This document shows, in pieces, positions 1 through 64,000 of a stretch of 64,000 nucleotides of DNA (positions within the stretch are counted from its first letter, which is position 1; each line of letters starts with the position of its first letter). A model generated the notes under the pieces. It was not told the origin of the DNA. It did no database searches and worked only from the letters and a program-made list of their open reading frames with translations. Location of the stretch: positions 64,668,001-64,732,000 of the forward strand of contig CM059432.1 of assembly GCA_030390025.1 (NCBI GenBank), written 5' to 3'. The stretch is from Squalus acanthias (lineage: Eukaryota). The translations under genes were made by a program, and so were the position numbers.

Positions 1-1319
1 GGTACCACAAGCGGATGATGCAATTCCGATATCCCGGTCAGAAAGGAGCTGTCTGGCTTGCCTCCTTCCTTCCGCTTCCATCTCCTCCTCCTCATCTGCT
101 TCCTCCACTTCAGCTTCTGCCTCTTCCTCCTCCTCCTGCTCCTGAGCTGGTGACCATATCCCTGGTGGCAAGGGCTGTGCCCTCATGATGGTGAGGTTGT
201 GAAGGATACAGCAGACCACATTGCATCAGGACACATGCTGCGGTAGTACTGTAGGGCATCTGCAGAGCAGTCCAGGTAGCAGAACCGTTGCTTCAGCATC
301 CCAATAGTCTGCTCTATGGCGTTTCGTATGGTAGCATGGCTCGTGTCGTACACATGCTGGCCACCTGTGGTTGGGTTGTGGAGTGGAGACGTGAGCCAGG
401 TGGTCAAGGTATTGCCCTTGTCATCCCGTAGCCACTCTCTGGTTTGTCTTGGTGGCTCAAAGACTGAAGGAACAGTGGACTGGCACAGAATAAAAGCATC
501 AGGATACTGGGCATTCAGCATCATGATGTGCTGAGCACAGTCGCACACCAACTGCAAATTCAGCGAGTGGAAACCTTTGCTGTTACGGTACATCTCAGCA
601 TTTAGAAGTGGCACCCACAAAGCCATATGTGTGCAGTCGATGGCGCCTTGCACCATGGGGAAGTCTGTTATCCTGGCAAAGCCACATGCATACTCAGCCT
701 GCTTTTCTCTGGTTAGAGAGAAGACAAAGAAGTCCCCTCTCCTGGCATAACGAGCTTCTGTCTCCTCTCTTATGCAGCAGTGGACAGTGAACTGCGAGAT
801 GTTACAGATGCAGACTCAATTGGTCGAATGGCCTTCTTCTGTGCTGTACTATTTCACTCTGGTCAAAAAGAAGACAATGAAGTCCCCTCTCCTGGCATAA
901 AGAGCGTCTGTCACCTCTCTTACGCAGCAGTGGATGGTGAACTGGGAGATGTTACAGATGTCGCCTGTCCCAGCCTGGAAGGATCCCAATACAAAGAAAT
1001 TCAGGGCCACGGCCACCTTCATAGCCACTGGCAGTGCTGTCCTTGCCCTGGTGTAAGGCTGCAGGTCCTGTTGCAAGAGGTGGCAGAGTTCTGTGAGCAC
1101 CTCCTTCGTAAAGCACAGATGACTCACACACTGCTCTTGGCTCAGGTTGAGATAAGAGAATTGCTCTCGGAAGACCCTAAGTGGGTAAGGCCTCCTGCTG
1201 AGAGCCCTTCGTCCCCTACAACTCCTCCCTCTGCGAGCAGCTTGTCCTCTTCTTTGCTGCCTCTTCTCCATCTCCCTGTCATGCTGTAGGACAAGGGGGA
1301 TGACAAATAGAGCACCCAT
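1..1319 (-). pseudogene. Harbinger (HARBI1-like) DDE transposase, disrupted
   Basis: ORFs 849-1331 and 183-656 give the motifs [38 protein letters not shown] and IEQTIGMLKQRF, followed by an acidic tail. Disrupted by a duplication/insertion at 704-960 and by frameshifts. Confidence 0.9.
811..852 (+). mobile_element. Very short CR1-type 3' end fragment
   Basis: GGTCGAATGGCCTTCTTCTGTGCTGTA resembles the reverse complement of the CR1-type 3' ends at about 2995-3035 and 21255-21285. Confidence 0.6.
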
Positions 1320-1844
1320 GACTGGGAGCAAGTGGTCTAACCAGAACCGTTAAAGTCAGAAGCAAGGCTTTCTCCACTTGCTGCACAACTCCCTGTCACC
1401 TTACCAACTGTAAATAACTTTAGGAAGCTCCAAACACTTTCACAAACTTACACAGAGCCAGTAGAAATTAAAAAAAATGTTACCTGAAAGTTGGTAATGA
1501 TTCCCTTAAATAGCGCTGGTGGGGGGTCCTTCCTGCTGTTGAACGCATGTTCAGCAGTGAGAGGTTAAGAGCAGGCGTTAGCTCCAGTGATGATGACAAA
1601 AATGGCACGCTGATTGATGTCACAATCTGCCTACTTTACATACTTCCAGCGCAAGCTCCTAATGGCCGCCCGACTGCCCTCACCAAGATGACGTCCGGTG
1701 CGGCCCGCACCAGAAGCGTGCGCGTGCTGCTTGGACACCATTTTGGTCCCAATTCAGCAACCGTAGCATCTAAACAACAAGCGTTACGCAACCGAATTTT
1801 CAGCCCTACAAACTTTAATTAAATAATTAAATAAAACAAGGTTA

Positions 1845-2690
1845 GGTAGGGATGGCAGTGCAGTCAGGAGTGCCACACCTGCAGCATGTGCAATAAGTGT
1901 CTGCATCTCGAGGAACTTCAGCTCAGAGTTATTGAGCTGGCATCTGAGGTGCAGACATTGTGGAGCATGAGGGAGGGAGTTACCTGGACACTTTGATCCA
2001 GGAGGTAGTCACACTCCTTAGGTTAGGAAGTGGTAGAGATCTGGTTAGTGGTCATGGATAGGAGGGTGTGACTGCAAGTCAGGCAGGTAAGGAACCCAGG
2101 TGCAGTGCTGGAGGAACCTCGGCCTTTGCCCTTAACCAACAGGTACGAGGTTCTTGCTGCCTGTGTGGATGAGGGCAATGACTGCAGGGTGGATGAGCAA
2201 ACTGACCACGGCACCATGGTACAGGAGGCCATTCAAGTACGGGGAGTGAAAGGAATGTGGTAGTGGTATGGAACAGTATAATCAGGGGGGTAAATACAGT
2301 TCTCTGCAGCCGCGACCTGGAGTTTCGAAGGCTGTGTTGCCTGCCCGATACCAGGGTTAAAGACATCTCCTCATGGCTGGGAAAAAACTTGGAATGGGAG
2401 GTGGAAGAACCTGGAGTGGGAGGGGAGGATCCAGTTGTTGTGGTCCACTTAGGAACCAATGACATAGGTAGAACTAGGAATGAGGTACTGCTGAAGGAGT
2501 TTGAGGAGCTAGGGTCCAAATTAATAAGCAGAACCTCAAAGGCAATAATCTCTGGATTACTACCTTAGCCACGCGCAAATTGGCATAGGGTCAAACAGAA
2601 CAGAGTTGAATGAGTGGTGTGGGAGACTAGGGTTTCGATTCATGGGGCACTGGCACCAGTACTAGGGAAAGAGGGAGCTGTTCCATTGGG
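1845..2690 (+). mobile_element. CR1 LINE ORF1 fragment (SGNH/GDSL esterase-like domain)
   Basis: ORF 2257-2568 has VV.NSIIRG, CLPDTRVKD, VVVVHLGTND and ISGLLP, typical of the CR1 ORF1 esterase domain. A degenerate Cys/coiled-coil region lies upstream. Confidence 0.85.
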
Positions 2691-4196
2691 CTGCATCCAG
2701 GCTCTCCCATGACTCCCTCCATATGCTTATGGAGAGAGTCACAGCACACAGGGAGGTCCTCTTCCCTTCCCATGGGTGGAATAGATGTCCCCAGGAGATC
2801 AACACAGCCTGGTTGCATATTGCAGAGGAGGGCACAAGCAGAGATTTGGTCAGGAGTCCCTGGCTGCAGTGACGCAAACATTTCAATTATCTCAGTAGAT
2901 CACGAAACATTAATACAAAGCCACACTCAATCTCATCCTGCTATGCCTCTCATCACATCCCCATCACTCTGCCTTCCCTACCCTACTCATGGAGTTATAC
3001 AGCACAGAAAGAGGCCCTTCGGCCCATCGTGTCCGCGCCGGCCTCCTGCACATCCTTACTCACACCAACTTACCTTGCACCTCCACCCATCACTTTCTAT
3101 CTACATTATCACATCCTCATCTCACCAGCCACCCCTCACACTCACCCTCATCCTAGTGCAATCATACCAATTAACAACACACAAGGGTAGGCACTTGGGT
3201 GTTTTATGTAATGTTCATGTAAAGTTGCTATTAATCTGGTGTCAAACATTGAAACCTTTATTTTCAACATTTGCGTTCTTGGACAGATCTGTGTGCACCT
3301 TTGGAAGTGGCTTAATGAGTTGCAGTGAATGGTGAGACATAACGGTACCCCCCGCAGTGGTGCTGAGTGTGAAAGGAATGGCTTGGGCATTGTAGGGATG
3401 TTTATGGTATTGGTGTGGGGTGGTGCCAACCTGGCGTATCATGTGGCAGCCAGGGTGTACAGCATCAAGTGAAGTAAATCTGGCCATGTTGAAGCCATCC
3501 CTATCCTCCCGGGCAGCAATGTGGTCGGGTGCTGATGCCCTGTGTCCTGTGCAGCATCTGTTGATTACGGAGAAGGTTGGTGTTGTTGTTGGTGCTGCTG
3601 GTGTTGGGGCTCATCGTGGTGGGATTCTGAGGACCAAGGTAAGAGAGTTTCAAGGGCAGCCATGCTGATGGAATAGATGGCAGGTGAAGTAGAGATGACA
3701 GAAGCGATCTGTCAATGGTGGGAGAGGTAATGAGGTCAGACTGGATGGAGACATGTGTAAAGACTTGCAGCATTCTGAATCTGTAGTGGAAATTCAGTTT
3801 AGAGAAGCTAATGGTTAAGGGAACATATCTCGATCAGCTGGGAGGTTTGACTTGACATTTGAAGCTGTCAACTGATCAGCTGAATCAATGGCAAGTGACT
3901 TCTCACCTCAGCTTCACAGACGAGGTCTAGGCACAGCGGGAAACAGGTGGGCAACCTGTCAAATCCAAAAAGCTGGGAAAAAGCCATTGATAAGTGGTTG
4001 TAAACAAGCCACTAATGATTTTAATTGCCTCCCCCACCGCTGTGTGTCGGGTCTGCTCAGCGCTGACAGACTCAACATTTGGTAAAGACGCATGGCAGCG
4101 GGTTCACAGCGGGGTCCCGACCCACTGGGGAAGAAAATTACCTTCCCACCCGACCCGCCACCGATTGCACCCACTGACCCCCTGTAAATCCAGCCC
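2690..4196 (+). mobile_element. Non-autonomous Harbinger derivative (family A: Myb exon-1 relic on +, fused transposase N/C termini on -)
   Basis: Collinear homology with 14570-16190 and, inverted, with 52790-53873. Ends in AAATCCAGCCC. Contains a small CR1 tail at about 2988-3045. Confidence 0.8.
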
Positions 4197-6905
4197 TCAT
4201 AATTTTAAAGACCTCCATTAGGTCACCCCTCAGCCTTCTCTTTTCAAGAGAAAAGAGACCCAGCCTGTTCATCCTTTCCTGAAAGGTATAACCTCGCATT
4301 TCTGGCATCATCCTTGTAAATCTTTTTTGCACCCTTTCGAGTGCCTCTATATCCTTTTTATATTATGGCGACCAGAATTGTACTTAGTACTCCAAGTCTG
4401 GTGTAACCAAGGTTTGATACAAGTTTAGCATAACTTCTCTACTTTTCAATTCTATCCCACTGGAAATAAATCCTAGTGCTTGGTTTGCTTTTTTATGGCC
4501 TTATTAACCTTCATTGCTACTTTTAGTAATTTGTGTATTTGTACTCCGAGATCCCTTTTCTCTTCTACCCCATTTAGAATCTTATTTTCTAAGTAACATG
4601 CAACCTCCTTATTTTTGTTACCAACATTTATCTGTGTTGAAATTAATTTGCCAATTATATGCCTATTCTGAAAGTGTATTAATGTCTTCTTGTAATTTGT
4701 TGCAGTCCCTCTCAGTATTGGCTATCCCCCCTCCCCCAGTTGAGTGTCATCCGTAAATTTAGACATTATATTTTTGATTCCAAAGTCTAAATCGTTAATA
4801 TAAATTGTGAACAACATTGGTCCCAGCACTGATCCATGTGGGACCCCACTTTCCACCTTCTGCCACTGTGAATAGCTACCCTTCACCCCTACTCTCTGCT
4901 TTCTTTCTTGAAGCCAGCTAGCTATCTATTCTGCTATTTGTCCCCTGACTCCGCATTCTCTGACCTTATACACTCGTCTATTATGTGGTACCTTATCAAA
5001 GGCTTTTGGAAATCTAGATAAATTACATCTACTACATTACCAATGTCTACTCTCGCTGCTACCTGTTCAAAAAATTCATTGGGGTTGGTCAAGCAAGACT
5101 TTCCCTTTTGAAATCCATGCTGACTATTCATTATTATGCTTTTGGTTTCTATATGTTCTTCTATTTTTTCCTTTAGTAGGGATTCCATTATTTTTCCTAC
5201 CACTGATGTTAAGCTGACTGGTCTGTAATTCCCTGGACATGTTCTATCTCCCTTCTTAAATATAGGTATTACGTTAGCTATCTGCCAGTCCTCTGGCACT
5301 ACGCCTTTTTCAAATGAATTATTAAATATGTGTAATATTGTCTCTGCTATCTCTTCCCTAAATTCTTTTAAAATGCACGGATGTAATCCGTTGAGACTAG
5401 GGAACAACTGGTTTGATTTGCGTCTCTCGTTAGCGCCCTGGGGTGCAAATCCCCTAGTGCCCAGGCACAGCGGTCCTGCGAAATTCAGTGGGAGGTTAGC
5501 GGCAGCGGTAGCTGGTAGCACCCCTGCGGCGCTGTGCCGCCGGTGATGACGTCATCGCCATGCGCAGCGCCCCGCTCGCGCCCCAGCCGCAAACTTGGGT
5601 TGTGCCCCCTGACCTATCGCCGGACGATATGTCCGACAGGGTCAGGGTGGCGTTTTTGCAGCCGCGGCGGCGCTACTTAAAGGGCAGGTATCGGGTGGCC
5701 ATTTTTTTGGGCCGACTGCCAGCACCTGCCCCCTTCCCCTTTTTTATGCGGGGTGCCGGCCGCGATCACTCAGCCTGGAACTCCTCTTGAGTGCTGTTTT
5801 CAGTAGGGCCCCGGTGCGTGCAGCACTGGGCCCCTCCCCTTTAATCAGGGGAGGAGGCCTGCAATGACACGGTGCTTTGTGCTATTGCACGTAGTGCCGT
5901 GATATTCAGTTGTACTGCCCAAGAAAGAGGTGGAGTGCTTCCAGTAGTGCCCTGCCTACTGCTTGGGGCGCTACAACTGAATTTCAGGTGGAGGGTCACT
6001 AATTTTTTCGGGGCGCTAAAATTAGCAACATTAGCGCCCCAAAAGGGGCGACATCAATTTTTTCCCTCCTAGAGGTTTTATTGAGTTTGATTGGTTTATT
6101 TAATATTTCTCCTTTTTTTATTTTAAATGTGGTTATATCATTTCTAATCTTATCTTCCAATGTCATGTTCACCTGATCTGTCTCCCTGGTAAATACTGAA
6201 GTAAAGTAATTACTTAATATTTCTGCCATTTCGATATCACTGCCTGTGATTTTATCCTGACCATCCCTTAGTGGCACCTATTCACATCTCAACTCTCTTT
6301 TTTTTATTTATGTGCTTGTAGAATATTTTACTATTTTGTTTTATGTTCCTTAATAATTTAATTTCATAGTTCCTCTTTGCCTTCCTAATTGTTTTTTTAT
6401 TTCTCTCCTAATCTCTTCATATTCTCCCTTGTCATGCTCTCCTGCGCTGTCCATGTACTTAGTGTATGCCTCTTTCTTTACCCTCAGTTTTTCCCTTATG
6501 TCTTTATTCATCCATAATGTCTCATTAGTGTTTAGCTTGTTCTTATTTTTTAGCACAATCCTGGACTCTGTTGAACACCGTTTTAAATGTTTCCCATTAC
6601 TGTTCTACATCATTGTTTGCCAATACTGTTGTCCATTTTATTTTCCCAAGTTCTATTCTCAGTCCCTCAAAATTGGTTTTTCTCCAATCTATTACCCTGG
6701 TCTTCGTCATACTAATGTCCTTCTCAATTATTATCTTAAAACATATTATATTATGGACACTATTGCCTAGATGTTCCCCTACTTTTACTTCTCTCATCTG
6801 CTCTGGTTCATTCCCATTACTAGATCCAGTAACGAATCCTCTCTTGTCGGGCTTCTTACATATTGGGTTAGAAAGGAGTCCTGTACACATTGCAGGAACT
6901 CCATT
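4197..6905 (-). mobile_element. CR1 LINE ORF2 (endonuclease/RT), degenerate, split by a MITE
   Basis: PEDWQIANVIPIFKKGDR..PGNYRPVSLTS, SQHGF, VDVIYLDFQK and LGLFSLEKRRLRGDL, spread over several broken ORFs. Confidence 0.93.
5400..6068. mobile_element. GC-rich Harbinger-type MITE (family B)
   Basis: Imperfect terminal inverted repeats (TIRs) GGGAACAACTG / CAATTTTTTCCCTC. CTA duplicated at 5397-5399 and 6069-6071. Interrupts the CR1 ORF2. Homologous to 41993-42751. Confidence 0.88.
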
Positions 6906-7429
6906 CCCTTATCCCCTTATTTCTTATGTTATGTTCTTATGAGTGAGCAGGAGCATGTGGTGTTGGCAATGCAGGAGCAGGAACTGCTGTCCAGAGGGCC
7001 AGCTTATATTATACCTCATCTGCAGGGCTCTCGCATTCAGATCTCACAGATCTGCATATAAAAGAATGCTGTTCTCTGACAATGATCATTATCTGCAGTC
7101 ACTTGAGACTGCCCGAAGCAGCCTGCAAGCTCTGCATAATGTGTGGCTGTGCAGTCATAAAATATAGCTGAGCTAAATTACATTCCATCACAAAGTGCAT
7201 AGCAACACAAGGCTAACTGCAACCGAGCCGACAGTGACAGAGGTCCTTTACACAGTGGAGGTATCTCTTATGAATGCTTGCACTGCTGATGTGGACTTTA
7301 GTCTCTCATGTACAGGTGGCTCCCTTGTCTGGCTTTAACATGCTGGGGGAGGGGACTGAGTGAGCAATTTCACAGGGGTTCACAAATCTCACTGCTGCCC
7401 AGAGATTTTTTCCCACAGAGATCAGCCTC

Positions 7430-8695
7430 AGATGAGGACCAAGATGACCACCAGCAGCAGCAGGACCTGCACCAGCAACACCAGCAGCAGCAGGAGCATC
7501 AGGACCTGCACCAGCAACACCAGCAGCAGCAGGAGCACCAGGACCTGCACCAGCAACACCAGCAGCAGCAGGAGCATCAGGACCTGCACCAGCAACACCA
7601 GCAGCAGCAGGAGCATCAGGACCTGCACCAGCAACACCAGCAGCAGCAGGAGCAATTGGACCTGCACCAGCAACACCAGCAGCAGCAGGAGCATCAGGAC
7701 CTGCACCAGCAACACCAGCAGCAGCAGGAGCAATTGGACCTGCACCAGCAACACCAGCAGCAGCAGGAGCACCAGGACCTGCACCAGCAACACCAGCACC
7801 AGCAGGAGCACCAGGACCTGCACCAGCAACAGCCTGCTGCTCACAGACCTGCAGCTCCACAGGACAGAGAGAATCAGCAGAGAGGTGCAGCTCGCAGGAG
7901 GCCATACCCGGCACACAGTGTTGACAGGCAGAGGATAAGCTTCCTCAACATGTCTGAACACCAGTATTTGAGGAGGCTCAGGGTGTCGCGTCAGGTGGTG
8001 ACAGACATTTGCAGCCGGCGGGAAGAAGACCACCTGCCAACTGGACCTGGTTGCCACGCTTTACCAGTGACTGTCAAAGTCACCACCACCCTCAACCTTT
8101 TTGCCTCTAGATCCTTCCAGGGCTGTCAGAGAAATTTGCAGGATCTCGCAGTCGGCGGCACACAAATGTATAACACAGGTGACTAATTGCTTCTTTGCCA
8201 GGGCCGGTAATTATGTAAACTTCGCCTGCAATGACATCAGTCAGAATGAGCGGGTTAGTGGCTCTGGCTGGCTTCCCACAGGTGGAGGGCCTCATCGACT
8301 GCACACATGTAGCAATTAAGGCACCCATAGATCACCCAGGAGTGTTTGTCAACCGCAAGGGCTTCCACTCCATCAATGTGCAGCTGGTGTGCAACCACAA
8401 AAAAATCTTTATGCAGGTTTGTGCAAGATTTCCGGGCAACTGCCATGATCATGGTGTGCTGTGCTCTGCACAACATTGAACAGCAGCGAGGTTTCGACCT
8501 GCAGGAGGAACAAGTTGCAGAACACAGAGCCTCTTCGGATTATTCCGAGGAGGAGGAGGAAGGCGAGAAGGAAAATGAGGAGGAGGAGGGGGAGGGGAGG
8601 AAGAGGAGGAGGAGGGGGGAAGGTGATGTGGGCAATGCACCATCAGTGGCGCACATTGCTGCCCGGGATGCCCTCATTATTGCAAGGTTCACTTC
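7430..8695 (+). pseudogene. Harbinger transposase with Q/H-rich N-terminus and internal deletion
   Basis: [30 protein letters not shown] and [20 protein letters not shown] jump directly to VCCALHN (GDKGY and IE..FG segments missing near 8448). Acidic tail ends HIAARDALIIARF. Confidence 0.9.
7461..7832 (+). repeat. 39-bp minisatellite, 9 full units plus a partial unit (QDLHQQHQQQQEH)
   Basis: The unit CAGGACCTGCACCAGCAACACCAGCAGCAGCAGGAGCAY is directly visible, in frame with the transposase. Confidence 0.97.
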
Positions 8696-9029
8696 GGTTC
8701 CACCAGTGCACCCATCTAACAACCACATGCAAAAGCCACTTTTTCCCCCCTATACTCCATGTGCCACTCTTCCCCGCAATACCACTAACACAAAGCAGTC
8801 CTGCAAACAACCAAGTCTCCCTTTCTCAGCACCCACTTTGCTTGGCGTCAATTCATGTCTCCCCATTCATCATCACACAACTGAAAAAGCCACTTGCCAG
8901 CCAGCAACCAAGAATGGGCGAGATGGGAAAGTGGTGCAAAACAATAATATTTATGCGGCTCCCTTATAAAACAGAAACTCTTAACATTCCAACAATGTGT
9001 AACACACCTGTGTGCATACCCTTGTGCAA

Positions 9030-10824
9030 CTACAAATCTCTACTCTTCCCTTTCCAAGCACATCGACGTAGTGCAACTCCTATGGCTTCAGCAGAGGTAG
9101 AGGCAGGCTGCTCAGATCCCTGCTCTGGCTGCTGAGATGCTCTTGGCCGACGTTCTCTGAGTTTTGGAGCCCTTGAGGGCGCTGCCAAAGACTGCTCCAC
9201 CTGCACCTGTACAGGGGCAGACTCGGCCCTCGGGACATGAGGCACCATGGAGGTACTGACTGAGGGGGGCGTTTGGCAATGGATGAGAAGTAGAAGCGCT
9301 TTGAGCCAAGTCTCCACTCCCATGTCCCCTTTCACCATCATCTCTTTCATGGCCCACACGCACATCCCTGCTCGCAATGAGCTGGAGAACACTTTGCTGC
9401 AGATCAGTGGGGCAATGAACAGCCAAGGTTAGGGTATCATTCATCGTATTTAAGTTGGCATTCATAGTGTGCAAGCCATTGGTGAGGGTCTGAATGCACT
9501 CATGTGATTGCCGCGTTTGATGCTCCGTGCAGGTGGCCACCCTTTGCATGGACGAAGACATCATCGTAAAGGCCTGTGACATCATGCCACTCATGCTTGA
9601 GACGTACTCCTTCAATCTTGCTGCAAGCGTGCACAGTGCGGCTGGCACGCCTGCAACTACATCGCATATTCTCTGCTGCTGCTCCTGATGTTTCCTGTTC
9701 ATCAACAGCCCCCAAAGTACAGCATATGCGTCCAGCTGAGCACAGCTTGGAGCGTCCTGCGCTCTCCGACACGGACTCTCCACTGTTGTCCGTCTCCACC
9801 ATCTGCTCTGGTTCACTTGTGATGTGTGAGTCACCAGGTGAACACCCAACTATCTGCCTTACTGTCCCACCGAAGTGTGAGTATCTGAGCTGGTGCATGG
9901 TAAGCATGAGTCCTGTGACCTCCTCTGAGAAGTCCTTGTCATAGTCCTCGACCTGCACCACCTCCTGTGAGACGCGTGAAGGCCCTGTGGGAGATAAAAT
10001 ACATGAATGAGTACTGTCAAGGTAAGAATGTTTGAAGATATCATTATGCATATGATCATATTTCACTCGTTCTTGACATAAAGTCAACATGAGTAAGTGT
10101 TGTATGCCATGTGGCAATCGGATATTTAATTGCGTCACCAGGTAGCTGGGAGGCCCCCATCTCCAACAACCAGGCATGGTGAGACTCCACTGATTTCAAG
10201 CGCTTGATCCTCTGGATTTGTTAGCTGTGAGATGGCTGGAGGACCACTTCCGCTTCCCTGCCTCTCCCTTGTGTTCTGTGCTCTCTTCTCCTGCAAGGAG
10301 GGTAATAAGAGACCTATGAGTGAGAGTAATGGCATGTGTGGGACAGATGGATGGAGAGCATTTGTTGAAGGTGACTATGAGGGAGAGGCATAATATTGCA
10401 TAAGGATGAGGATGAGTATCAGTGGTGGATGGACAGATGGGGATGTGAGGAAGTGCATAGATAGAGAGGGATGGGTGTACCTGCAAGGTAAGTTGGTGTG
10501 AGGAGTGATGTGCTGGTGTAGGTTTGAGAAGACAGAGTGAAGGGGTTGTGGTGTTTTGCACATCAGGATGTAGGTGAATGCACCATTGCTCTCACCTTTC
10601 CTGCTCTGTTTAGGTCATTGAATTGCTTCCTGCATTGTATCCAGGAGTGTGGCACCACACTCCTGCTGCTGACCTCTTGTGCTACCTCCAACCACGCCTT
10701 CTTGGTCTCCCCAGCCGGCTTCTTCCTCCCGTTGCTATGCCTCCGGGTCCGCACACATCCCCAGCAACACATCCAGGGAGACATCGCTGAAACGAGGTGC
10801 AGCCTTTGACCTACTGGATACCAT
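9030..10824 (-). pseudogene. Harbinger Myb/SANT-like DNA-binding protein gene, 3 exons, frameshifted
   Basis: Exon 1 about 10824-10596 (APRFSDVSLDVLL / AWLEVAQEVSSRS..SWIQCRKQFNDL, AAG|GTGAGA donor). Exon 2 from 10290 (TTGCAG|EKRAQN). Exon 3 from about 9983. Confidence 0.85.
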
Positions 10825-11226
10825 TCTGGCACTTCCTTCTCTTTGGCTCCCAACTCCAAACTCCTTCAATTTGCATGTTTGTAGTGTCCCTTTAAATATT
10901 GAAGTTGAAATCGCATCATGTGGGTCGTCATTATGCCCGCTGATGCTAATTGGTGGGGAAAGCCGGAAATCATACAGTAATGCAGAGGCTGGGTTAAAAA
11001 GCCACTGACAAACGCGCTGCACGAACTTCCGGGTTTCCTGCACGCTATTGAACTCCCCATTCCCAGCGCGTTGCAAACTTAAAATCCAGCCCATTGAATC
11101 TGTGTTCATCTGGTGTTCCTGGCTAGCATACAGGTGTTAAGATCCGAGGTTGAACGGAGTAACTTTGTCTCCTAGACTCTGTTCTTCCAGTTTGGTTTCT
11201 CCTTTAAATAACTCTGGAACATAGGA

Positions 11227-12160
11227 TTACTTTAAAAGAATCAGGACTGCTACCTGGGAAGTAAGCCTCACCTGTACGATCTTGCGTGTCTGATCACTAA
11301 TCAGCTGGCAGTTAATGGAATTCAACTCCCTGTAGTTCTTGAAGAAATGATGGTGAAATTGGTCTCTTGAGATAGCTTGGAAGGAGCTGGAGTTATAGAA
11401 GCTCATTGGGTTGGTAATTTTCACTGCCATTGGCAAGGCTGCCATTGCTGTTAGCATCTGAGGTCAAATTCCAGCAGTTACATACACCCTGGCAAAACAT
11501 AACCTGTGGAGGCAATTTTTCTCAAATATTTTCACAGGTGTATCTGGGTATGTACATATGGTAGAGCAAAATGAGTGATAGTGAATCGGCAGTCCGTTTT
11601 ACACTCCACCCGGTTTTCTTTTCCATTGCTATTTTGCTCTGCCACCCACGACCAATTTCACCCCCATTGTGTGTAGGTACCCAGATGGTCAGATGGGTGA
11701 AATCAATAATGAGTTGAATTTTGGGGAATCCTGTAATGTGGAAAACTTTGAGTGTCCTTTCAATCTGCTGCTAGTTTTCCATGGGGATAGTAATTGAAGG
11801 TATTTGCCTTGCATATAACACATCGGGGATCTGTTTGATGCCTTTGTGAACTGTGGATTGACTGATGTTGCTAATGTCTCCTGAGATAACTTGGAAGGAG
11901 CTGGAGTCATAGAAGCTCATTGGGTTGGTAATTTTCACTGTCACTGGCAAGGCTGTCATTGCTGTTAACATCTGAGGTCGAATTCCAGCAGATACATACA
12001 CCCTGACAAAACTTAGCCTGCGGAGGCAATTTTCCTCAAATATCTGGGTTTGTACGTATGAATGTTTGGGTAATAGCACATATAGGCAGTCTGCCACTGA
12101 TGTAAGCACACCTGCCTTGTATCTCTGCTTTCATCCTCGTCTTCTGCCTCCAAGAAATTC
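11227..12160 (-). pseudogene. Old Harbinger transposase fragments, partly duplicated
   Basis: CLRRLSF, ALPV.VKIT..MSFY.SSSFQ (present twice), ISQSTVHK and NSINCQLISD motifs. Confidence 0.75.
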
Positions 12161-13854
12161 AAATAGAGAGGAGCACTCAACCCAATACCTATTTTGAGAA
12201 TGTTAAGTTCACAAAAAGACCAGCAATACACTTTAAAGTGTTCACTTCTTGCAAGGTCAGAATGTACCTGCTCTTCATTGACTATTTTATTTGGGTGAGC
12301 TGAGTGCACCTTCCGAGTAAGAAAATCTATACATTCCTTTAGGTCATTTTCCTTCGTTGGTGCTCTTCTAATTTGGTGAGGAGCTGGCAAAAAAGACCCC
12401 TCATCTGACTTTATGGCCCTTGCATGTGCATTCCATGCTGGTGGGTCAATCATGCCAACCAGAAAATCAATTCCCTAAACTCTTCAAATCCTAAACCATC
12501 CTATTTTGTATATATTAGTTGACCTCTTGTGACATTGCACACAGAGAGTTAGGCCAAGAGTAATCTTCAGGTGAAATGGGCTTAGAGGGCAGGGCACCAA
12601 GGAGAAATTCAGTTACCATTGTAAAGTTTGACCTTATATTTATATATTTGACAAAACATGCCAAAAAACAGAGTAGAATTAATTGCAACATAGGAGTCTC
12701 TCTATACTGCAGGCTGAAGAGCTGGGAGATGCAAAATAGAGATTCTACAGCACTACTACTAGTTGGGGGGGGGGGGGGGGCGGTGTAATTATAGCACGAT
12801 AAGTTTACATAGGCAGTTCCCATTATATATGTAGATATAAGATTTTATAATGGGAAAGTTGATTTAGGATTATCATGCAGATGTATGATTTTTTTATGTA
12901 CAGATATAATCTAAACCTATTTGTTTTTGTATTTTAGCATATGTACAACTGCTATAATTATCCCCTCTGAAATGCAAATATCTGAAATGGAGAAATCTCT
13001 TATACATTTACGATGAATCTATAACATCCTATTACATTTCTAATATTTTATTTCAATTCAGAAAACAAATTGAAAGTGTAAACTGAGATAGAGTACCAGA
13101 AACTAAGCATATATAAGCCATGAAACAATAAGGGGAAATGTTTGAAGAACAAATTGTTGGTATTGTCAATATTGATTGAAGCCAAGTCTGCTGAAATAAA
13201 AAAATTGTTTCAGGATATTGAACACAATAATGGCATTCAACTATCTAAGGTTAATTGTTATTGTACACAAAAACTATTTTTTTGTGGCTTAAGTGAATTT
13301 CAAGTCGTAGACAGTTGCCAATATTAAGAAAGGAGAGTTTAAAACATTCACTTTAATGAGAATGAAAACTACAAAAAAAAACATGAGTTTAAAAGCCACA
13401 TCAAGCCTTGTGCTGTGTTTACTACACAAGGTCTTTTTCCTTGTACAATAAACAAGCAAGTGTGTTCATTCATGAGCATACCAAGCTCTGCACAGTCAAT
13501 GCACAATGCTTGTTTCCTCTGCCTATTTTTATAACAGCACTTTAAAGTCAATGAACTACAATTGAGTTTTCTATATACAGTGTTTACACAGAGCCACTTT
13601 CAAGTAGAATGGCTAATCTAGTTTCAAAAGGAAGTCATTACAACAACTATAATGAGTTCATAAAGTGTGGAATGAGAAAATACCATTTAACCCATCAAAC
13701 TGGATCCATCCTCAATTGCTCCTTTCATGGATGTTGCTTTACTTATTTAATCTCCCATGGGAAAATTCTGCAAAACATTTAATTCCAAGAGTCAAATTCT
13801 GCAATATTTGTCTGTCCTTTAGTTGGAATAAGTTGTGCACCTTTGTATACTTGA

Positions 13855-14105
13855 AGGATATGGGTGCATTGGAGAGAGTAGAGCAAAAAGTGGCAAGAAT
13901 GATTTTAGAGATTAGATCTCAAAGTATTGAAGAGAGACTCAAAGAACTGAAGTTGATTTCACTGCAAAACAGAAAATTGAGAGGGATCGTGATCCAGGAC
14001 TTTGAACTGCTGAGAAGCATTGATAATGCAGATGCAATCAGGATACCCAACTTGGACTGTGTGCAAGCTAACTGGAGGATATAAGTGCAAAATTGATAAG
14101 CAACA
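13855..14105 (+). mobile_element. Degenerate CR1 ORF2 3' fragment
   Basis: LERVEQKVARMI..EERLKELKLISLQNRKLRG in ORF 13665-14084. Confidence 0.7.
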
Positions 14106-14329
14106 AGCAAAACCAGAGTTTAATCTTTATCCCTAATGCGTCAATTTAGTTTTTCAAATAATAGCTAAATAAGTTTCTACTTGGTATAGATTTGCAGATG
14201 ACAGAGACATGTATAGACGGAGAGTATCAAATCTGCATAGAACATGATAACTTCTGTACCATGATTCCATTACTGAACACCAACCCTTTATTTCTGAGAC
14301 TCTTACTGACCTTAGATACCTCCACATGG

Positions 14330-14567
14330 CCCTAAACACTCCTTCAGGGTGAGACAACAATTTATGTGTACTTCCGCCAACCTAGTATACTGTATTCGCT
14401 GCTCATGGTGCAGATAAGCTGAACACTTCTGTTTTGTCCACAAGTGTGACCCTGAGCTCTCTGTTGCAGGCCACTTCAATTACCGTCCCACTCTCACCCT
14501 GACCTTTCTGTCTTTGGCCTTCTACACTGTTCCACTGAAAGTCAGTGCAAGCTCACAGAACAAAACC
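14330..14567 (+). mobile_element. Penelope-like element fragment (GIY-YIG endonuclease region)
   Basis: Translates RQQFMCTSANLVYCIRCS..., followed by VAGHFN and a SVFGLLHC..E...KL.EQ-like segment, matching Penelope GIY-YIG C-terminal motifs. Confidence 0.65.
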
Positions 14568-14569
14568 AA

Positions 14570-16190
14570 GGCCGTGAAGTTAATGGAGGAGACGGGATGG
14601 TGACGGGAGAGCTGGTTTCCGGGTTCCGGTCCCGCTCCCAGCTGCAGCCGCTCTGTAAACGTGATTTTCCGTTGATTGGCCCTGTTAAGCCCACCCTGCG
14701 AGCTTCCCGGCCAATTAACAGGAACCTGGTCTGATGACGTCATTTGATGACTCGTCATCAGCCGGTTTCCTTAAAGGGACCACGTCCACATGGAGTTTGA
14801 CAGTTATTCTGTTAGTGTTTGACAGCTTTGAGGTGCTGCAAACACTGACAAGCTCTGCACAAAGGTGGACGGTTGCACCCAGCCTCTTCCATGACTCCCT
14901 CCATATGCTTATGGAGAGAGTCACAGCATGCAGGGAGGTTCTCTTCCCTTCCAAGGGTGGAAGAGACCTCCCCAGGACACCAACGCAGCCTGGTCGCACA
15001 TTGCACAGGAGGGCAAAAGCAGGATGTCCCTGGCTGCAGTGGCGCCAACCTTTCAATGATCTCAGTGGATCATCCTGCTATGCCACTCAACACATCCCCA
15101 TCACTCTGCCTTCCATATCCTTCTCCTACACATCCTTACTCACATCAACTTACTTTGCAACTCCACCCAACCCTCTCTATCTACTTTATCACTTCCCCAT
15201 CTCACTAGCCACCCCTCACACTCACCCTCATCCTACTGCAAGCATACCAACTAACAACACACAAGGGTAGGCACTTGATAGGTTTAGCCAATGTCCATGT
15301 GAAGTTTCTGGTAATGTGTTGTCATACTGTGACATCTATTTTTCCAACACTACCCCTTATTGGACAGATCTGTGCACACCTTGAGAAGTGTCTTACTGAG
15401 TTCCAGTGAATGTTGAGACATAACTTACCCCCCCCATCCCACCCCCCCTCCCGCCCCTGCTATAGTGATGAGTGTGCATGGAATGGCTTGGACGTTAAAG
15501 GGATGCTTCACGGTGCTGGTGTGGGATGGTGTCAACCTGGCACATCATGTGGCAGCCAGGGTTCACAGCGTCAAGTGAAGAAAATCTGGCCATGGTGATG
15601 CCATCGCTGGCCTCCCATGCAGCAATGTGGTCAGAGGCTGATGCCCTGTGTTCAGTGCAACATCAGGTGATGACGGAGAAGGTTGGTGATGTTGTTAATG
15701 ATGTTGGTGAGCCTGGTGATGTTGGCGTTAGGGCTAATCGTGGAAGGATTCGGAGGACCAAGGTATGATTTTTTCAAGGGCACCGATGTTGCTGCAATAG
15801 ATGGCAGCTGCAGGTGCGATGACAGAAGCGATCTGTCAATGGTGAGAGAGGTTCTCCCACTGAGGTGGCACTGGACATACAGCTGGATCTAAAAACTTGT
15901 AAGCTAAAGAAATCTCTCTATATATAAAAAATGCAGTAACCAACAATTTCTGTGCTCTGAAACTCACCATCTGCAACATGGCATCCTTTACACCACTTCT
16001 GCAGCTGTCAGCTTATCAGAAACATCAGAGCAGCCTCAAAACACGCCAGGTTGAGCTGGCGTGTTCTCCGAACAGCGGGTAACCCTTGGGGGAAATGTAA
16101 AATTTGAAGGAAGCCTCATAATAGTCCTTGCTGTTAACCTGTGTTTTTCGAGTAGGTTCCTAGCCACTGGAATCTGCTGCACTTAGCCAG
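14570..16190 (+). mobile_element. Non-autonomous Harbinger derivative (family A)
   Basis: Homologous to 2690-4196 and 52790-53873. Myb relic FHDSLHMLMERVTACREVLFP...QPFNDL. Right boundary approximate. Confidence 0.8.
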
Positions 16191-16399
16191 TTTGTCATGT
16201 TTCCATTCCTATCTAACTAGTGTCTCCCATCGAATCATGTTCTCTGTGTCTCATCTATGTCTACTTTTTGTCTTTGATTTATCTCATTATGCCTCCTATT
16301 GTCTCGTGTTATTATCACTTCTGCTGTTAATCACCTGCTGTTTTTCACCTAAGCACTTAACTCTTGACCTTTCCCGTGATTCTGTTCCTATTTAAATGC

Positions 16400-16535
16400 T
16401 GTTTATCTGTAATATTTTCCAATTTTGACAAAGGTCCACACCTGAAAGGTCAAATCTTCCATTCTCTCCGCAGATGCTACCTGGTCAGCTGAGTGCTTCC
16501 AGCATTTTCTGTTTTTGTTTCAGATTTCTAGCGAC
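16400..16535 (+). mobile_element. Penelope-like terminal repeat 3' fragment
   Basis: CAGATGCT..CTG..AGT..TTCCAGCATTTTCTGTTTTT.TTTCAGATTT, homologous to 53874-53996. Confidence 0.6.
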
Positions 16536-17312
16536 TGGTGTTATTTGTTTTCTGTTTGTACTGTTATTCTCTTGTCTTTTTTAATATCCCTTTTAATACT
16601 TATTTTGGTTATCTTCAATTAAGTAATTTAGTGCATTACTCATGTCTCAAGCAAAAGATCAAACATGCGGATGGAAGGTCAGCTTGAGGTCAAGCAGGAC
16701 TCCAAGGCCTAACAACTTTGGACATACCCTGAGCAAGCAGCCAGGAATACTGATGGAGTTGAAGCCAGAGGCATGTAGGTGCTGGAGGGAGCCGACGAGA
16801 AAGGTTTTGGTTTTATTTCCATTAAATTGGAAGGCATTTTAACTCATACTGGTCTTAATACTCAACAGGTAGTTGGAAAGTGTAGTAACACAAGTTTATG
16901 ATTTTGCTAGAAATACTGATCTACAGAAATCTTACTGCACTTTTTTTTACACTTAGACTATAGGATATCATCCTCATTGATTATATTAATCAGCTTCCTG
17001 TGCAAGATATTTTGCCTCATTGCTCAATCTGTAACTATAACTTCTTAGACAACAGGCATTGAAAATAAATATGTGCAAAAACAGAGGTGAAACCAGGACC
17101 ACTGGATTATTTGGGTAGCACACGAGTGCTCACTGATACCCAAACTACAGTAAATGCAGCATCACATCTATTCTGTACATGATCATATTCACAATTTACA
17201 TAAGTCCTATTGGAGAGTTTCTCAGTCTGTAAGCAGTGATACAGGCAGCTGATAAACAGAGTAAACAGGACAAAACATGACAAGGGCTGAAAGGCGTTAG
17301 CTATGTTTAACT

Positions 17313-17570
17313 TTAAGCATACTGCTTAAGCCTCTTCAGAATGAGGCAGAGGTTTTGATGGAAGAGTCTGTCGTTGCTGAGATCTATGACTGGAAAGTTA
17401 AATAGGAACTTGCGGATTTTAATCGAGGTTCCATTGGGAGGCCAGCGTAGAAAGTGGAGCAGTACTGGAACCAGAGGTTTCTTCAGAGATTCAGCAAGGT
17501 GCACGTCTTTGTGATAGTTGTCAGACTGGATGTACCTTGGAGTTAAACAGCTTACAACTGCATGTGCTGC
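17313..17570 (-). CDS. Terminal coding exon of a host gene: C-terminal half of a TIR_2-like domain
   Basis: Acceptor TCTTCTTGCAG| then 85 uninterrupted codons to TAA: AAHAVVSCLTPRYIQSDNYHKDVHLAESLKKPLVPVLLHFLRWPPNG..PVIDLS. This fits the TIR betaC-alphaC-betaD-(WPP)-betaE pattern. Flanks are non-repetitive and AT-rich. Possible AATAAA on the minus strand at 16812-16817. Confidence 0.75.
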   Translation of the reverse strand, partial: AAHAVVSCLTPRYIQSDNYHKDVHLAESLKKPLVPVLLHFLRWPPNGTSIKIRKFLFNFPVIDLSNDRLFHQNLCLILKRLKQYA

Positions 17571-18211
17571 CTGCAAGAAGATTTAACATAAAGGAATGTG
17601 TTAAGTAATGATCTGAGAAATATTAGAACAACCAAAATTGACAAATAGGCTGATTTTGTACTTGAATATCTATCTACTTCAGTAAATTCCTCTGTTGTGT
17701 CCATGCACGTGCAGGTGGTCTGCCTCTATTATTTAAATGGCCATCTCTCCATGATTTGGGATGGGCTAAAAGCCCTTGGTTATAGGTGAACAGGAGTTCC
17801 ACTCCAACCACACTTCTAGTGGCAGAGTAGGGACCCTGGAATTTTTTTTAAAATGCATTTCCAATTTTGGTTCATAGTTTATATTGAAGGAGCTTGTGCC
17901 TCCTTCAGCTTTTGTCTGCTGTGAAAATAGTTGATGCTTTCCTGGCTTTGCCACTAGGTAAAGTGCCATGTTTACTCCATGAGGGGCTTTCACTAATGGG
18001 AGGAAGAGTAGTAAAATATTTTAGGGTACAAACTGTACAATATTGTTAGCCTCTTATTTTTAGCTTTTATAGCCCTGAATTTCCACAGGAGTTGTCGCGA
18101 TGAAGTTAAAGCAGGATCAGGACATACCACGCGGGAATTTGGGGCCTATATCTTAAATGTGCAAAAGCACAGCCACCTCCAGTCCTGCTGAATGAATTGT
18201 AAAAAAACATT

Positions 18212-18955
18212 GGGCCAAAAATTGATGCCGCTACGCGAGAGTACGCACTGCGTACTCTCGCGTATTCTCTCTCCAATTGCCGGTTTTCTGCATGCACTGC
18301 GCATGCGCTGAAAACCGGCACTTGGTTTTTGGAAAAGGGGGCGGTTCCTCGGTGCACCGCGTGCGCGCTACAGGCTGCGCGCATGCTGTGCACTTAGTGC
18401 TTTGGACGCGCAGGTAAGGACGGAAGATTTTAGAAATGAAAAAAGGAGGAGTAAGACCCACTTTTAACAAGGTAAGTAGTGAATTAAGTATTTTTTTGAA
18501 TTTTTTTTATCAGGTATATCTTTTTTAGAGACTTTAAAGACAGGTAAGTTTATTTTTATAACTTTTTAAAAGATTTTAAATTTTTTCAAAAATTTAATTT
18601 TTTATTTAAAATGGTTAATTTATTTAACTATACTTATTTTATTAATGTGATGGTTTTTTTTATAAATTTAATTGAGGTTTAGCTGTTATTTTGGGGGTGT
18701 GTAAGATTCATAGCTTTCACAGCACGTATGTGAAACTTATGAATGGAAGATGGTGTGCTGCCATTGGCTCTAACTGAGTCACGTGATCCCACAGCTCGCA
18801 CGAATTCACTACGCCGGTGGGATACGCAAGCACTGCCCAGCTGATGTCTAGAACATCAAGTTCGTGCGAGCTGGATCTGAAAAAGCCAACGCGGAGTGAG
18901 AGATCGCGCCTGCTCCTTACCCCCGCGGGAACAGAGCGAGATCAATTTCTGGGCC
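18212..18955. mobile_element. MITE with AT-rich core (family C)
   Basis: TIRs GGGCCAAAAATTGAT / ATCAATTTCTGGGCC. ATT duplicated at 18209-18211 and 18956-18958. Homologous to 41735-43240. Confidence 0.88.
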
Positions 18956-19829
18956 ATTGAAAGTTGAAAGTAAAATGTGAATAAGGTGGGCACACACATG
19001 ACATACTGTGACATGCACAGGGTACATTTGGAGCTTTTGTGAGGGTTAGGTTTAAATGCCTTTACTTTCTTCCTAGGTCCTCAAGCTATGTGATTGATAT
19101 ATGTGGAATGGTCTAAATTCATAGTGGCAAATATCATCAACTCTCCCAATCTTTTTTTTATATCGATTTCTCTCTGATTTACCACAGTAAACAAAGTATT
19201 AATTCAACAGGTTTAAAAATAGCAATATGTATGAATATTTGATTTACAAAATGAATTTTTAACTATGGAATGGTAATGTTTTTCCCAAAATCCAAATTCA
19301 AGTTGATACTGGAGCTGGAATACATATTTTCACATTTACTTCAATAAATCTTCAGGTTACTTTTTAACGAATCTGGCCCGATTTTGTAAAATCGGCAAAA
19401 TCAGGGCTGTATTCACTTGTGATGTTGGGCTTGCCAACTTCATTGCAATAGGTTGACTTTACATGGGAAACCTTCACAGGAATTCAGGGCAAGAGTACTA
19501 TGGCTGCTAGTCTCACAATCAGGCCAACCATTAGCTCTCAAAAGGCTACTGTTGATTCTTAAAGGGAAGATATTTTGTTGGGTCTGAAACCAACCCTTTG
19601 CTATGTGAGAATATAAATGCACTATATCAATGCACTATATCAATGCAAGTTGTTGTTGTAGTGCTGGACTACTCCGCACCAACGTTCCCGCTAAGCTGCG
19701 TGGCCGTGCAGCTTTCTGGAGGTCCCATGTAGGCCGTTTACCAGCTTTTGAGTGGGAGATAAAATTTGATTGGACCGCGCAGCCCGTTAAAGGGACCACG
19801 CTCCCCCTAAAAAATTAGGGGTAACATTG

Positions 19830-20295
19830 CTCCGCACCCGCCTGGATGGGTGCAACTGCAATGATACTTAAGAAGTTCAACACCATCCTGAACAGAGCAG
19901 TTCGCCAATTCGGTGCTCCTGCCACTGGACTCAGTAACCATCCCCTGCACCACTGACGCACTTTACCTACAGTATATACAATCTACAGAATACACTGCAG
20001 CAACACACCAATGTTACATTGACAGCCCCTCCCACTCCTGAAATCCCTACTACAGTACTGAGAATGGCAAGAGCAGCATATGTGGGAAGAACATCACCTT
20101 CAAGTTCCCCCCTAGTAGCACATTATCCTGACTTGGGCATACATTGCCATTCCTTCAATGTTGCCTTTATGGGAACGCTATCAGCAAAATGGCTGTAATG
20201 GTACAATGAGAAGACCCACCATCACTTTTGTTGGGCAACTAATGAAGGACAATAAATGAAGCCTTGCCAGTGTCACTCACACCTGGAGAATAAAT
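19830..20295 (+). mobile_element. 3' fragment of the LINE family seen at 58269-61300
   Basis: GCCTGGATGGGTGCA..AAGAAGTTCAACACCATCC..CAATAAATG aligns by eye with 60800-61260. Confidence 0.8.
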
Positions 20296-20991
20296 ACACA
20301 TGCTTGCTCTTCATCATAGAAGGCCTGGCTTCACTGGAAATGTTTCTCTCCTGCACTCTCAGGGAGAGAGCTTACAAAGTACATGGGCCCAAAAACCTTT
20401 GATACCGCCATAGCAATGGCATAGCATGACTTCCAATGGGCCAGAGACATATCTGCTTAACTCTGTCAAATTTCCTTGGATCAGAAAATTAGTTTACTGT
20501 TGATGGGTGCCCACGCCAGTATCAGAACAGCTGGCACGCCTGTTAGGTGAGAGGAGGTGGTAGGAATATGCAATGATGTCATCCTGCCAGTCCCCCTTCC
20601 TAGATGCCAGGCTACAAGGGGTGGATGCAAGAACTTCCCTCATGCTAGCACATCCTGGAACAGGCTTAGACCCAGTGTAACTGGACCACACCCCAATTTC
20701 CACCCCACTTATCTCTGCCTGCCCTGATAACGCTGCCATTTCACTCCCATTGGCGAGGATATTCAGCGCCCCAGTATCCCTTGTTGCAACACTCTTGCAT
20801 ACAACAGAAGTTGGATGGCAAACTTACAGTGGGGCACAGTAATACCTTGCACATAGCAGTTCCTAGTTTTGCTTGCTTAAAGTACGACCAGTAGAAACAT
20901 TGTGCCAGTTAATTTGCAAAGTTTTAGCAGAGGAGTACTGTTTGTGGTGCTCAGGAGTTTCTATCATCTTCTTAACTGTCTTTTGTTTATA

Positions 20992-21060
20992 GGCCAAGGT
21001 GACGCACAACCACAGGGAGAGGACCAGGACAGCCAAGCGACCACCCATTATTAAACAGCT
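20992..21060 (+). pseudogene. Isolated relic of Harbinger Myb-gene exon 2
   Basis: TTTATAG|GCCAAGGTG.. gives AKVTHNHRERTRT, resembling AKLSHNRREQQCT at 38803 and the equivalent exon at 45026. Confidence 0.5.
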
Positions 21061-21334
21061 GATGCAGTATCCAAAGATAGCCTTTACCTTTTTCACTGGG
21101 AATATATGGAAGGAATTGAAGGGGTGATACCATAAGCCAGCAAGTATCCTCTATCCTCTGCACACTAATGTTTTTAATTCTCCTACTGGGAGTAGAGTTG
21201 CTTAGCAACAGTGTAGAAACACATAATTTTTTTTATAGAATCATAGAAATTTACGGCACAGAAGGAGGCCATTCAGCCCATGGTGTCTGTGCTGGCCGAA
21301 AAAAAGACAGTATGATACACAAAGTGCCTTATGA

Positions 21335-22036
21335 ACCGGAATTTTCAGAGGTAAGAACGGGTGGGTTGGGGGTGTGGGGGGAAGTGAAAGTTGTAAAAAC
21401 CTGAGCCCAGCCTGCCTCCAATCCGCCCACTTTCACCATTCACTCAGGCGGGACTGGGGGTGGGGAATGGTCGGGCTGCCAACCCGCTGCCAGGTGGCGG
21501 GTTGGCAATTTAAATATTATAATGAGGCCTGAAGCCTCTTCTTTAACCTGCTTTGCAGGTTTTACTGCAGGCGGCGGGGAATCCCGGGGCTCGGGACTCC
21601 TGGTGGCTGCAACGAGGCAGCCTTAGCCTCAGTGAGCAATCCATTTGGGCTGGAAGGAGGAGGAATGCTTCCGCCCAGCCCTACAAGCTCCCCCACCATC
21701 AGCCTGCACCCGCTGGGGTCGGGGATCGGACCACTTCTGGGGATCGATCTCAACCCCGGGGTTGGGAATCGGACCCCCGGGGCATCGGACATTGGACCCC
21801 CCCACAACTTGGAAACCCTCCCCGCACCCATCCTGGGCCCAGTACTTACCTGGTCCTGTGGCCTCCTTGTCCGAGTTCCCTGCCCGACTGGAAGCCAACC
21901 TTTCAATCAGGTTGACTTACGGGCAGGGAACCTGCCTTTCCCGTCGCACGCACGCTGTGGAGTTAAAACGTCCACGTTTCCCAACATCCCCCGGGTCCCC
22001 CTGCACCGTGCAGGTGCGATCCGGGAAAATCCAGCT
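21335..22036. mobile_element. GC-rich Harbinger-type MITE
   Basis: Ends CCGGAATTTTC / GAAAATCCAGCTC. Shares subterminal sequence with 22094-22957 and 29127-29812. Confidence 0.65.
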
Positions 22037-22093
22037 CTCTGAAGGCATTGTAAGTTCTTCCCAAGATGACAAAGCAGGACCAAGTGACTCATG

Positions 22094-22957
22094 GGCCAGA
22101 ATTTTAATCCTTTGACGGGTTGGGAGCGGAGGTGGTTGGTGGGGGTGTAGGGTGCTCAGAAACAGTTGGGAAACCCGGGAGAGTGGGTTTCCCGAATTTA
22201 ACAGCAGGGCCTGGTTTGCGTTTGAAACCTTTGTTTCGCACCGGCAGCCAGCCAGATGGAGAGGCTGGCTGGCTCCGGTCAGGTAGGCCTGCGGTGCTAG
22301 GCCGCAGAGAGGAGGGAGGGAGGGATCGAGTGGGGGCCGAGGGCTGATCGAGGGGCCGGACTCAAGCATGGAGGAGCCGGGGGCTGATCGAGGGGCCGGA
22401 GGAGCATGGGGGGGGGGGGGGCGCGGGGATGGCAAAGCACATCGGGGGGCCGGAGGAGAATTGGGGGGGGGGGGCCTGATGATCATCGATGGGGTGAGGG
22501 TTGCCGGGAAGGTGATCAGAGGCCTGGGTGGGGGGTGGGGGGGAAATCGAGGGCTGTGGTGGGGGGGGGGGGAAAGTAATTGGAGGCCTCGTGGGGGGAT
22601 CCCCGATCGCGATGATGGATTAGGCAGGGACACTGGATCCAGGAGGTAAGTGTAAAGGCACTTACCTCCTGGATCCAGCAGTCCCCGCCTTCCCTTAGCT
22701 GTCAGGTTTCCCAAGGCCTTCAAAACCCGACCAGCCACCGTTAAGTTTTAAATTGTGGTTAAATCTGAGGCACCCCAGCCTCATTATAACATTTAAATAG
22801 ACGACGCGCCTCCTGGGAGCGGGTTGGCTGCCTGCCTCCCTGTCCCACCTCTGTTAAAATCAGAAATTGATGTGTTGGAGTCGGGATTCAGATTTTTAAC
22901 ACTTTAACTTCCCATCCGACCCCAACCCACCCATTTTTGGGGGTTAAAATTCCCCTC
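22094..22957. mobile_element. GC-rich Harbinger-type MITE (family D)
   Basis: TIRs GGCCAGAATTTTAATCC / GGGTTAAAATTCCCCTC. ATG duplicated at 22091-22093 and 22958-22960. Homologous to 29127-29812. Confidence 0.8.
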
Positions 22958-23684
22958 ATGGTTTCTCAAGCATTGCATCAGATTGTGACAAGCTTTCCCC
23001 TGCTTCATCAACACAGCTACTACCACCCCTCCTCCCCCCTGCTGCCCCTCCCCCCCGCAAAATTTTTAAGAGCGCATTTGAGAAAGGTACAGCAGGTAAG
23101 TCACTGCTCCAAAGTGAGGAGCAAATGGAGGTGGCAGGAGAGGAACAGCAAAGCACAGGCCTGGCTGAGAGCCCACATTGTATATTTTATGTATGGGCAA
23201 CAGATTGGTTTCCCACTGAGCCTGCCTTTAGGCCTACTTTTTGATGCAGGAGTACAATGCATCTGTTACATCCTTTGAACGTGCCGTGAGGAGCAGCAGG
23301 GGGAGAATGCACTGCAGTGCATCACCAAAGTCACTTGAGTGTTGCAGATGAATTAACGGAAATGCAGAATACAGTGGAGTGTGTAGCATCTGCACAACAG
23401 TATATACAGATATGAACTGCAGGTGGTTCATTTACTTTATATAGGTATGACCTTCAGTCTGGCTTATCTGACAGATTTCCCCGTCAATGGCCTGGAAAGA
23501 TCTTGTGCCATTGAAGCATAAATGCCATTGTAACCTTGACAGCTATGGGAAGAGCTATGACAGTCACAGAGGATATCTCTAAGTCATGGTGCAGTAAATG
23601 ATATTGCTCAGTCACTGCCTGCGCAATGAACAGAAGGCAGCAAAAATAGATCCTTCAGAATACCCAAGCAGGAATCTGTTCTGT

Positions 23685-25576
23685 AAACACATGATAAGGG
23701 CTCATGGGGTGGGGGTAATATATTAATATGGATAGAGGGTTGGTTAATGGACAGAAAACAGAGAGTGGGGATAAATGGGTCATTTCCAGTTGGCAGGCTG
23801 TAACTACTGGGATGCCGCAAGGATCAGTGCTTGGGCCTCAGTTATTTACAATCTATATAAATGACTTAGATGAACCAAACGAGTTCAATGTATCCAAGTT
23901 TGCTGATGATACAAAGCTAGGTGGGAAAGTAAGCTGTGAGGAGGACACAAAGAGGGAGAAATTCGGTACCTTAGCGCCTCCTGTTAGTGCCTCTGGGGGG
24001 CGCTAATGGGGCGCTACTGGCTTTGCAACCAGGCGCGGTGATAGTACCGAAGCCGCGAAATTGACATGGAGGTTTGCAGTGGCGGTAACCACTTGCGCCA
24101 CGATCTCCTGCACCCAGAGATCGTGGCGTCATCGCCATGCGCATCGCCCCAGACCCGAACTTCGGTTCCGCCCCCTGCAGCATCGCCAGGCAAAAACACC
24201 GACAGCTGCAGGAGGCGTTATTCGGGAGGCCGGGAGTTTCAGAGGCGCAAATAAAAGGGGATGTTGACGTGGGTAACGTTGCTATTGATTTTTTTCGATT
24301 CCTTCTGGTCCACAATCGATCAGCCCGGCACTCTGCTGGAGTGCATGGGGCTGATCAAGCCGGATCGCGGCCGCCGTCAGGGACCAGCTAACTGTTCCCA
24401 ATGCAGAGCCTGCAGCGATGGCCCTTCCCTTTAAGGGAGGGAAGGAACCTCGGATCACGGCAGCGCTGCACGGGACATTGTGCAGCGCTGCACCACTACC
24501 GCCCCGCCTGCGTCCTTTAGCTCTCCAGGAAGGAAGTGGAGCGCTTGATTTAATGCTCCACTTCCTTCCTGGAGTGCAAACACCGAATTTTGCAAAAGTC
24601 GGGAATCAGTAGCGCCTGGCGCTAAGTTTCCCAGCTTTCAAAAGTTACCGCCCCCAAACGGGGCGATACCGAATTTCTCCCCCAAAGAGCCTACAAAGAG
24701 ATATAGCCAGGTTAAGTGAGTGGGCAATAAGGTGGCAGATGGAGTATAATGTGTGAAAATGTGAGGTTATTCACTTTGGTAGGAAGAATAGAGAAACAGA
24801 ATATTTTTTAAATGGTGAGAAACTATTAAATGTTGGTGTTCAGAGAGATTTAGGTGTCCTTGTACAGGAAACACAGAAAGTTAGCATACAGGTACAGCAA
24901 GCAATTAGGAAAGCAAATGGCATGTTGGCCTTTATTGCAAGGGGGTTGGAGTACAAGAGCAAGGAAGTCTTACTACAATTGTACAGGGCTTTGATGAGAC
25001 CACACCTGGAGTACTGTGCACAGTTTTGGTCTCCTTATCTAGGGAAGGACATACTTGCCTTAGAGGCGGTGCAACAAAGGCTCACTAGATTAATTCCTGG
25101 GATGAGAGGGTTGTCCTATGAGGAGAGATTGAGTAGATTGGGCCGATACTCTCTGGAGTTTAGAAGAATGAGAGGTGATCTCATTGAAACATATAAGATT
25201 CTGAGGTGGATTGACAGGGTAGATGCTGAGAGGTTGTTTCTCCTGGCTGGAGAGTCTAGAACTAGGGGGCATAGTCTCAGGCTAAGGGGTTGGCCATTTA
25301 AGACTGAGATGAGGAGGAATTTCTTCACTCAGAGGGTTGTGAATCTTTTGAATTCTCTGCCCCAAAGGGCTGTGGATGCTGAGTCTTTGAGCATATTCAA
25401 GGCTGAGAGAGAGAGATTTTTGGACTCATGGGGAATCAAGAGATATGGGGATCAGGCAGGAAAATGGAGTTGAGGACGAAGATGAGCCTTGATCTTATTA
25501 AAATGGCGGAGCAGGCTCGAGGGGCCGTATGGCCTACGTCTGCTCCTAATTCTTATGTTCTTCTTATGTTCTTATG
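23685..25576 (+). mobile_element. 5'-truncated CR1 LINE (RT 3' half plus tail), split by a MITE
   Basis: [41 protein letters not shown] and RRMRGDLIE. 3' hairpin and (TTCTTATG)n tail. Confidence 0.95.
23952..24683. mobile_element. GC-rich Harbinger-type MITE (family B)
   Basis: TIRs GAGGGAGAAATTCGGTA / TACCGAATTTCTCCCCC. AAA duplicated at 23949-23951 and 24684-24686. Removing the element restores the CR1 frame EDTKSLQRDI. Confidence 0.92.
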
Positions 25577-27950
25577 TATTGCCGGGAGTTAACATACTGC
25601 CTTGAAGTTGCAGACATTGTCCCACCATGAATTGGTCCTCCTCATCCAGTTTCTGCAGCAAAAGGGATTCCTATCCTCCCAAATTCATTAGGAGCAAATG
25701 TTTCACTGCACCAAATGCCCAGATTTCAGGTAAGTTTTTCCAAAAAAAATGAAGGCTTTTTAAAAAAGAAATAAAGGCAAGGAAATAAAACATATGCAAA
25801 ATGCTCATGTAATAAAAACTGGACTGCTACATTCAGTAAAACATCAGCAACCTTGCTTTAGCAAATCATCCAAAGCAAGCCAGGCCTGCCTAGCAGTAAC
25901 GTGCCCAGTTTATATGGGTGAGATGCATGCTGGGGACAGTTCCTTGTCTGAAAACAGGCTATTCAGCATGGAACCTAATTTTAATCATTATTCAATGTTA
26001 ACGAGACTCATACATGCCTGTAGTGCAGCTTCATTTTCTCTTCCTAAATTGCTGCAAATCAAACATCCAATTTTACGACAGTAGAGCCTTGCAAAATTAC
26101 CATTATGGTATAAACAGAATGTATTCAGTGCAAAAATCCTTTTGCATCACATGAATTATGCAATAGAGCATATATATTTAAAAATTCTGTGGGATATCAT
26201 TTTTATTGCATAAATGGTCTGAACTCTACTCGTATTGGTGCGATATTAATCATGTTCCACAAGCCTTCATAATGTTTCCTCTACTTATACTTTAACATTA
26301 GTGGAGTCTTGCATTGAGTGTACTAAAACCTAATAAAAATGGTGAGCAGACCTGGCAAAATGAGACAAAAATTCAATTTACCAAAACTAGAAACAATTAA
26401 TTTCTCCAAAGGGAGAAGAGCTTTCCTTTTGAATGTTGTAAAGGAAAGAGGCAATAACTCTTTCATTTATCTTTGATATCTCCGGACACAACAGACCACT
26501 TAAAGCAGAGGTGCTTGAATCCGAATAGTCACTACATTATATATTTCATTTTAACATGCAAAATGCTTGGCCCTTAAAGACCGTAATATAAGGGTGGGAT
26601 ATATTTCCACTACATCCCATTTATTCTATTTTTAGCAATTCTGAACTGACTATATTTGTGAATAAGCTGAAAGCTTATTTTGCATTACAATTGATTCTAA
26701 ATGTTCTGGTAAGAATAGCATTTTGAATATTGTGGATATTATTTTCACATTTTTATGCATAGAAATTTCCTGGCATTATTTGGAAAAAGAAATGGGAGTG
26801 AGGGGAGTGATGTCAAACAGACCTCCAAAGATGAATGACCTACATGCAGTTTTTGACACTGGCAGGTTGACTCACACTGACTATTTTACAGAATAGTAAG
26901 TCTGTGCCGAATGCCCTTTCAGCTCACTCAGAAATATAATCGGACTGAAGTTGTTTTTAAAAATTATTTTAAGAACTGCAGCTGCCTCCTGCCGGTGTGA
27001 GTCACTCGAGAGACTGACTGACAGAAAAAATATTGAAGGGTTTTTTCTTGAAGGGCTTTTAGGGCCTTTTTGAAATCAAAGAAGTCTAGAAATTACAGCA
27101 CAGAGTGTGACCAGTCAGTCCATCACACTTGTACTGTACCAGGTCTTCATCTGGAGCCTTCTACTCTAATCTCATTTCCCTGCCTTCCCTGGCATAGACT
27201 TTCAACTTCACCACTTGGGTGTTAAACTGGCGGAATGGATCACCTGCCTGTTATAGAAACTGCCCGATTTCTCAGTCAGTTTCTATATTAGGTGAGTGAC
27301 CTGCTCCCCTGTTTACAACCAAGGCGGTGAAGGTGAAAATTACTTCCTCATATCCTTTCATATTTTAACTTTTCAAATATTTAATTCCATTTTATTTTAA
27401 ATTATATAACAATTTTTGCCTCAAAAGCTATCGGTGGTAAAGGTTCCTTGTTCCAACAGCTCTCTGTGTGAAAACATTTCGCCTACCTTCGCCCTTCATT
27501 CGTTTAATGATAATTCTGAGTCTCTTCCTCCTTGTTACTATTGAACAACCAGTGAAGACAATCTTTCAGTGTTTACTGTTGAATATTTTAACAACTAGCA
27601 AATGCAGGTTCTGTGGTCTTGTGTCTATGGGTTATAAATGAACTGACTGTTTTTATGTGTGATTATAGAAACTGCAGCACAAAAGGAGGTCATTCAGTGC
27701 ATTGTGCCCGTGTCAGTGCTAGCTCCACATTAGAGCTACGAGCTGTAGTCTGATTCAACAACAACAACTTATATTTATATAGCGCCTTTAATGTAATAAA
27801 ACGTCTCAAGGCGCTTCACAGGAGTGCTACCAAAAAATAAATTGACACCGAGCCACATAAGAAGATGTGGAGATGCCGGTGTTGGACTGGGGTGGACAAA
27901 TGTGAGAAGTCGCACAACACCAGGTTATAGTCCAACAGCTTTATTTGAAA

Positions 27951-27987
27951 TCACAAGCTTTCGGAGCGCTGCTCCTTCGTCAGGTGA
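27951..27987 (-). ncRNA. Minimal type I hammerhead ribozyme motif (identical copy on the opposite strand)
   Basis: Exact reverse complement of 28057-28093. Confidence 0.75.
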
Positions 27988-28056
27988 AGTGAAGAGATGC
28001 ATATAGGCACAGCATATATAGTCAGAGAACACTGCCAGATGATTACAGTTAATCTT

Positions 28057-28093
28057 TCACCTGACGAAGGAGCAGCGCTCCGAAAGCTTGTGA
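28057..28093 (+). ncRNA. Minimal type I hammerhead ribozyme motif
   Basis: TCAC-CTGACGA-A-GGAGC(AGC)GCTCC-GAAA-GCTT-GTGA: stem I TCAC/GTGA, CUGANGA and GAAA core boxes, stem II, and a palindromic AAGCTT stem III. Confidence 0.75.
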
Positions 28094-29126
28094 TTTCAAA
28101 TAAAGCTGTTGGACTATAACCTGGTGTTGTGCGACTTCTCACATAAGAAGATGTTAGGGCAGATGACCAAAAGCTTGGTCGAAGAGGTAGGTTTTAAGGA
28201 GCGTCTTAAAGGAGGAAAGAGAAGTAGAGAGGTGGAGACATTTAGGGAGGGAATTCCAGAGCTTAGGACCTAGACAGCTGAAGGCACGACCGCCAATGGT
28301 GGAGCATTTAAAATCGAGGATGTTCAAGAGATCTAGGGGGATTGTAGGGCTGGAGGAGATTACAGAGATAAGTAGGGGCGAGGCATTGGAGGGATTTGAA
28401 AACAAGGATAAGAATTTAAAAATCGAGATGTTGCTTAACTGGGAGCCAATGTAGGTCAGCAAGCACAGGGGAGATGGGTGAGCTGGACTTGGTGCGAGTT
28501 AGCACACAGGCAGCAGAGTTTTGGATGACCTCAAGTTTATGGAGGGTAGAACTAGGGAGGCCGGCCAGGCATGCGTTGGAATAGTCAAGTCTAGAGGTGA
28601 TAAAGGCATGGATGAGGGTTTCAGCAGCAGATAAGTTGAGGTAAGGGCAGAGATGGACAGTCATAGTAATAGAACGGGTATGAGGTAGGAAAGTAAATTC
28701 GTGATCAAATATGACACCAAGGTTGCGAACAGACTTGGTCAGCCTTAGATAGTTGCCGGGGAGAGAGATCGAATCACTGGAAAAGGAATGGAGTGAACCA
28801 AAGACAATGGAAATTCCTGCTCTTTCTCCACAAATTAAATATTTTTCTTCTTTCAAGTGTTTATCCAACGTCCTCTTTAATGCCATGATTGACTCAGCTA
28901 CAATTGTCACTTGTAGTAGTGCATTCCATATTCTAATAACCTTTTGTATGAAAAAAATCTTTTAACTCACCATTTATGCATCTAGTACTAATCCTAAATG
29001 TATGCCTCCTTGTTCTTGATTCACCAAACAGTCGAAATAACCTTTCACTATTCTCCCTCTAAAACCATTGCAAAATTTCTATGACGCACACCCTGAAATT
29101 TCTCTGCTCTAGTGAATACAGACCAT

Positions 29127-29812
29127 GGCCGGAATTTTAATTTGGAGGCAGGTAGGGAGCGTGGGGGCTGCAATGCAGTCAGGAAACTCGGGAGAATAGG
29201 TTTCCCTCAGGCACCACCGAATTTAACTGCGGGGCCTGATTAACATTTTGAATCTCTTTTTCCCACCCGCAGCCAGACGGATGGAAAGCTGGCTGCCTGT
29301 CGGGCAGGTAGGCCTACGACATCAGGCTGCAGATCTTCGGTGGGGTCAGAGGCTGGAGGTTGGAGGGGGGTTCGGGGGCTGCAGTTCGGAGGCCGAAGGG
29401 GGGGGGGGGGGGAAATTGCATATCAGTGGCCTCGTTGGGGGGGGGGGGGGTGGGGGGAGATCAGAAGGGTGGGGGAGGGGTGTCCGCTTGCGGGCGATTG
29501 GCGAGGTAGGAACGCTGGATCCAGCAGGTAAGTGGAAAGGAACTTACCTCCTGGATCCAGCAGTCCTCGCCTTCCTTTAGCAGGCCTGGGAAACCCCGCC
29601 CATCCACAATTAAATTTAAAGTGAATCACCATGAGGCACACAGCCTCATAATAAAATTTAAAGTGCCAACCCGCCTCCTGCATGCGGGTTGGTTACCCGG
29701 CCCCCATCCCACCTCCGTTCAAACCGGATGTGGGCGGGAGTCAGACTGAATAACTCTTTAACTTCCCACCTGACCCTAGCCCACCTGTTTTTTGGGCTTA
29801 AAATTCCTCCCC
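29127..29812. mobile_element. GC-rich Harbinger-type MITE (family D)
   Basis: Ends GGCCGGAATTTTAA / TTAAAATTCCTCCCC. Collinear with 22094-22957, including the internal hairpin. Confidence 0.8.
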
Positions 29813-29882
29813 ACACCCACCTCACCAAGTCTCTCATCATAACTGGATCCTCTTACCCATTATATTATCCTAGTAAATCTGT

Positions 29883-31342
29883 GGGGGCGATTTTCTGACG
29901 CTGGAGGAGGCGGGTTTGGAGTTGGGAAAGGCGGGAAAATTCGAATTACTGAGGTCGGGTCAGAAACCCGACTCCAACCCGTCTCCGTGGGATTTCGCCG
30001 GTGCCGGTTTTGGCGGTTGGGAAACGATCCTGCCTCCAGCTGGCCATAGCGTTAATTAACTACTGCAAATGCTTGTTAAGGGTCTCTCGAATCCTATTTT
30101 GAGAGGCCCTCTTGAATTTACCATCATTTCGGCGTGCTTCACGCAATTTCTGAACCACACCAGGTAAACCTGGCGGGTTGACTTGTGGGTGGCCTCCTCA
30201 CTGCTGCAGGTCTAACAAGACCTCGTTCACTGCAGCAAGGCTTACTTGCAGGTGCCAGACCTTGGCTTTAAAAGGTCTCTGAGCACTTTTAGAAGGCCTT
30301 CCGAAGTCAGAGGTGCTACAGCTTGACTCCATCAACTGTGGGACCTCCTGGGAAGAACCTCGCCCCGCTTACAGTGAGCGCTTCCCCAGAGGAGGCATCT
30401 GCAAGCAGAATGGAAAACATTCATTTCCTTTCACCTTGGACCTCAGATGAGGATGAGGAGGAGGAGGAGGAGGAGGCTGAGGAGGAGGAGGATGATCTGG
30501 AGGAGGAGGAGCAGCAGGAGGAGCTGGAGGAGGTCAAAGTGTCGGTGTTTCAACCAGCAGCAGTGGCAGCACGCGAGCACATGGCTGCCAGGGATGCAAG
30601 GGATTAACTTATCATGGCCAGATTTGTATAGGTTGGCCAAGTTGGCACATGTCCTTGGCTCCATGCCAGAACTTCATTGACAATGGACTTGACTCTCTGG
30701 CCTCCTTTCAGTCAGGCCACCAACCTGACAACGCAAGTGTGGCGTTGCCCGCAATGTGGAGCTGCCTAAGGCTAAGTAACAGATGGCATAACGCCAACAT
30801 TTTGGCATCAAATCATGTTAATGCTTTCCAACAAGGATGGCATTTCATCAATACACAGAAACAGTCTCCCAATCTACACACAGATCTGGAGGTTATATCC
30901 CTTACCAGCTGTACCCACACAGCCTTGGTTTCTTTGGCAGGCCTCTTCCTCCGAGATGAGTGGAAGAGTACCTCCATGCTAGTTCTCACCCCCTCAAACA
31001 ACATTTGCTGCGCCTCATCTGAGAGCCTTGGGTAGGTCCTTGCCATGGAATTGGACATAGTGGTTTCTCAAAAAATGTTGGAGGTGGTGCAGGAGATGCA
31101 GAAATGCTGTGGAATGAGCCAAGGGAGCAAGTAGCCATAAAATCAGACTGGAAAAGTGCTGTCAACAGAGGCGAGTTTCAGTCCCAAAACACTAATTGCG
31201 CAATGCATCCCACACCTCTGAAATCAAGTGGACAATCATGGGAAATTCTCACTTTTTTGAAAACTATCAGTGGAGGCGAGTTTCTGACACACCCAAACCG
31301 AAACCCGCCTCCATCTCACCTCCAGTGAGAAAATCGCCCCCC
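29883..31342. mobile_element. Internally deleted Harbinger (mini-transposase on +, Myb exon-1 relic on -)
   Basis: TIRs GGGGGCGATTTTCT / AGAAAATCGCCCCC. ORF 30813-31058 (-) PRLSDEAQQMLFEGV...KAVWVQLV is Myb/SANT-like. The + strand reads SPWTSDEDEEE...HMAARDARD*LIMARF. Confidence 0.85.
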
Positions 31343-31559
31343 ATGTTTCACTTTTTTCATGGCTCCAACAGCCTTTCTATAATGGGGTGTTCAAAACAGC
31401 ATACAATGAGTGCTCCAATGATGAATTAACCAATGCCTTGCTGAGATTCAGCATTGCCTCCACGCAATATTCAATTCCCTTGTACATAAAACCTAGAATC
31501 CTATTTGCTCCTTGATGGCTTTTCCAACCTGCAATCCTGCTTTTAAATATATTTTTGCA

Positions 31560-32140
31560 CCCCTATATCTCCATAACATCACCCATCTTCACCCCTGCCT
31601 CAGCTTATCTACTGCTGAAACCCTCATCTGTGCCTTTATTATCTCTAGACTTGAATATTCCAATGCGCTCCTGGCTGGCCTCCCATCTTCCACCCTTCAT
31701 AAACTTGAGCTCATCACAAACTCTGCTGCCCTTATTTCAACTCGCACCAAGTCCCATTCACCCATCATCCCTCTGCTCACTGACCAGCAATGCCTCAATT
31801 TTAAAATTCTCAACCTTGTTTTCAAATCCCTCCATGACCTTGCCCCTCCCTATCCCTGTAACCTCCTCCAGCCCTACAACCCTCCGAGAACTCTACACTC
31901 CTGCGCATCCCCGATTTTAATTGCTCCACCATTGGTGGCCGTACTTCTGCTGCCTTGGCCCTAAGCTCTGGAATTCCCTCCCTAAACCTCTACACCTCTC
32001 TCTCCTCCTTTAAGATACTCATTAAAACCTACCTCTCCTGTCTTAATATCTCCTTATGTGGCTTGATGTCAAATTTTGTTTGATAACACTCCTTGAAATA
32101 TTTTACTAAGTTAAAGGCACTATATAAATGCAAGTTTTTG
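31560..32140 (+). mobile_element. L2 LINE 3' fragment
   Basis: AETLICAFIISRLEYSNALLAG, FKILNLVFKSLHDLAPPY and a TATAAATGCAAG tail. Confidence 0.9.
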
Positions 32141-33162
32141 TCATTCCTCCACCCACTCCATTGAAAATTTCAGTTTAGGGTATAAAGCCATTTTTTCCAA
32201 ACATATACTGCAGTATTTCAAAATTATCTAGTATTTGCTACGTATATACCCACTCCTCCGTCTATGTTTTCCTGCAAACGATTGTATTCTTTGTCATAGT
32301 TTACCATGACCTCTAATTTGTTATTGTCATTATTCCCTCTTTGCCTATTGTTACAATCCGTACAATCTCACAACATTCTTTAATAGTGCTCACCACAAAA
32401 GCAGCTTCTTAATAACTGAAATTTAACATTATTCATAAAGTCTGTGTGATGCAGTGTGCCTCAGGGCTAACAATCTAATTGGGTTACATAGGATAATGCA
32501 GATTGCCCACCACATACTGCTGGCCTCTCAGATAGCTTGAAAAACATTATCATACAAACCATGGGGACAATTGTCATCTGCCTAGCACCCTGTTTTATCA
32601 GTGTAAATGGGGTGGTAGGAAGACAAAAATTAAAAAAATACCCCCGAGGCCCATCCAGCTCGATTTTCAAATTAGGCGGCCAGCGCATAATTAGGCACTA
32701 AAAGTTGGCTGGATCTCAGGCATTACACTGTTCCTGTCAGTATCATGCAAAATCAGGAATTTCTATCCCTTTGTATTCACTATGTGTAAGCCACCACTGA
32801 TGGGGATAAGTTCCGATGTTTGCTATTTCTAGCAAAAGCGAAATCTTCTTCACGCATGACTTGCATTGGGAACAGAAAATTAGCACTGGTGCAATATGGG
32901 ATTACGTCTGAGGTTGGATCTTGTGCTGTACATAAGCTGGGAATGTCTGATGTTGGATGGCAAACATGTTCCACTCCTTAATAAACACAAAATAGACAAT
33001 TTTTAAAAGTACATCTTAACCCTCTCCCTCAGGTCTGTGATTTTGACTAATTCTAGATGTACTCTGAGCCATAGGTTCTGTATTCCTGAAAAGTTACACA
33101 CTGACAACATATATCAGCTTGAAATTCTGCATGCTTGTGTACATGAAGTGTTAAAGGTAACA

Positions 33163-33818
33163 GGGTACAAATTTATTTTGGGCAGTAGCGCGAAATGGGA
33201 ACTAACCAATCGGCAGCCTGTTTTATACCCCATCCGATTTTTTTTTTCCTTTGAAAAGAAAGACTTGCATTTATATAGTGCCTTTCACGACCACCGGACG
33301 TCTCAAAGCACTTTACAGCCAATGAAGTACTTTTTGAAGTATAGTCACTGTTGTAATGTAGGAAACGTGGCAGCCAAATTGTGCACAGCAAGCTCCCACA
33401 AACAGCAATGTGATAATGACCAGATAATCTGTTTCAATTATGTTGATTGAGGGATAAATATTGGCCAGGACACCGGGGTTACCTCTCCTGCTCTTCTTCG
33501 AAATATTGCCATAGGATCTTTTATGTCCATCTGAGAGGGCAGACGGGGCCTCGGTTTAACGTCTCATCCGAAAGACGGCACCTCTGACAGTGCAGCCTCA
33601 GTACTGCACTGGAGTGTCAGCCTTGATTTTTGTGCTCGAGTCTCTGGAGTGGGACTTGAGCCCACAACCTTCTGACTCAGAGGCGAGGGTGCTACCAACT
33701 GAGCCATAGCTGACACTCCTTTGAAATAAATTAAAGTGAAAATTGCGGGGAGTGCAAAACGGGCTGCCGATTCATTATCACCCGTTTTGTGCTACTACCC
33801 AAGGCGAACTTATACCTC
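33163..33818. mobile_element. Small TIR element hosting a SINE
   Basis: Left arm TTGGGCAGTAGCGCGAAATGGG and right arm CCCGTTTTGTGCTACTACCCAA form imperfect inverted repeats. Confidence 0.6.
33257..33716 (-). mobile_element. Full-length tRNA-derived Deu-domain SINE (SacSINE1-like)
   Basis: Minus-strand head with A box TGGCTCAGTTGG and B box GGCTCAAGTCCC. Deu-like core GATGAGACGTTAAACCGAGGCCCC. L2-like tail. 10-bp TSD TCCTTTGAAA (33247-33256 / 33717-33726). Confidence 0.88.
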
Positions 33819-35128
33819 AACAACTTTATTTTGAAAAAAGCAATTGTCCTTAATAGGGCACTTCTATAATAAAATGTAATTATGTAATGACAATTATTAT
33901 GGGTCATGAATGACTCATTGATCTACCAGTACAACATCTCTCAAAATGCACTTGTCACAATTTTAAAGCAATAAATGTTGAAAATCAAATTGAATTTTCT
34001 GCAGTTTTTGTAAGTTCATTATTCTTAAGACTATAAGAAAAAAAAATGGAGAGCTAAGTAACAAAAAGTTAGGACAAAAATAATGACTTTGTGATTTATA
34101 GCTCTTTGTACCATTTAGCTGGAGGACAGAATGTTTTACTTTACAATTTATCCTCATAAACAATTTTGCTTTTTCATATAGTGTATTATTCAGATTCAGT
34201 AAAGCCTGAAATTTCACATCCAATTACTTCTCAATCAAAACAATAGTTGTAGATGTCCATTTTCACAGCAATATGTCATAGGCAACACATAATTAAATTC
34301 AGGACCAAAACCAAATAAATTGCTCCCAACAATCTGTTCTTTGACCTAAATTGTTACAAATTCAAGGCAGTGAAATGTTAATGGATGTGGATGATGTCCA
34401 AAAAACAACAAGTATGAATTTCAGGTTCAGATTTCAATGAAGAACTATCAATAAAATAACAACAGGGTTAAAATTCTCAAATATTAACATTGGAAACAGT
34501 GGAAAATACTACATTTGTTTATTAGTTCTAATAATATTGGAGATGGGGGGAAAAAGCCATTTGATTGACAAGTCAAGAATCATCAATCTGGTAAAGAAGA
34601 ATCTGTTTGTTTTCCAATTGGTGTGCGAAGAGTGGTGTGTTGTGAGGATGGATGTGTTGGGCAACCAATGGTGGGAGCATGGGGGTGGAGTCTTTGGGAG
34701 GTGGATGGCCATTTGATGAAATCTCATGGAAGACATCTAACCAGAGAGTTGGCAACCCTAGCCTGAGTGGAGGAAAGTTGTTGAAGAATTTTAAGAAAAA
34801 AGGTTTAAAGAATTTGAGTAAGTTAGTTTTCCTTCTGATGACCATTAATTTTAAAACAAATCCAAATAATTCACCAGATCACTTAAAAAAATATACATTT
34901 ATTCAGCCAAGCACACACATGGAGTTCCAACAATCACCATTACAGTAAATACCCAAAATGTCCCAAAAGACCTCCCAAACAGGATCCATGTTATTAGGCT
35001 AAACACTGCCTTACTACAGTGAAAGCCTACTTTATTTCTTTGTTGCAAGCACATTTCAGAAATAAAAACATTTACAACTCAGGAAAAATAGCTTGCTCTC
35101 ATAATGCTACTGCTGTACAGTCTCATTA

Positions 35129-35666
35129 GGCCTGAACTTAACCCAAAGCGGGAATCAGGTGGGCGGGGGATGAGGCGAACACCAAACACCCCCTGACCTT
35201 GGCAGCCTGAGGCCCGAGAGATTTGAACTCCCGGGTCTTATCTGCATGTCCCCAGTCAGTTGCCCATTCAAAACCAGCGGGAAGTGGGTGAAATGCCAAG
35301 CAGCAGAAGGCAGTCAGCAGGGACTGGTCTCCGGTACTCAAGTAAATCACAGGGAGGTCATTTCGGGAGGGTCTCGTGATGGGGTAGGAGATAGCCAGGG
35401 GCAGGAGAGGCCTTTCCTTGTACGTCTGCTCCTCCTAGCTCCACAAGAATAGTAAAAAAAAGCTTTAAAAACTTAACCTCTTTGGGACTCTTCTGGCCCG
35501 AGCTCACCTTCCCACTAGCTTCACCTGGTGTGAGAGCCACAATGACTTCCCTGCTCAGATCACCGGTTAAGATAGCAGTCAAGCCTCAAGAGCGTCATCG
35601 GACTCAAATCTGCATTTTTAAAGAAGGACCCCACTGGTTTTAGGCAACTGGTTAAAATTCTAGACT
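35129..35666. mobile_element. MITE-like element related to 57480-57970
   Basis: Ends GGCCTGAACTTAACC / GGTTAAAATTCTAGAC. Internal CTGCTCCT..CCCACAAG / AACCT..CTCT..GGCC blocks are shared with the 57.8-kb region. Confidence 0.55.
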
Positions 35667-36355
35667 GTAGGAATGGAGTGGGACATCTGCAGCTCTTCAG
35701 CGGCACATTGTGGGCTGCTGTCGCTCTGCGCTCGTCCCGTCCCACTTTCCTCCTCCCTTCCTGGACTTGCCTGCAGGCCCGGACTGTTGAGCCGGATTGG
35801 CGTCTGAAGCTCACCTGATTCGTGCCAATTAGGCCCGAGGACAATTTTAGGATGGTCCCCTGGACACTCTCTTCTGACTGTTATTGGGTACTATCGAATT
35901 TAAGCCCCATTGGGGGAAAAATTCGGTTGATTAGCGCAAAGCAACTAGCGCCCGGGCGCGGCGATGTTTGCGCCGCTTGCGAAATTGACCAGACATTTTG
36001 CGGTGGCGCTAAACACTACTGCCACGATCTCCTGCGCCCACAGATCGTGACGTCAGTCGAGCGTGCAACGCCCCAGTAGCGCCCCAGACTGGATATTGAG
36101 TGGCGCCCCCTGCCTTTCCGCCTGCCCCTTGCAACGACAGGTAGAGGGGAGCGTTTTGCAGTCGGAAAGTGAGTACTATTTAAAGGTGGCCGCTTCCTGC
36201 CTTTTCTTGTCAGCGACATTTCTGCACCACGCATTCTGAGAGAGAGGAGAGACTTCTGGAGAGATTCAACACTGTGTGAAGGAATTTTGGGTACTGAGCA
36301 GCACTTTGCAGGTTCATTTTGATTTGACCTTCCTTGCATCAATTTAGAAGAGACT

Positions 36356-37195
36356 TGGGGGCTGCACAGATTCGGGGCGTCGTCCTGCACCTGCAGAATC
36401 GGAGGCATCAGAGACGCAGAGAGAGAGAGTGGCAAACATGGCCAGGAGGAGGAGGGCCAGTACATCTCTTTCCCCATGACCTGGGCCAAATAGCATGAAC
36501 GCGCATGTGGCTTTGCTAGGATAGTGGGCTTCCCCATGGTGCAGGGCGCCATTGACTGCACACATGTGGCATTGCGGGCACCGCATGAAAATGCAGAGGT
36601 ATTCTGAAACCGCAAGGGCTACCACTCCTTAAATGTGCAGTTGGTCTGTGACCACAGACAGCTCATACTCGCCGTCAATGCCCGTTATACTTGCAGCAGC
36701 CACGATGCTTTCACCCTGCGCCAGACTGGTGTGCCAGACCTTTTCCAGGCACCGCATCACCCAAGTGGATGGCTCCTCAGGGACAAGGGTTATCCACTCT
36801 GCACCTGGCTGATGACACCATTCCGTAACCCCAACACCGCTGCTGAGCTGCGGTACAATGAGAGCCATCTCGCCACCAGGAACATAATTGAGCAGACGAT
36901 CGGCGTGCTCAAGCAACGGTTCCGCTGTCTGGACCACTCAGGAGGAGCCCTGCAGTACTCTCCTGAGCGAGTCTCCCTCTTCATAGTTGTGTGCTGCATG
37001 CTTCACAACCTGGCAATCCTGAGGACCCAGCCAATGCCACCAGGGATTGGTGCACCACCTGAGGAGGAGGAGGAGGAGGAAGAGGAGGAGGAGGATGAGG
37101 AGGAGGATCAGCAGCAGCACCAACGTGGGAGGGAGGCGCACAATGTTGCCACTGCAAGGGCCGTTTGTCAACGGCTAATAACAAGCCGCTTCTAG
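36356..37195 (+). pseudogene. Harbinger transposase (N-terminal deletion near 36459, in-frame stops)
   Basis: [45 protein letters not shown], acidic tail and LITSRF*. Confidence 0.93.
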
Positions 37196-37507
37196 GCCCC
37201 TACTCAGAAGATGGCTTCTGGCATGGAGATCAACATCATGGAAAGCAACCCGCACCCCCTATTGCTGGCCAAAGCTGGAATGATTCCAAAGGCTAAAAAT
37301 GTAAATTTTGAATACAACAACTTTTTTCTTTAACAAACTCTGTGTGTGTCATTTATTCAGGACAAACAATTAGAAACAAACACAACAAATCATGAATTAA
37401 CAGAACTGGTTCTCACAAGCTGGAGATAAACAGCAAAACAGTAAACAAATGTAATCACACGAACCTTGACCTTTACTACAAACATTCCCACCATTTACTT
37501 AGACCTC

Positions 37508-39263
37508 CTACTGTTTGCCCTTCGAGGGTAATCTCCATCCCCAGCGCACTTCACCCCTTCCCACCCTACTGCTCCTCCGTAATGAGGCCCCAGTGGCTGC
37601 AGCAAGGCTGGTGGAAGGATGCTGAATGTCAGATGCAGAGACTACAGATGCCCTTGAAGGATGCCCTTGACCAGCTCTGGGCCTGGAGGCCCCAGCTGCA
37701 GACTGCACCAACTCTGCATGGGCGGCAGCAGTCTGGGCTGGCTGTGTTGCAGGCGGTGGCAAGTGCAATGGGGAAGTGACAGTGGTGGGAGCAGGAATGC
37801 TGTCATCCTGAGAGTGGACAGCACCTCCCTGCTCGACCGACACACTGGCACTCCCACGGGGCTGAACCTCAGCATCCGGAGCAATCTGCTTGAGCACAGA
37901 TTGCTGTCCTGCTGCGGCACCGTGAGAGCCCCGGGACAATGTGGCCGACCCAGCAACGATGGCAGCAGTTAGTGCATGCGTGACATCAATCTGAGACTGC
38001 ATGAGAGCAGTCTGAGATTGGATCGCAGCAGCCAGTGACTGAATTGCAGCAATAAGCCATTGCGTTGCGTCGGCCTGTGCTGCAGCGGAGTGCTCCACAC
38101 TCCTTGCCAGTCCATCAATTCTTTCGGGCACCCTTGCCATTGCAACCATGAGCTCAGTGTGCATGCTCAAGGCCTGGCTATTCATTTCTGCGATGACGCA
38201 CTCCTCCTCTGCTTCCAGTGCAGCAGGACTCGTTGGCCTACTCACCCTCCGGGGAGATGGCCCCCGAGCTTCCCTACCCCCATGGTGTTGCTGCAGCCCG
38301 CTGGGTCCCGGAGCTTCGTCCTCATCAGACCCTACCCCCTGCTCCCCTCCAGGGAAGGCGTGGTCCCAGTGTGGGCTCCCTCAGGAGACGCAGGCGCTGA
38401 GGCTCCAGCTTCCTCTTCCTCCTCACCTGGGGCGTCGCTGCCACTGGTTGGTTGAGGGACAGGCTGGTCAGCTGGTGGCTCACTATCTGAAAGCAGGGAG
38501 GTACAAGAGTGGCTTTAGCGTCAGGACAGGGGACAGTAAGGGAGCAAGGGAGACATTTAGTAAGTTGGATTGAAAGTGTAAAAGGCTGGTGTTGTGAGGG
38601 GCAAGTGGAATGAGAGAGGAGAGAAAGCTGATGAACTTACCATTGCTGTCCCCAAGGGGGTCGACCTCTCCAGCAGCCACGGCAACAATCACCTGGCTGG
38701 CAATAATCCTGTGCACGCGTGCCTCCAAATCGCTGAGGGTCTGCAGCTCAGCCGGTCCTCCACCCGTGCATTGCTGCTCCCGCCTGTTATGAGAGAGCTT
38801 GGCCTGCAAGAAAAAGGACAGCGTCTGAGTGAATGTGCAGCCATGTGCTTGCTTGATGTGCCTCCCATAGTTGAATAGCCCTTAATGTATGCAAGGTGTG
38901 GAATGTGCGTGTGTGTTCTATGAGATGGCCATAGGTCTCTGATGAGTATTGGGCATTTGGGGTTTTTAAACCCTCTGGGCACAGAGTGAAGTTGAGATGT
39001 AGAGGTATTGAAAAGCAGCCACTCACCCTGACCACCCGAGTGAGGTCGTTGAACTTCTTCCGACATTGGGTGTGGGTCCTGGGCACCATGCTCATGGAGG
39101 AGATGTGCTGAGCCACCTCCCTCCAGACTCTTCTGGATTCGCGTGGCAATGGCCTCCTGCCACTCTGTGGGTAGAGTACTGCCCTTCGCCGCTCCACAGC
39201 ACCAAACAGAGCCACCAAGGCCCGGTCGCTGAAGCGCTGAGCTCTTTTCCTGGGCCTCTCCAT
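37508..39263 (-). pseudogene. Harbinger Myb/SANT-like protein gene, 3 exons (39263-39027, 38803-38641, 38486-37508)
   Basis: RFSDRALVALF..WREVAQ..RTHTQCRKKFNDL. Canonical GT-AG sites. Exon sizes 237 and 163 nt match the 44.5-kb copy. 1-bp frameshift near 38335. Confidence 0.92.
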
Positions 39264-39774
39264 TGTTGTTTCCAGCAGAATTGATGTACAGGTCTCTCCA
39301 GGCCAAGATTCAAGGCTGCAATGAGTGTGGCTGGAGAGCAAGATTGACCCTCCCCTTTAAGAACTGGCCAGCGCCAGTCTGTCTGTGTTCCATAGCTAAC
39401 TGACATCACCTGAGCTTCGCCAGCGCTCCGAGGTAACGCCTCGCTCCTCGGTGTTAGCGCCTTCAGAGAGGTGTGTAGTGCCTGATTTAGCGCTCAAATC
39501 ACCTCCAGGAGCGATAGAGGCCAAGTTTGCAGTCGGAGGCGATAATTAGCGCCAGGCGCTAAACTTTGCGACTGGCCGATAATTGCACCCCAAACGGGGC
39601 GATACCGAATTTCTCCCCCATTAAGTCGCAACACAAAAGGAGATTGAATCCTCTGTAATTTGGGCTCTGAAATTACACTGAATAAATTGGTTAAAATCTG
39701 TGAAAACAGTAGACAAAGGAATTACAGTTTGTACATTAATATTCACACAAGTGTAATATCAAGGCCCCTATATT

Positions 39775-39970
39775 GGTCAATATTTATCCCTCACCAACCT
39801 AACTGAAACAGATTACCTGGTCATTATCTCATTGTGTTGGTGTGACATTGCTGTATGTAAAATGGCTGCCGTGTTTCCCTACATTACAAGAATACTTTAT
39901 TGGCTGTAAAGCACTTTGAGACGTCCTACGGTTGCGATAGGTGCTATATAAATTCAAGTTCTTTCTTACT
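39775..39970 (+). mobile_element. Deu-domain SINE 3' fragment
   Basis: Reverse-complement homology to 33260-33470. Confidence 0.75.
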
Positions 39971-40864
39971 ATATCTGCCTTTCAGTTTTGCACAATTAAT
40001 TGTTGTGTGCTCCATTGTGATGCATGGAGAAATAAAACTGAGAACTAAAGATGTTGTGATAAATGCGAAACTTGGTACCAGGAGGTATAAAGACAAACAT
40101 TTACATAAGTCATTGCAAGTCACAACTTCAACATTCAATTTGACTGGGGTCTTTCCTAAAGAAGAGTGCAGTAAATGATTATTATTTGACAATGTATTTT
40201 GCAGTCTCTACAATTTTAATCAGAACTTCCTAAAAGCTTTTCTCTCCCAGTGTAATTGGATTTTTTAAAGCGCAATGTCACATTAAGTAAGAGCTGCAAT
40301 ATCCAATTAGCTTGATGCCTTCTACAGTTGAATGAGCAAGATTTGCTCTATCTTGACGGATAATGAAAGTATTGAAAATGAAATGGAGTGGATCCTACTT
40401 TAACAAACTGAGTTAAAATTAAAGTAGTACATTATTTTCCAGATCATTTGCATTTAATTTAATGACAACAATTCTGCTTTGAATTCGCCTTAATTTATCA
40501 TAATTTAAAATTGGGAATGGACATTTATTAAAATGTATTATGCAAACATGATATAACCTGGGATAAGTATTAGGGTAGAAGCAGCAGTCAGCATTGTATT
40601 TATACAAACCATTGTAATAAATTCCTTAAAAACAAACTGCAGCTGTTAGAATCATACAACCATAAAAGTTTACAACAAATAAAAAGGCTATTTGGTCCAT
40701 TCTTTCTGTGCTAGCTCTATATTAAAACAATTTAAAAACTATTCTCACTGCCCTGCTCTCGCTCCATAGTCCTGCATCTTCCTTTGCTTCAAACATATAT
40801 AGAAATTTTCCCTTAAAGATGCAATGGTCTCTGCTTCAACCACTGCCTTTAATAAAGCATCCTG

Positions 40865-41575
40865 GGCAGGCATTTCTGTTGGGTTTTGTTGGTTTTTTTC
40901 AGTTCAATTTGGCCGAAATTGAACTAATCAGCGCAAGAAATTGTGACATTTTAAGCGCAGAGGTTACGTGATCTTTTTCGCTAGTTTAGAAAACATTGCG
41001 CTATATATCAGCCCCATCCACGGAACAGGCCACACCCCCATATCAAATTAATCTCCATTGAGCGTTTCGACTAGTTGTTCCCGTTTGCGGGTTTCGAGGA
41101 GGCTCTTAAAATGAATCTGGGTTATTTTTGGAGCAAGGACACTAATAGGCACATTATCAAAGATTTTAAATACAATTGTTTTCAATCTACTTAGAAACTG
41201 ACTACTGTACACCAATATAACTCGCAAATGGTTCTGTAGAGTTTTTTTAAAAGTCATTTTCAGTTATTTAAAAAATCGGGTTACTTGCAGGTGGTGGATT
41301 AAAATTTTTAATTTTTTGTGATAAACCCATTTTCAGCTGTATTAATAAAACTGCACCAGGTTACCACTCTTAAATATATCAAGGAATATTTCTTTTAAAT
41401 GCAATTTTTTTTAAAAATTACATACTAAAACACTGCTTTATTGCGCTGGTTAATGGCAGATTTTACGTTCGGTGATATGCAAATGAGTTTGAGCGGAAAC
41501 TTGAGAAAAAAATCACTTCTCAAAACGAGTGCAATTTGCGTCCGGATTGCGCACAAAGCAGAAACTCTGGGCCCC
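40865..41575. mobile_element. MITE-like element with AT-rich core
   Basis: CpG-containing arms flank an AT-rich middle. Ends GGGCAGGCATTTCTG / CAGAAACTCTGGGCCC. Boundaries approximate. Confidence 0.45.
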
Positions 41576-41734
41576 TGTGTGTAACAAAATGTTTTCACTC
41601 TTTAGTTAACAAAGTGGCCAACTTTAAATTTTTTTCCCCAACGTGAGGTGGTGGTGTATTTAGATTTTAGAACCCGTAACAATGCAATACCTTGTTAGAA
41701 GCAGATAAATATTTGTACCATAAATTAAAATATT

Positions 41735-43240
41735 GGCCTGTATTTTCCAATGCCTACAGGGGTGTACGGGCTGTGTATACATCCATAGGGACATCGGAAA
41801 TGCCGGTTTCATGCGCTGAAAACCGGCATTTTCGATCTGTCAAGAATCCTCTTGACAGATCGGACGCCTGCCCTGGAGAAGGGCCTCTGTGGGGGGAGAG
41901 TTCCGCTTTCTCCAGAACCTCCGCCCGCTGAAAACCCTTAGAAATCTTACGCCTGGTAAAAGCAGGCGTAAGGCCTGCTTTTACCAGCATAAGGGGGAAA
42001 AATTCAGCTGCTTGCGCCTCCCGTTAGCGCCTTAAGAGGGCGCTAATGGGGCGTAAAGCAGCTAACGCCCGGGCGCAGCGCCGCCCACGCCTCCCGAAAA
42101 ATTTAGTGGGAGGTTAGCGGCGGCGGCAGCCGGTAGCGCCCTGTGGCGCTGCGCCGCCGGCGATGACGTCATCGCCGTGCGCAGCGCCCCGCTCGCGCCC
42201 CGGCCGTGATCTTCAGTCGCGCCCCCTGATTTACCGCCAGACGCTATGTCCGACGGGTTCAGGGAGGCGTACGTGCGGCCGGGGCAGCGATATTTAAAGG
42301 GGAGGTGGCAGGCGGCCATTTTTGTTGCTGGCCGCCTGCCAGCACCTGCCCCCGTTGCTGTCCCCGGCCCCCGTGAAGCCCCCCCACCGTGAAGTGCCGG
42401 CTGCGCTCCATGAGCCCGGCACTTCTCTTGAGTGCCGGGCTCTTTTGCCGGCACTCCCGATCCCTGGGGGCCCAGCTGGGCCCCGGTTCGCGCTGCGCAA
42501 GGCCCCTCCCCTTTAAGAAGGGGAGGAAGGCCTGCAATACCGCGGCGCGACGTGCCGCAGCGCCGTAGCGCCAGGATATTCACTCGCAGCGCCCCAAGAG
42601 GGATGCGGGGTGCTTCCAGTTGCGCCCCGCTTCCCTCTTGGGGCGCAACCACTGAAGTTCCGGCGCGGGGCCGCTAATTTTTTCGGGGCGCTAAAAGTCG
42701 CGCCCCGGCGAGGTTAGCGCCCCAAATGGGGCGCGACTCAATTTTTACCCCTAAGAGTTTAAAAAAGTCCAAAAAAAAAAATTCAATCATTTATAATTTA
42801 AAAATACTTTTAAAAAAGGTAAGTTTATTTTTAGCCCTGTAAAAAACTTAAATTACTTTTTTCAAAAAATTTAATTTTTGTTTAAAATATTTAATTTAAT
42901 GCAATTTTAACTCATTTTAAAAACGTGATAGTTTTTTAAAAATGTATTAAATGTTTTAGTGTCTTTTTTTGGTGATCTCCATTCATACTTTTGACAGGTC
43001 TATCTGTCAAAAGTATGAAGGGAGATTCCCTTCTTTCATTGGTTCGCCTGGCCCACGTGATCCCAGGGACGTTTGCGAACTGCATGCGCCCCTGGGATAC
43101 GTGGGCCCTGCGCATTTCGACTGTGGGGAGGCCCAGGAGCGGAAGTGTCCGGACCTCGGGGGCCCTCAGGTGAGTGCGTAGATTTTTTTCCGATAGGAGG
43201 CACCCGCACGCAGGAAGCCTCCTATCGGAAATTACGGGCC
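41735..43240. mobile_element. MITE family C hosting a nested family B MITE
   Basis: TIRs GGCCTGTATTTTCC / GGAAATTACGGGCC. ATT duplicated at 41732-41734 and 43241-43243. Confidence 0.88.
41993..42751. mobile_element. GC-rich Harbinger MITE (family B), young
   Basis: TIRs GGGGGAAAAATTCAG / CTCAATTTTTACCCC. TAA duplicated at 41990-41992 and 42752-42754. Ends nearly identical to those of 44147-48276. CpG-rich. Confidence 0.95.
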
Positions 43241-44504
43241 ATTAAGTTATTTAAATACTGATAGTAAAATAAATTGCACCTGATTTTCAAGTTTAGGTAT
43301 ATGGAGAAGTGTAAATTCAGAACAGCTTTACAAGGTTCAGCTGATATCATAAAGTATGACAGAGCAAAATAATCTATTTCTCTTGATCTTAAAAGTGCAT
43401 TCCACCCTAAAGAATACACAGATATTTCCTGTCTTATTTTTTTTATTGCTCGGTGAATTCTTGTGATGAATGTCAGCGGTGCAGGTGGAAGATCCTGTCA
43501 CAGTCTGAACCCTTCATTATCAAATTGTTTCAGGTCAAGTACAGCAAGTATCAACAGTTAAACTATTCTGCCCCAGCAATTAATCCCAACCTCAGAAGTA
43601 ATAATTACTGCACCAGCACAATATTTTCTATTTCCCACAGCAGCCACTGTAACAGTCAGCTTGAATGAGTTTGCCATATTTAGTGCTAATTTGTTCCAGA
43701 TTGAGTAGTTTTGTGATGTGATCTCATGCTTATTGTAACTGGGCTGAGACAGGAGAGGTGATCAGGAGCAGGCTCTCGGGCAGATGTTTCCCTGTGTCCT
43801 GTCCAGAAATACTGAGGTAAACTACAGCATCTTTTCACCTCAGTCAAATTCTTTGAGCCTATTGTGCACTCAGCAATCACTGGGGTCAGTTTCCTCAGAG
43901 ATTGCCCTTATTTCACTTGCTACGGCTTCATTCTATTGTTTTGTCACCAAACAAATACAAATGGTTTGGCTTTACATTATAACAGTGACTACACTTCAAA
44001 ATTACAAAGCACTTTTGGACATCCTAAGGTCGTGAAAAGCGCTTTATAAATACAAGTCTTTCTTTTCTTTAATGCCGTTGGGTTAGAGTTTCGTCTTGTG
44101 TTCAAGAGATTATGGGCGCAAAATTCGGGGGGGACGCTAACTTTTAGGGGTAGAAATTAGGTCGCGCCCCATTTGGGGCGCAAATATCGTCTGGACGCAA
44201 ATATTAGCGCCTGGCGCTAATTATCGGCACTGACAGGAAACTTCACTTTTACCGCCCCGGGAGGTGAGTGGAGCGCTAAAGCAGGCGCTGCACACCTGTC
44301 TTAAGGCGCAAAGGCCAAGGAGTGAGGCGCTAACTCAGCGCGCGAGCGCAGCGCAGCTGCTGCCAGTTAGCAAGGGAACACAGACACACTGGCGCCGGAC
44401 ACTTCTTAAAGCGGGGGGGGCCACTTGCTCACCAGCCACACCCTGCTCATTGCAGCCTTGAATCTCAGCCTGGAGAGACCTGTGAATCCATTTTGCTGCC
44501 AAGC

Positions 44505-46323
44505 ATGGAGAGGGTGAGAGAACGCGCTCATCGCTTCAGCGAGCGGGCCTTGGATGCTCTGGTTGGCGCAGTGGAGCGCAGACGATGTATGCTCTTCCCT
44601 GAGAGTGGCAGAAGGCCTTTGCCACGCGAGTTCAGAAGAGTGTGGAGGGAGGTGGCTCAGAGCGTCTCCTCCAGGAGCATGGTGCCCAGGACCCATACTC
44701 AATGCCGCAAAAAGTTCAACGACCTCACTCGGGTCGTCAGGGTGAGTGGCTTTTTCTCAATACCTCTCCATCCCTCCATCTCAACCTCACTCTATGGCCA
44801 GAGGGTCTTAAAACCCCAATGCACAACACTCATCCAACACCTATGGCCCTTTCATCAAACACACACACACATTCCACACTTTGCATACAGTAAGGGCTAT
44901 TCACCTATGGGAGGCACATCAGGCAAGACCATGGCTGCATATTGTAAGGGCTATTCACCTATGGGAGGCACATCAGGCAAGACCATGGCTGCATATTTAC
45001 TCAGATGCTGTCCTTTTTCTTGCAGGCTAAGCTGGATCATAATAGGAGACAGCAGCAACGGACAGGTGGAGGGCGGCTTCAGCTGCAACCCCTCAGCGAT
45101 CTGGAGGAGCGCGTCCACAGGATTGTGGCAAGCCGGGTGATCGGTCCCGTCGCCACTGGAGACGCCGACCCCGTTGTGGACAGCAATGGTAAGGTCATCA
45201 CCTTTTTGTCCTCTGTCCTTCCACTTGTCCCTCACAACACCAGCCTTTGACACTTTCAATCCAACTTGCTAACTCGCTGCACTTATTCCTCCCTTACTGC
45301 CACCCTGTCCTCACGCTAAAGCCACTCTTGTACCTCCCTGCTTTCAGATAGTGATTCACCAGCTGAGGAGACGGGCCCTGAAGCTGCCACTGGGAGTGAT
45401 GCTGCAGCTGAGGAGGAAGAGGAAGCCAGAGCATCAGTGCCACCCTCTCCCGAGGAAGCCCATGCCCACACTGGGAACACGCCTTCCCCGGAGGGGAGCA
45501 GGGGGGAAGGGGCTGATGATGGTGAAGCTCCAGGACCCAGCGGTCTGCAGCAACGCCATGGGGGGGGGGGTAGGGAAGAACGGGGGCCTTCTCCCCAGAG
45601 GGAGAGTATGCCAGACACTCCTACTGCAATGGACGCAGAGGAGGAGCGGCTGATTGCAGAAATGAACACCCAGGCATGCACACTGAGCTCATGGGTGCAG
45701 TGGGAAGGGTGCCCGAATGCATTGAGTCACTGGCAAGGAGTGTGGAGCACTTCGCTGTAGCACAGACGGATGCCACACTAACGCTTAGTGCTGCAATTCA
45801 GTCACTGGCTGCCGTGATCCCACCTCTGACTGCTCTCATACAGACTCAGATGGAGGCCACGCGAGCACAGACTGCTGCCAACCTCGATGGTTCATGCACA
45901 TGTCCCCGGGGCTGTCACCGCGCCGCAGCAGGCCAGCAATCTGTTCTCCGGCAGATTGCTCCGGATGCTGAAGTGCTGCCCCGTGGGAGTGCCAGTGTGT
46001 CGGGCGAGCAGGGAGTTGCTGTCCTCTCTCACGATGACAGCATTCCTGCTGCCAACACTGTCACTTCTCCACTGCACTTGCCACCGCCTGTAGGACAGAC
46101 TGCTGCCGCCCATGCAGAGTTGGTGCAGTCTGCAGCCGGGCCCTCCAGGCCCAGAAGTGGTCGAGGCCGTCCTTCAGGGGCATCTGCAGTGTCAGGGTCT
46201 GACGAGCAGCAGCCTTCCACCAGCCTTGCTGCAGCCACTGAGGTCCCATTACGGAGGAGCAGTAGGGTTAGAAGGGGGGAAGTGCGCAAGGGAAGGAGAT
46301 CACCCTCGAAGGGCAAAAAGTAG
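44505..46323 (+). pseudogene. Harbinger Myb/SANT-like protein gene, 3 exons (44505-44741, 45026-45188, 45348-46323)
   Basis: MERVRERAHRFSERALDALV..WREVAQ..QCRKKFNDL with canonical splice sites. Single 7-bp deletion near 45676 relative to the 49.9-kb copy (CAGGCA[GTGGACA]TGCAC). Confidence 0.93.
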
Positions 46324-46602
46324 GAGGTGTGACAAAATGCTGGTCATTTTTTTATTAAAGGCCGAGGTTCATGGTCCAACTTTTGTTTAGTGTTTTGGAC
46401 ATTATCTCCAGGTTGTGAGAACCAGTTATGTTATTGACTGTTTTTTTGTGTTTATTTCTATGAGTTTGTCATGAGGAATTGACACACACAGAGTTTGTAA
46501 AATAAATAAGTTTCTGTATTCAAAATATACATGGCTGGTGGTTGGAATTATTGGTGCCTTGGCCGGCTGGGTTGATTAGTGTTTGTAGCAATGGCAGGGG
46601 CC

Positions 46603-47764
46603 CTAGAAGCGGCTTGCTATTAGTCGTTGACGGACGGCCCTTGCAGTTTGACCATTGTGGGCCGCCCTCCCGCCTTGGTGCTGCTGATGATCATCGTCCT
46701 CGTCCTCTTCCTCCTCTTCCTCCTCCTCCTCTGGTGGTGCTACAAGGCCTGGTGGCATTGGCTGGGTCCTGAGGATTGCCATGTTGTGCAACATGCAGCA
46801 CACGACTACGAAGTTCGAAACTTGCTCAGGCGAGTACTGCAGGGCTCCTCCGGAATGGTCCAGACAGCGGAACCGTTGTTTCAGCACGCCGATTGTGCGC
46901 TCAATAATGTTCCTGGTTGCTTGATGGCTTTCATTGTACCGCAGCTCAGCAGGGGTGTTTGGCGTACGGAGCGGTGTCATCAGCCAGGTGCTCAATGCGT
47001 ACCCCTTGTCCCCCAGAAGCCAACCAACTGGCTGATGCGGTGCCTCGAAAACTTCTGCCACAGTAGTCTGGCGCAGGATGAAAGCATCGTGGCAGCTGCC
47101 CGGATAGTGGGCATTGACAGCGAGTATCACCTGTCTGTGGTCACAGACCAACTGCACATTCAAGGAATGGAACCCCTTTCTGTTCCTGAATTCCTCTGCA
47201 TTCTCTCGCGGAGCACGCAAAGCCCAGAGGGGTGCAGTCAATGGCGCCCTGCACCATGGGGAAGCCCGCTACCCTCGCAAAGCCCAGAGCACGGTCACGC
47301 TGCTTGTCTGGGGTCATAGGGAAAGAGATGAAGTCTCGTCTCCTTCTGAAGAGGGCATTGGTGACCTGCCGGATGCAGCGATGCACTGCAAACTGGGAGA
47401 TATTGGCGAGGTCCCCAACAGCAGCTTGGAATGAGCCAGTGGCGTAGAAGTTCAAAGCCACTGTGACCTTCACTGCCACCGACAGAGACATCCTGGACCT
47501 CAGTTGAGGCTGCAGATCTGGCTGCAGCAGGTGGCAGAGCTCAGTGACCACCTCCTTGCTGAATCGCAGCCTTCGCAAACACAGCTCCTCGGACATATGG
47601 ATGTAGGAGAGCTGTTCACGATATACCCTGGGAGGGTAAGCTCTCCTGTACATGCGCCTGATAGCCCTCCTCCGTCTGGCCATCATTGCCACTCTCTGTC
47701 TGCGTCTCTGTATCCTCCGATTCAGCTGGAGCAGGACGACGCCCCCAATCAGTGCAGCCCCCAT
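46603..47764 (-). pseudogene. Harbinger DDE transposase, full length with one frameshift near 47225
   Basis: ORFs 47141-47833 and 46603-47241 together give [64 protein letters not shown] and CCMLHN. Confidence 0.95.
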
Positions 47765-49161
47765 ATTCTCTTTGCCAGAAAAGTAATGAGGTACAGCAAC
47801 TAAAGTAGCAACAAAGTTAGGATGAATAGGCAAAACTACCTCACAAAGCGTTGAGTCAATGTAGAAGTCTCTCTCTCTCTCTCTCCGAATCTCTCTCTCT
47901 CTCTCAGAACGAGTGGTGCATAAATGTCAACCACAGAAAAAGACAGGAAGAGGCCCCCTTTAAATAGCGCCCCCCCCAAGCCCCACACCGATTGATAGCG
48001 TTCCAGTCTTCCGGTCGTTGGAAGCGCCAGGCGGTAAGGCAGGGGGCGCCACTCAATTTCCGCTCCGGGGCGCCCCAAGGGCGTTGCACCATGGAATGAC
48101 GTCATAATCTGCGCGCGCAGGTGGTCGCAGCGGTAAGTTTTAGCGCCGCCGCACAATCTCAAGTTAAGTTCTCGAGCGGCGCAAACATCGCTGCGCCCGG
48201 GCGTTAGCGGCTTAACGCCCCATTAGCGCCCTCTTAAGGCGCTAATGGGAGGCGCAACCAACTGAATTTTTACCCCTTAACTTTTTGAAAAGTTAGCGCC
48301 CGGCGAAATCCAATGAAAAATTTTGCAAAATTGGGCGTTTTTGCCCCAGGAGTGAAGTGGGGCGGTAAATGAGGTGATAATGGTCTCAGTGGAGTGCTGC
48401 AGGGGCGCTATTGCCAGAGCGCTACCCAATTTTAGCTGACTTGCGTTCAGCAATCAGTCTTCAAGCCTTGACTCGAGCTTATTCCAGCTCTTAAAGGGGA
48501 GGTCATTTCAAGCTGCAGCTGCTCATTATCAGCATTGCTGCACTTGAGTGCGACCTCTCAGCTACTGAGACAGCTTTGTGCTATGGCTGCTGCAAGGGAG
48601 AGGGAGAGGGCTACTCGATTCAACGATGTGGAACTGGATATGTTCAGCAGCTTGTCTGACAATGCCTCAGCAGATTTATGGCCGACAAAAAAGTTTCCCC
48701 AAGATGGCGCCTTTAAATAGCGCGAGCGAAGCCGACTCCCGACTGCAACTCGACAGCAGCGCCAGGCGGTAAGTGAAGAAGCGTGGCCGAATTTTACATC
48801 CAGGGCACTAACAGGGCACTGTGCACGGCGATGACATCATCATCACCGGGCGCGGCCAAGCGGGGTGGTACCTACAGGAGCAGGGCGTCAACTCTTAGCT
48901 CCTCTGCAAAAACCCAGCCCAATTTAGCGCAGGGTGCTAATATTGCTGTGCCCGGGCAAAAATGCATTTGCGCTCTGTTAGCGCCCCATGGAGGTGCTAA
49001 CGACAGGTGCAAAGCAGCTGAATTTTGCGCCCCAAAACTCTGAATCTGAATCAGCATATTAACTTAATTAAATCAAAATTAGGGTGTTCATCCTCATAAA
49101 TTACTTCCAACTGGATAGAGAGCATTATGTGCTGTACTTTTTCACAGAATTATCTTGCCCA

Positions 49162-52100
49162 ACAGTAAGGGCTAATCACCTATGGGAGGCACATCAGGCA
49201 AGACCATGGCTGTATATTTACTCAGACGCCGTCCTTTTTCTTGCAGGCCAAGCTATCTCATAATAGGAGACAGCAGCAACGGACGGGTGGAGGGCGGCCT
49301 CAGCTGCAACCCCTCAGCGATTTTGAGGCGCTCGTCCACAGGATTGTGGCAAGCCGGGTGATCAGTCCCGTTGCCACTGGAGACGCCGACCCCGTTCTGG
49401 ACAGCAATGGTAAGGTCATCACCTTTTTGTCCTCTGTCCTTCCACTTGTCCCTCACAACACCAGCCTTTGACACTTTCAATCCAACTTACTAAATCGCTG
49501 CACTCATTCCTCCCTTACTGCCCCCCTGTCCTCACGCTAAAGCCACTCTTGAACCTCCCTGCTTTCAGATGGTGATTCACCAGCTGAGGAGACGGGCCCT
49601 CAAGCTGCCAGTGGGAGTGAAGCTGCAGGCGAGGAGGAAGATGAAGGCGGAGCATCAGCGCCACCCTCTCTTGAGGAAGCCCATGCCCACACTGGGAACA
49701 CGCCTTCCCTGAAGGGGAGCATGAAGGGTCTGATGAGGGTGAAGCTCCAGGACCCAGCGGGCTGCAGCAAAGCGATGGGGGTAGGGAAGCTCGGGGGCCT
49801 TCTCACCGGAGGAAGAGTATGCCAGCGAGTCCTGCTGCACTGGTCGCAGAGGAGGAGCGGCTCAGCGCTGAAATGAACACCCAGGCAGTGGACATGCACA
49901 CTCAGCTCATGGGTGCAGTGGGAAGGGTGCCCGAATGCATTCAATCACTGGCAAGGAGTGTGGAGCACTTCGCTGTAGCACAGGCGGATGCCACGCAAAT
50001 GTTTAGTGCTGCAATTCAGTCACTGGCTGTCATGACCCCATCTCTGACTGCTCTCATGCAGACTCAGATTGAGGCCACGCAAGCCCTGACTGCTGCCATC
50101 CTCGCTGGTTCGGACACATTTCCCCGGGGCTCTCACCGCGCCGCAGCAGGCCAGCAATCTGTGCTCCAGCAGATTGCTCCGGATGCTGAAGTGCTGCCCC
50201 GTGGGAGTGCCAGTGTGTCGGTCGAGCAGGGAGTTGCTGTCCTCTCTCAAGATGACAGCATTCCTGCTGCCACCACTGTCACTTCCCCATTGCACTTCCC
50301 ACCACCTGTAGCCCAGACTGCTGCCGCCCATGCAGAGTTGGTGCAGTCTGCAGCCAGGCCCTCCAGGCCCAGAGCTGGTCGAGGCCGTCCTTCAAGGGCA
50401 TCTGCAGTCTCAGGTTCTGACAATCAGCAGCCTTCCACCAGCCTTGCTGCAGCCACTGGGGTCCCATTACGGAGGAGCAGTAGGGTGGGAAGGGGGGACG
50501 TGCGAAAGGGAAGGAGATCACCCTCGAAGGGCAAAAAGTAGGAGGTGTGACAAAATGTTGGTCATTTTTTTATTAAAGGCCGAGGTTCGTGGTCAAACTT
50601 TTGTTTAGTGTTTTGGACATTATCTCCAGGTTGTGAGAACCAGTTATGTTAATGACTTTTTTTTTGTGTTTCTTTCTATTAGTTTGTCATCAGGAAATGA
50701 CACACACAGAGTTTGTAAAATAAATAAGTTTTTGTATTCAAAATGTACATGTTTGGTCTTTGGAATCATTGCTGCCTTGGCCGGCTTAGGGGTTGCGGGT
50801 TGGTTTCATTAATGTTGTTCTCAATGGCAGAAGCCATTTCCTCAGCAGGGGCCTAGAAGCGGCTTGCTATCAGCCGTTGACGGACGGCCCTTCCAGTTAC
50901 TACATTGTGGGCCTCCCTCCCGCCTTGGTGCTGCTGATGATCATCCTCCTCCTCTTCCTCTGGTGGTGCTCCAAGGCCTGGTGGCATTGGCTGGGTCCTG
51001 AGGATTGCCACGAAGTGGGAAACTCGCTCAGGCGAGTACTACAGGGCTCCTCCAGAATGGTCCAGACAGCGGAACCGTTGCTTGAGCACGCCGAGTGTGT
51101 GCTCAACGATGTTCCTGGTAGCTTGATGGCTCTTGTTGTACCGCAGCTCAGCAGGGGTGTTGGGCGTACGGAGCGGTGTCATCAGCCAGGTGCTCAGTGG
51201 ATATCCCTTGTCCCCGAGAAGCCAACCAACTGGCTGATGCGGTGCCTGGAAAAGTTCTGCCACAGTAGTCTGGCGCAGGATGAATGCAGCTGCCAGGATA
51301 GTGGGCATTGACAGCGAGTATCAGCTGTCTGTGGTCACAGACCAATTGAATGTTTAAGGAATGGAACCCCTTTCTGTTGCGGAAATCCTCGGCATTCTCA
51401 TGCGGAGCACGCAAAGCCACATGCGTGCAGTCAATGGCGCCCTGCACCATGGGGAAGCCCGCTATCCTAGCAAAGCCCATTGCGCGTTCTTGCTGCTTGT
51501 CTGGGGTCATGGGGAAAGAGATGTAATCTCATCTCCTTTTAAAGAGGGCATTTGTGACCTGACGGATGCAGCAATGCACCGCGAACTGGGAGATATTGGC
51601 GATGTCCCCAGTAGCTGATTGTAATGAGCCAGTGGCATAAAAGTTCAGAGCCACTGTGATCTTCACTGCCACCGACAGAGACGTCCTGGACCTCAGTTGA
51701 GGCTGCAGATCTGGCTGCAGCAGGTGGCAGCGCTCAGTGACTACCTCCTTGCTGAAGCGCATCCTTCGCAAACACTGCTCCTCAGACATATTAATATATG
51801 TGAATTGTTGGCGATATACCCTGGGAGGTATATCGCCCACAGTCCAAAAATGTGTGGGTTAGGTTGATTTGGCTATGATAAATTGACCCTTAGTGTTAGG
51901 GGGGGATTAAATATGTGGGGTTATGGGGATAGGATGGGATATGTTAGGGGGAATTAAATACGTGGGGTTACGGGGGTAGGGTGGGATATGTGTACTGTGG
52001 GGATTAAAGCAGGGACAGGGTACTGGATTTGGATGATCAGCCATGATCGTATTGAATGGTGGAGCAGGCTCGACGGGCCGAATGGCCTACTCCTGCTCCT

Positions 52101-52773
52101 AGATTCTATGTTTCTATGTTTCTATGAGGGTAAGGTCTCCTGTACAGACGCCTGTTGGCCCTCCTCCGTCTGGCAATGATTGCCACTCTCTCTCTTCGTC
52201 TCTGTGTCCTCCGATTCTGGTGGCGCAGGACGACGCCCCCAATCAGTGCAGCCCCCACAGTCTCTTGGCAATCAAAGTTATGAAGGTCAAAAACCAAAGT
52301 ACCTGCAAAGTTATGATCAGTAGCCAAAACTACCTCACACAGCGTTGACTCAATGCAGAAGTCTCTCTTTCTCTCTCTCGAAATCTCTCTCTCTCTCTCT
52401 CAGAACGAGTGGTGCAAAAATGTCAACCACAGAGAAAGACAGGAAGAGGCCCCCTTTAAATAGCGCCCCCCCCAGCCCCACAGCGACTGGGGAGCGTTCC
52501 AGTCTTCTGGTCGTTTGGTTGCACCAGGCGGAAAGGATGGGGGCGCCACTCAATTTCCGCTCCGGGGCGCCACAAGGGCGTTGCACCCTCGTATGACGTC
52601 AAGATCTGCGTGCGCAGGAGATCACGACGGTAAAGTTTAGCGCTGCCGCAAAATGTCTAGTTAATTTCGCAAGCGGCGCAAACATCGCTGTGCCCGGGCG
52701 CTAGTTGCTTTGCGCCCCATTAGCGCCCTCTTAAGGCGCTAACGGGAGGCGCAACCAACTGAATTTTTTCCCC
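49162..52773. mobile_element. Harbinger family B copy 3, lacking the Myb-side end
   Basis: Starts inside Myb intron 1. Myb exon 2 (49247-49409) and exon 3 (49569-50541) on +, disrupted transposase about 50853-52260 on -. Terminus GAATTTTTTCCCC followed by ATT. Confidence 0.93.
51831..52126 (+). mobile_element. 5'-truncated V-domain SINE (HE1-like) with CR1-type tail
   Basis: CCCACAGTCCAAA.ATGTG.GGGTTAGGT..AAATTG.CCCTTAGTGT V-domain end. Tail GGGCCGAATGGCCTACTCCTGCTCCT(TTCTATGT)n. Inserted in the transposase with a GAGG(G)TA duplication. Confidence 0.8.
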
Positions 52774-52789
52774 ATTGAGCTTTATGCAG

Positions 52790-53873
52790 GTTGCAAGATT
52801 TTGGACTAAACTCTGTATCCACTGTCACCTCATTGGAACAACCTCTCTTACCATTGACAGATTGCTTCTGTCATCTCAAGTTCACCTGCCATCTATTACA
52901 TCAGCATCGGTGCCTTAAAAATATCTCACCTTGGTCCTCAGAATCCCACCACTATCAGCCCCAACACCAGCAGCACCAACAACAACACCAACCTTCTCTG
53001 TAATCAACTGATGCTGCACAGGACACAGGGCATCAGCACCTGAGCACATTGCTGCCCGGGAGGCCAGGGATGGCCTCACCATAGCCAGATTTATTTCACT
53101 TGATGCCGTACACCCTGGCTGCCACATGATGTGCCAGGTTGGCACCGCCCCACACCAACACCATAAAGCATCCTTACAATGTCGAAGCCATTCCTTTCAC
53201 AACCACCACCATTGCGGGGAAAACTGTTTTGTCTCACCATTCACTGCAACTCACTAAAATCACTTCCCAAGGTGCACACAAATCGGTCCAAGAACGCAAA
53301 GGGTTGAAAATAAAGATTTCAATGTTTGACACCACATTAACAGAAACTTCACATGAACATTGGCTAAAACACACAAGTGTGTTGCTAGTTGGTATGATTG
53401 GACTAGGATGAGGGTGAGTGTGAGGGGTGGCTAGTGAGATGGGGTAGTGATAATGTAGATAGAGAGGGATGGGTGGAGGTGCAAGGTAAGTTGGTGTAAG
53501 GATGTGCAGGAGTAGGGTAGGAAAGGCAGAGTGATGGGGATGTGATGAGTGGCACAGCAGGATGAGGTTCAGTGTGGCTTTGCAGTAACGTTTCGTGATC
53601 TACTGAGATCATTGAAAGGTTTGCAGCCTGGTCCTCCTGACAACATCCCTGCTTGTGTTCTCCTGTGCAATGTGCAACCAGGCTGCGTTGATCTCCTGGA
53701 GAGGTCTCTTCTGTACATGTGAAGGGAAGAGGACCTCCTTGCGTTGGAGAGCCTGGGTGCAGCCGTGCACCTCTGTGCAGTGCTTGTCAGTGTTTGCACC
53801 TCAATGCTGCAGAACACTGACAGCACAAAATCAATTTGCATATGGTCCCTTTAAGGAGACCGGCTGATGACGA
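52790..53873 (-). mobile_element. Non-autonomous Harbinger derivative (family A)
   Basis: Reverse-complement homology to 2690-3760 and 14740-15890. Confidence 0.82.
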
Positions 53874-53996
53874 AAGGTCATCGACCTGAAACGTTAACTC
53901 TGTTTCTCTCTTCACAGATGCTGCCTGACCTGCTGAGTGTCTCCAGCATTTTCTGTTTTTATTTCAGATTTCCAGCATCTGCAGTATTTTCTTTTT
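53868..53996 (+). mobile_element. Penelope-like terminal repeat 3' part with partial hammerhead core
   Basis: TGACGA-A-AGGTC(ATC)GACCT-GAAACGTT followed by CAGATGCTGCCTGACCTGCTGAGT..CCAGCATTTTCTG. Confidence 0.65.
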
Positions 53997-53997
53997 G

Positions 53998-54280
53998 TAC
54001 CATGTTGACTCTGCCTGATTACCTTGAACTTTTCTAAGTGCCCTGCTATAACGTCTTTAATATACGCTTCTAACATCTGCCCTATGACAGATGTTAAGCT
54101 AACTGGCCTGTAGTTTCCTGCTTTCTGTCTCCCTCCCTTTTTGAATAAAGGAGTTACATTCGCTATTTTCCAATCTAATGGAACCTTCCCCGAATCTAGG
54201 GAATTTTGGAAAATTAAAACCAACGCATCAACTATTTCGCTCGCCACTTCTTTTAAGACCCTAGGATGAAGTCCACATGG
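53998..54280 (-). mobile_element. CR1 RT fragment
   Basis: LHPRVLKE..DWKIANVTPLFKKG..NYRPVSLTS..SQHG. Confidence 0.9.
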
Positions 54281-54284
54281 TAGG

Positions 54285-56067
54285 CACATGGGTGTTTGCC
54301 AAAATGTTAGTGTTAAGTTTCATCAGTTCTATTTATGATGCACATAAATTTATTTCTTTGCACTACTTTCCCGTCTTGTCCATGTTTGCCTGTTACCTGG
54401 GAAGTGGCCTTGTCACTTGGAGTGAATGGTGAGACATTACTTAACCTCGAGCAATGGGGGTTTGTTTGACAGGAATGGTTAGGTCGTTTTAGGACTGCTT
54501 TGTGATGTTGATGGGGGAGGTGAGGGGGAAGTTGGTACATCATCTGGGAGCCAGATGGGTGCACTGGTGCAACTTAACTAAATCGGGCCATTATGAGACC
54601 ATCCTGGGCCTCCTGGGCAGCAATGTGCACCACTGCTGGTGCCATCTCCACCTCAGGTTCCTCCTCCTCATCATGTTCCACCTGTTCCTCCTCCTCCTCC
54701 TCTGAAGAGGCTGTACGCTCTCTGCCTTGATGCTCCTGCAGCTCCAATCCTTGCTGCTGCACTATGTTGTACAGTGTGCAGCATACGATGATCATTCTCA
54801 AGATCCCGGCTGGTGCGTACTGAAGGGCTCCTCCAGATCTGTCAAGGCACCTGAAGTGCATCTTCAGCATGCCAATTGCTTGCTCGATGACACATCTGGT
54901 GGACTTGTGGCTGTCATTATAATGCTCCTCATTGTTTGGCCTCTTCAAGGGTGTCATCAGCCACGTTTTCAGTGAATAGCCTTTGTCTCCAAGCAGCCAG
55001 CCAGTAATCTGTTTGGAGGTGCGAACAGCTGAGGGAGGGTGGACTGACAGCTCCCTGGGAATCTGGCGCACACATGCATGATGATCTTTTTATGGTTGCA
55101 GACGAGCTGCACATTGAGGGAATGGACGTCCTTGCAGTTCACAAACACTCCTGGGTGATGTGGGGGTGCCTTGATCGCCACATATGTGCAGTCGATGATG
55201 CCCTGCACCTGTACGAAGCCAGCCATATCCACAAAGCTGAGCGCCCGCTCAGTAACACTGGCTTCATTAGTGGCAAAGTTTACATAAGTGACTGACTTGT
55301 GAAACATGGCATCGGTTACCTGGGTGATGCAGTTGTGGGCGGCCGACTGCAAGATGCTGCAAATGTCTGCTGCAGATCCCTGGAAGGATCCTGAGGCGAA
55401 GAAGTTGAGGATAGCGGTGACTTTGACAGTCACTGGTAAGGCGTGTCCACCAGGTCCTCTGGGCAGCAGGTCTTCTTCCAGCAAGCTACAAATATCTGCC
55501 ACAACCTGCCGAGATAGCCTGAGCCTCCTGAAGCAGTGCTGCTCAGTCATGTCCAGGAAGCTCATCCTCTGCCTGTATACCCTGTGTTGGGGGTATCACC
55601 TCCAGCATGGTGCACCCCTGTGTTGATCCCCTCTCTCCTGTGGAGCATCAGGTCAGTGAGGAGAAGGCTGCTGGTGTTGTTGTTGCTGCTGCTGCTGCTG
55701 GTGTGGCTGGTGTTGTTGGTGCTGGGGCTCATCTGGTCTGAATTTGAGGTCCAAGGTGAAACAGTGTAAGTGGTACCCATGCTGATCTGATAGATGCCAG
55801 GTAAAGTGGAGATCAGAGGCACAATGTAGTGAAAGTGACTTGCAACGTAGTGAGAGTGGCTTCCGAGGTTGCAGATATCACCTGCAAACTCCTGAAAGCA
55901 AAATCTCTGCAGAAAATGGTGTCAGCAAAAGCCTTTCCCTTAGGCAAGGAAGCAAGTTTAAGGTGTGTGTATTTATGTGCTTTTTCCAGCTGTCACTTAA
56001 TTTTAGCGCTTTTAACAGCGGACCCGCTCCCAAACCCACACACTCTGCAGTGTGAAAATTCCAGCCC
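54285..56067 (-). mobile_element. Harbinger fragment (same family as 7340-11092)
   Basis: Transposase relic plus terminus AAAATTCCAGCCC at 56055-56067. Confidence 0.88.
54574..55780 (-). pseudogene. Harbinger transposase with short Q/H-rich N-terminus, frameshifted
   Basis: MGTTYTVSPWTS, Q-rich tract, [51 protein letters not shown] and [17 protein letters not shown]. Confidence 0.92.
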
Positions 56068-56647
56068 ATAAGACTAGCATGTGCCCTGGAGTGGAAAGCA
56101 GGGACACCCTCCTCACTACTACCTCATTCTGTAAATCCACTTCAACCATCAACCAAGGTTGGAATTTTGCACCACTCCATTACTTGGCTCCAAAGTTGCC
56201 TTTCTGCAACAGGTGCCAGACATTGGATTTTATCAGGCACTTTTGTTATCCAAAGAGCCTTTGCATAGCTAAAATAGGCATAAAAAATATTATCAGCCTT
56301 TGTAATTGTTACCAACAATTTTATACGCATTTATGTGGCAACATCCTTATAAATGCACCCATCATTCCTTGTAAGTGGTCATTTTGATGAGCTCCAAATG
56401 CAGGCCATTGCTTGCCCACTCTATAAATGAAGGTGATTCTGCAAAATTAGTCAGGGTAAACACATTAATAATCAGGGTTCCTAATAACCCACAACTAATG
56501 CTTGAACAGAGGCAAGATTGGAAATTCTAACTTGGTATGGCAGCAAGATTCAAGACAAGTTGGTGTTTGAAACATTCAGTTTCTGAATGAGGGATTACAT
56601 ACTTTAACCTGGGACATTTTCCCTCACAATTACTTGTTAAAGACAAA

Positions 56648-57354
56648 GGGCTAGAAATTGTGCAATGCCCCGTGTGGGGCGATAACTTTTGCGGGCGCTA
56701 CACAATTGATTCCGGCGGGAACTTTCAGTTTAGCACTCCAAGAGGGAAGTAGAGCGCTAAATCAAGCGCTACCCCTTCCCTTAGAGCGCTAAAGGGAGTG
56801 AGAGGGGCGGAAGCGGCAGAGCGCTGTGCAATGTCCCGTGCAACGCTGCCGGTTTTACAGGCTCCTTCCCTCCCTTAAAGGGAAGGGCCAATGCTGCGGT
56901 CATTGAAGGCTAAGGCTGGGAATGGTCGTCGACGGCACCCGCGATACACGCATAGCAGCCCCAAGCATTCTAAGAGAGTGCAGGGCTGATCAATTGCGGG
57001 TTGGAAAAACATCAAAATACAGCATACTGGGAACATTATTAAATTTTGGCCTACTTGACCACCACTGTCTTTAATTAGCGCTCCCCAAGCGGCCAGCCGA
57101 GGTGACAACACCTCCTGCAGCTGCCGTTGTCGATGCCCGGCGATGCTGCAGGGGGCGGAAGCGAATTTTACATCCGGACGATAACGGGACGTTGCGCATC
57201 GGATGATGTCATGATCTCTGGGGCTCAGGAGGCGCTAACCCACCATGGAAGTTCACGGGCATTGGTAATATTGCTGCGCCCGGTCGGTAAGCCCTTAGCG
57301 CCCCGTTATTGCCCCCTGAAGGTGGGAGGTGCAAAGCAGACCAATTTCTCCTCC
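56648..57354. mobile_element. Harbinger-type MITE (family B-related)
   Basis: TIRs GGGCTAGAAATTG / CAATTTCTCCTCC. AAA duplicated at 56645-56647 and 57355-57357. Confidence 0.85.
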
Positions 57355-58268
57355 AAAATATATGAGGCTGGGGAGACCAGCTGCTGTACTTAGCAGCACT
57401 GTCTATTCAGGTCATTCATATCTTGAAGAGGATAGACAAAGGTTAAATGATACACAACAGAACATCTTAGGGTCACCTTTGATCAGGGCCGTTCATTGTT
57501 GCAGGGCAGGCAAGAGACCCAATGGCCTGCTCAGCGTGAAGCGCGGAGTATTTTAACCCCAGGTCCTCATTTAAAATTGTCTGCTCGGTCTCTGCCTGAA
57601 GACAGCGGGAATGACAGAAGAGCCAGTGGGCAGGAGTGGGATATCGGGCAGGAGGCCAATGCTGCCGGGGACCGAAGTGAATGGGTCCCAACATAAGGCT
57701 AGTACTGGGAATGGGAAGTCTCCAAAGAGCTGCTGGTGATGGGAGGAGAGGACCAAGGATTTCTTGCAGTGCCTGTAGGAGAACTCTTGCTCCTGCTGGC
57801 CCATAAGGAATCCTCCTAAAAAAATTTAAAGTATAAACCTTACTCTGGCCTTTTCTGGCCACTCTGCTGCCTCCCACCAGGTTTTGCTGATGGACTTGGT
57901 ATTCTGCAGGCCTCTCAGGATTTCAATTTAAAATGGAGTTGTGACGTGGATGACATCATTAGACAACGACATTTCCATGAAAAGAAAGCCCTTCTTACCT
58001 AATTAGTCGTAGCCAGAGAATCTCCTGCAAGGGCTTCTCTTCCTGTCCCCAGTTACCTCTGGAGTGCTCCAAGGTTCCATCCTTGGCGTCCTCCAATTTT
58101 TCATTTGCATGCTGCCCCCTTCGTGACATCATCCGAAAACATGACATCAATTTCCATATGTACGCTGATGACACCCAGCTCTACTTCACCATCTCTCTCA
58201 ACCCCTCCACTGCCTCTGTGTTGTCAGACTGTTTTTCCACCATCCAGTCCTGGATGAGCTGCAATTTC

Positions 58269-61200
58269 AGCAATGTGGTTGACTCTTAACTGCCCTCTGA
58301 AATGGCTTAGCAAGTCACTCAGTTGTAAATAACTGCTACGAAACAAAATAATAAGAATGAAACCGGACGACCACCCGGCATTGACCTCGACACCGGCTAC
58401 GGACACGGCAACGGTGCACCCAGCCCAGTCAACCCTGCAAAGTCCTCCTCACCAACATCTGGGAACTTGTGCCAAAATTGGGAGAGCTGTCCCACAGACT
58501 AGTCAAGCAACAGCCTGACATAGGCATACTCACAGAATCATACCTTTCAGCCAATGTCCTGAACGCCTCCATCACCATCCCTGGGTATGTACTGTCCCAC
58601 CGGCAGGACAGGCCCAACAGGGGTGGTGGCACAGTGGTATGCAGTCAGGAAGGAGTGGCCCTGGGAGTCCTCAACATTGACTCTGGACCCCATGAAGTCT
58701 CATGGCTTCAGGTCAAGCATGGGCAAGGACACCTCCTGCTGATTACCACCTACCACCCTCCCTCAGCTGATGAATCAGTACTCCTCCATGTTGAACACCA
58801 CTTGGAAGAATACTGAGAGTAGCAAGGGCACAGAATGTACTCTGGGTGGAGGACTTCAATGCCCATCACCAAGAGTGGCTCAGTAGCACCACTATTGACC
58901 GAGCTGGCTGAGTCCTGAAGGACATAACTGCCAGTCTGGGCCTGCGACAGGTGGTGAGTGAACCAACAAGAGGGAAAAACCTACTTGACCTCGTCCTCTC
59001 CAATCTACCTGTCGCAGATGTATCTGTCCATGACAGCATTGGCAGCAGTGACCACCGCACAGTCACTGTGGAGACGAAGTCCCGTCTTCACACTGAGGAC
59101 ACCCTCCATCGTGTTGTGTGGCACTACCACCGTGCTAAATGGGATAGATTCCGAACAGATCTAGCAGCTCAAAACTGGGCATCCATGAGGTGCTGTGGGC
59201 CATCAGCAGCAGCAGAATTGTATTCCACCTCAATCTGTAACCTCATGGCCCGGCATATCCCTCACTCTACCATTACCACCAAGCCAGGGGACGAACCATG
59301 GTTCAACAACGAGTGTAGAGAGCATGCCAGGAGCAGCACCAGACATACCTAAAAATGAGGTGCCAACCTGGGGAAGCTGCAACACAGGACTACATGCATG
59401 CTAAAAAGCGGAAGCAGCATGCTATAGACAGGGCTAAGCGATCCCACAATCAACGGATCAGATCAAAGCTCTGCAGTCCTGCCACATCCAGTCGTGAATG
59501 GTGGTCGACCATTAAACAACTAACGGGATGAGGAGGCTCCAAAAATTTCTCCATCCTCAATTATGGTGGAGCCCAGCACGTGAGTGCAAAAGACAAGGCT
59601 GAAGCGTTTGCAACCAACTTCAGCCAGAAGTGCCGAGTGGATGATCCATATCGGCCTACTCCCGAGGTCCCCACCATCACAGAAGCCATTCTTCAGCCAA
59701 TTCGATTCACTCCACGTGATATCAAGAAACGGCTGAGTGCACTGGATACAGCAAAGGCTATGGGTCCCGACAACATCCCGGCTATCGCGCTGAAGACTTG
59801 TGCTCCAGAACTAGCCACGCCTCTAGCCAAGATGTTCCAGTACAGCTACAACACTGGCATCTATCCAACAATGTGGAAAACTGCCCAGGTATGTCCTGTC
59901 CACAAAAAGCAGGACAAATCCAACCCGGCCAATTACCGCCCAATCAGTCTACTCTCAATCATCAGCAAAGTGATGGAAGGTGTCATCGACAGTGCTATCA
60001 AGTGGCACTTACTCACCAATAACCTGCTCACTGATGCCCAGTTTGGGTTCGCCAAGACCACACGGCTCCTGACCTCATTACAGCCTTGGTCCAAACATGG
60101 ACAAAGGAGCTGAATTCCAGACGTGAGGTGAGAGTGACTGCCCTTGACATCAAGGCAGCATTTGACTAAGTCTGGCATCAAGGAGCCCTAGTAAAACTGA
60201 AGTCAATGGGAATCAGGGGGAAAACGCTCCACTGGCTGGAGCCATACCTAGCACAAAGGAAGATGGTTGTGGTGGTTGAAGGTCAATCATCACAGCCCCA
60301 GGACATCACTGCAGGAGTTCCTCAGGGCAGTGTCCTAGGCCCAAACATCTTCAGCTGCTTCATCAATGACCTTCCCTCCAACATAAGGTTAGAAATGGGG
60401 ATGTTCGCTGATGACTGCATTGTGTTCAGCGCCATTCGCAACTCCACAGATAATGAAGCAATCCATGCAACAAGACCTGGATGACGTTCCGGCTTGGGCT
60501 GATAAGTGGCAGGTAACATTCGCGCCACAGAAGTGCCAGGCAATGACTATCTCCAACAAGCGAGCATCTAACCACCGCCCCTTGACATTCAACAGCATTA
60601 CCATCGCCGAATCCCCCACCATCAACATCCTGGGGGGGTCACCATTAACCAGAAACTTAACTGGACCAGCCACATAAATACTGTGGCAACAAGTGCAGGT
60701 CAGAGGCTAGGTATTCTGTGGCGAGTCTCACCTCCTGACTCCCCAAAGCCTTTTCACCATCTACAAGGCACAAGTAAGGAGTGTGATGGAATACTCTCCA
60801 CTTGCCTGGATGAGTGCAGCTCCAACAACACTCAAGAAGCTCGACACCATACAGGACAAAGCAGCCCGCTTGATTGGCACTCCATCCACCACCTTAAACA
60901 TTCACTCCCTCCATCACCGGCGTACCGTGGCTGAAGTGTGTACCATCTACAAGATGCACTGCAGCAACTTGCCAAGGCTTCTTCGGCAGCACCTCCCAAA
61001 CCCGCGACCGCTTCCACCTAGAAGGACAAGGGCAGCAGGCGCATGGGAACAGCACCACCTCCAAGTTCCCCTCCAAGTCACACACCATCCTGACTTAGAA
61101 GTATATCGCCAATCCTTCATCGTCACTGGGTCAAAATCCAGGAACTCCCTACCTAACAGCACTGTTGGAATACCATCACCACACGGACTGCAGCGGTTCA

Positions 61201-61300
61201 AGAAGGTGGCTCACCACCACCTTCTCAAGGGCAACTAGGGATGGGCAATAAATGCTGGCATTGTCAGCGACGCCCTGATCTCATAAACGAAGAAAAAAAA
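58269..61300 (+). mobile_element. About 3-kb non-LTR retrotransposon (CR1/L2-group), APE endonuclease plus RT, frameshifted
   Basis: [69 protein letters not shown] and HHRRTVA. Ends AATAAA plus an A-rich tail. Confidence 0.92.
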
Positions 61301-62030
61301 AATTCCTCCAATTAAACATTGCGAAGACTGAAGTCATTGTCTTCAGCCCCCACCACAAACTCCAATCCCTAGCTACTGTTTCCATAACCCTCCCTGGCCA
61401 CCGTCGCATGCTGAACCAGATGGTTCGCAACCTTGGCACCTTATTTGATCCTGAGCAAAGCTTCCGATCATATATCCAGCACAAAGATCGCCAACTTCCA
61501 TTTCCATAATATCGCCCGTCTACTGTTGAAACTCTTATCAATGCTTTTGTGACCACCAGACTCGACTATTCCAATGCTCTCCAGGCTTGCCTCCCTTTGT
61601 GCACCCTCCATAAACTTGAGCTCATCTAAAACTCTGCTGCCCCTATCCTAACCCACACCAAGTCACGTTCACCCATCACGCCTGTGTTCGCTGACCTACA
61701 TTGGCTAAAAACCCTTCCATTTTAAAATTCTCATCCTTATGTTCAAATCCCTCCATGACTTTGCCCCTCCCTATCTCTGCAACCTCCTCCAACCCTCCAA
61801 ACCTCCAAGAACTCTTTGTTCCTCTAATTCTAGCCTCTTATGCATCCCCCACCATTGGTGGCTGTGAGCTTCAGCTGTCTAGGCCCTAACCTTTGGAATT
61901 CCCTCGCATAACCACTCCAACTCCCCCTCCTCCTTGAAGGCCCATCTTAAAACCTACCTCTTTGACCAACCATTTAGTCACCTGTGCTATTATCTCCTTT
62001 TTCGGTTCAGTGTCAATTTTTGTCTGATTC

Positions 62031-62733
62031 CTCGTAAAAGAAACACAAAAAGTTAGCATGCTGGTACAGCAACTTATTAGGAAGGCAAATGGCATGTTGG
62101 CCTTTATTGCAAGGGGGTTGGAATACAAGAGTAAGGAGGTTTTACTACAATTGTACAGGGCTTTGGTGGGACCACACCTGGAGTACTGTGCACAGTTTTG
62201 GTCTCTTTATCTGAGGATATACTTGCCTTGGAGGCAGTGCAACAAAGGTTCACTAGATTGATTCCTGGGATGAGAGGGCTGTCCTCTGATGAGAAATTGT
62301 GTAGAATGGGCCTATACTCTCTGGAGTTTAGAAGACTAAGAGGTGATCTCATTGAAACATACAAGATTCTGAAGGGGATTGACAGAGTAGATGCTGAGAG
62401 GTTGTTTCCCCTGGCTGGAGTGTCTAGAACTAGGGGGCATAGTCTCAGGATAAGTGGTAGGCCATTTAAGGCTCAGATGAGGAGGAATTTCTTCACTCAG
62501 AGGGTTGTGAATCTTTGGAATTCTCTACCCCAGAGGGCTGTGGATGCTGAGTTGTTGAGTATGTTCAAGGCTGAGATAGATAGATTTTTGGCCTCTAGGG
62601 GAATCAAGGGATATGGGGATCGGGCGGGAAAGTGGAGTTGAGGTCGATGATCAGCCTTGATCTTATTGAATGGCGGAGCAGGCTCGAAGGGCTGTATGGC
62701 CTACTCCTGGTCCTAATTCTTATGTTCTTATGT
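62031..62733 (+). mobile_element. CR1 LINE 3' end
   Basis: PHLEYCAQFWS, RRLRGDLIE and a (TTCTTATG)n tail. Short TTCCT duplication. Same family as 23685-25576. Confidence 0.93.
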
Positions 62734-62811
62734 TCCTGTGAAGTCTCTTGGAATGTTTTGCTACACTGTATAAATGCAAGTTGTTGTTATTGTTGAATAC
62801 AAAAGAAAAAA

Positions 62812-64000
62812 ACAGAAAGACTTGCATTTTTATAGCGCCTTTCATGACCACCGGACATCCCAAAGCGCTTTACAGCCAATGAAGTACTTTTTGAAGTGGA
62901 ATCACAGGGGGTGATTTTCTCAATGGGGGCGCATTGGGGGTGGGACTGCTGCTTGTCGGGTTTCAGTGCCACCTTCATCGACTTGTGGCCAACCCACGCT
63001 ATTTTCACTTGATTGACCTTGTTAAGCCTGCCCAGCGGGCTTAGCAGGCCAATTAAGGGGAAGCCGGTTACAGAGAACGTCAGTGTATGACGTTTCATCT
63101 GTCAAAGATGAATTGTCATCGTTTGACAGCTCTGTGAAGCTGTCAAATACTGACATTCTATGTTGTTTGATGAGTCCTTGTATTAAAGACTCATCAAACC
63201 TCTTTTGTGAGCAGAAATCAGATGGCTGTTGCACGGAGAATGCAGCAGCCATCTGTCATCTCTGCTGGTGAGATGCGAGACTCTCCGCATCCTCAACTGT
63301 TGAAGCCTGCAGGAAGAAACAAAGGTAAGTAAACATTTTCTATAACTTTCCACTCACCTCACATACTCACCTCTCCACACTTGCACCCATCACTCACCTC
63401 CACAGCACACTTTTGCACCCCGCAGACCCCCGCAGACCCACTGCTCATCTCGGTGACCCTGGCGGGGTTTCCCGACGTCGGGAAGCCCGCGCCTTTGCTG
63501 GAAAAATAGGGATAATCCTCTTAACTGCCTGTTAACAGACAGTTAAGTGGCTATAATCCCCTTCCTGCCTCCAGGAGACGGGACCCGGCGTGGGTCAGGT
63601 ACCCGCCTCCTGGGAAGATGGCACGGAGACGGGTTGGGGGGGCGGGATGGGTACCCGCCCCCAGAATCTGCCATTTTCCCGGCAAAATCCAGCCCACTGT
63701 TGTAATGTAGGAAATGTGGCAGCCAATTTGCGCACAGCAAGCTCCCACAAATAGCAACGTGATAATGACCAGATAATCAGCTTTTGTTTTGTGATGTTGA
63801 TTGAGGGATAAATATTGGCTAGGATACCGGGGATAACTCCCCTGTTCTTCTTCAAAATAGCATCATAGGATCTTTTACATCCACCTGCGAACGTAGACGG
63901 GGCCTTGGTTTAACATTTCATCTGAAATACAACACCTCCGACAGTGCAGCACTCCCTCTGGAGTGTCAGCCTAGTTTTTGTGCGCAAGTCTCTGGAGTTG
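62812..64000 (-). mobile_element. Deu-domain SINE (SacSINE1-like), split by a MITE, runs off the window end
   Basis: 62812-62906 and 63696-64000 are collinear with 33257-33650. Confidence 0.88.
62907..63695. mobile_element. Harbinger-type MITE
   Basis: Ends GGGGGTGATTTT / AAAATCCAGCCC. ACA/ACT 3-bp near-duplication. Interrupts the SINE. Confidence 0.8.

Follow-up and report, generated by a model that had tools for sequence, protein, structure and literature searches.

How did two hammerhead ribozyme motifs come to lie head-to-head in a perfect inverted repeat inside an old LINE of Squalus acanthias, and does the structure that carries them work as an RNA? The locus is part of the 64,000 nucleotides that were analysed here (the window), and had been read from its letters as a young, self-standing, non-coding element made of two arms around a spacer. 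We find a different organisation, a 5'-truncated end piece joined to an inverted copy of lesser length; only one end has a tail, and the centres differ among the other copies of the family. The insert is in our view a young, two-piece, head-to-head remnant, likely produced at a single insertion when the reverse transcriptase (RT) of the element extended the two strands of a staggered cut; to this reading we give a probability of about 0.75.

Architecture of the insert and its target

The insert is flanked by an exact 15-bp direct repeat, and its inverted arms are complementary at 89 of 89 positions with 67 nt between them (Table 1), all of which the original prediction had described correctly. 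The longest inverted match was 89 nt in the real 3-kb region, compared with a maximum of 20 nt in 100 base shuffles. The size first given, 276 bp, needs correction, as 271 bp lie between the duplicated copies and the larger figure includes 5 nt common to the right arm and the duplication; the final 5 nt of the element likewise fall within the left copy of the duplication. The direct repeat is a true target-site duplication, at an internal chromosomal site, and where the target had one 15-mer there are now two. Uninterrupted L2 copies in three other read sets have the left flank running directly into a single 15-mer, 7 of the 15 joints listed skip the entire insert, and the 15-mer is also single in an L2 paralog at about 32.1 kb of the window. 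Both duplication copies at the locus have A where both window L2 paralogs have G.

Table 1. Positions of the insert, its parts and its surroundings in the window
Feature	Position	Strand	Remarks
Last coding exon of the TIR-domain gene	17314..17572	-	With splice acceptor and stop
3' fragment of an older, presumably L2-type LINE, host of the insert	27756..28960	-	Outer bounds approximate
Target-site duplication, left copy	27854..27868	+	14-15 bp, shared bases blur the edges; quasi-palindromic ACAT-N6-ATGT
Longer sense piece of the end repeat (pLTR)	27864..28055	-	192 nt, 5'-truncated at 28055; promoter-like part, hammerhead, AATAAA and tail
One-sided AC-rich tail	27864..27899	-	36 nt, 25/36 A or C; last 5 nt within the duplication
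Left arm	27900..27988	-	89 nt, belongs to the longer piece
AATAAA	27940..27945	-	Followed by a GU-rich stretch (27921-27913); putative poly(A) site
Minimal type I hammerhead motif, copy 1	27951..27987	-	From descriptor scan; predicted cut between 27955 and 27954, mirrors 28089/28090
TATA-like box (28020-28014) and initiator-like TCACT (27992-27988)	27988..28020	-	Predicted transcription start
67-nt "spacer"	27989..28055	-	End-repeat sequence (upstream part) rather than unrelated filler
Inverted tail-less copy	28056..28144	+	89 nt; last 5 nt within the duplication
Minimal type I hammerhead motif, copy 2	28057..28093	+	Predicted cut after 28089
Target-site duplication, right copy	28140..28154	+	Exact direct repeat

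The insert is asymmetric. Its left arm extends a further 31 nt (36 with the 5 nt common to the duplication) that have no counterpart on the right, and the whole can be described as a 192-nt minus-strand piece, comprising centre, arm and 36-nt AC-rich tail, set head-to-head with an 89-nt tail-less copy. The region between the arms is deeply covered in read sets X3, X6 and X8, and one X3 copy matches 27925-28055 before it diverges; because that copy runs through arm and spacer, the spacer belongs to the element and continues directly from the left arm. Within it the TATA-like box stands at -30 relative to the A (27990) of the initiator-like TCACT, and the 5' end of the short arm mirrors 27988, 2 nt after this predicted start site. 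Other copies remain alignable up to and including 27864, where the tail ends, and differ from the locus beyond it (516 records in X8, 3 reads in X21). The X8 consensus beside 27864 has an ATG in the frame that ends there, and P0005, a conceptual translation from an independent relative, carries the same frame past 27864 with Met-Ala, so that a start codon likely lies right after the tail. The stability of the tail stem-loop was not above that of shuffles (z -1.3).

The surrounding LINE, which we take to be L2-type from its sequence pattern, is 73-81% identical to its two window paralogs, and Pfam returned no family for the single flank ORF tested. The TIR exon encodes a protein segment 82% identical to a Scyliorhinus torazame protein, a similarity indicative of a cartilaginous fish. 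Nothing in the window credibly matched residues 1-89 of that protein; of the 163 minus-strand frames in repeat-poor regions, 150 were scanned with Pfam for host exons. The suggestion that the insert lies in an intron of this minus-strand gene is likely to be correct if the gene is intact, in which case it occupies the last intron (>46 kb), 10 kb from the exon, and the upstream exons fall outside the window.

A probable Penelope-like end repeat

The source repeat is most likely an endonuclease-type Penelope-like retroelement (PLE), and there is little doubt that the insert is a PLE remnant. It has an end repeat with a hammerhead and an adjoining inverted, 5'-truncated copy, a 36-nt one-sided tail and a duplication, and this layout and the hammerhead motif match published PLE descriptions, in keeping with the origin first proposed. 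No ORF is left within the 271 bp, and protein and DNA searches of sequence collections found no RT or GIY-YIG gene tied to the repeat. A protein search with the 64-codon minus frame (its stop read as X) gave first nothing and then two matches, P0004, which was discarded as an unrelated repeat-rich protein, and P0005, which is 53% identical and has no Pfam match; searches starting from P0005 yielded nothing further. The single match among metagenome contigs was bacterial and due to chance, genome contigs gave none and then 120 short-word matches with no true relative among them, viral contigs gave none and then seven, again with no true relative, and BLAST of the 192-nt piece against 128 loci aligned 27 nt at best. 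Self-BLAST detected no second family copy within the window.

Other copies and age

Four read sets show the family at very high abundance in organisms A, B and C, with a few diverged reads in organism I. In X3 and X6, contig depth sums to about 1e6 across the insert and to 12-40 in the unique flank, figures that are not a copy number. At least 10 distinct antisense-to-sense junctions are present in other copies, 8 among the 15 joints and 2 among the 12 further rows listed, these 27 being the best supported of about 3,000 joint rows from contigs, in which joints within palindromes can be artefacts. All 10 listed junctions are unlike that of the present insert and unlike one another. Because the junctions vary in this way, the mirror copy is likely to be built anew at each insertion, and we are confident, if slightly less so than of the PLE origin itself, that at this locus it was made at insertion. 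In 8 of the 10 listed junctions one 5' end falls where stem I begins, at the position corresponding to 28056-28061, a pile-up to be read as a lead since the rows were selected by support and the shape of the reference may bias it.

That the insertion is young, as had been supposed, is supported by two observations. The arms, identical at 89/89 positions, set a 95% upper bound of 3.3% on their divergence, and among the 40 of 177 rows that were listed the insert differs from the X3 majority at none of 3 positions, compared with 32 of 32 for the host L2. The family as a whole is heterogeneous, with only 6,816 of 83,958 X3 records at least 99% alike.

Hammerhead motif and predicted folding

The hammerhead core, a 4-bp stem I, a 5-bp stem II, GAAA-GC-UU and AATAAA are found in both arms at the places originally described, the predicted cut after 28089 agrees with standard hammerhead numbering, and the self-complementary AGCU supports the assignment to minimal hammerheads with a palindromic helix III. 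The motif matches the minimal hammerhead (min-HHR) consensus of Cervera and De la Pena (2014; PMC4209133, Fig. S3) at every position, including the CUGANGAH ... GAAAN-palindrome-NUH core, the G10.1-C11.1 pair and the extra base before stem II. The Rfam hammerhead models, by which the prediction was to have been checked, gave no match at E<=10 on either the 3 kb or 71 nt, and the ribozyme call rests instead on this published consensus. Occurrences of the loose pattern CTGANGA..GAAA in the window (9, with 5.9 expected) show no enrichment, and a stem-aware scan gave five candidates, among which only the two arms have all four stem I pairs and a 5-bp stem II. Across copies, in the 40 of 177 rows listed, stems I and II show loop-II insertions at 27967 and no stem substitution.

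Folded in isolation, the motif has both stems in its minimum-energy structure (-11.6 kcal/mol, z -1.7, equalled by 13 of 200 shuffles). Whichever strand is read through, the antisense arm emerges first, and the pairing probability of stem II is 0.0 at all six read-through prefixes tested and at full length. The idea that a long hairpin would compete with the ribozyme fold thus understated the calculated effect: read-through RNA is predicted to bury the hammerhead in the 89-bp duplex, and on the TIR-gene strand the predicted hairpin amounts to -187 kcal/mol. An RNA starting at 27990 is predicted to fold stems I and II with a probability of 0.6-0.8. CUU is a weak hammerhead cleavage triplet. Published min-HHR monomers did not cleave and dimers cleaved at a low level, and the ribozyme of PAc (Poseidon of Anolis carolinensis; Frangieh et al. 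2024, PMC11167929) required its own protein. For these reasons, and with stem II predicted to be buried, self-cleavage at the insert is unlikely, save perhaps in RNA starting at 27990, itself a monomer. An X3 junction from 27988 to 28090 begins at the predicted cut, but has a 4-nt ambiguity and was not accepted as a cleavage trace. A microRNA precursor was likewise rejected, as the match to MIR821 (102 bits, gathering score 249) reflects only the perfect hairpin.

How the insert may have formed

We propose the following course, the steps of which are drawn from this one locus. The GIY-YIG enzyme, as PAc biochemistry suggests, would nick both strands 14-15 nt apart at the near-palindromic ACAT-N6-ATGT, and in the element RNA an ACAU would pair with each target 3' end (..ATGT). 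These two ACAU sites, at the far and the near end of the tail, would give two internal start sites, which would account for a tail on one side only. The short cDNA would end by run-off from the 5' end of the RNA, immediately beyond hammerhead stem I, its longer partner would extend 67 nt further on a read-through RNA or on a 3' copy of the repeat, and the two would finally be joined blunt, 5' to 5'. In the host pre-mRNA the arms are predicted to form the 89-bp duplex with the ribozyme unfolded, which would leave the locus inert except as a possible substrate for dsRNA editing.

The ends of the insert bear on this proposal. The 192-nt piece contains CACAT at two places only, one at each 3' end, and a 5-nt match links each 3' end of the target to one end of the element. 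Four of these 5 nt are the shared ACAT; the fifth matching base on the tail-less side (27904) varies between organisms. Against the proposal, the window has two further ACAT-N6-ATGT sites and neither is occupied. PAc cleaves and extends both strands, with reverse transcription beginning at two internal positions that delimit the tail, but its priming is reported to be non-homologous to the cut DNA, which counts against paired priming (PMC11167929).

A more detailed version divides the end repeat into U3 (TATA), R (start site, hammerhead and poly(A) site) and U5 (the two priming sites), with both nicked strands primed by 4-5-nt ATGT/ACAU pairing and the short arm a "strong-stop" cDNA off capped RNA, its run-off 2 nt before hammerhead stem I. 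The start of the short arm 2 nt after an initiator with TATA at -30 fits such a run-off at the RNA 5' end. The TATA/initiator reading does not hold for every element, the internal promoter of D. virilis Penelope being TATA-less, and we offer this version tentatively, as one that is possible but rather doubtful. If true, strong-stop synthesis with paired priming would need no ribozyme cut and would account together for the tail at one end, the inversions in head-to-head orientation, the accumulation of 5' ends at the edge of the ribozyme and the sequence hot spots. Among the titles and abstract openings searched, which took in few subscription papers, we found no publication of a strong-stop, twin-priming or microhomology model for Penelope.

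Priming on two strands is the course towards which we lean, if only slightly, over a fold-back, which would equally leave a PLE remnant and which we regard as a serious contender. Here a single strand would be primed, and the 3' end of a 187-192-nt cDNA would prime itself and copy 89 nt until its ..CACAT annealed to the other overhang. The arms are perfectly identical, and perfect arms in a heterogeneous family fit one cDNA copied on itself as well as they fit two primings; centres that vary between copies are also as a fold-back would have them, and it is to self-priming that Arkhipova et al. (2013, PMC3846280) attribute inverted junctions. The turn, however, lacks any pairing, the bases before 28056 and after 27988 being complementary at one G-U at most. 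Nor would a fold-back be expected to start the short arm 2 nt from the predicted RNA start, or to place one 5' end at the stem I start in 8 of the 10 listed junctions, and PAc extends both strands in vitro (PMC11167929).

A fixed non-autonomous hairpin, MITE-like or retrozyme-like and mobile as a whole unit, would have long perfect inverted arms, no coding capacity and a duplication on both sides, as this insert does, but we consider it improbable: the left arm is not terminal, having a 31-36-nt tail beyond it, the centre is continuous element sequence, and 10 of the 10 listed junctions in other copies differ. The one-sided tail and the differing junctions likewise dismiss a MITE or other TIR DNA transposon, while retrozymes are head-to-tail tandems and the copies here are inverted, which dismisses a tandem non-LTR retrozyme. 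It is slightly less probable again that the host has recruited the insert as an RNA device in the TIR-gene intron, whether as an edited hairpin, a source of small RNA, a premature poly(A) site or a switchable ribozyme. The -187 kcal/mol hairpin predicted on the gene strand, the AATAAA and GU-rich stretch in gene sense and the folding of stems I and II predicted for RNA from 27990 speak for such a role; on the other side the insert is young and one member of a very large family, contigs covering the flank in X3 and X6 reach only as far as 27783, short of it, published monomers did not cleave and dimers did so poorly, and Rfam miRNA matches are far under their thresholds. Library or assembly errors can yield perfect palindromes, and no read-set record bridges the insert, yet an assembly artefact, or a palindrome from later DNA repair, is extremely improbable given a clean duplication with a private L2 variant in both copies, a one-sided tail of published length and similar structures at other loci.

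Comparison with known systems

The inverted truncated copy, the one-sided tail, the duplication, the TATA/TCACT arrangement and opposite-strand hammerhead pairs are each already published for PLEs, and the insert is one clean example of a described and very abundant kind of insertion, the locus itself being of little weight. It illustrates that a hammerhead motif inside a perfect inverted repeat need not mean a working RNA device. Opposite-strand hammerhead pairs 100-700 bp apart are reported in metazoan PLEs, as is a truncated element with a second, opposite-strand motif at its 5' end (PMC4209133). The motif shares with the min-HHRs of that paper the CUGANGAH core, the extra base before G10.1, the G10.1-C11.1 pair, a short helix I, a loopless palindromic helix III and an AU-rich 3' flank; the same G-C-U-U follows GAAA in the turtle and Philodina rows of its Fig. 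S3, and UCAC/GUGA recurs as stem I in the lamprey row. It differs from them in its 5-bp stem II, and here the motif is known from sequence. The searched text of the supplement named no cartilaginous fish (shark, Callorhinchus).

Insertions of endonuclease-bearing (EN+) PLEs resemble the insert in having an inverted 5'-truncated copy beside the 5' end, a 30-40-bp tail at one end, a duplication and a TATA about 20 bp before TCACT (PMC3846280; Craig et al. 2021, PMC8557442; Schostak et al. 2008, PMC2377424), and rotifer pLTRs have the same TATA/TCACT arrangement (PMC3846280). The duplication is longer than in the rotifer examples (14-15 bp here, 8-10 bp there), and, unlike in published PLE insertions with inverted pLTRs, the insert lacks an ORF, and its junction shows neither palindrome nor overlap; the promoter of D. 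virilis Penelope, as noted, is unlike the predicted TATA/initiator. The non-LTR retrozymes of Li, Clavereau and Pollet (2026, bioRxiv 10.64898/2026.07.22.740005), found in the one cartilaginous fish sampled there, are similarly non-coding, derived from pLTRs and equipped with a type I hammerhead, but they are arranged head-to-tail, so that dimer cleavage is possible, whereas the head-to-head insert has one sense ribozyme and its antisense.

The value of the insert is as a test case for how PLEs form inverted copies and tails, a question raised in PMC8557442 and PMC11167929, and its ends give predictions that can be counted in other copies, namely that transcription starts at 27990, that both nicks pair through ACAT and that the target is symmetric. 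PAc provides a biochemical comparison (PMC11167929). The PAc ORF starts inside the hammerhead, whereas here the likely start codon follows the tail and an in-frame stop lies at the hammerhead, and in contrast to the non-homologous priming of PAc both ends here match the target for 4-5 nt. Like the present repeat, however, PAc has its hammerhead upstream of two AC-rich 3' ends that bound the tail, and extension of both strands in the manner of PAc would produce the layout of the present insert.

Other features of the window

Features of the window beyond the main insert are listed in the Table. By eye, the three related repeats contain frames resembling genes for Harbinger transposase and Myb/SANT, and the tandem repeat, in which several frames stay open, one of them Gln/His-rich, sits where one of the Harbinger-like fragments begins. 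The final intron of the TIR-domain gene is likely longer than 46 kb. A second hammerhead-like end-repeat stub, unrelated to the main insert and not inverted, carries the motif CTGATGA...GGTC/GACC...GAAA with extra bases in its core; a flanking duplication longer than 6 nt was looked for and none was found. We take this stub to be Penelope-like by resemblance.

Table. Additional features of the window
Feature	Window position	Strand	Details
Direct duplication	707-810 / 857-960		104 bp, 89%
Direct duplication	11362-11529 / 11876-12043		168 bp, 92%
Related Harbinger-like repeats	36460-39620, 44150-47640, 49160-51830	one inverted	2.4-3.2 kb, 79-88% alike
Harbinger-like fragments	near 0.1-1.3, 7.8-9.0, 54.5-55.7 kb
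Myb matches	10566-10865, 30816-31067		weak
Tandem repeat	7360-7940
Last exon, uncharacterised TIR-domain gene	17314-17572	-	weak Pfam TIR_2; 82% to catshark protein
Hammerhead-like stub	53864-about 54000	+

Tail, junction and promoter-like sequences of the insert family

P0005, a relative from the protein searches, comes from a metagenome contig of 1,067 bp. This 80-aa 'protein' is an end repeat related to that of the main insert, conceptually translated; the contig is therefore likely animal DNA and the gene call likely spurious.

In the main insert the tail pairs with the sequence right behind AATAAA in an 8-bp stem (27864-27945, minus strand), which cannot form in the tail-less arm and which showed no excess stability relative to shuffles. 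At another copy, in the read set X3 from a different organism, one inverted junction joins 27988 to 28090 and so restarts at the predicted ribozyme cut site, its position being ambiguous by 4 nt that correspond to stem I sequence.

The TATA-like box is readable on the plus strand too (28015-28050); about 30 nt past it, immediately ahead of the inverted arm, lies a weak initiator-like word. Read on both strands, this sequence may be a two-way promoter, as has been suggested for rotifer pLTRs, the end repeats of Penelope-like elements (PMC3846280).
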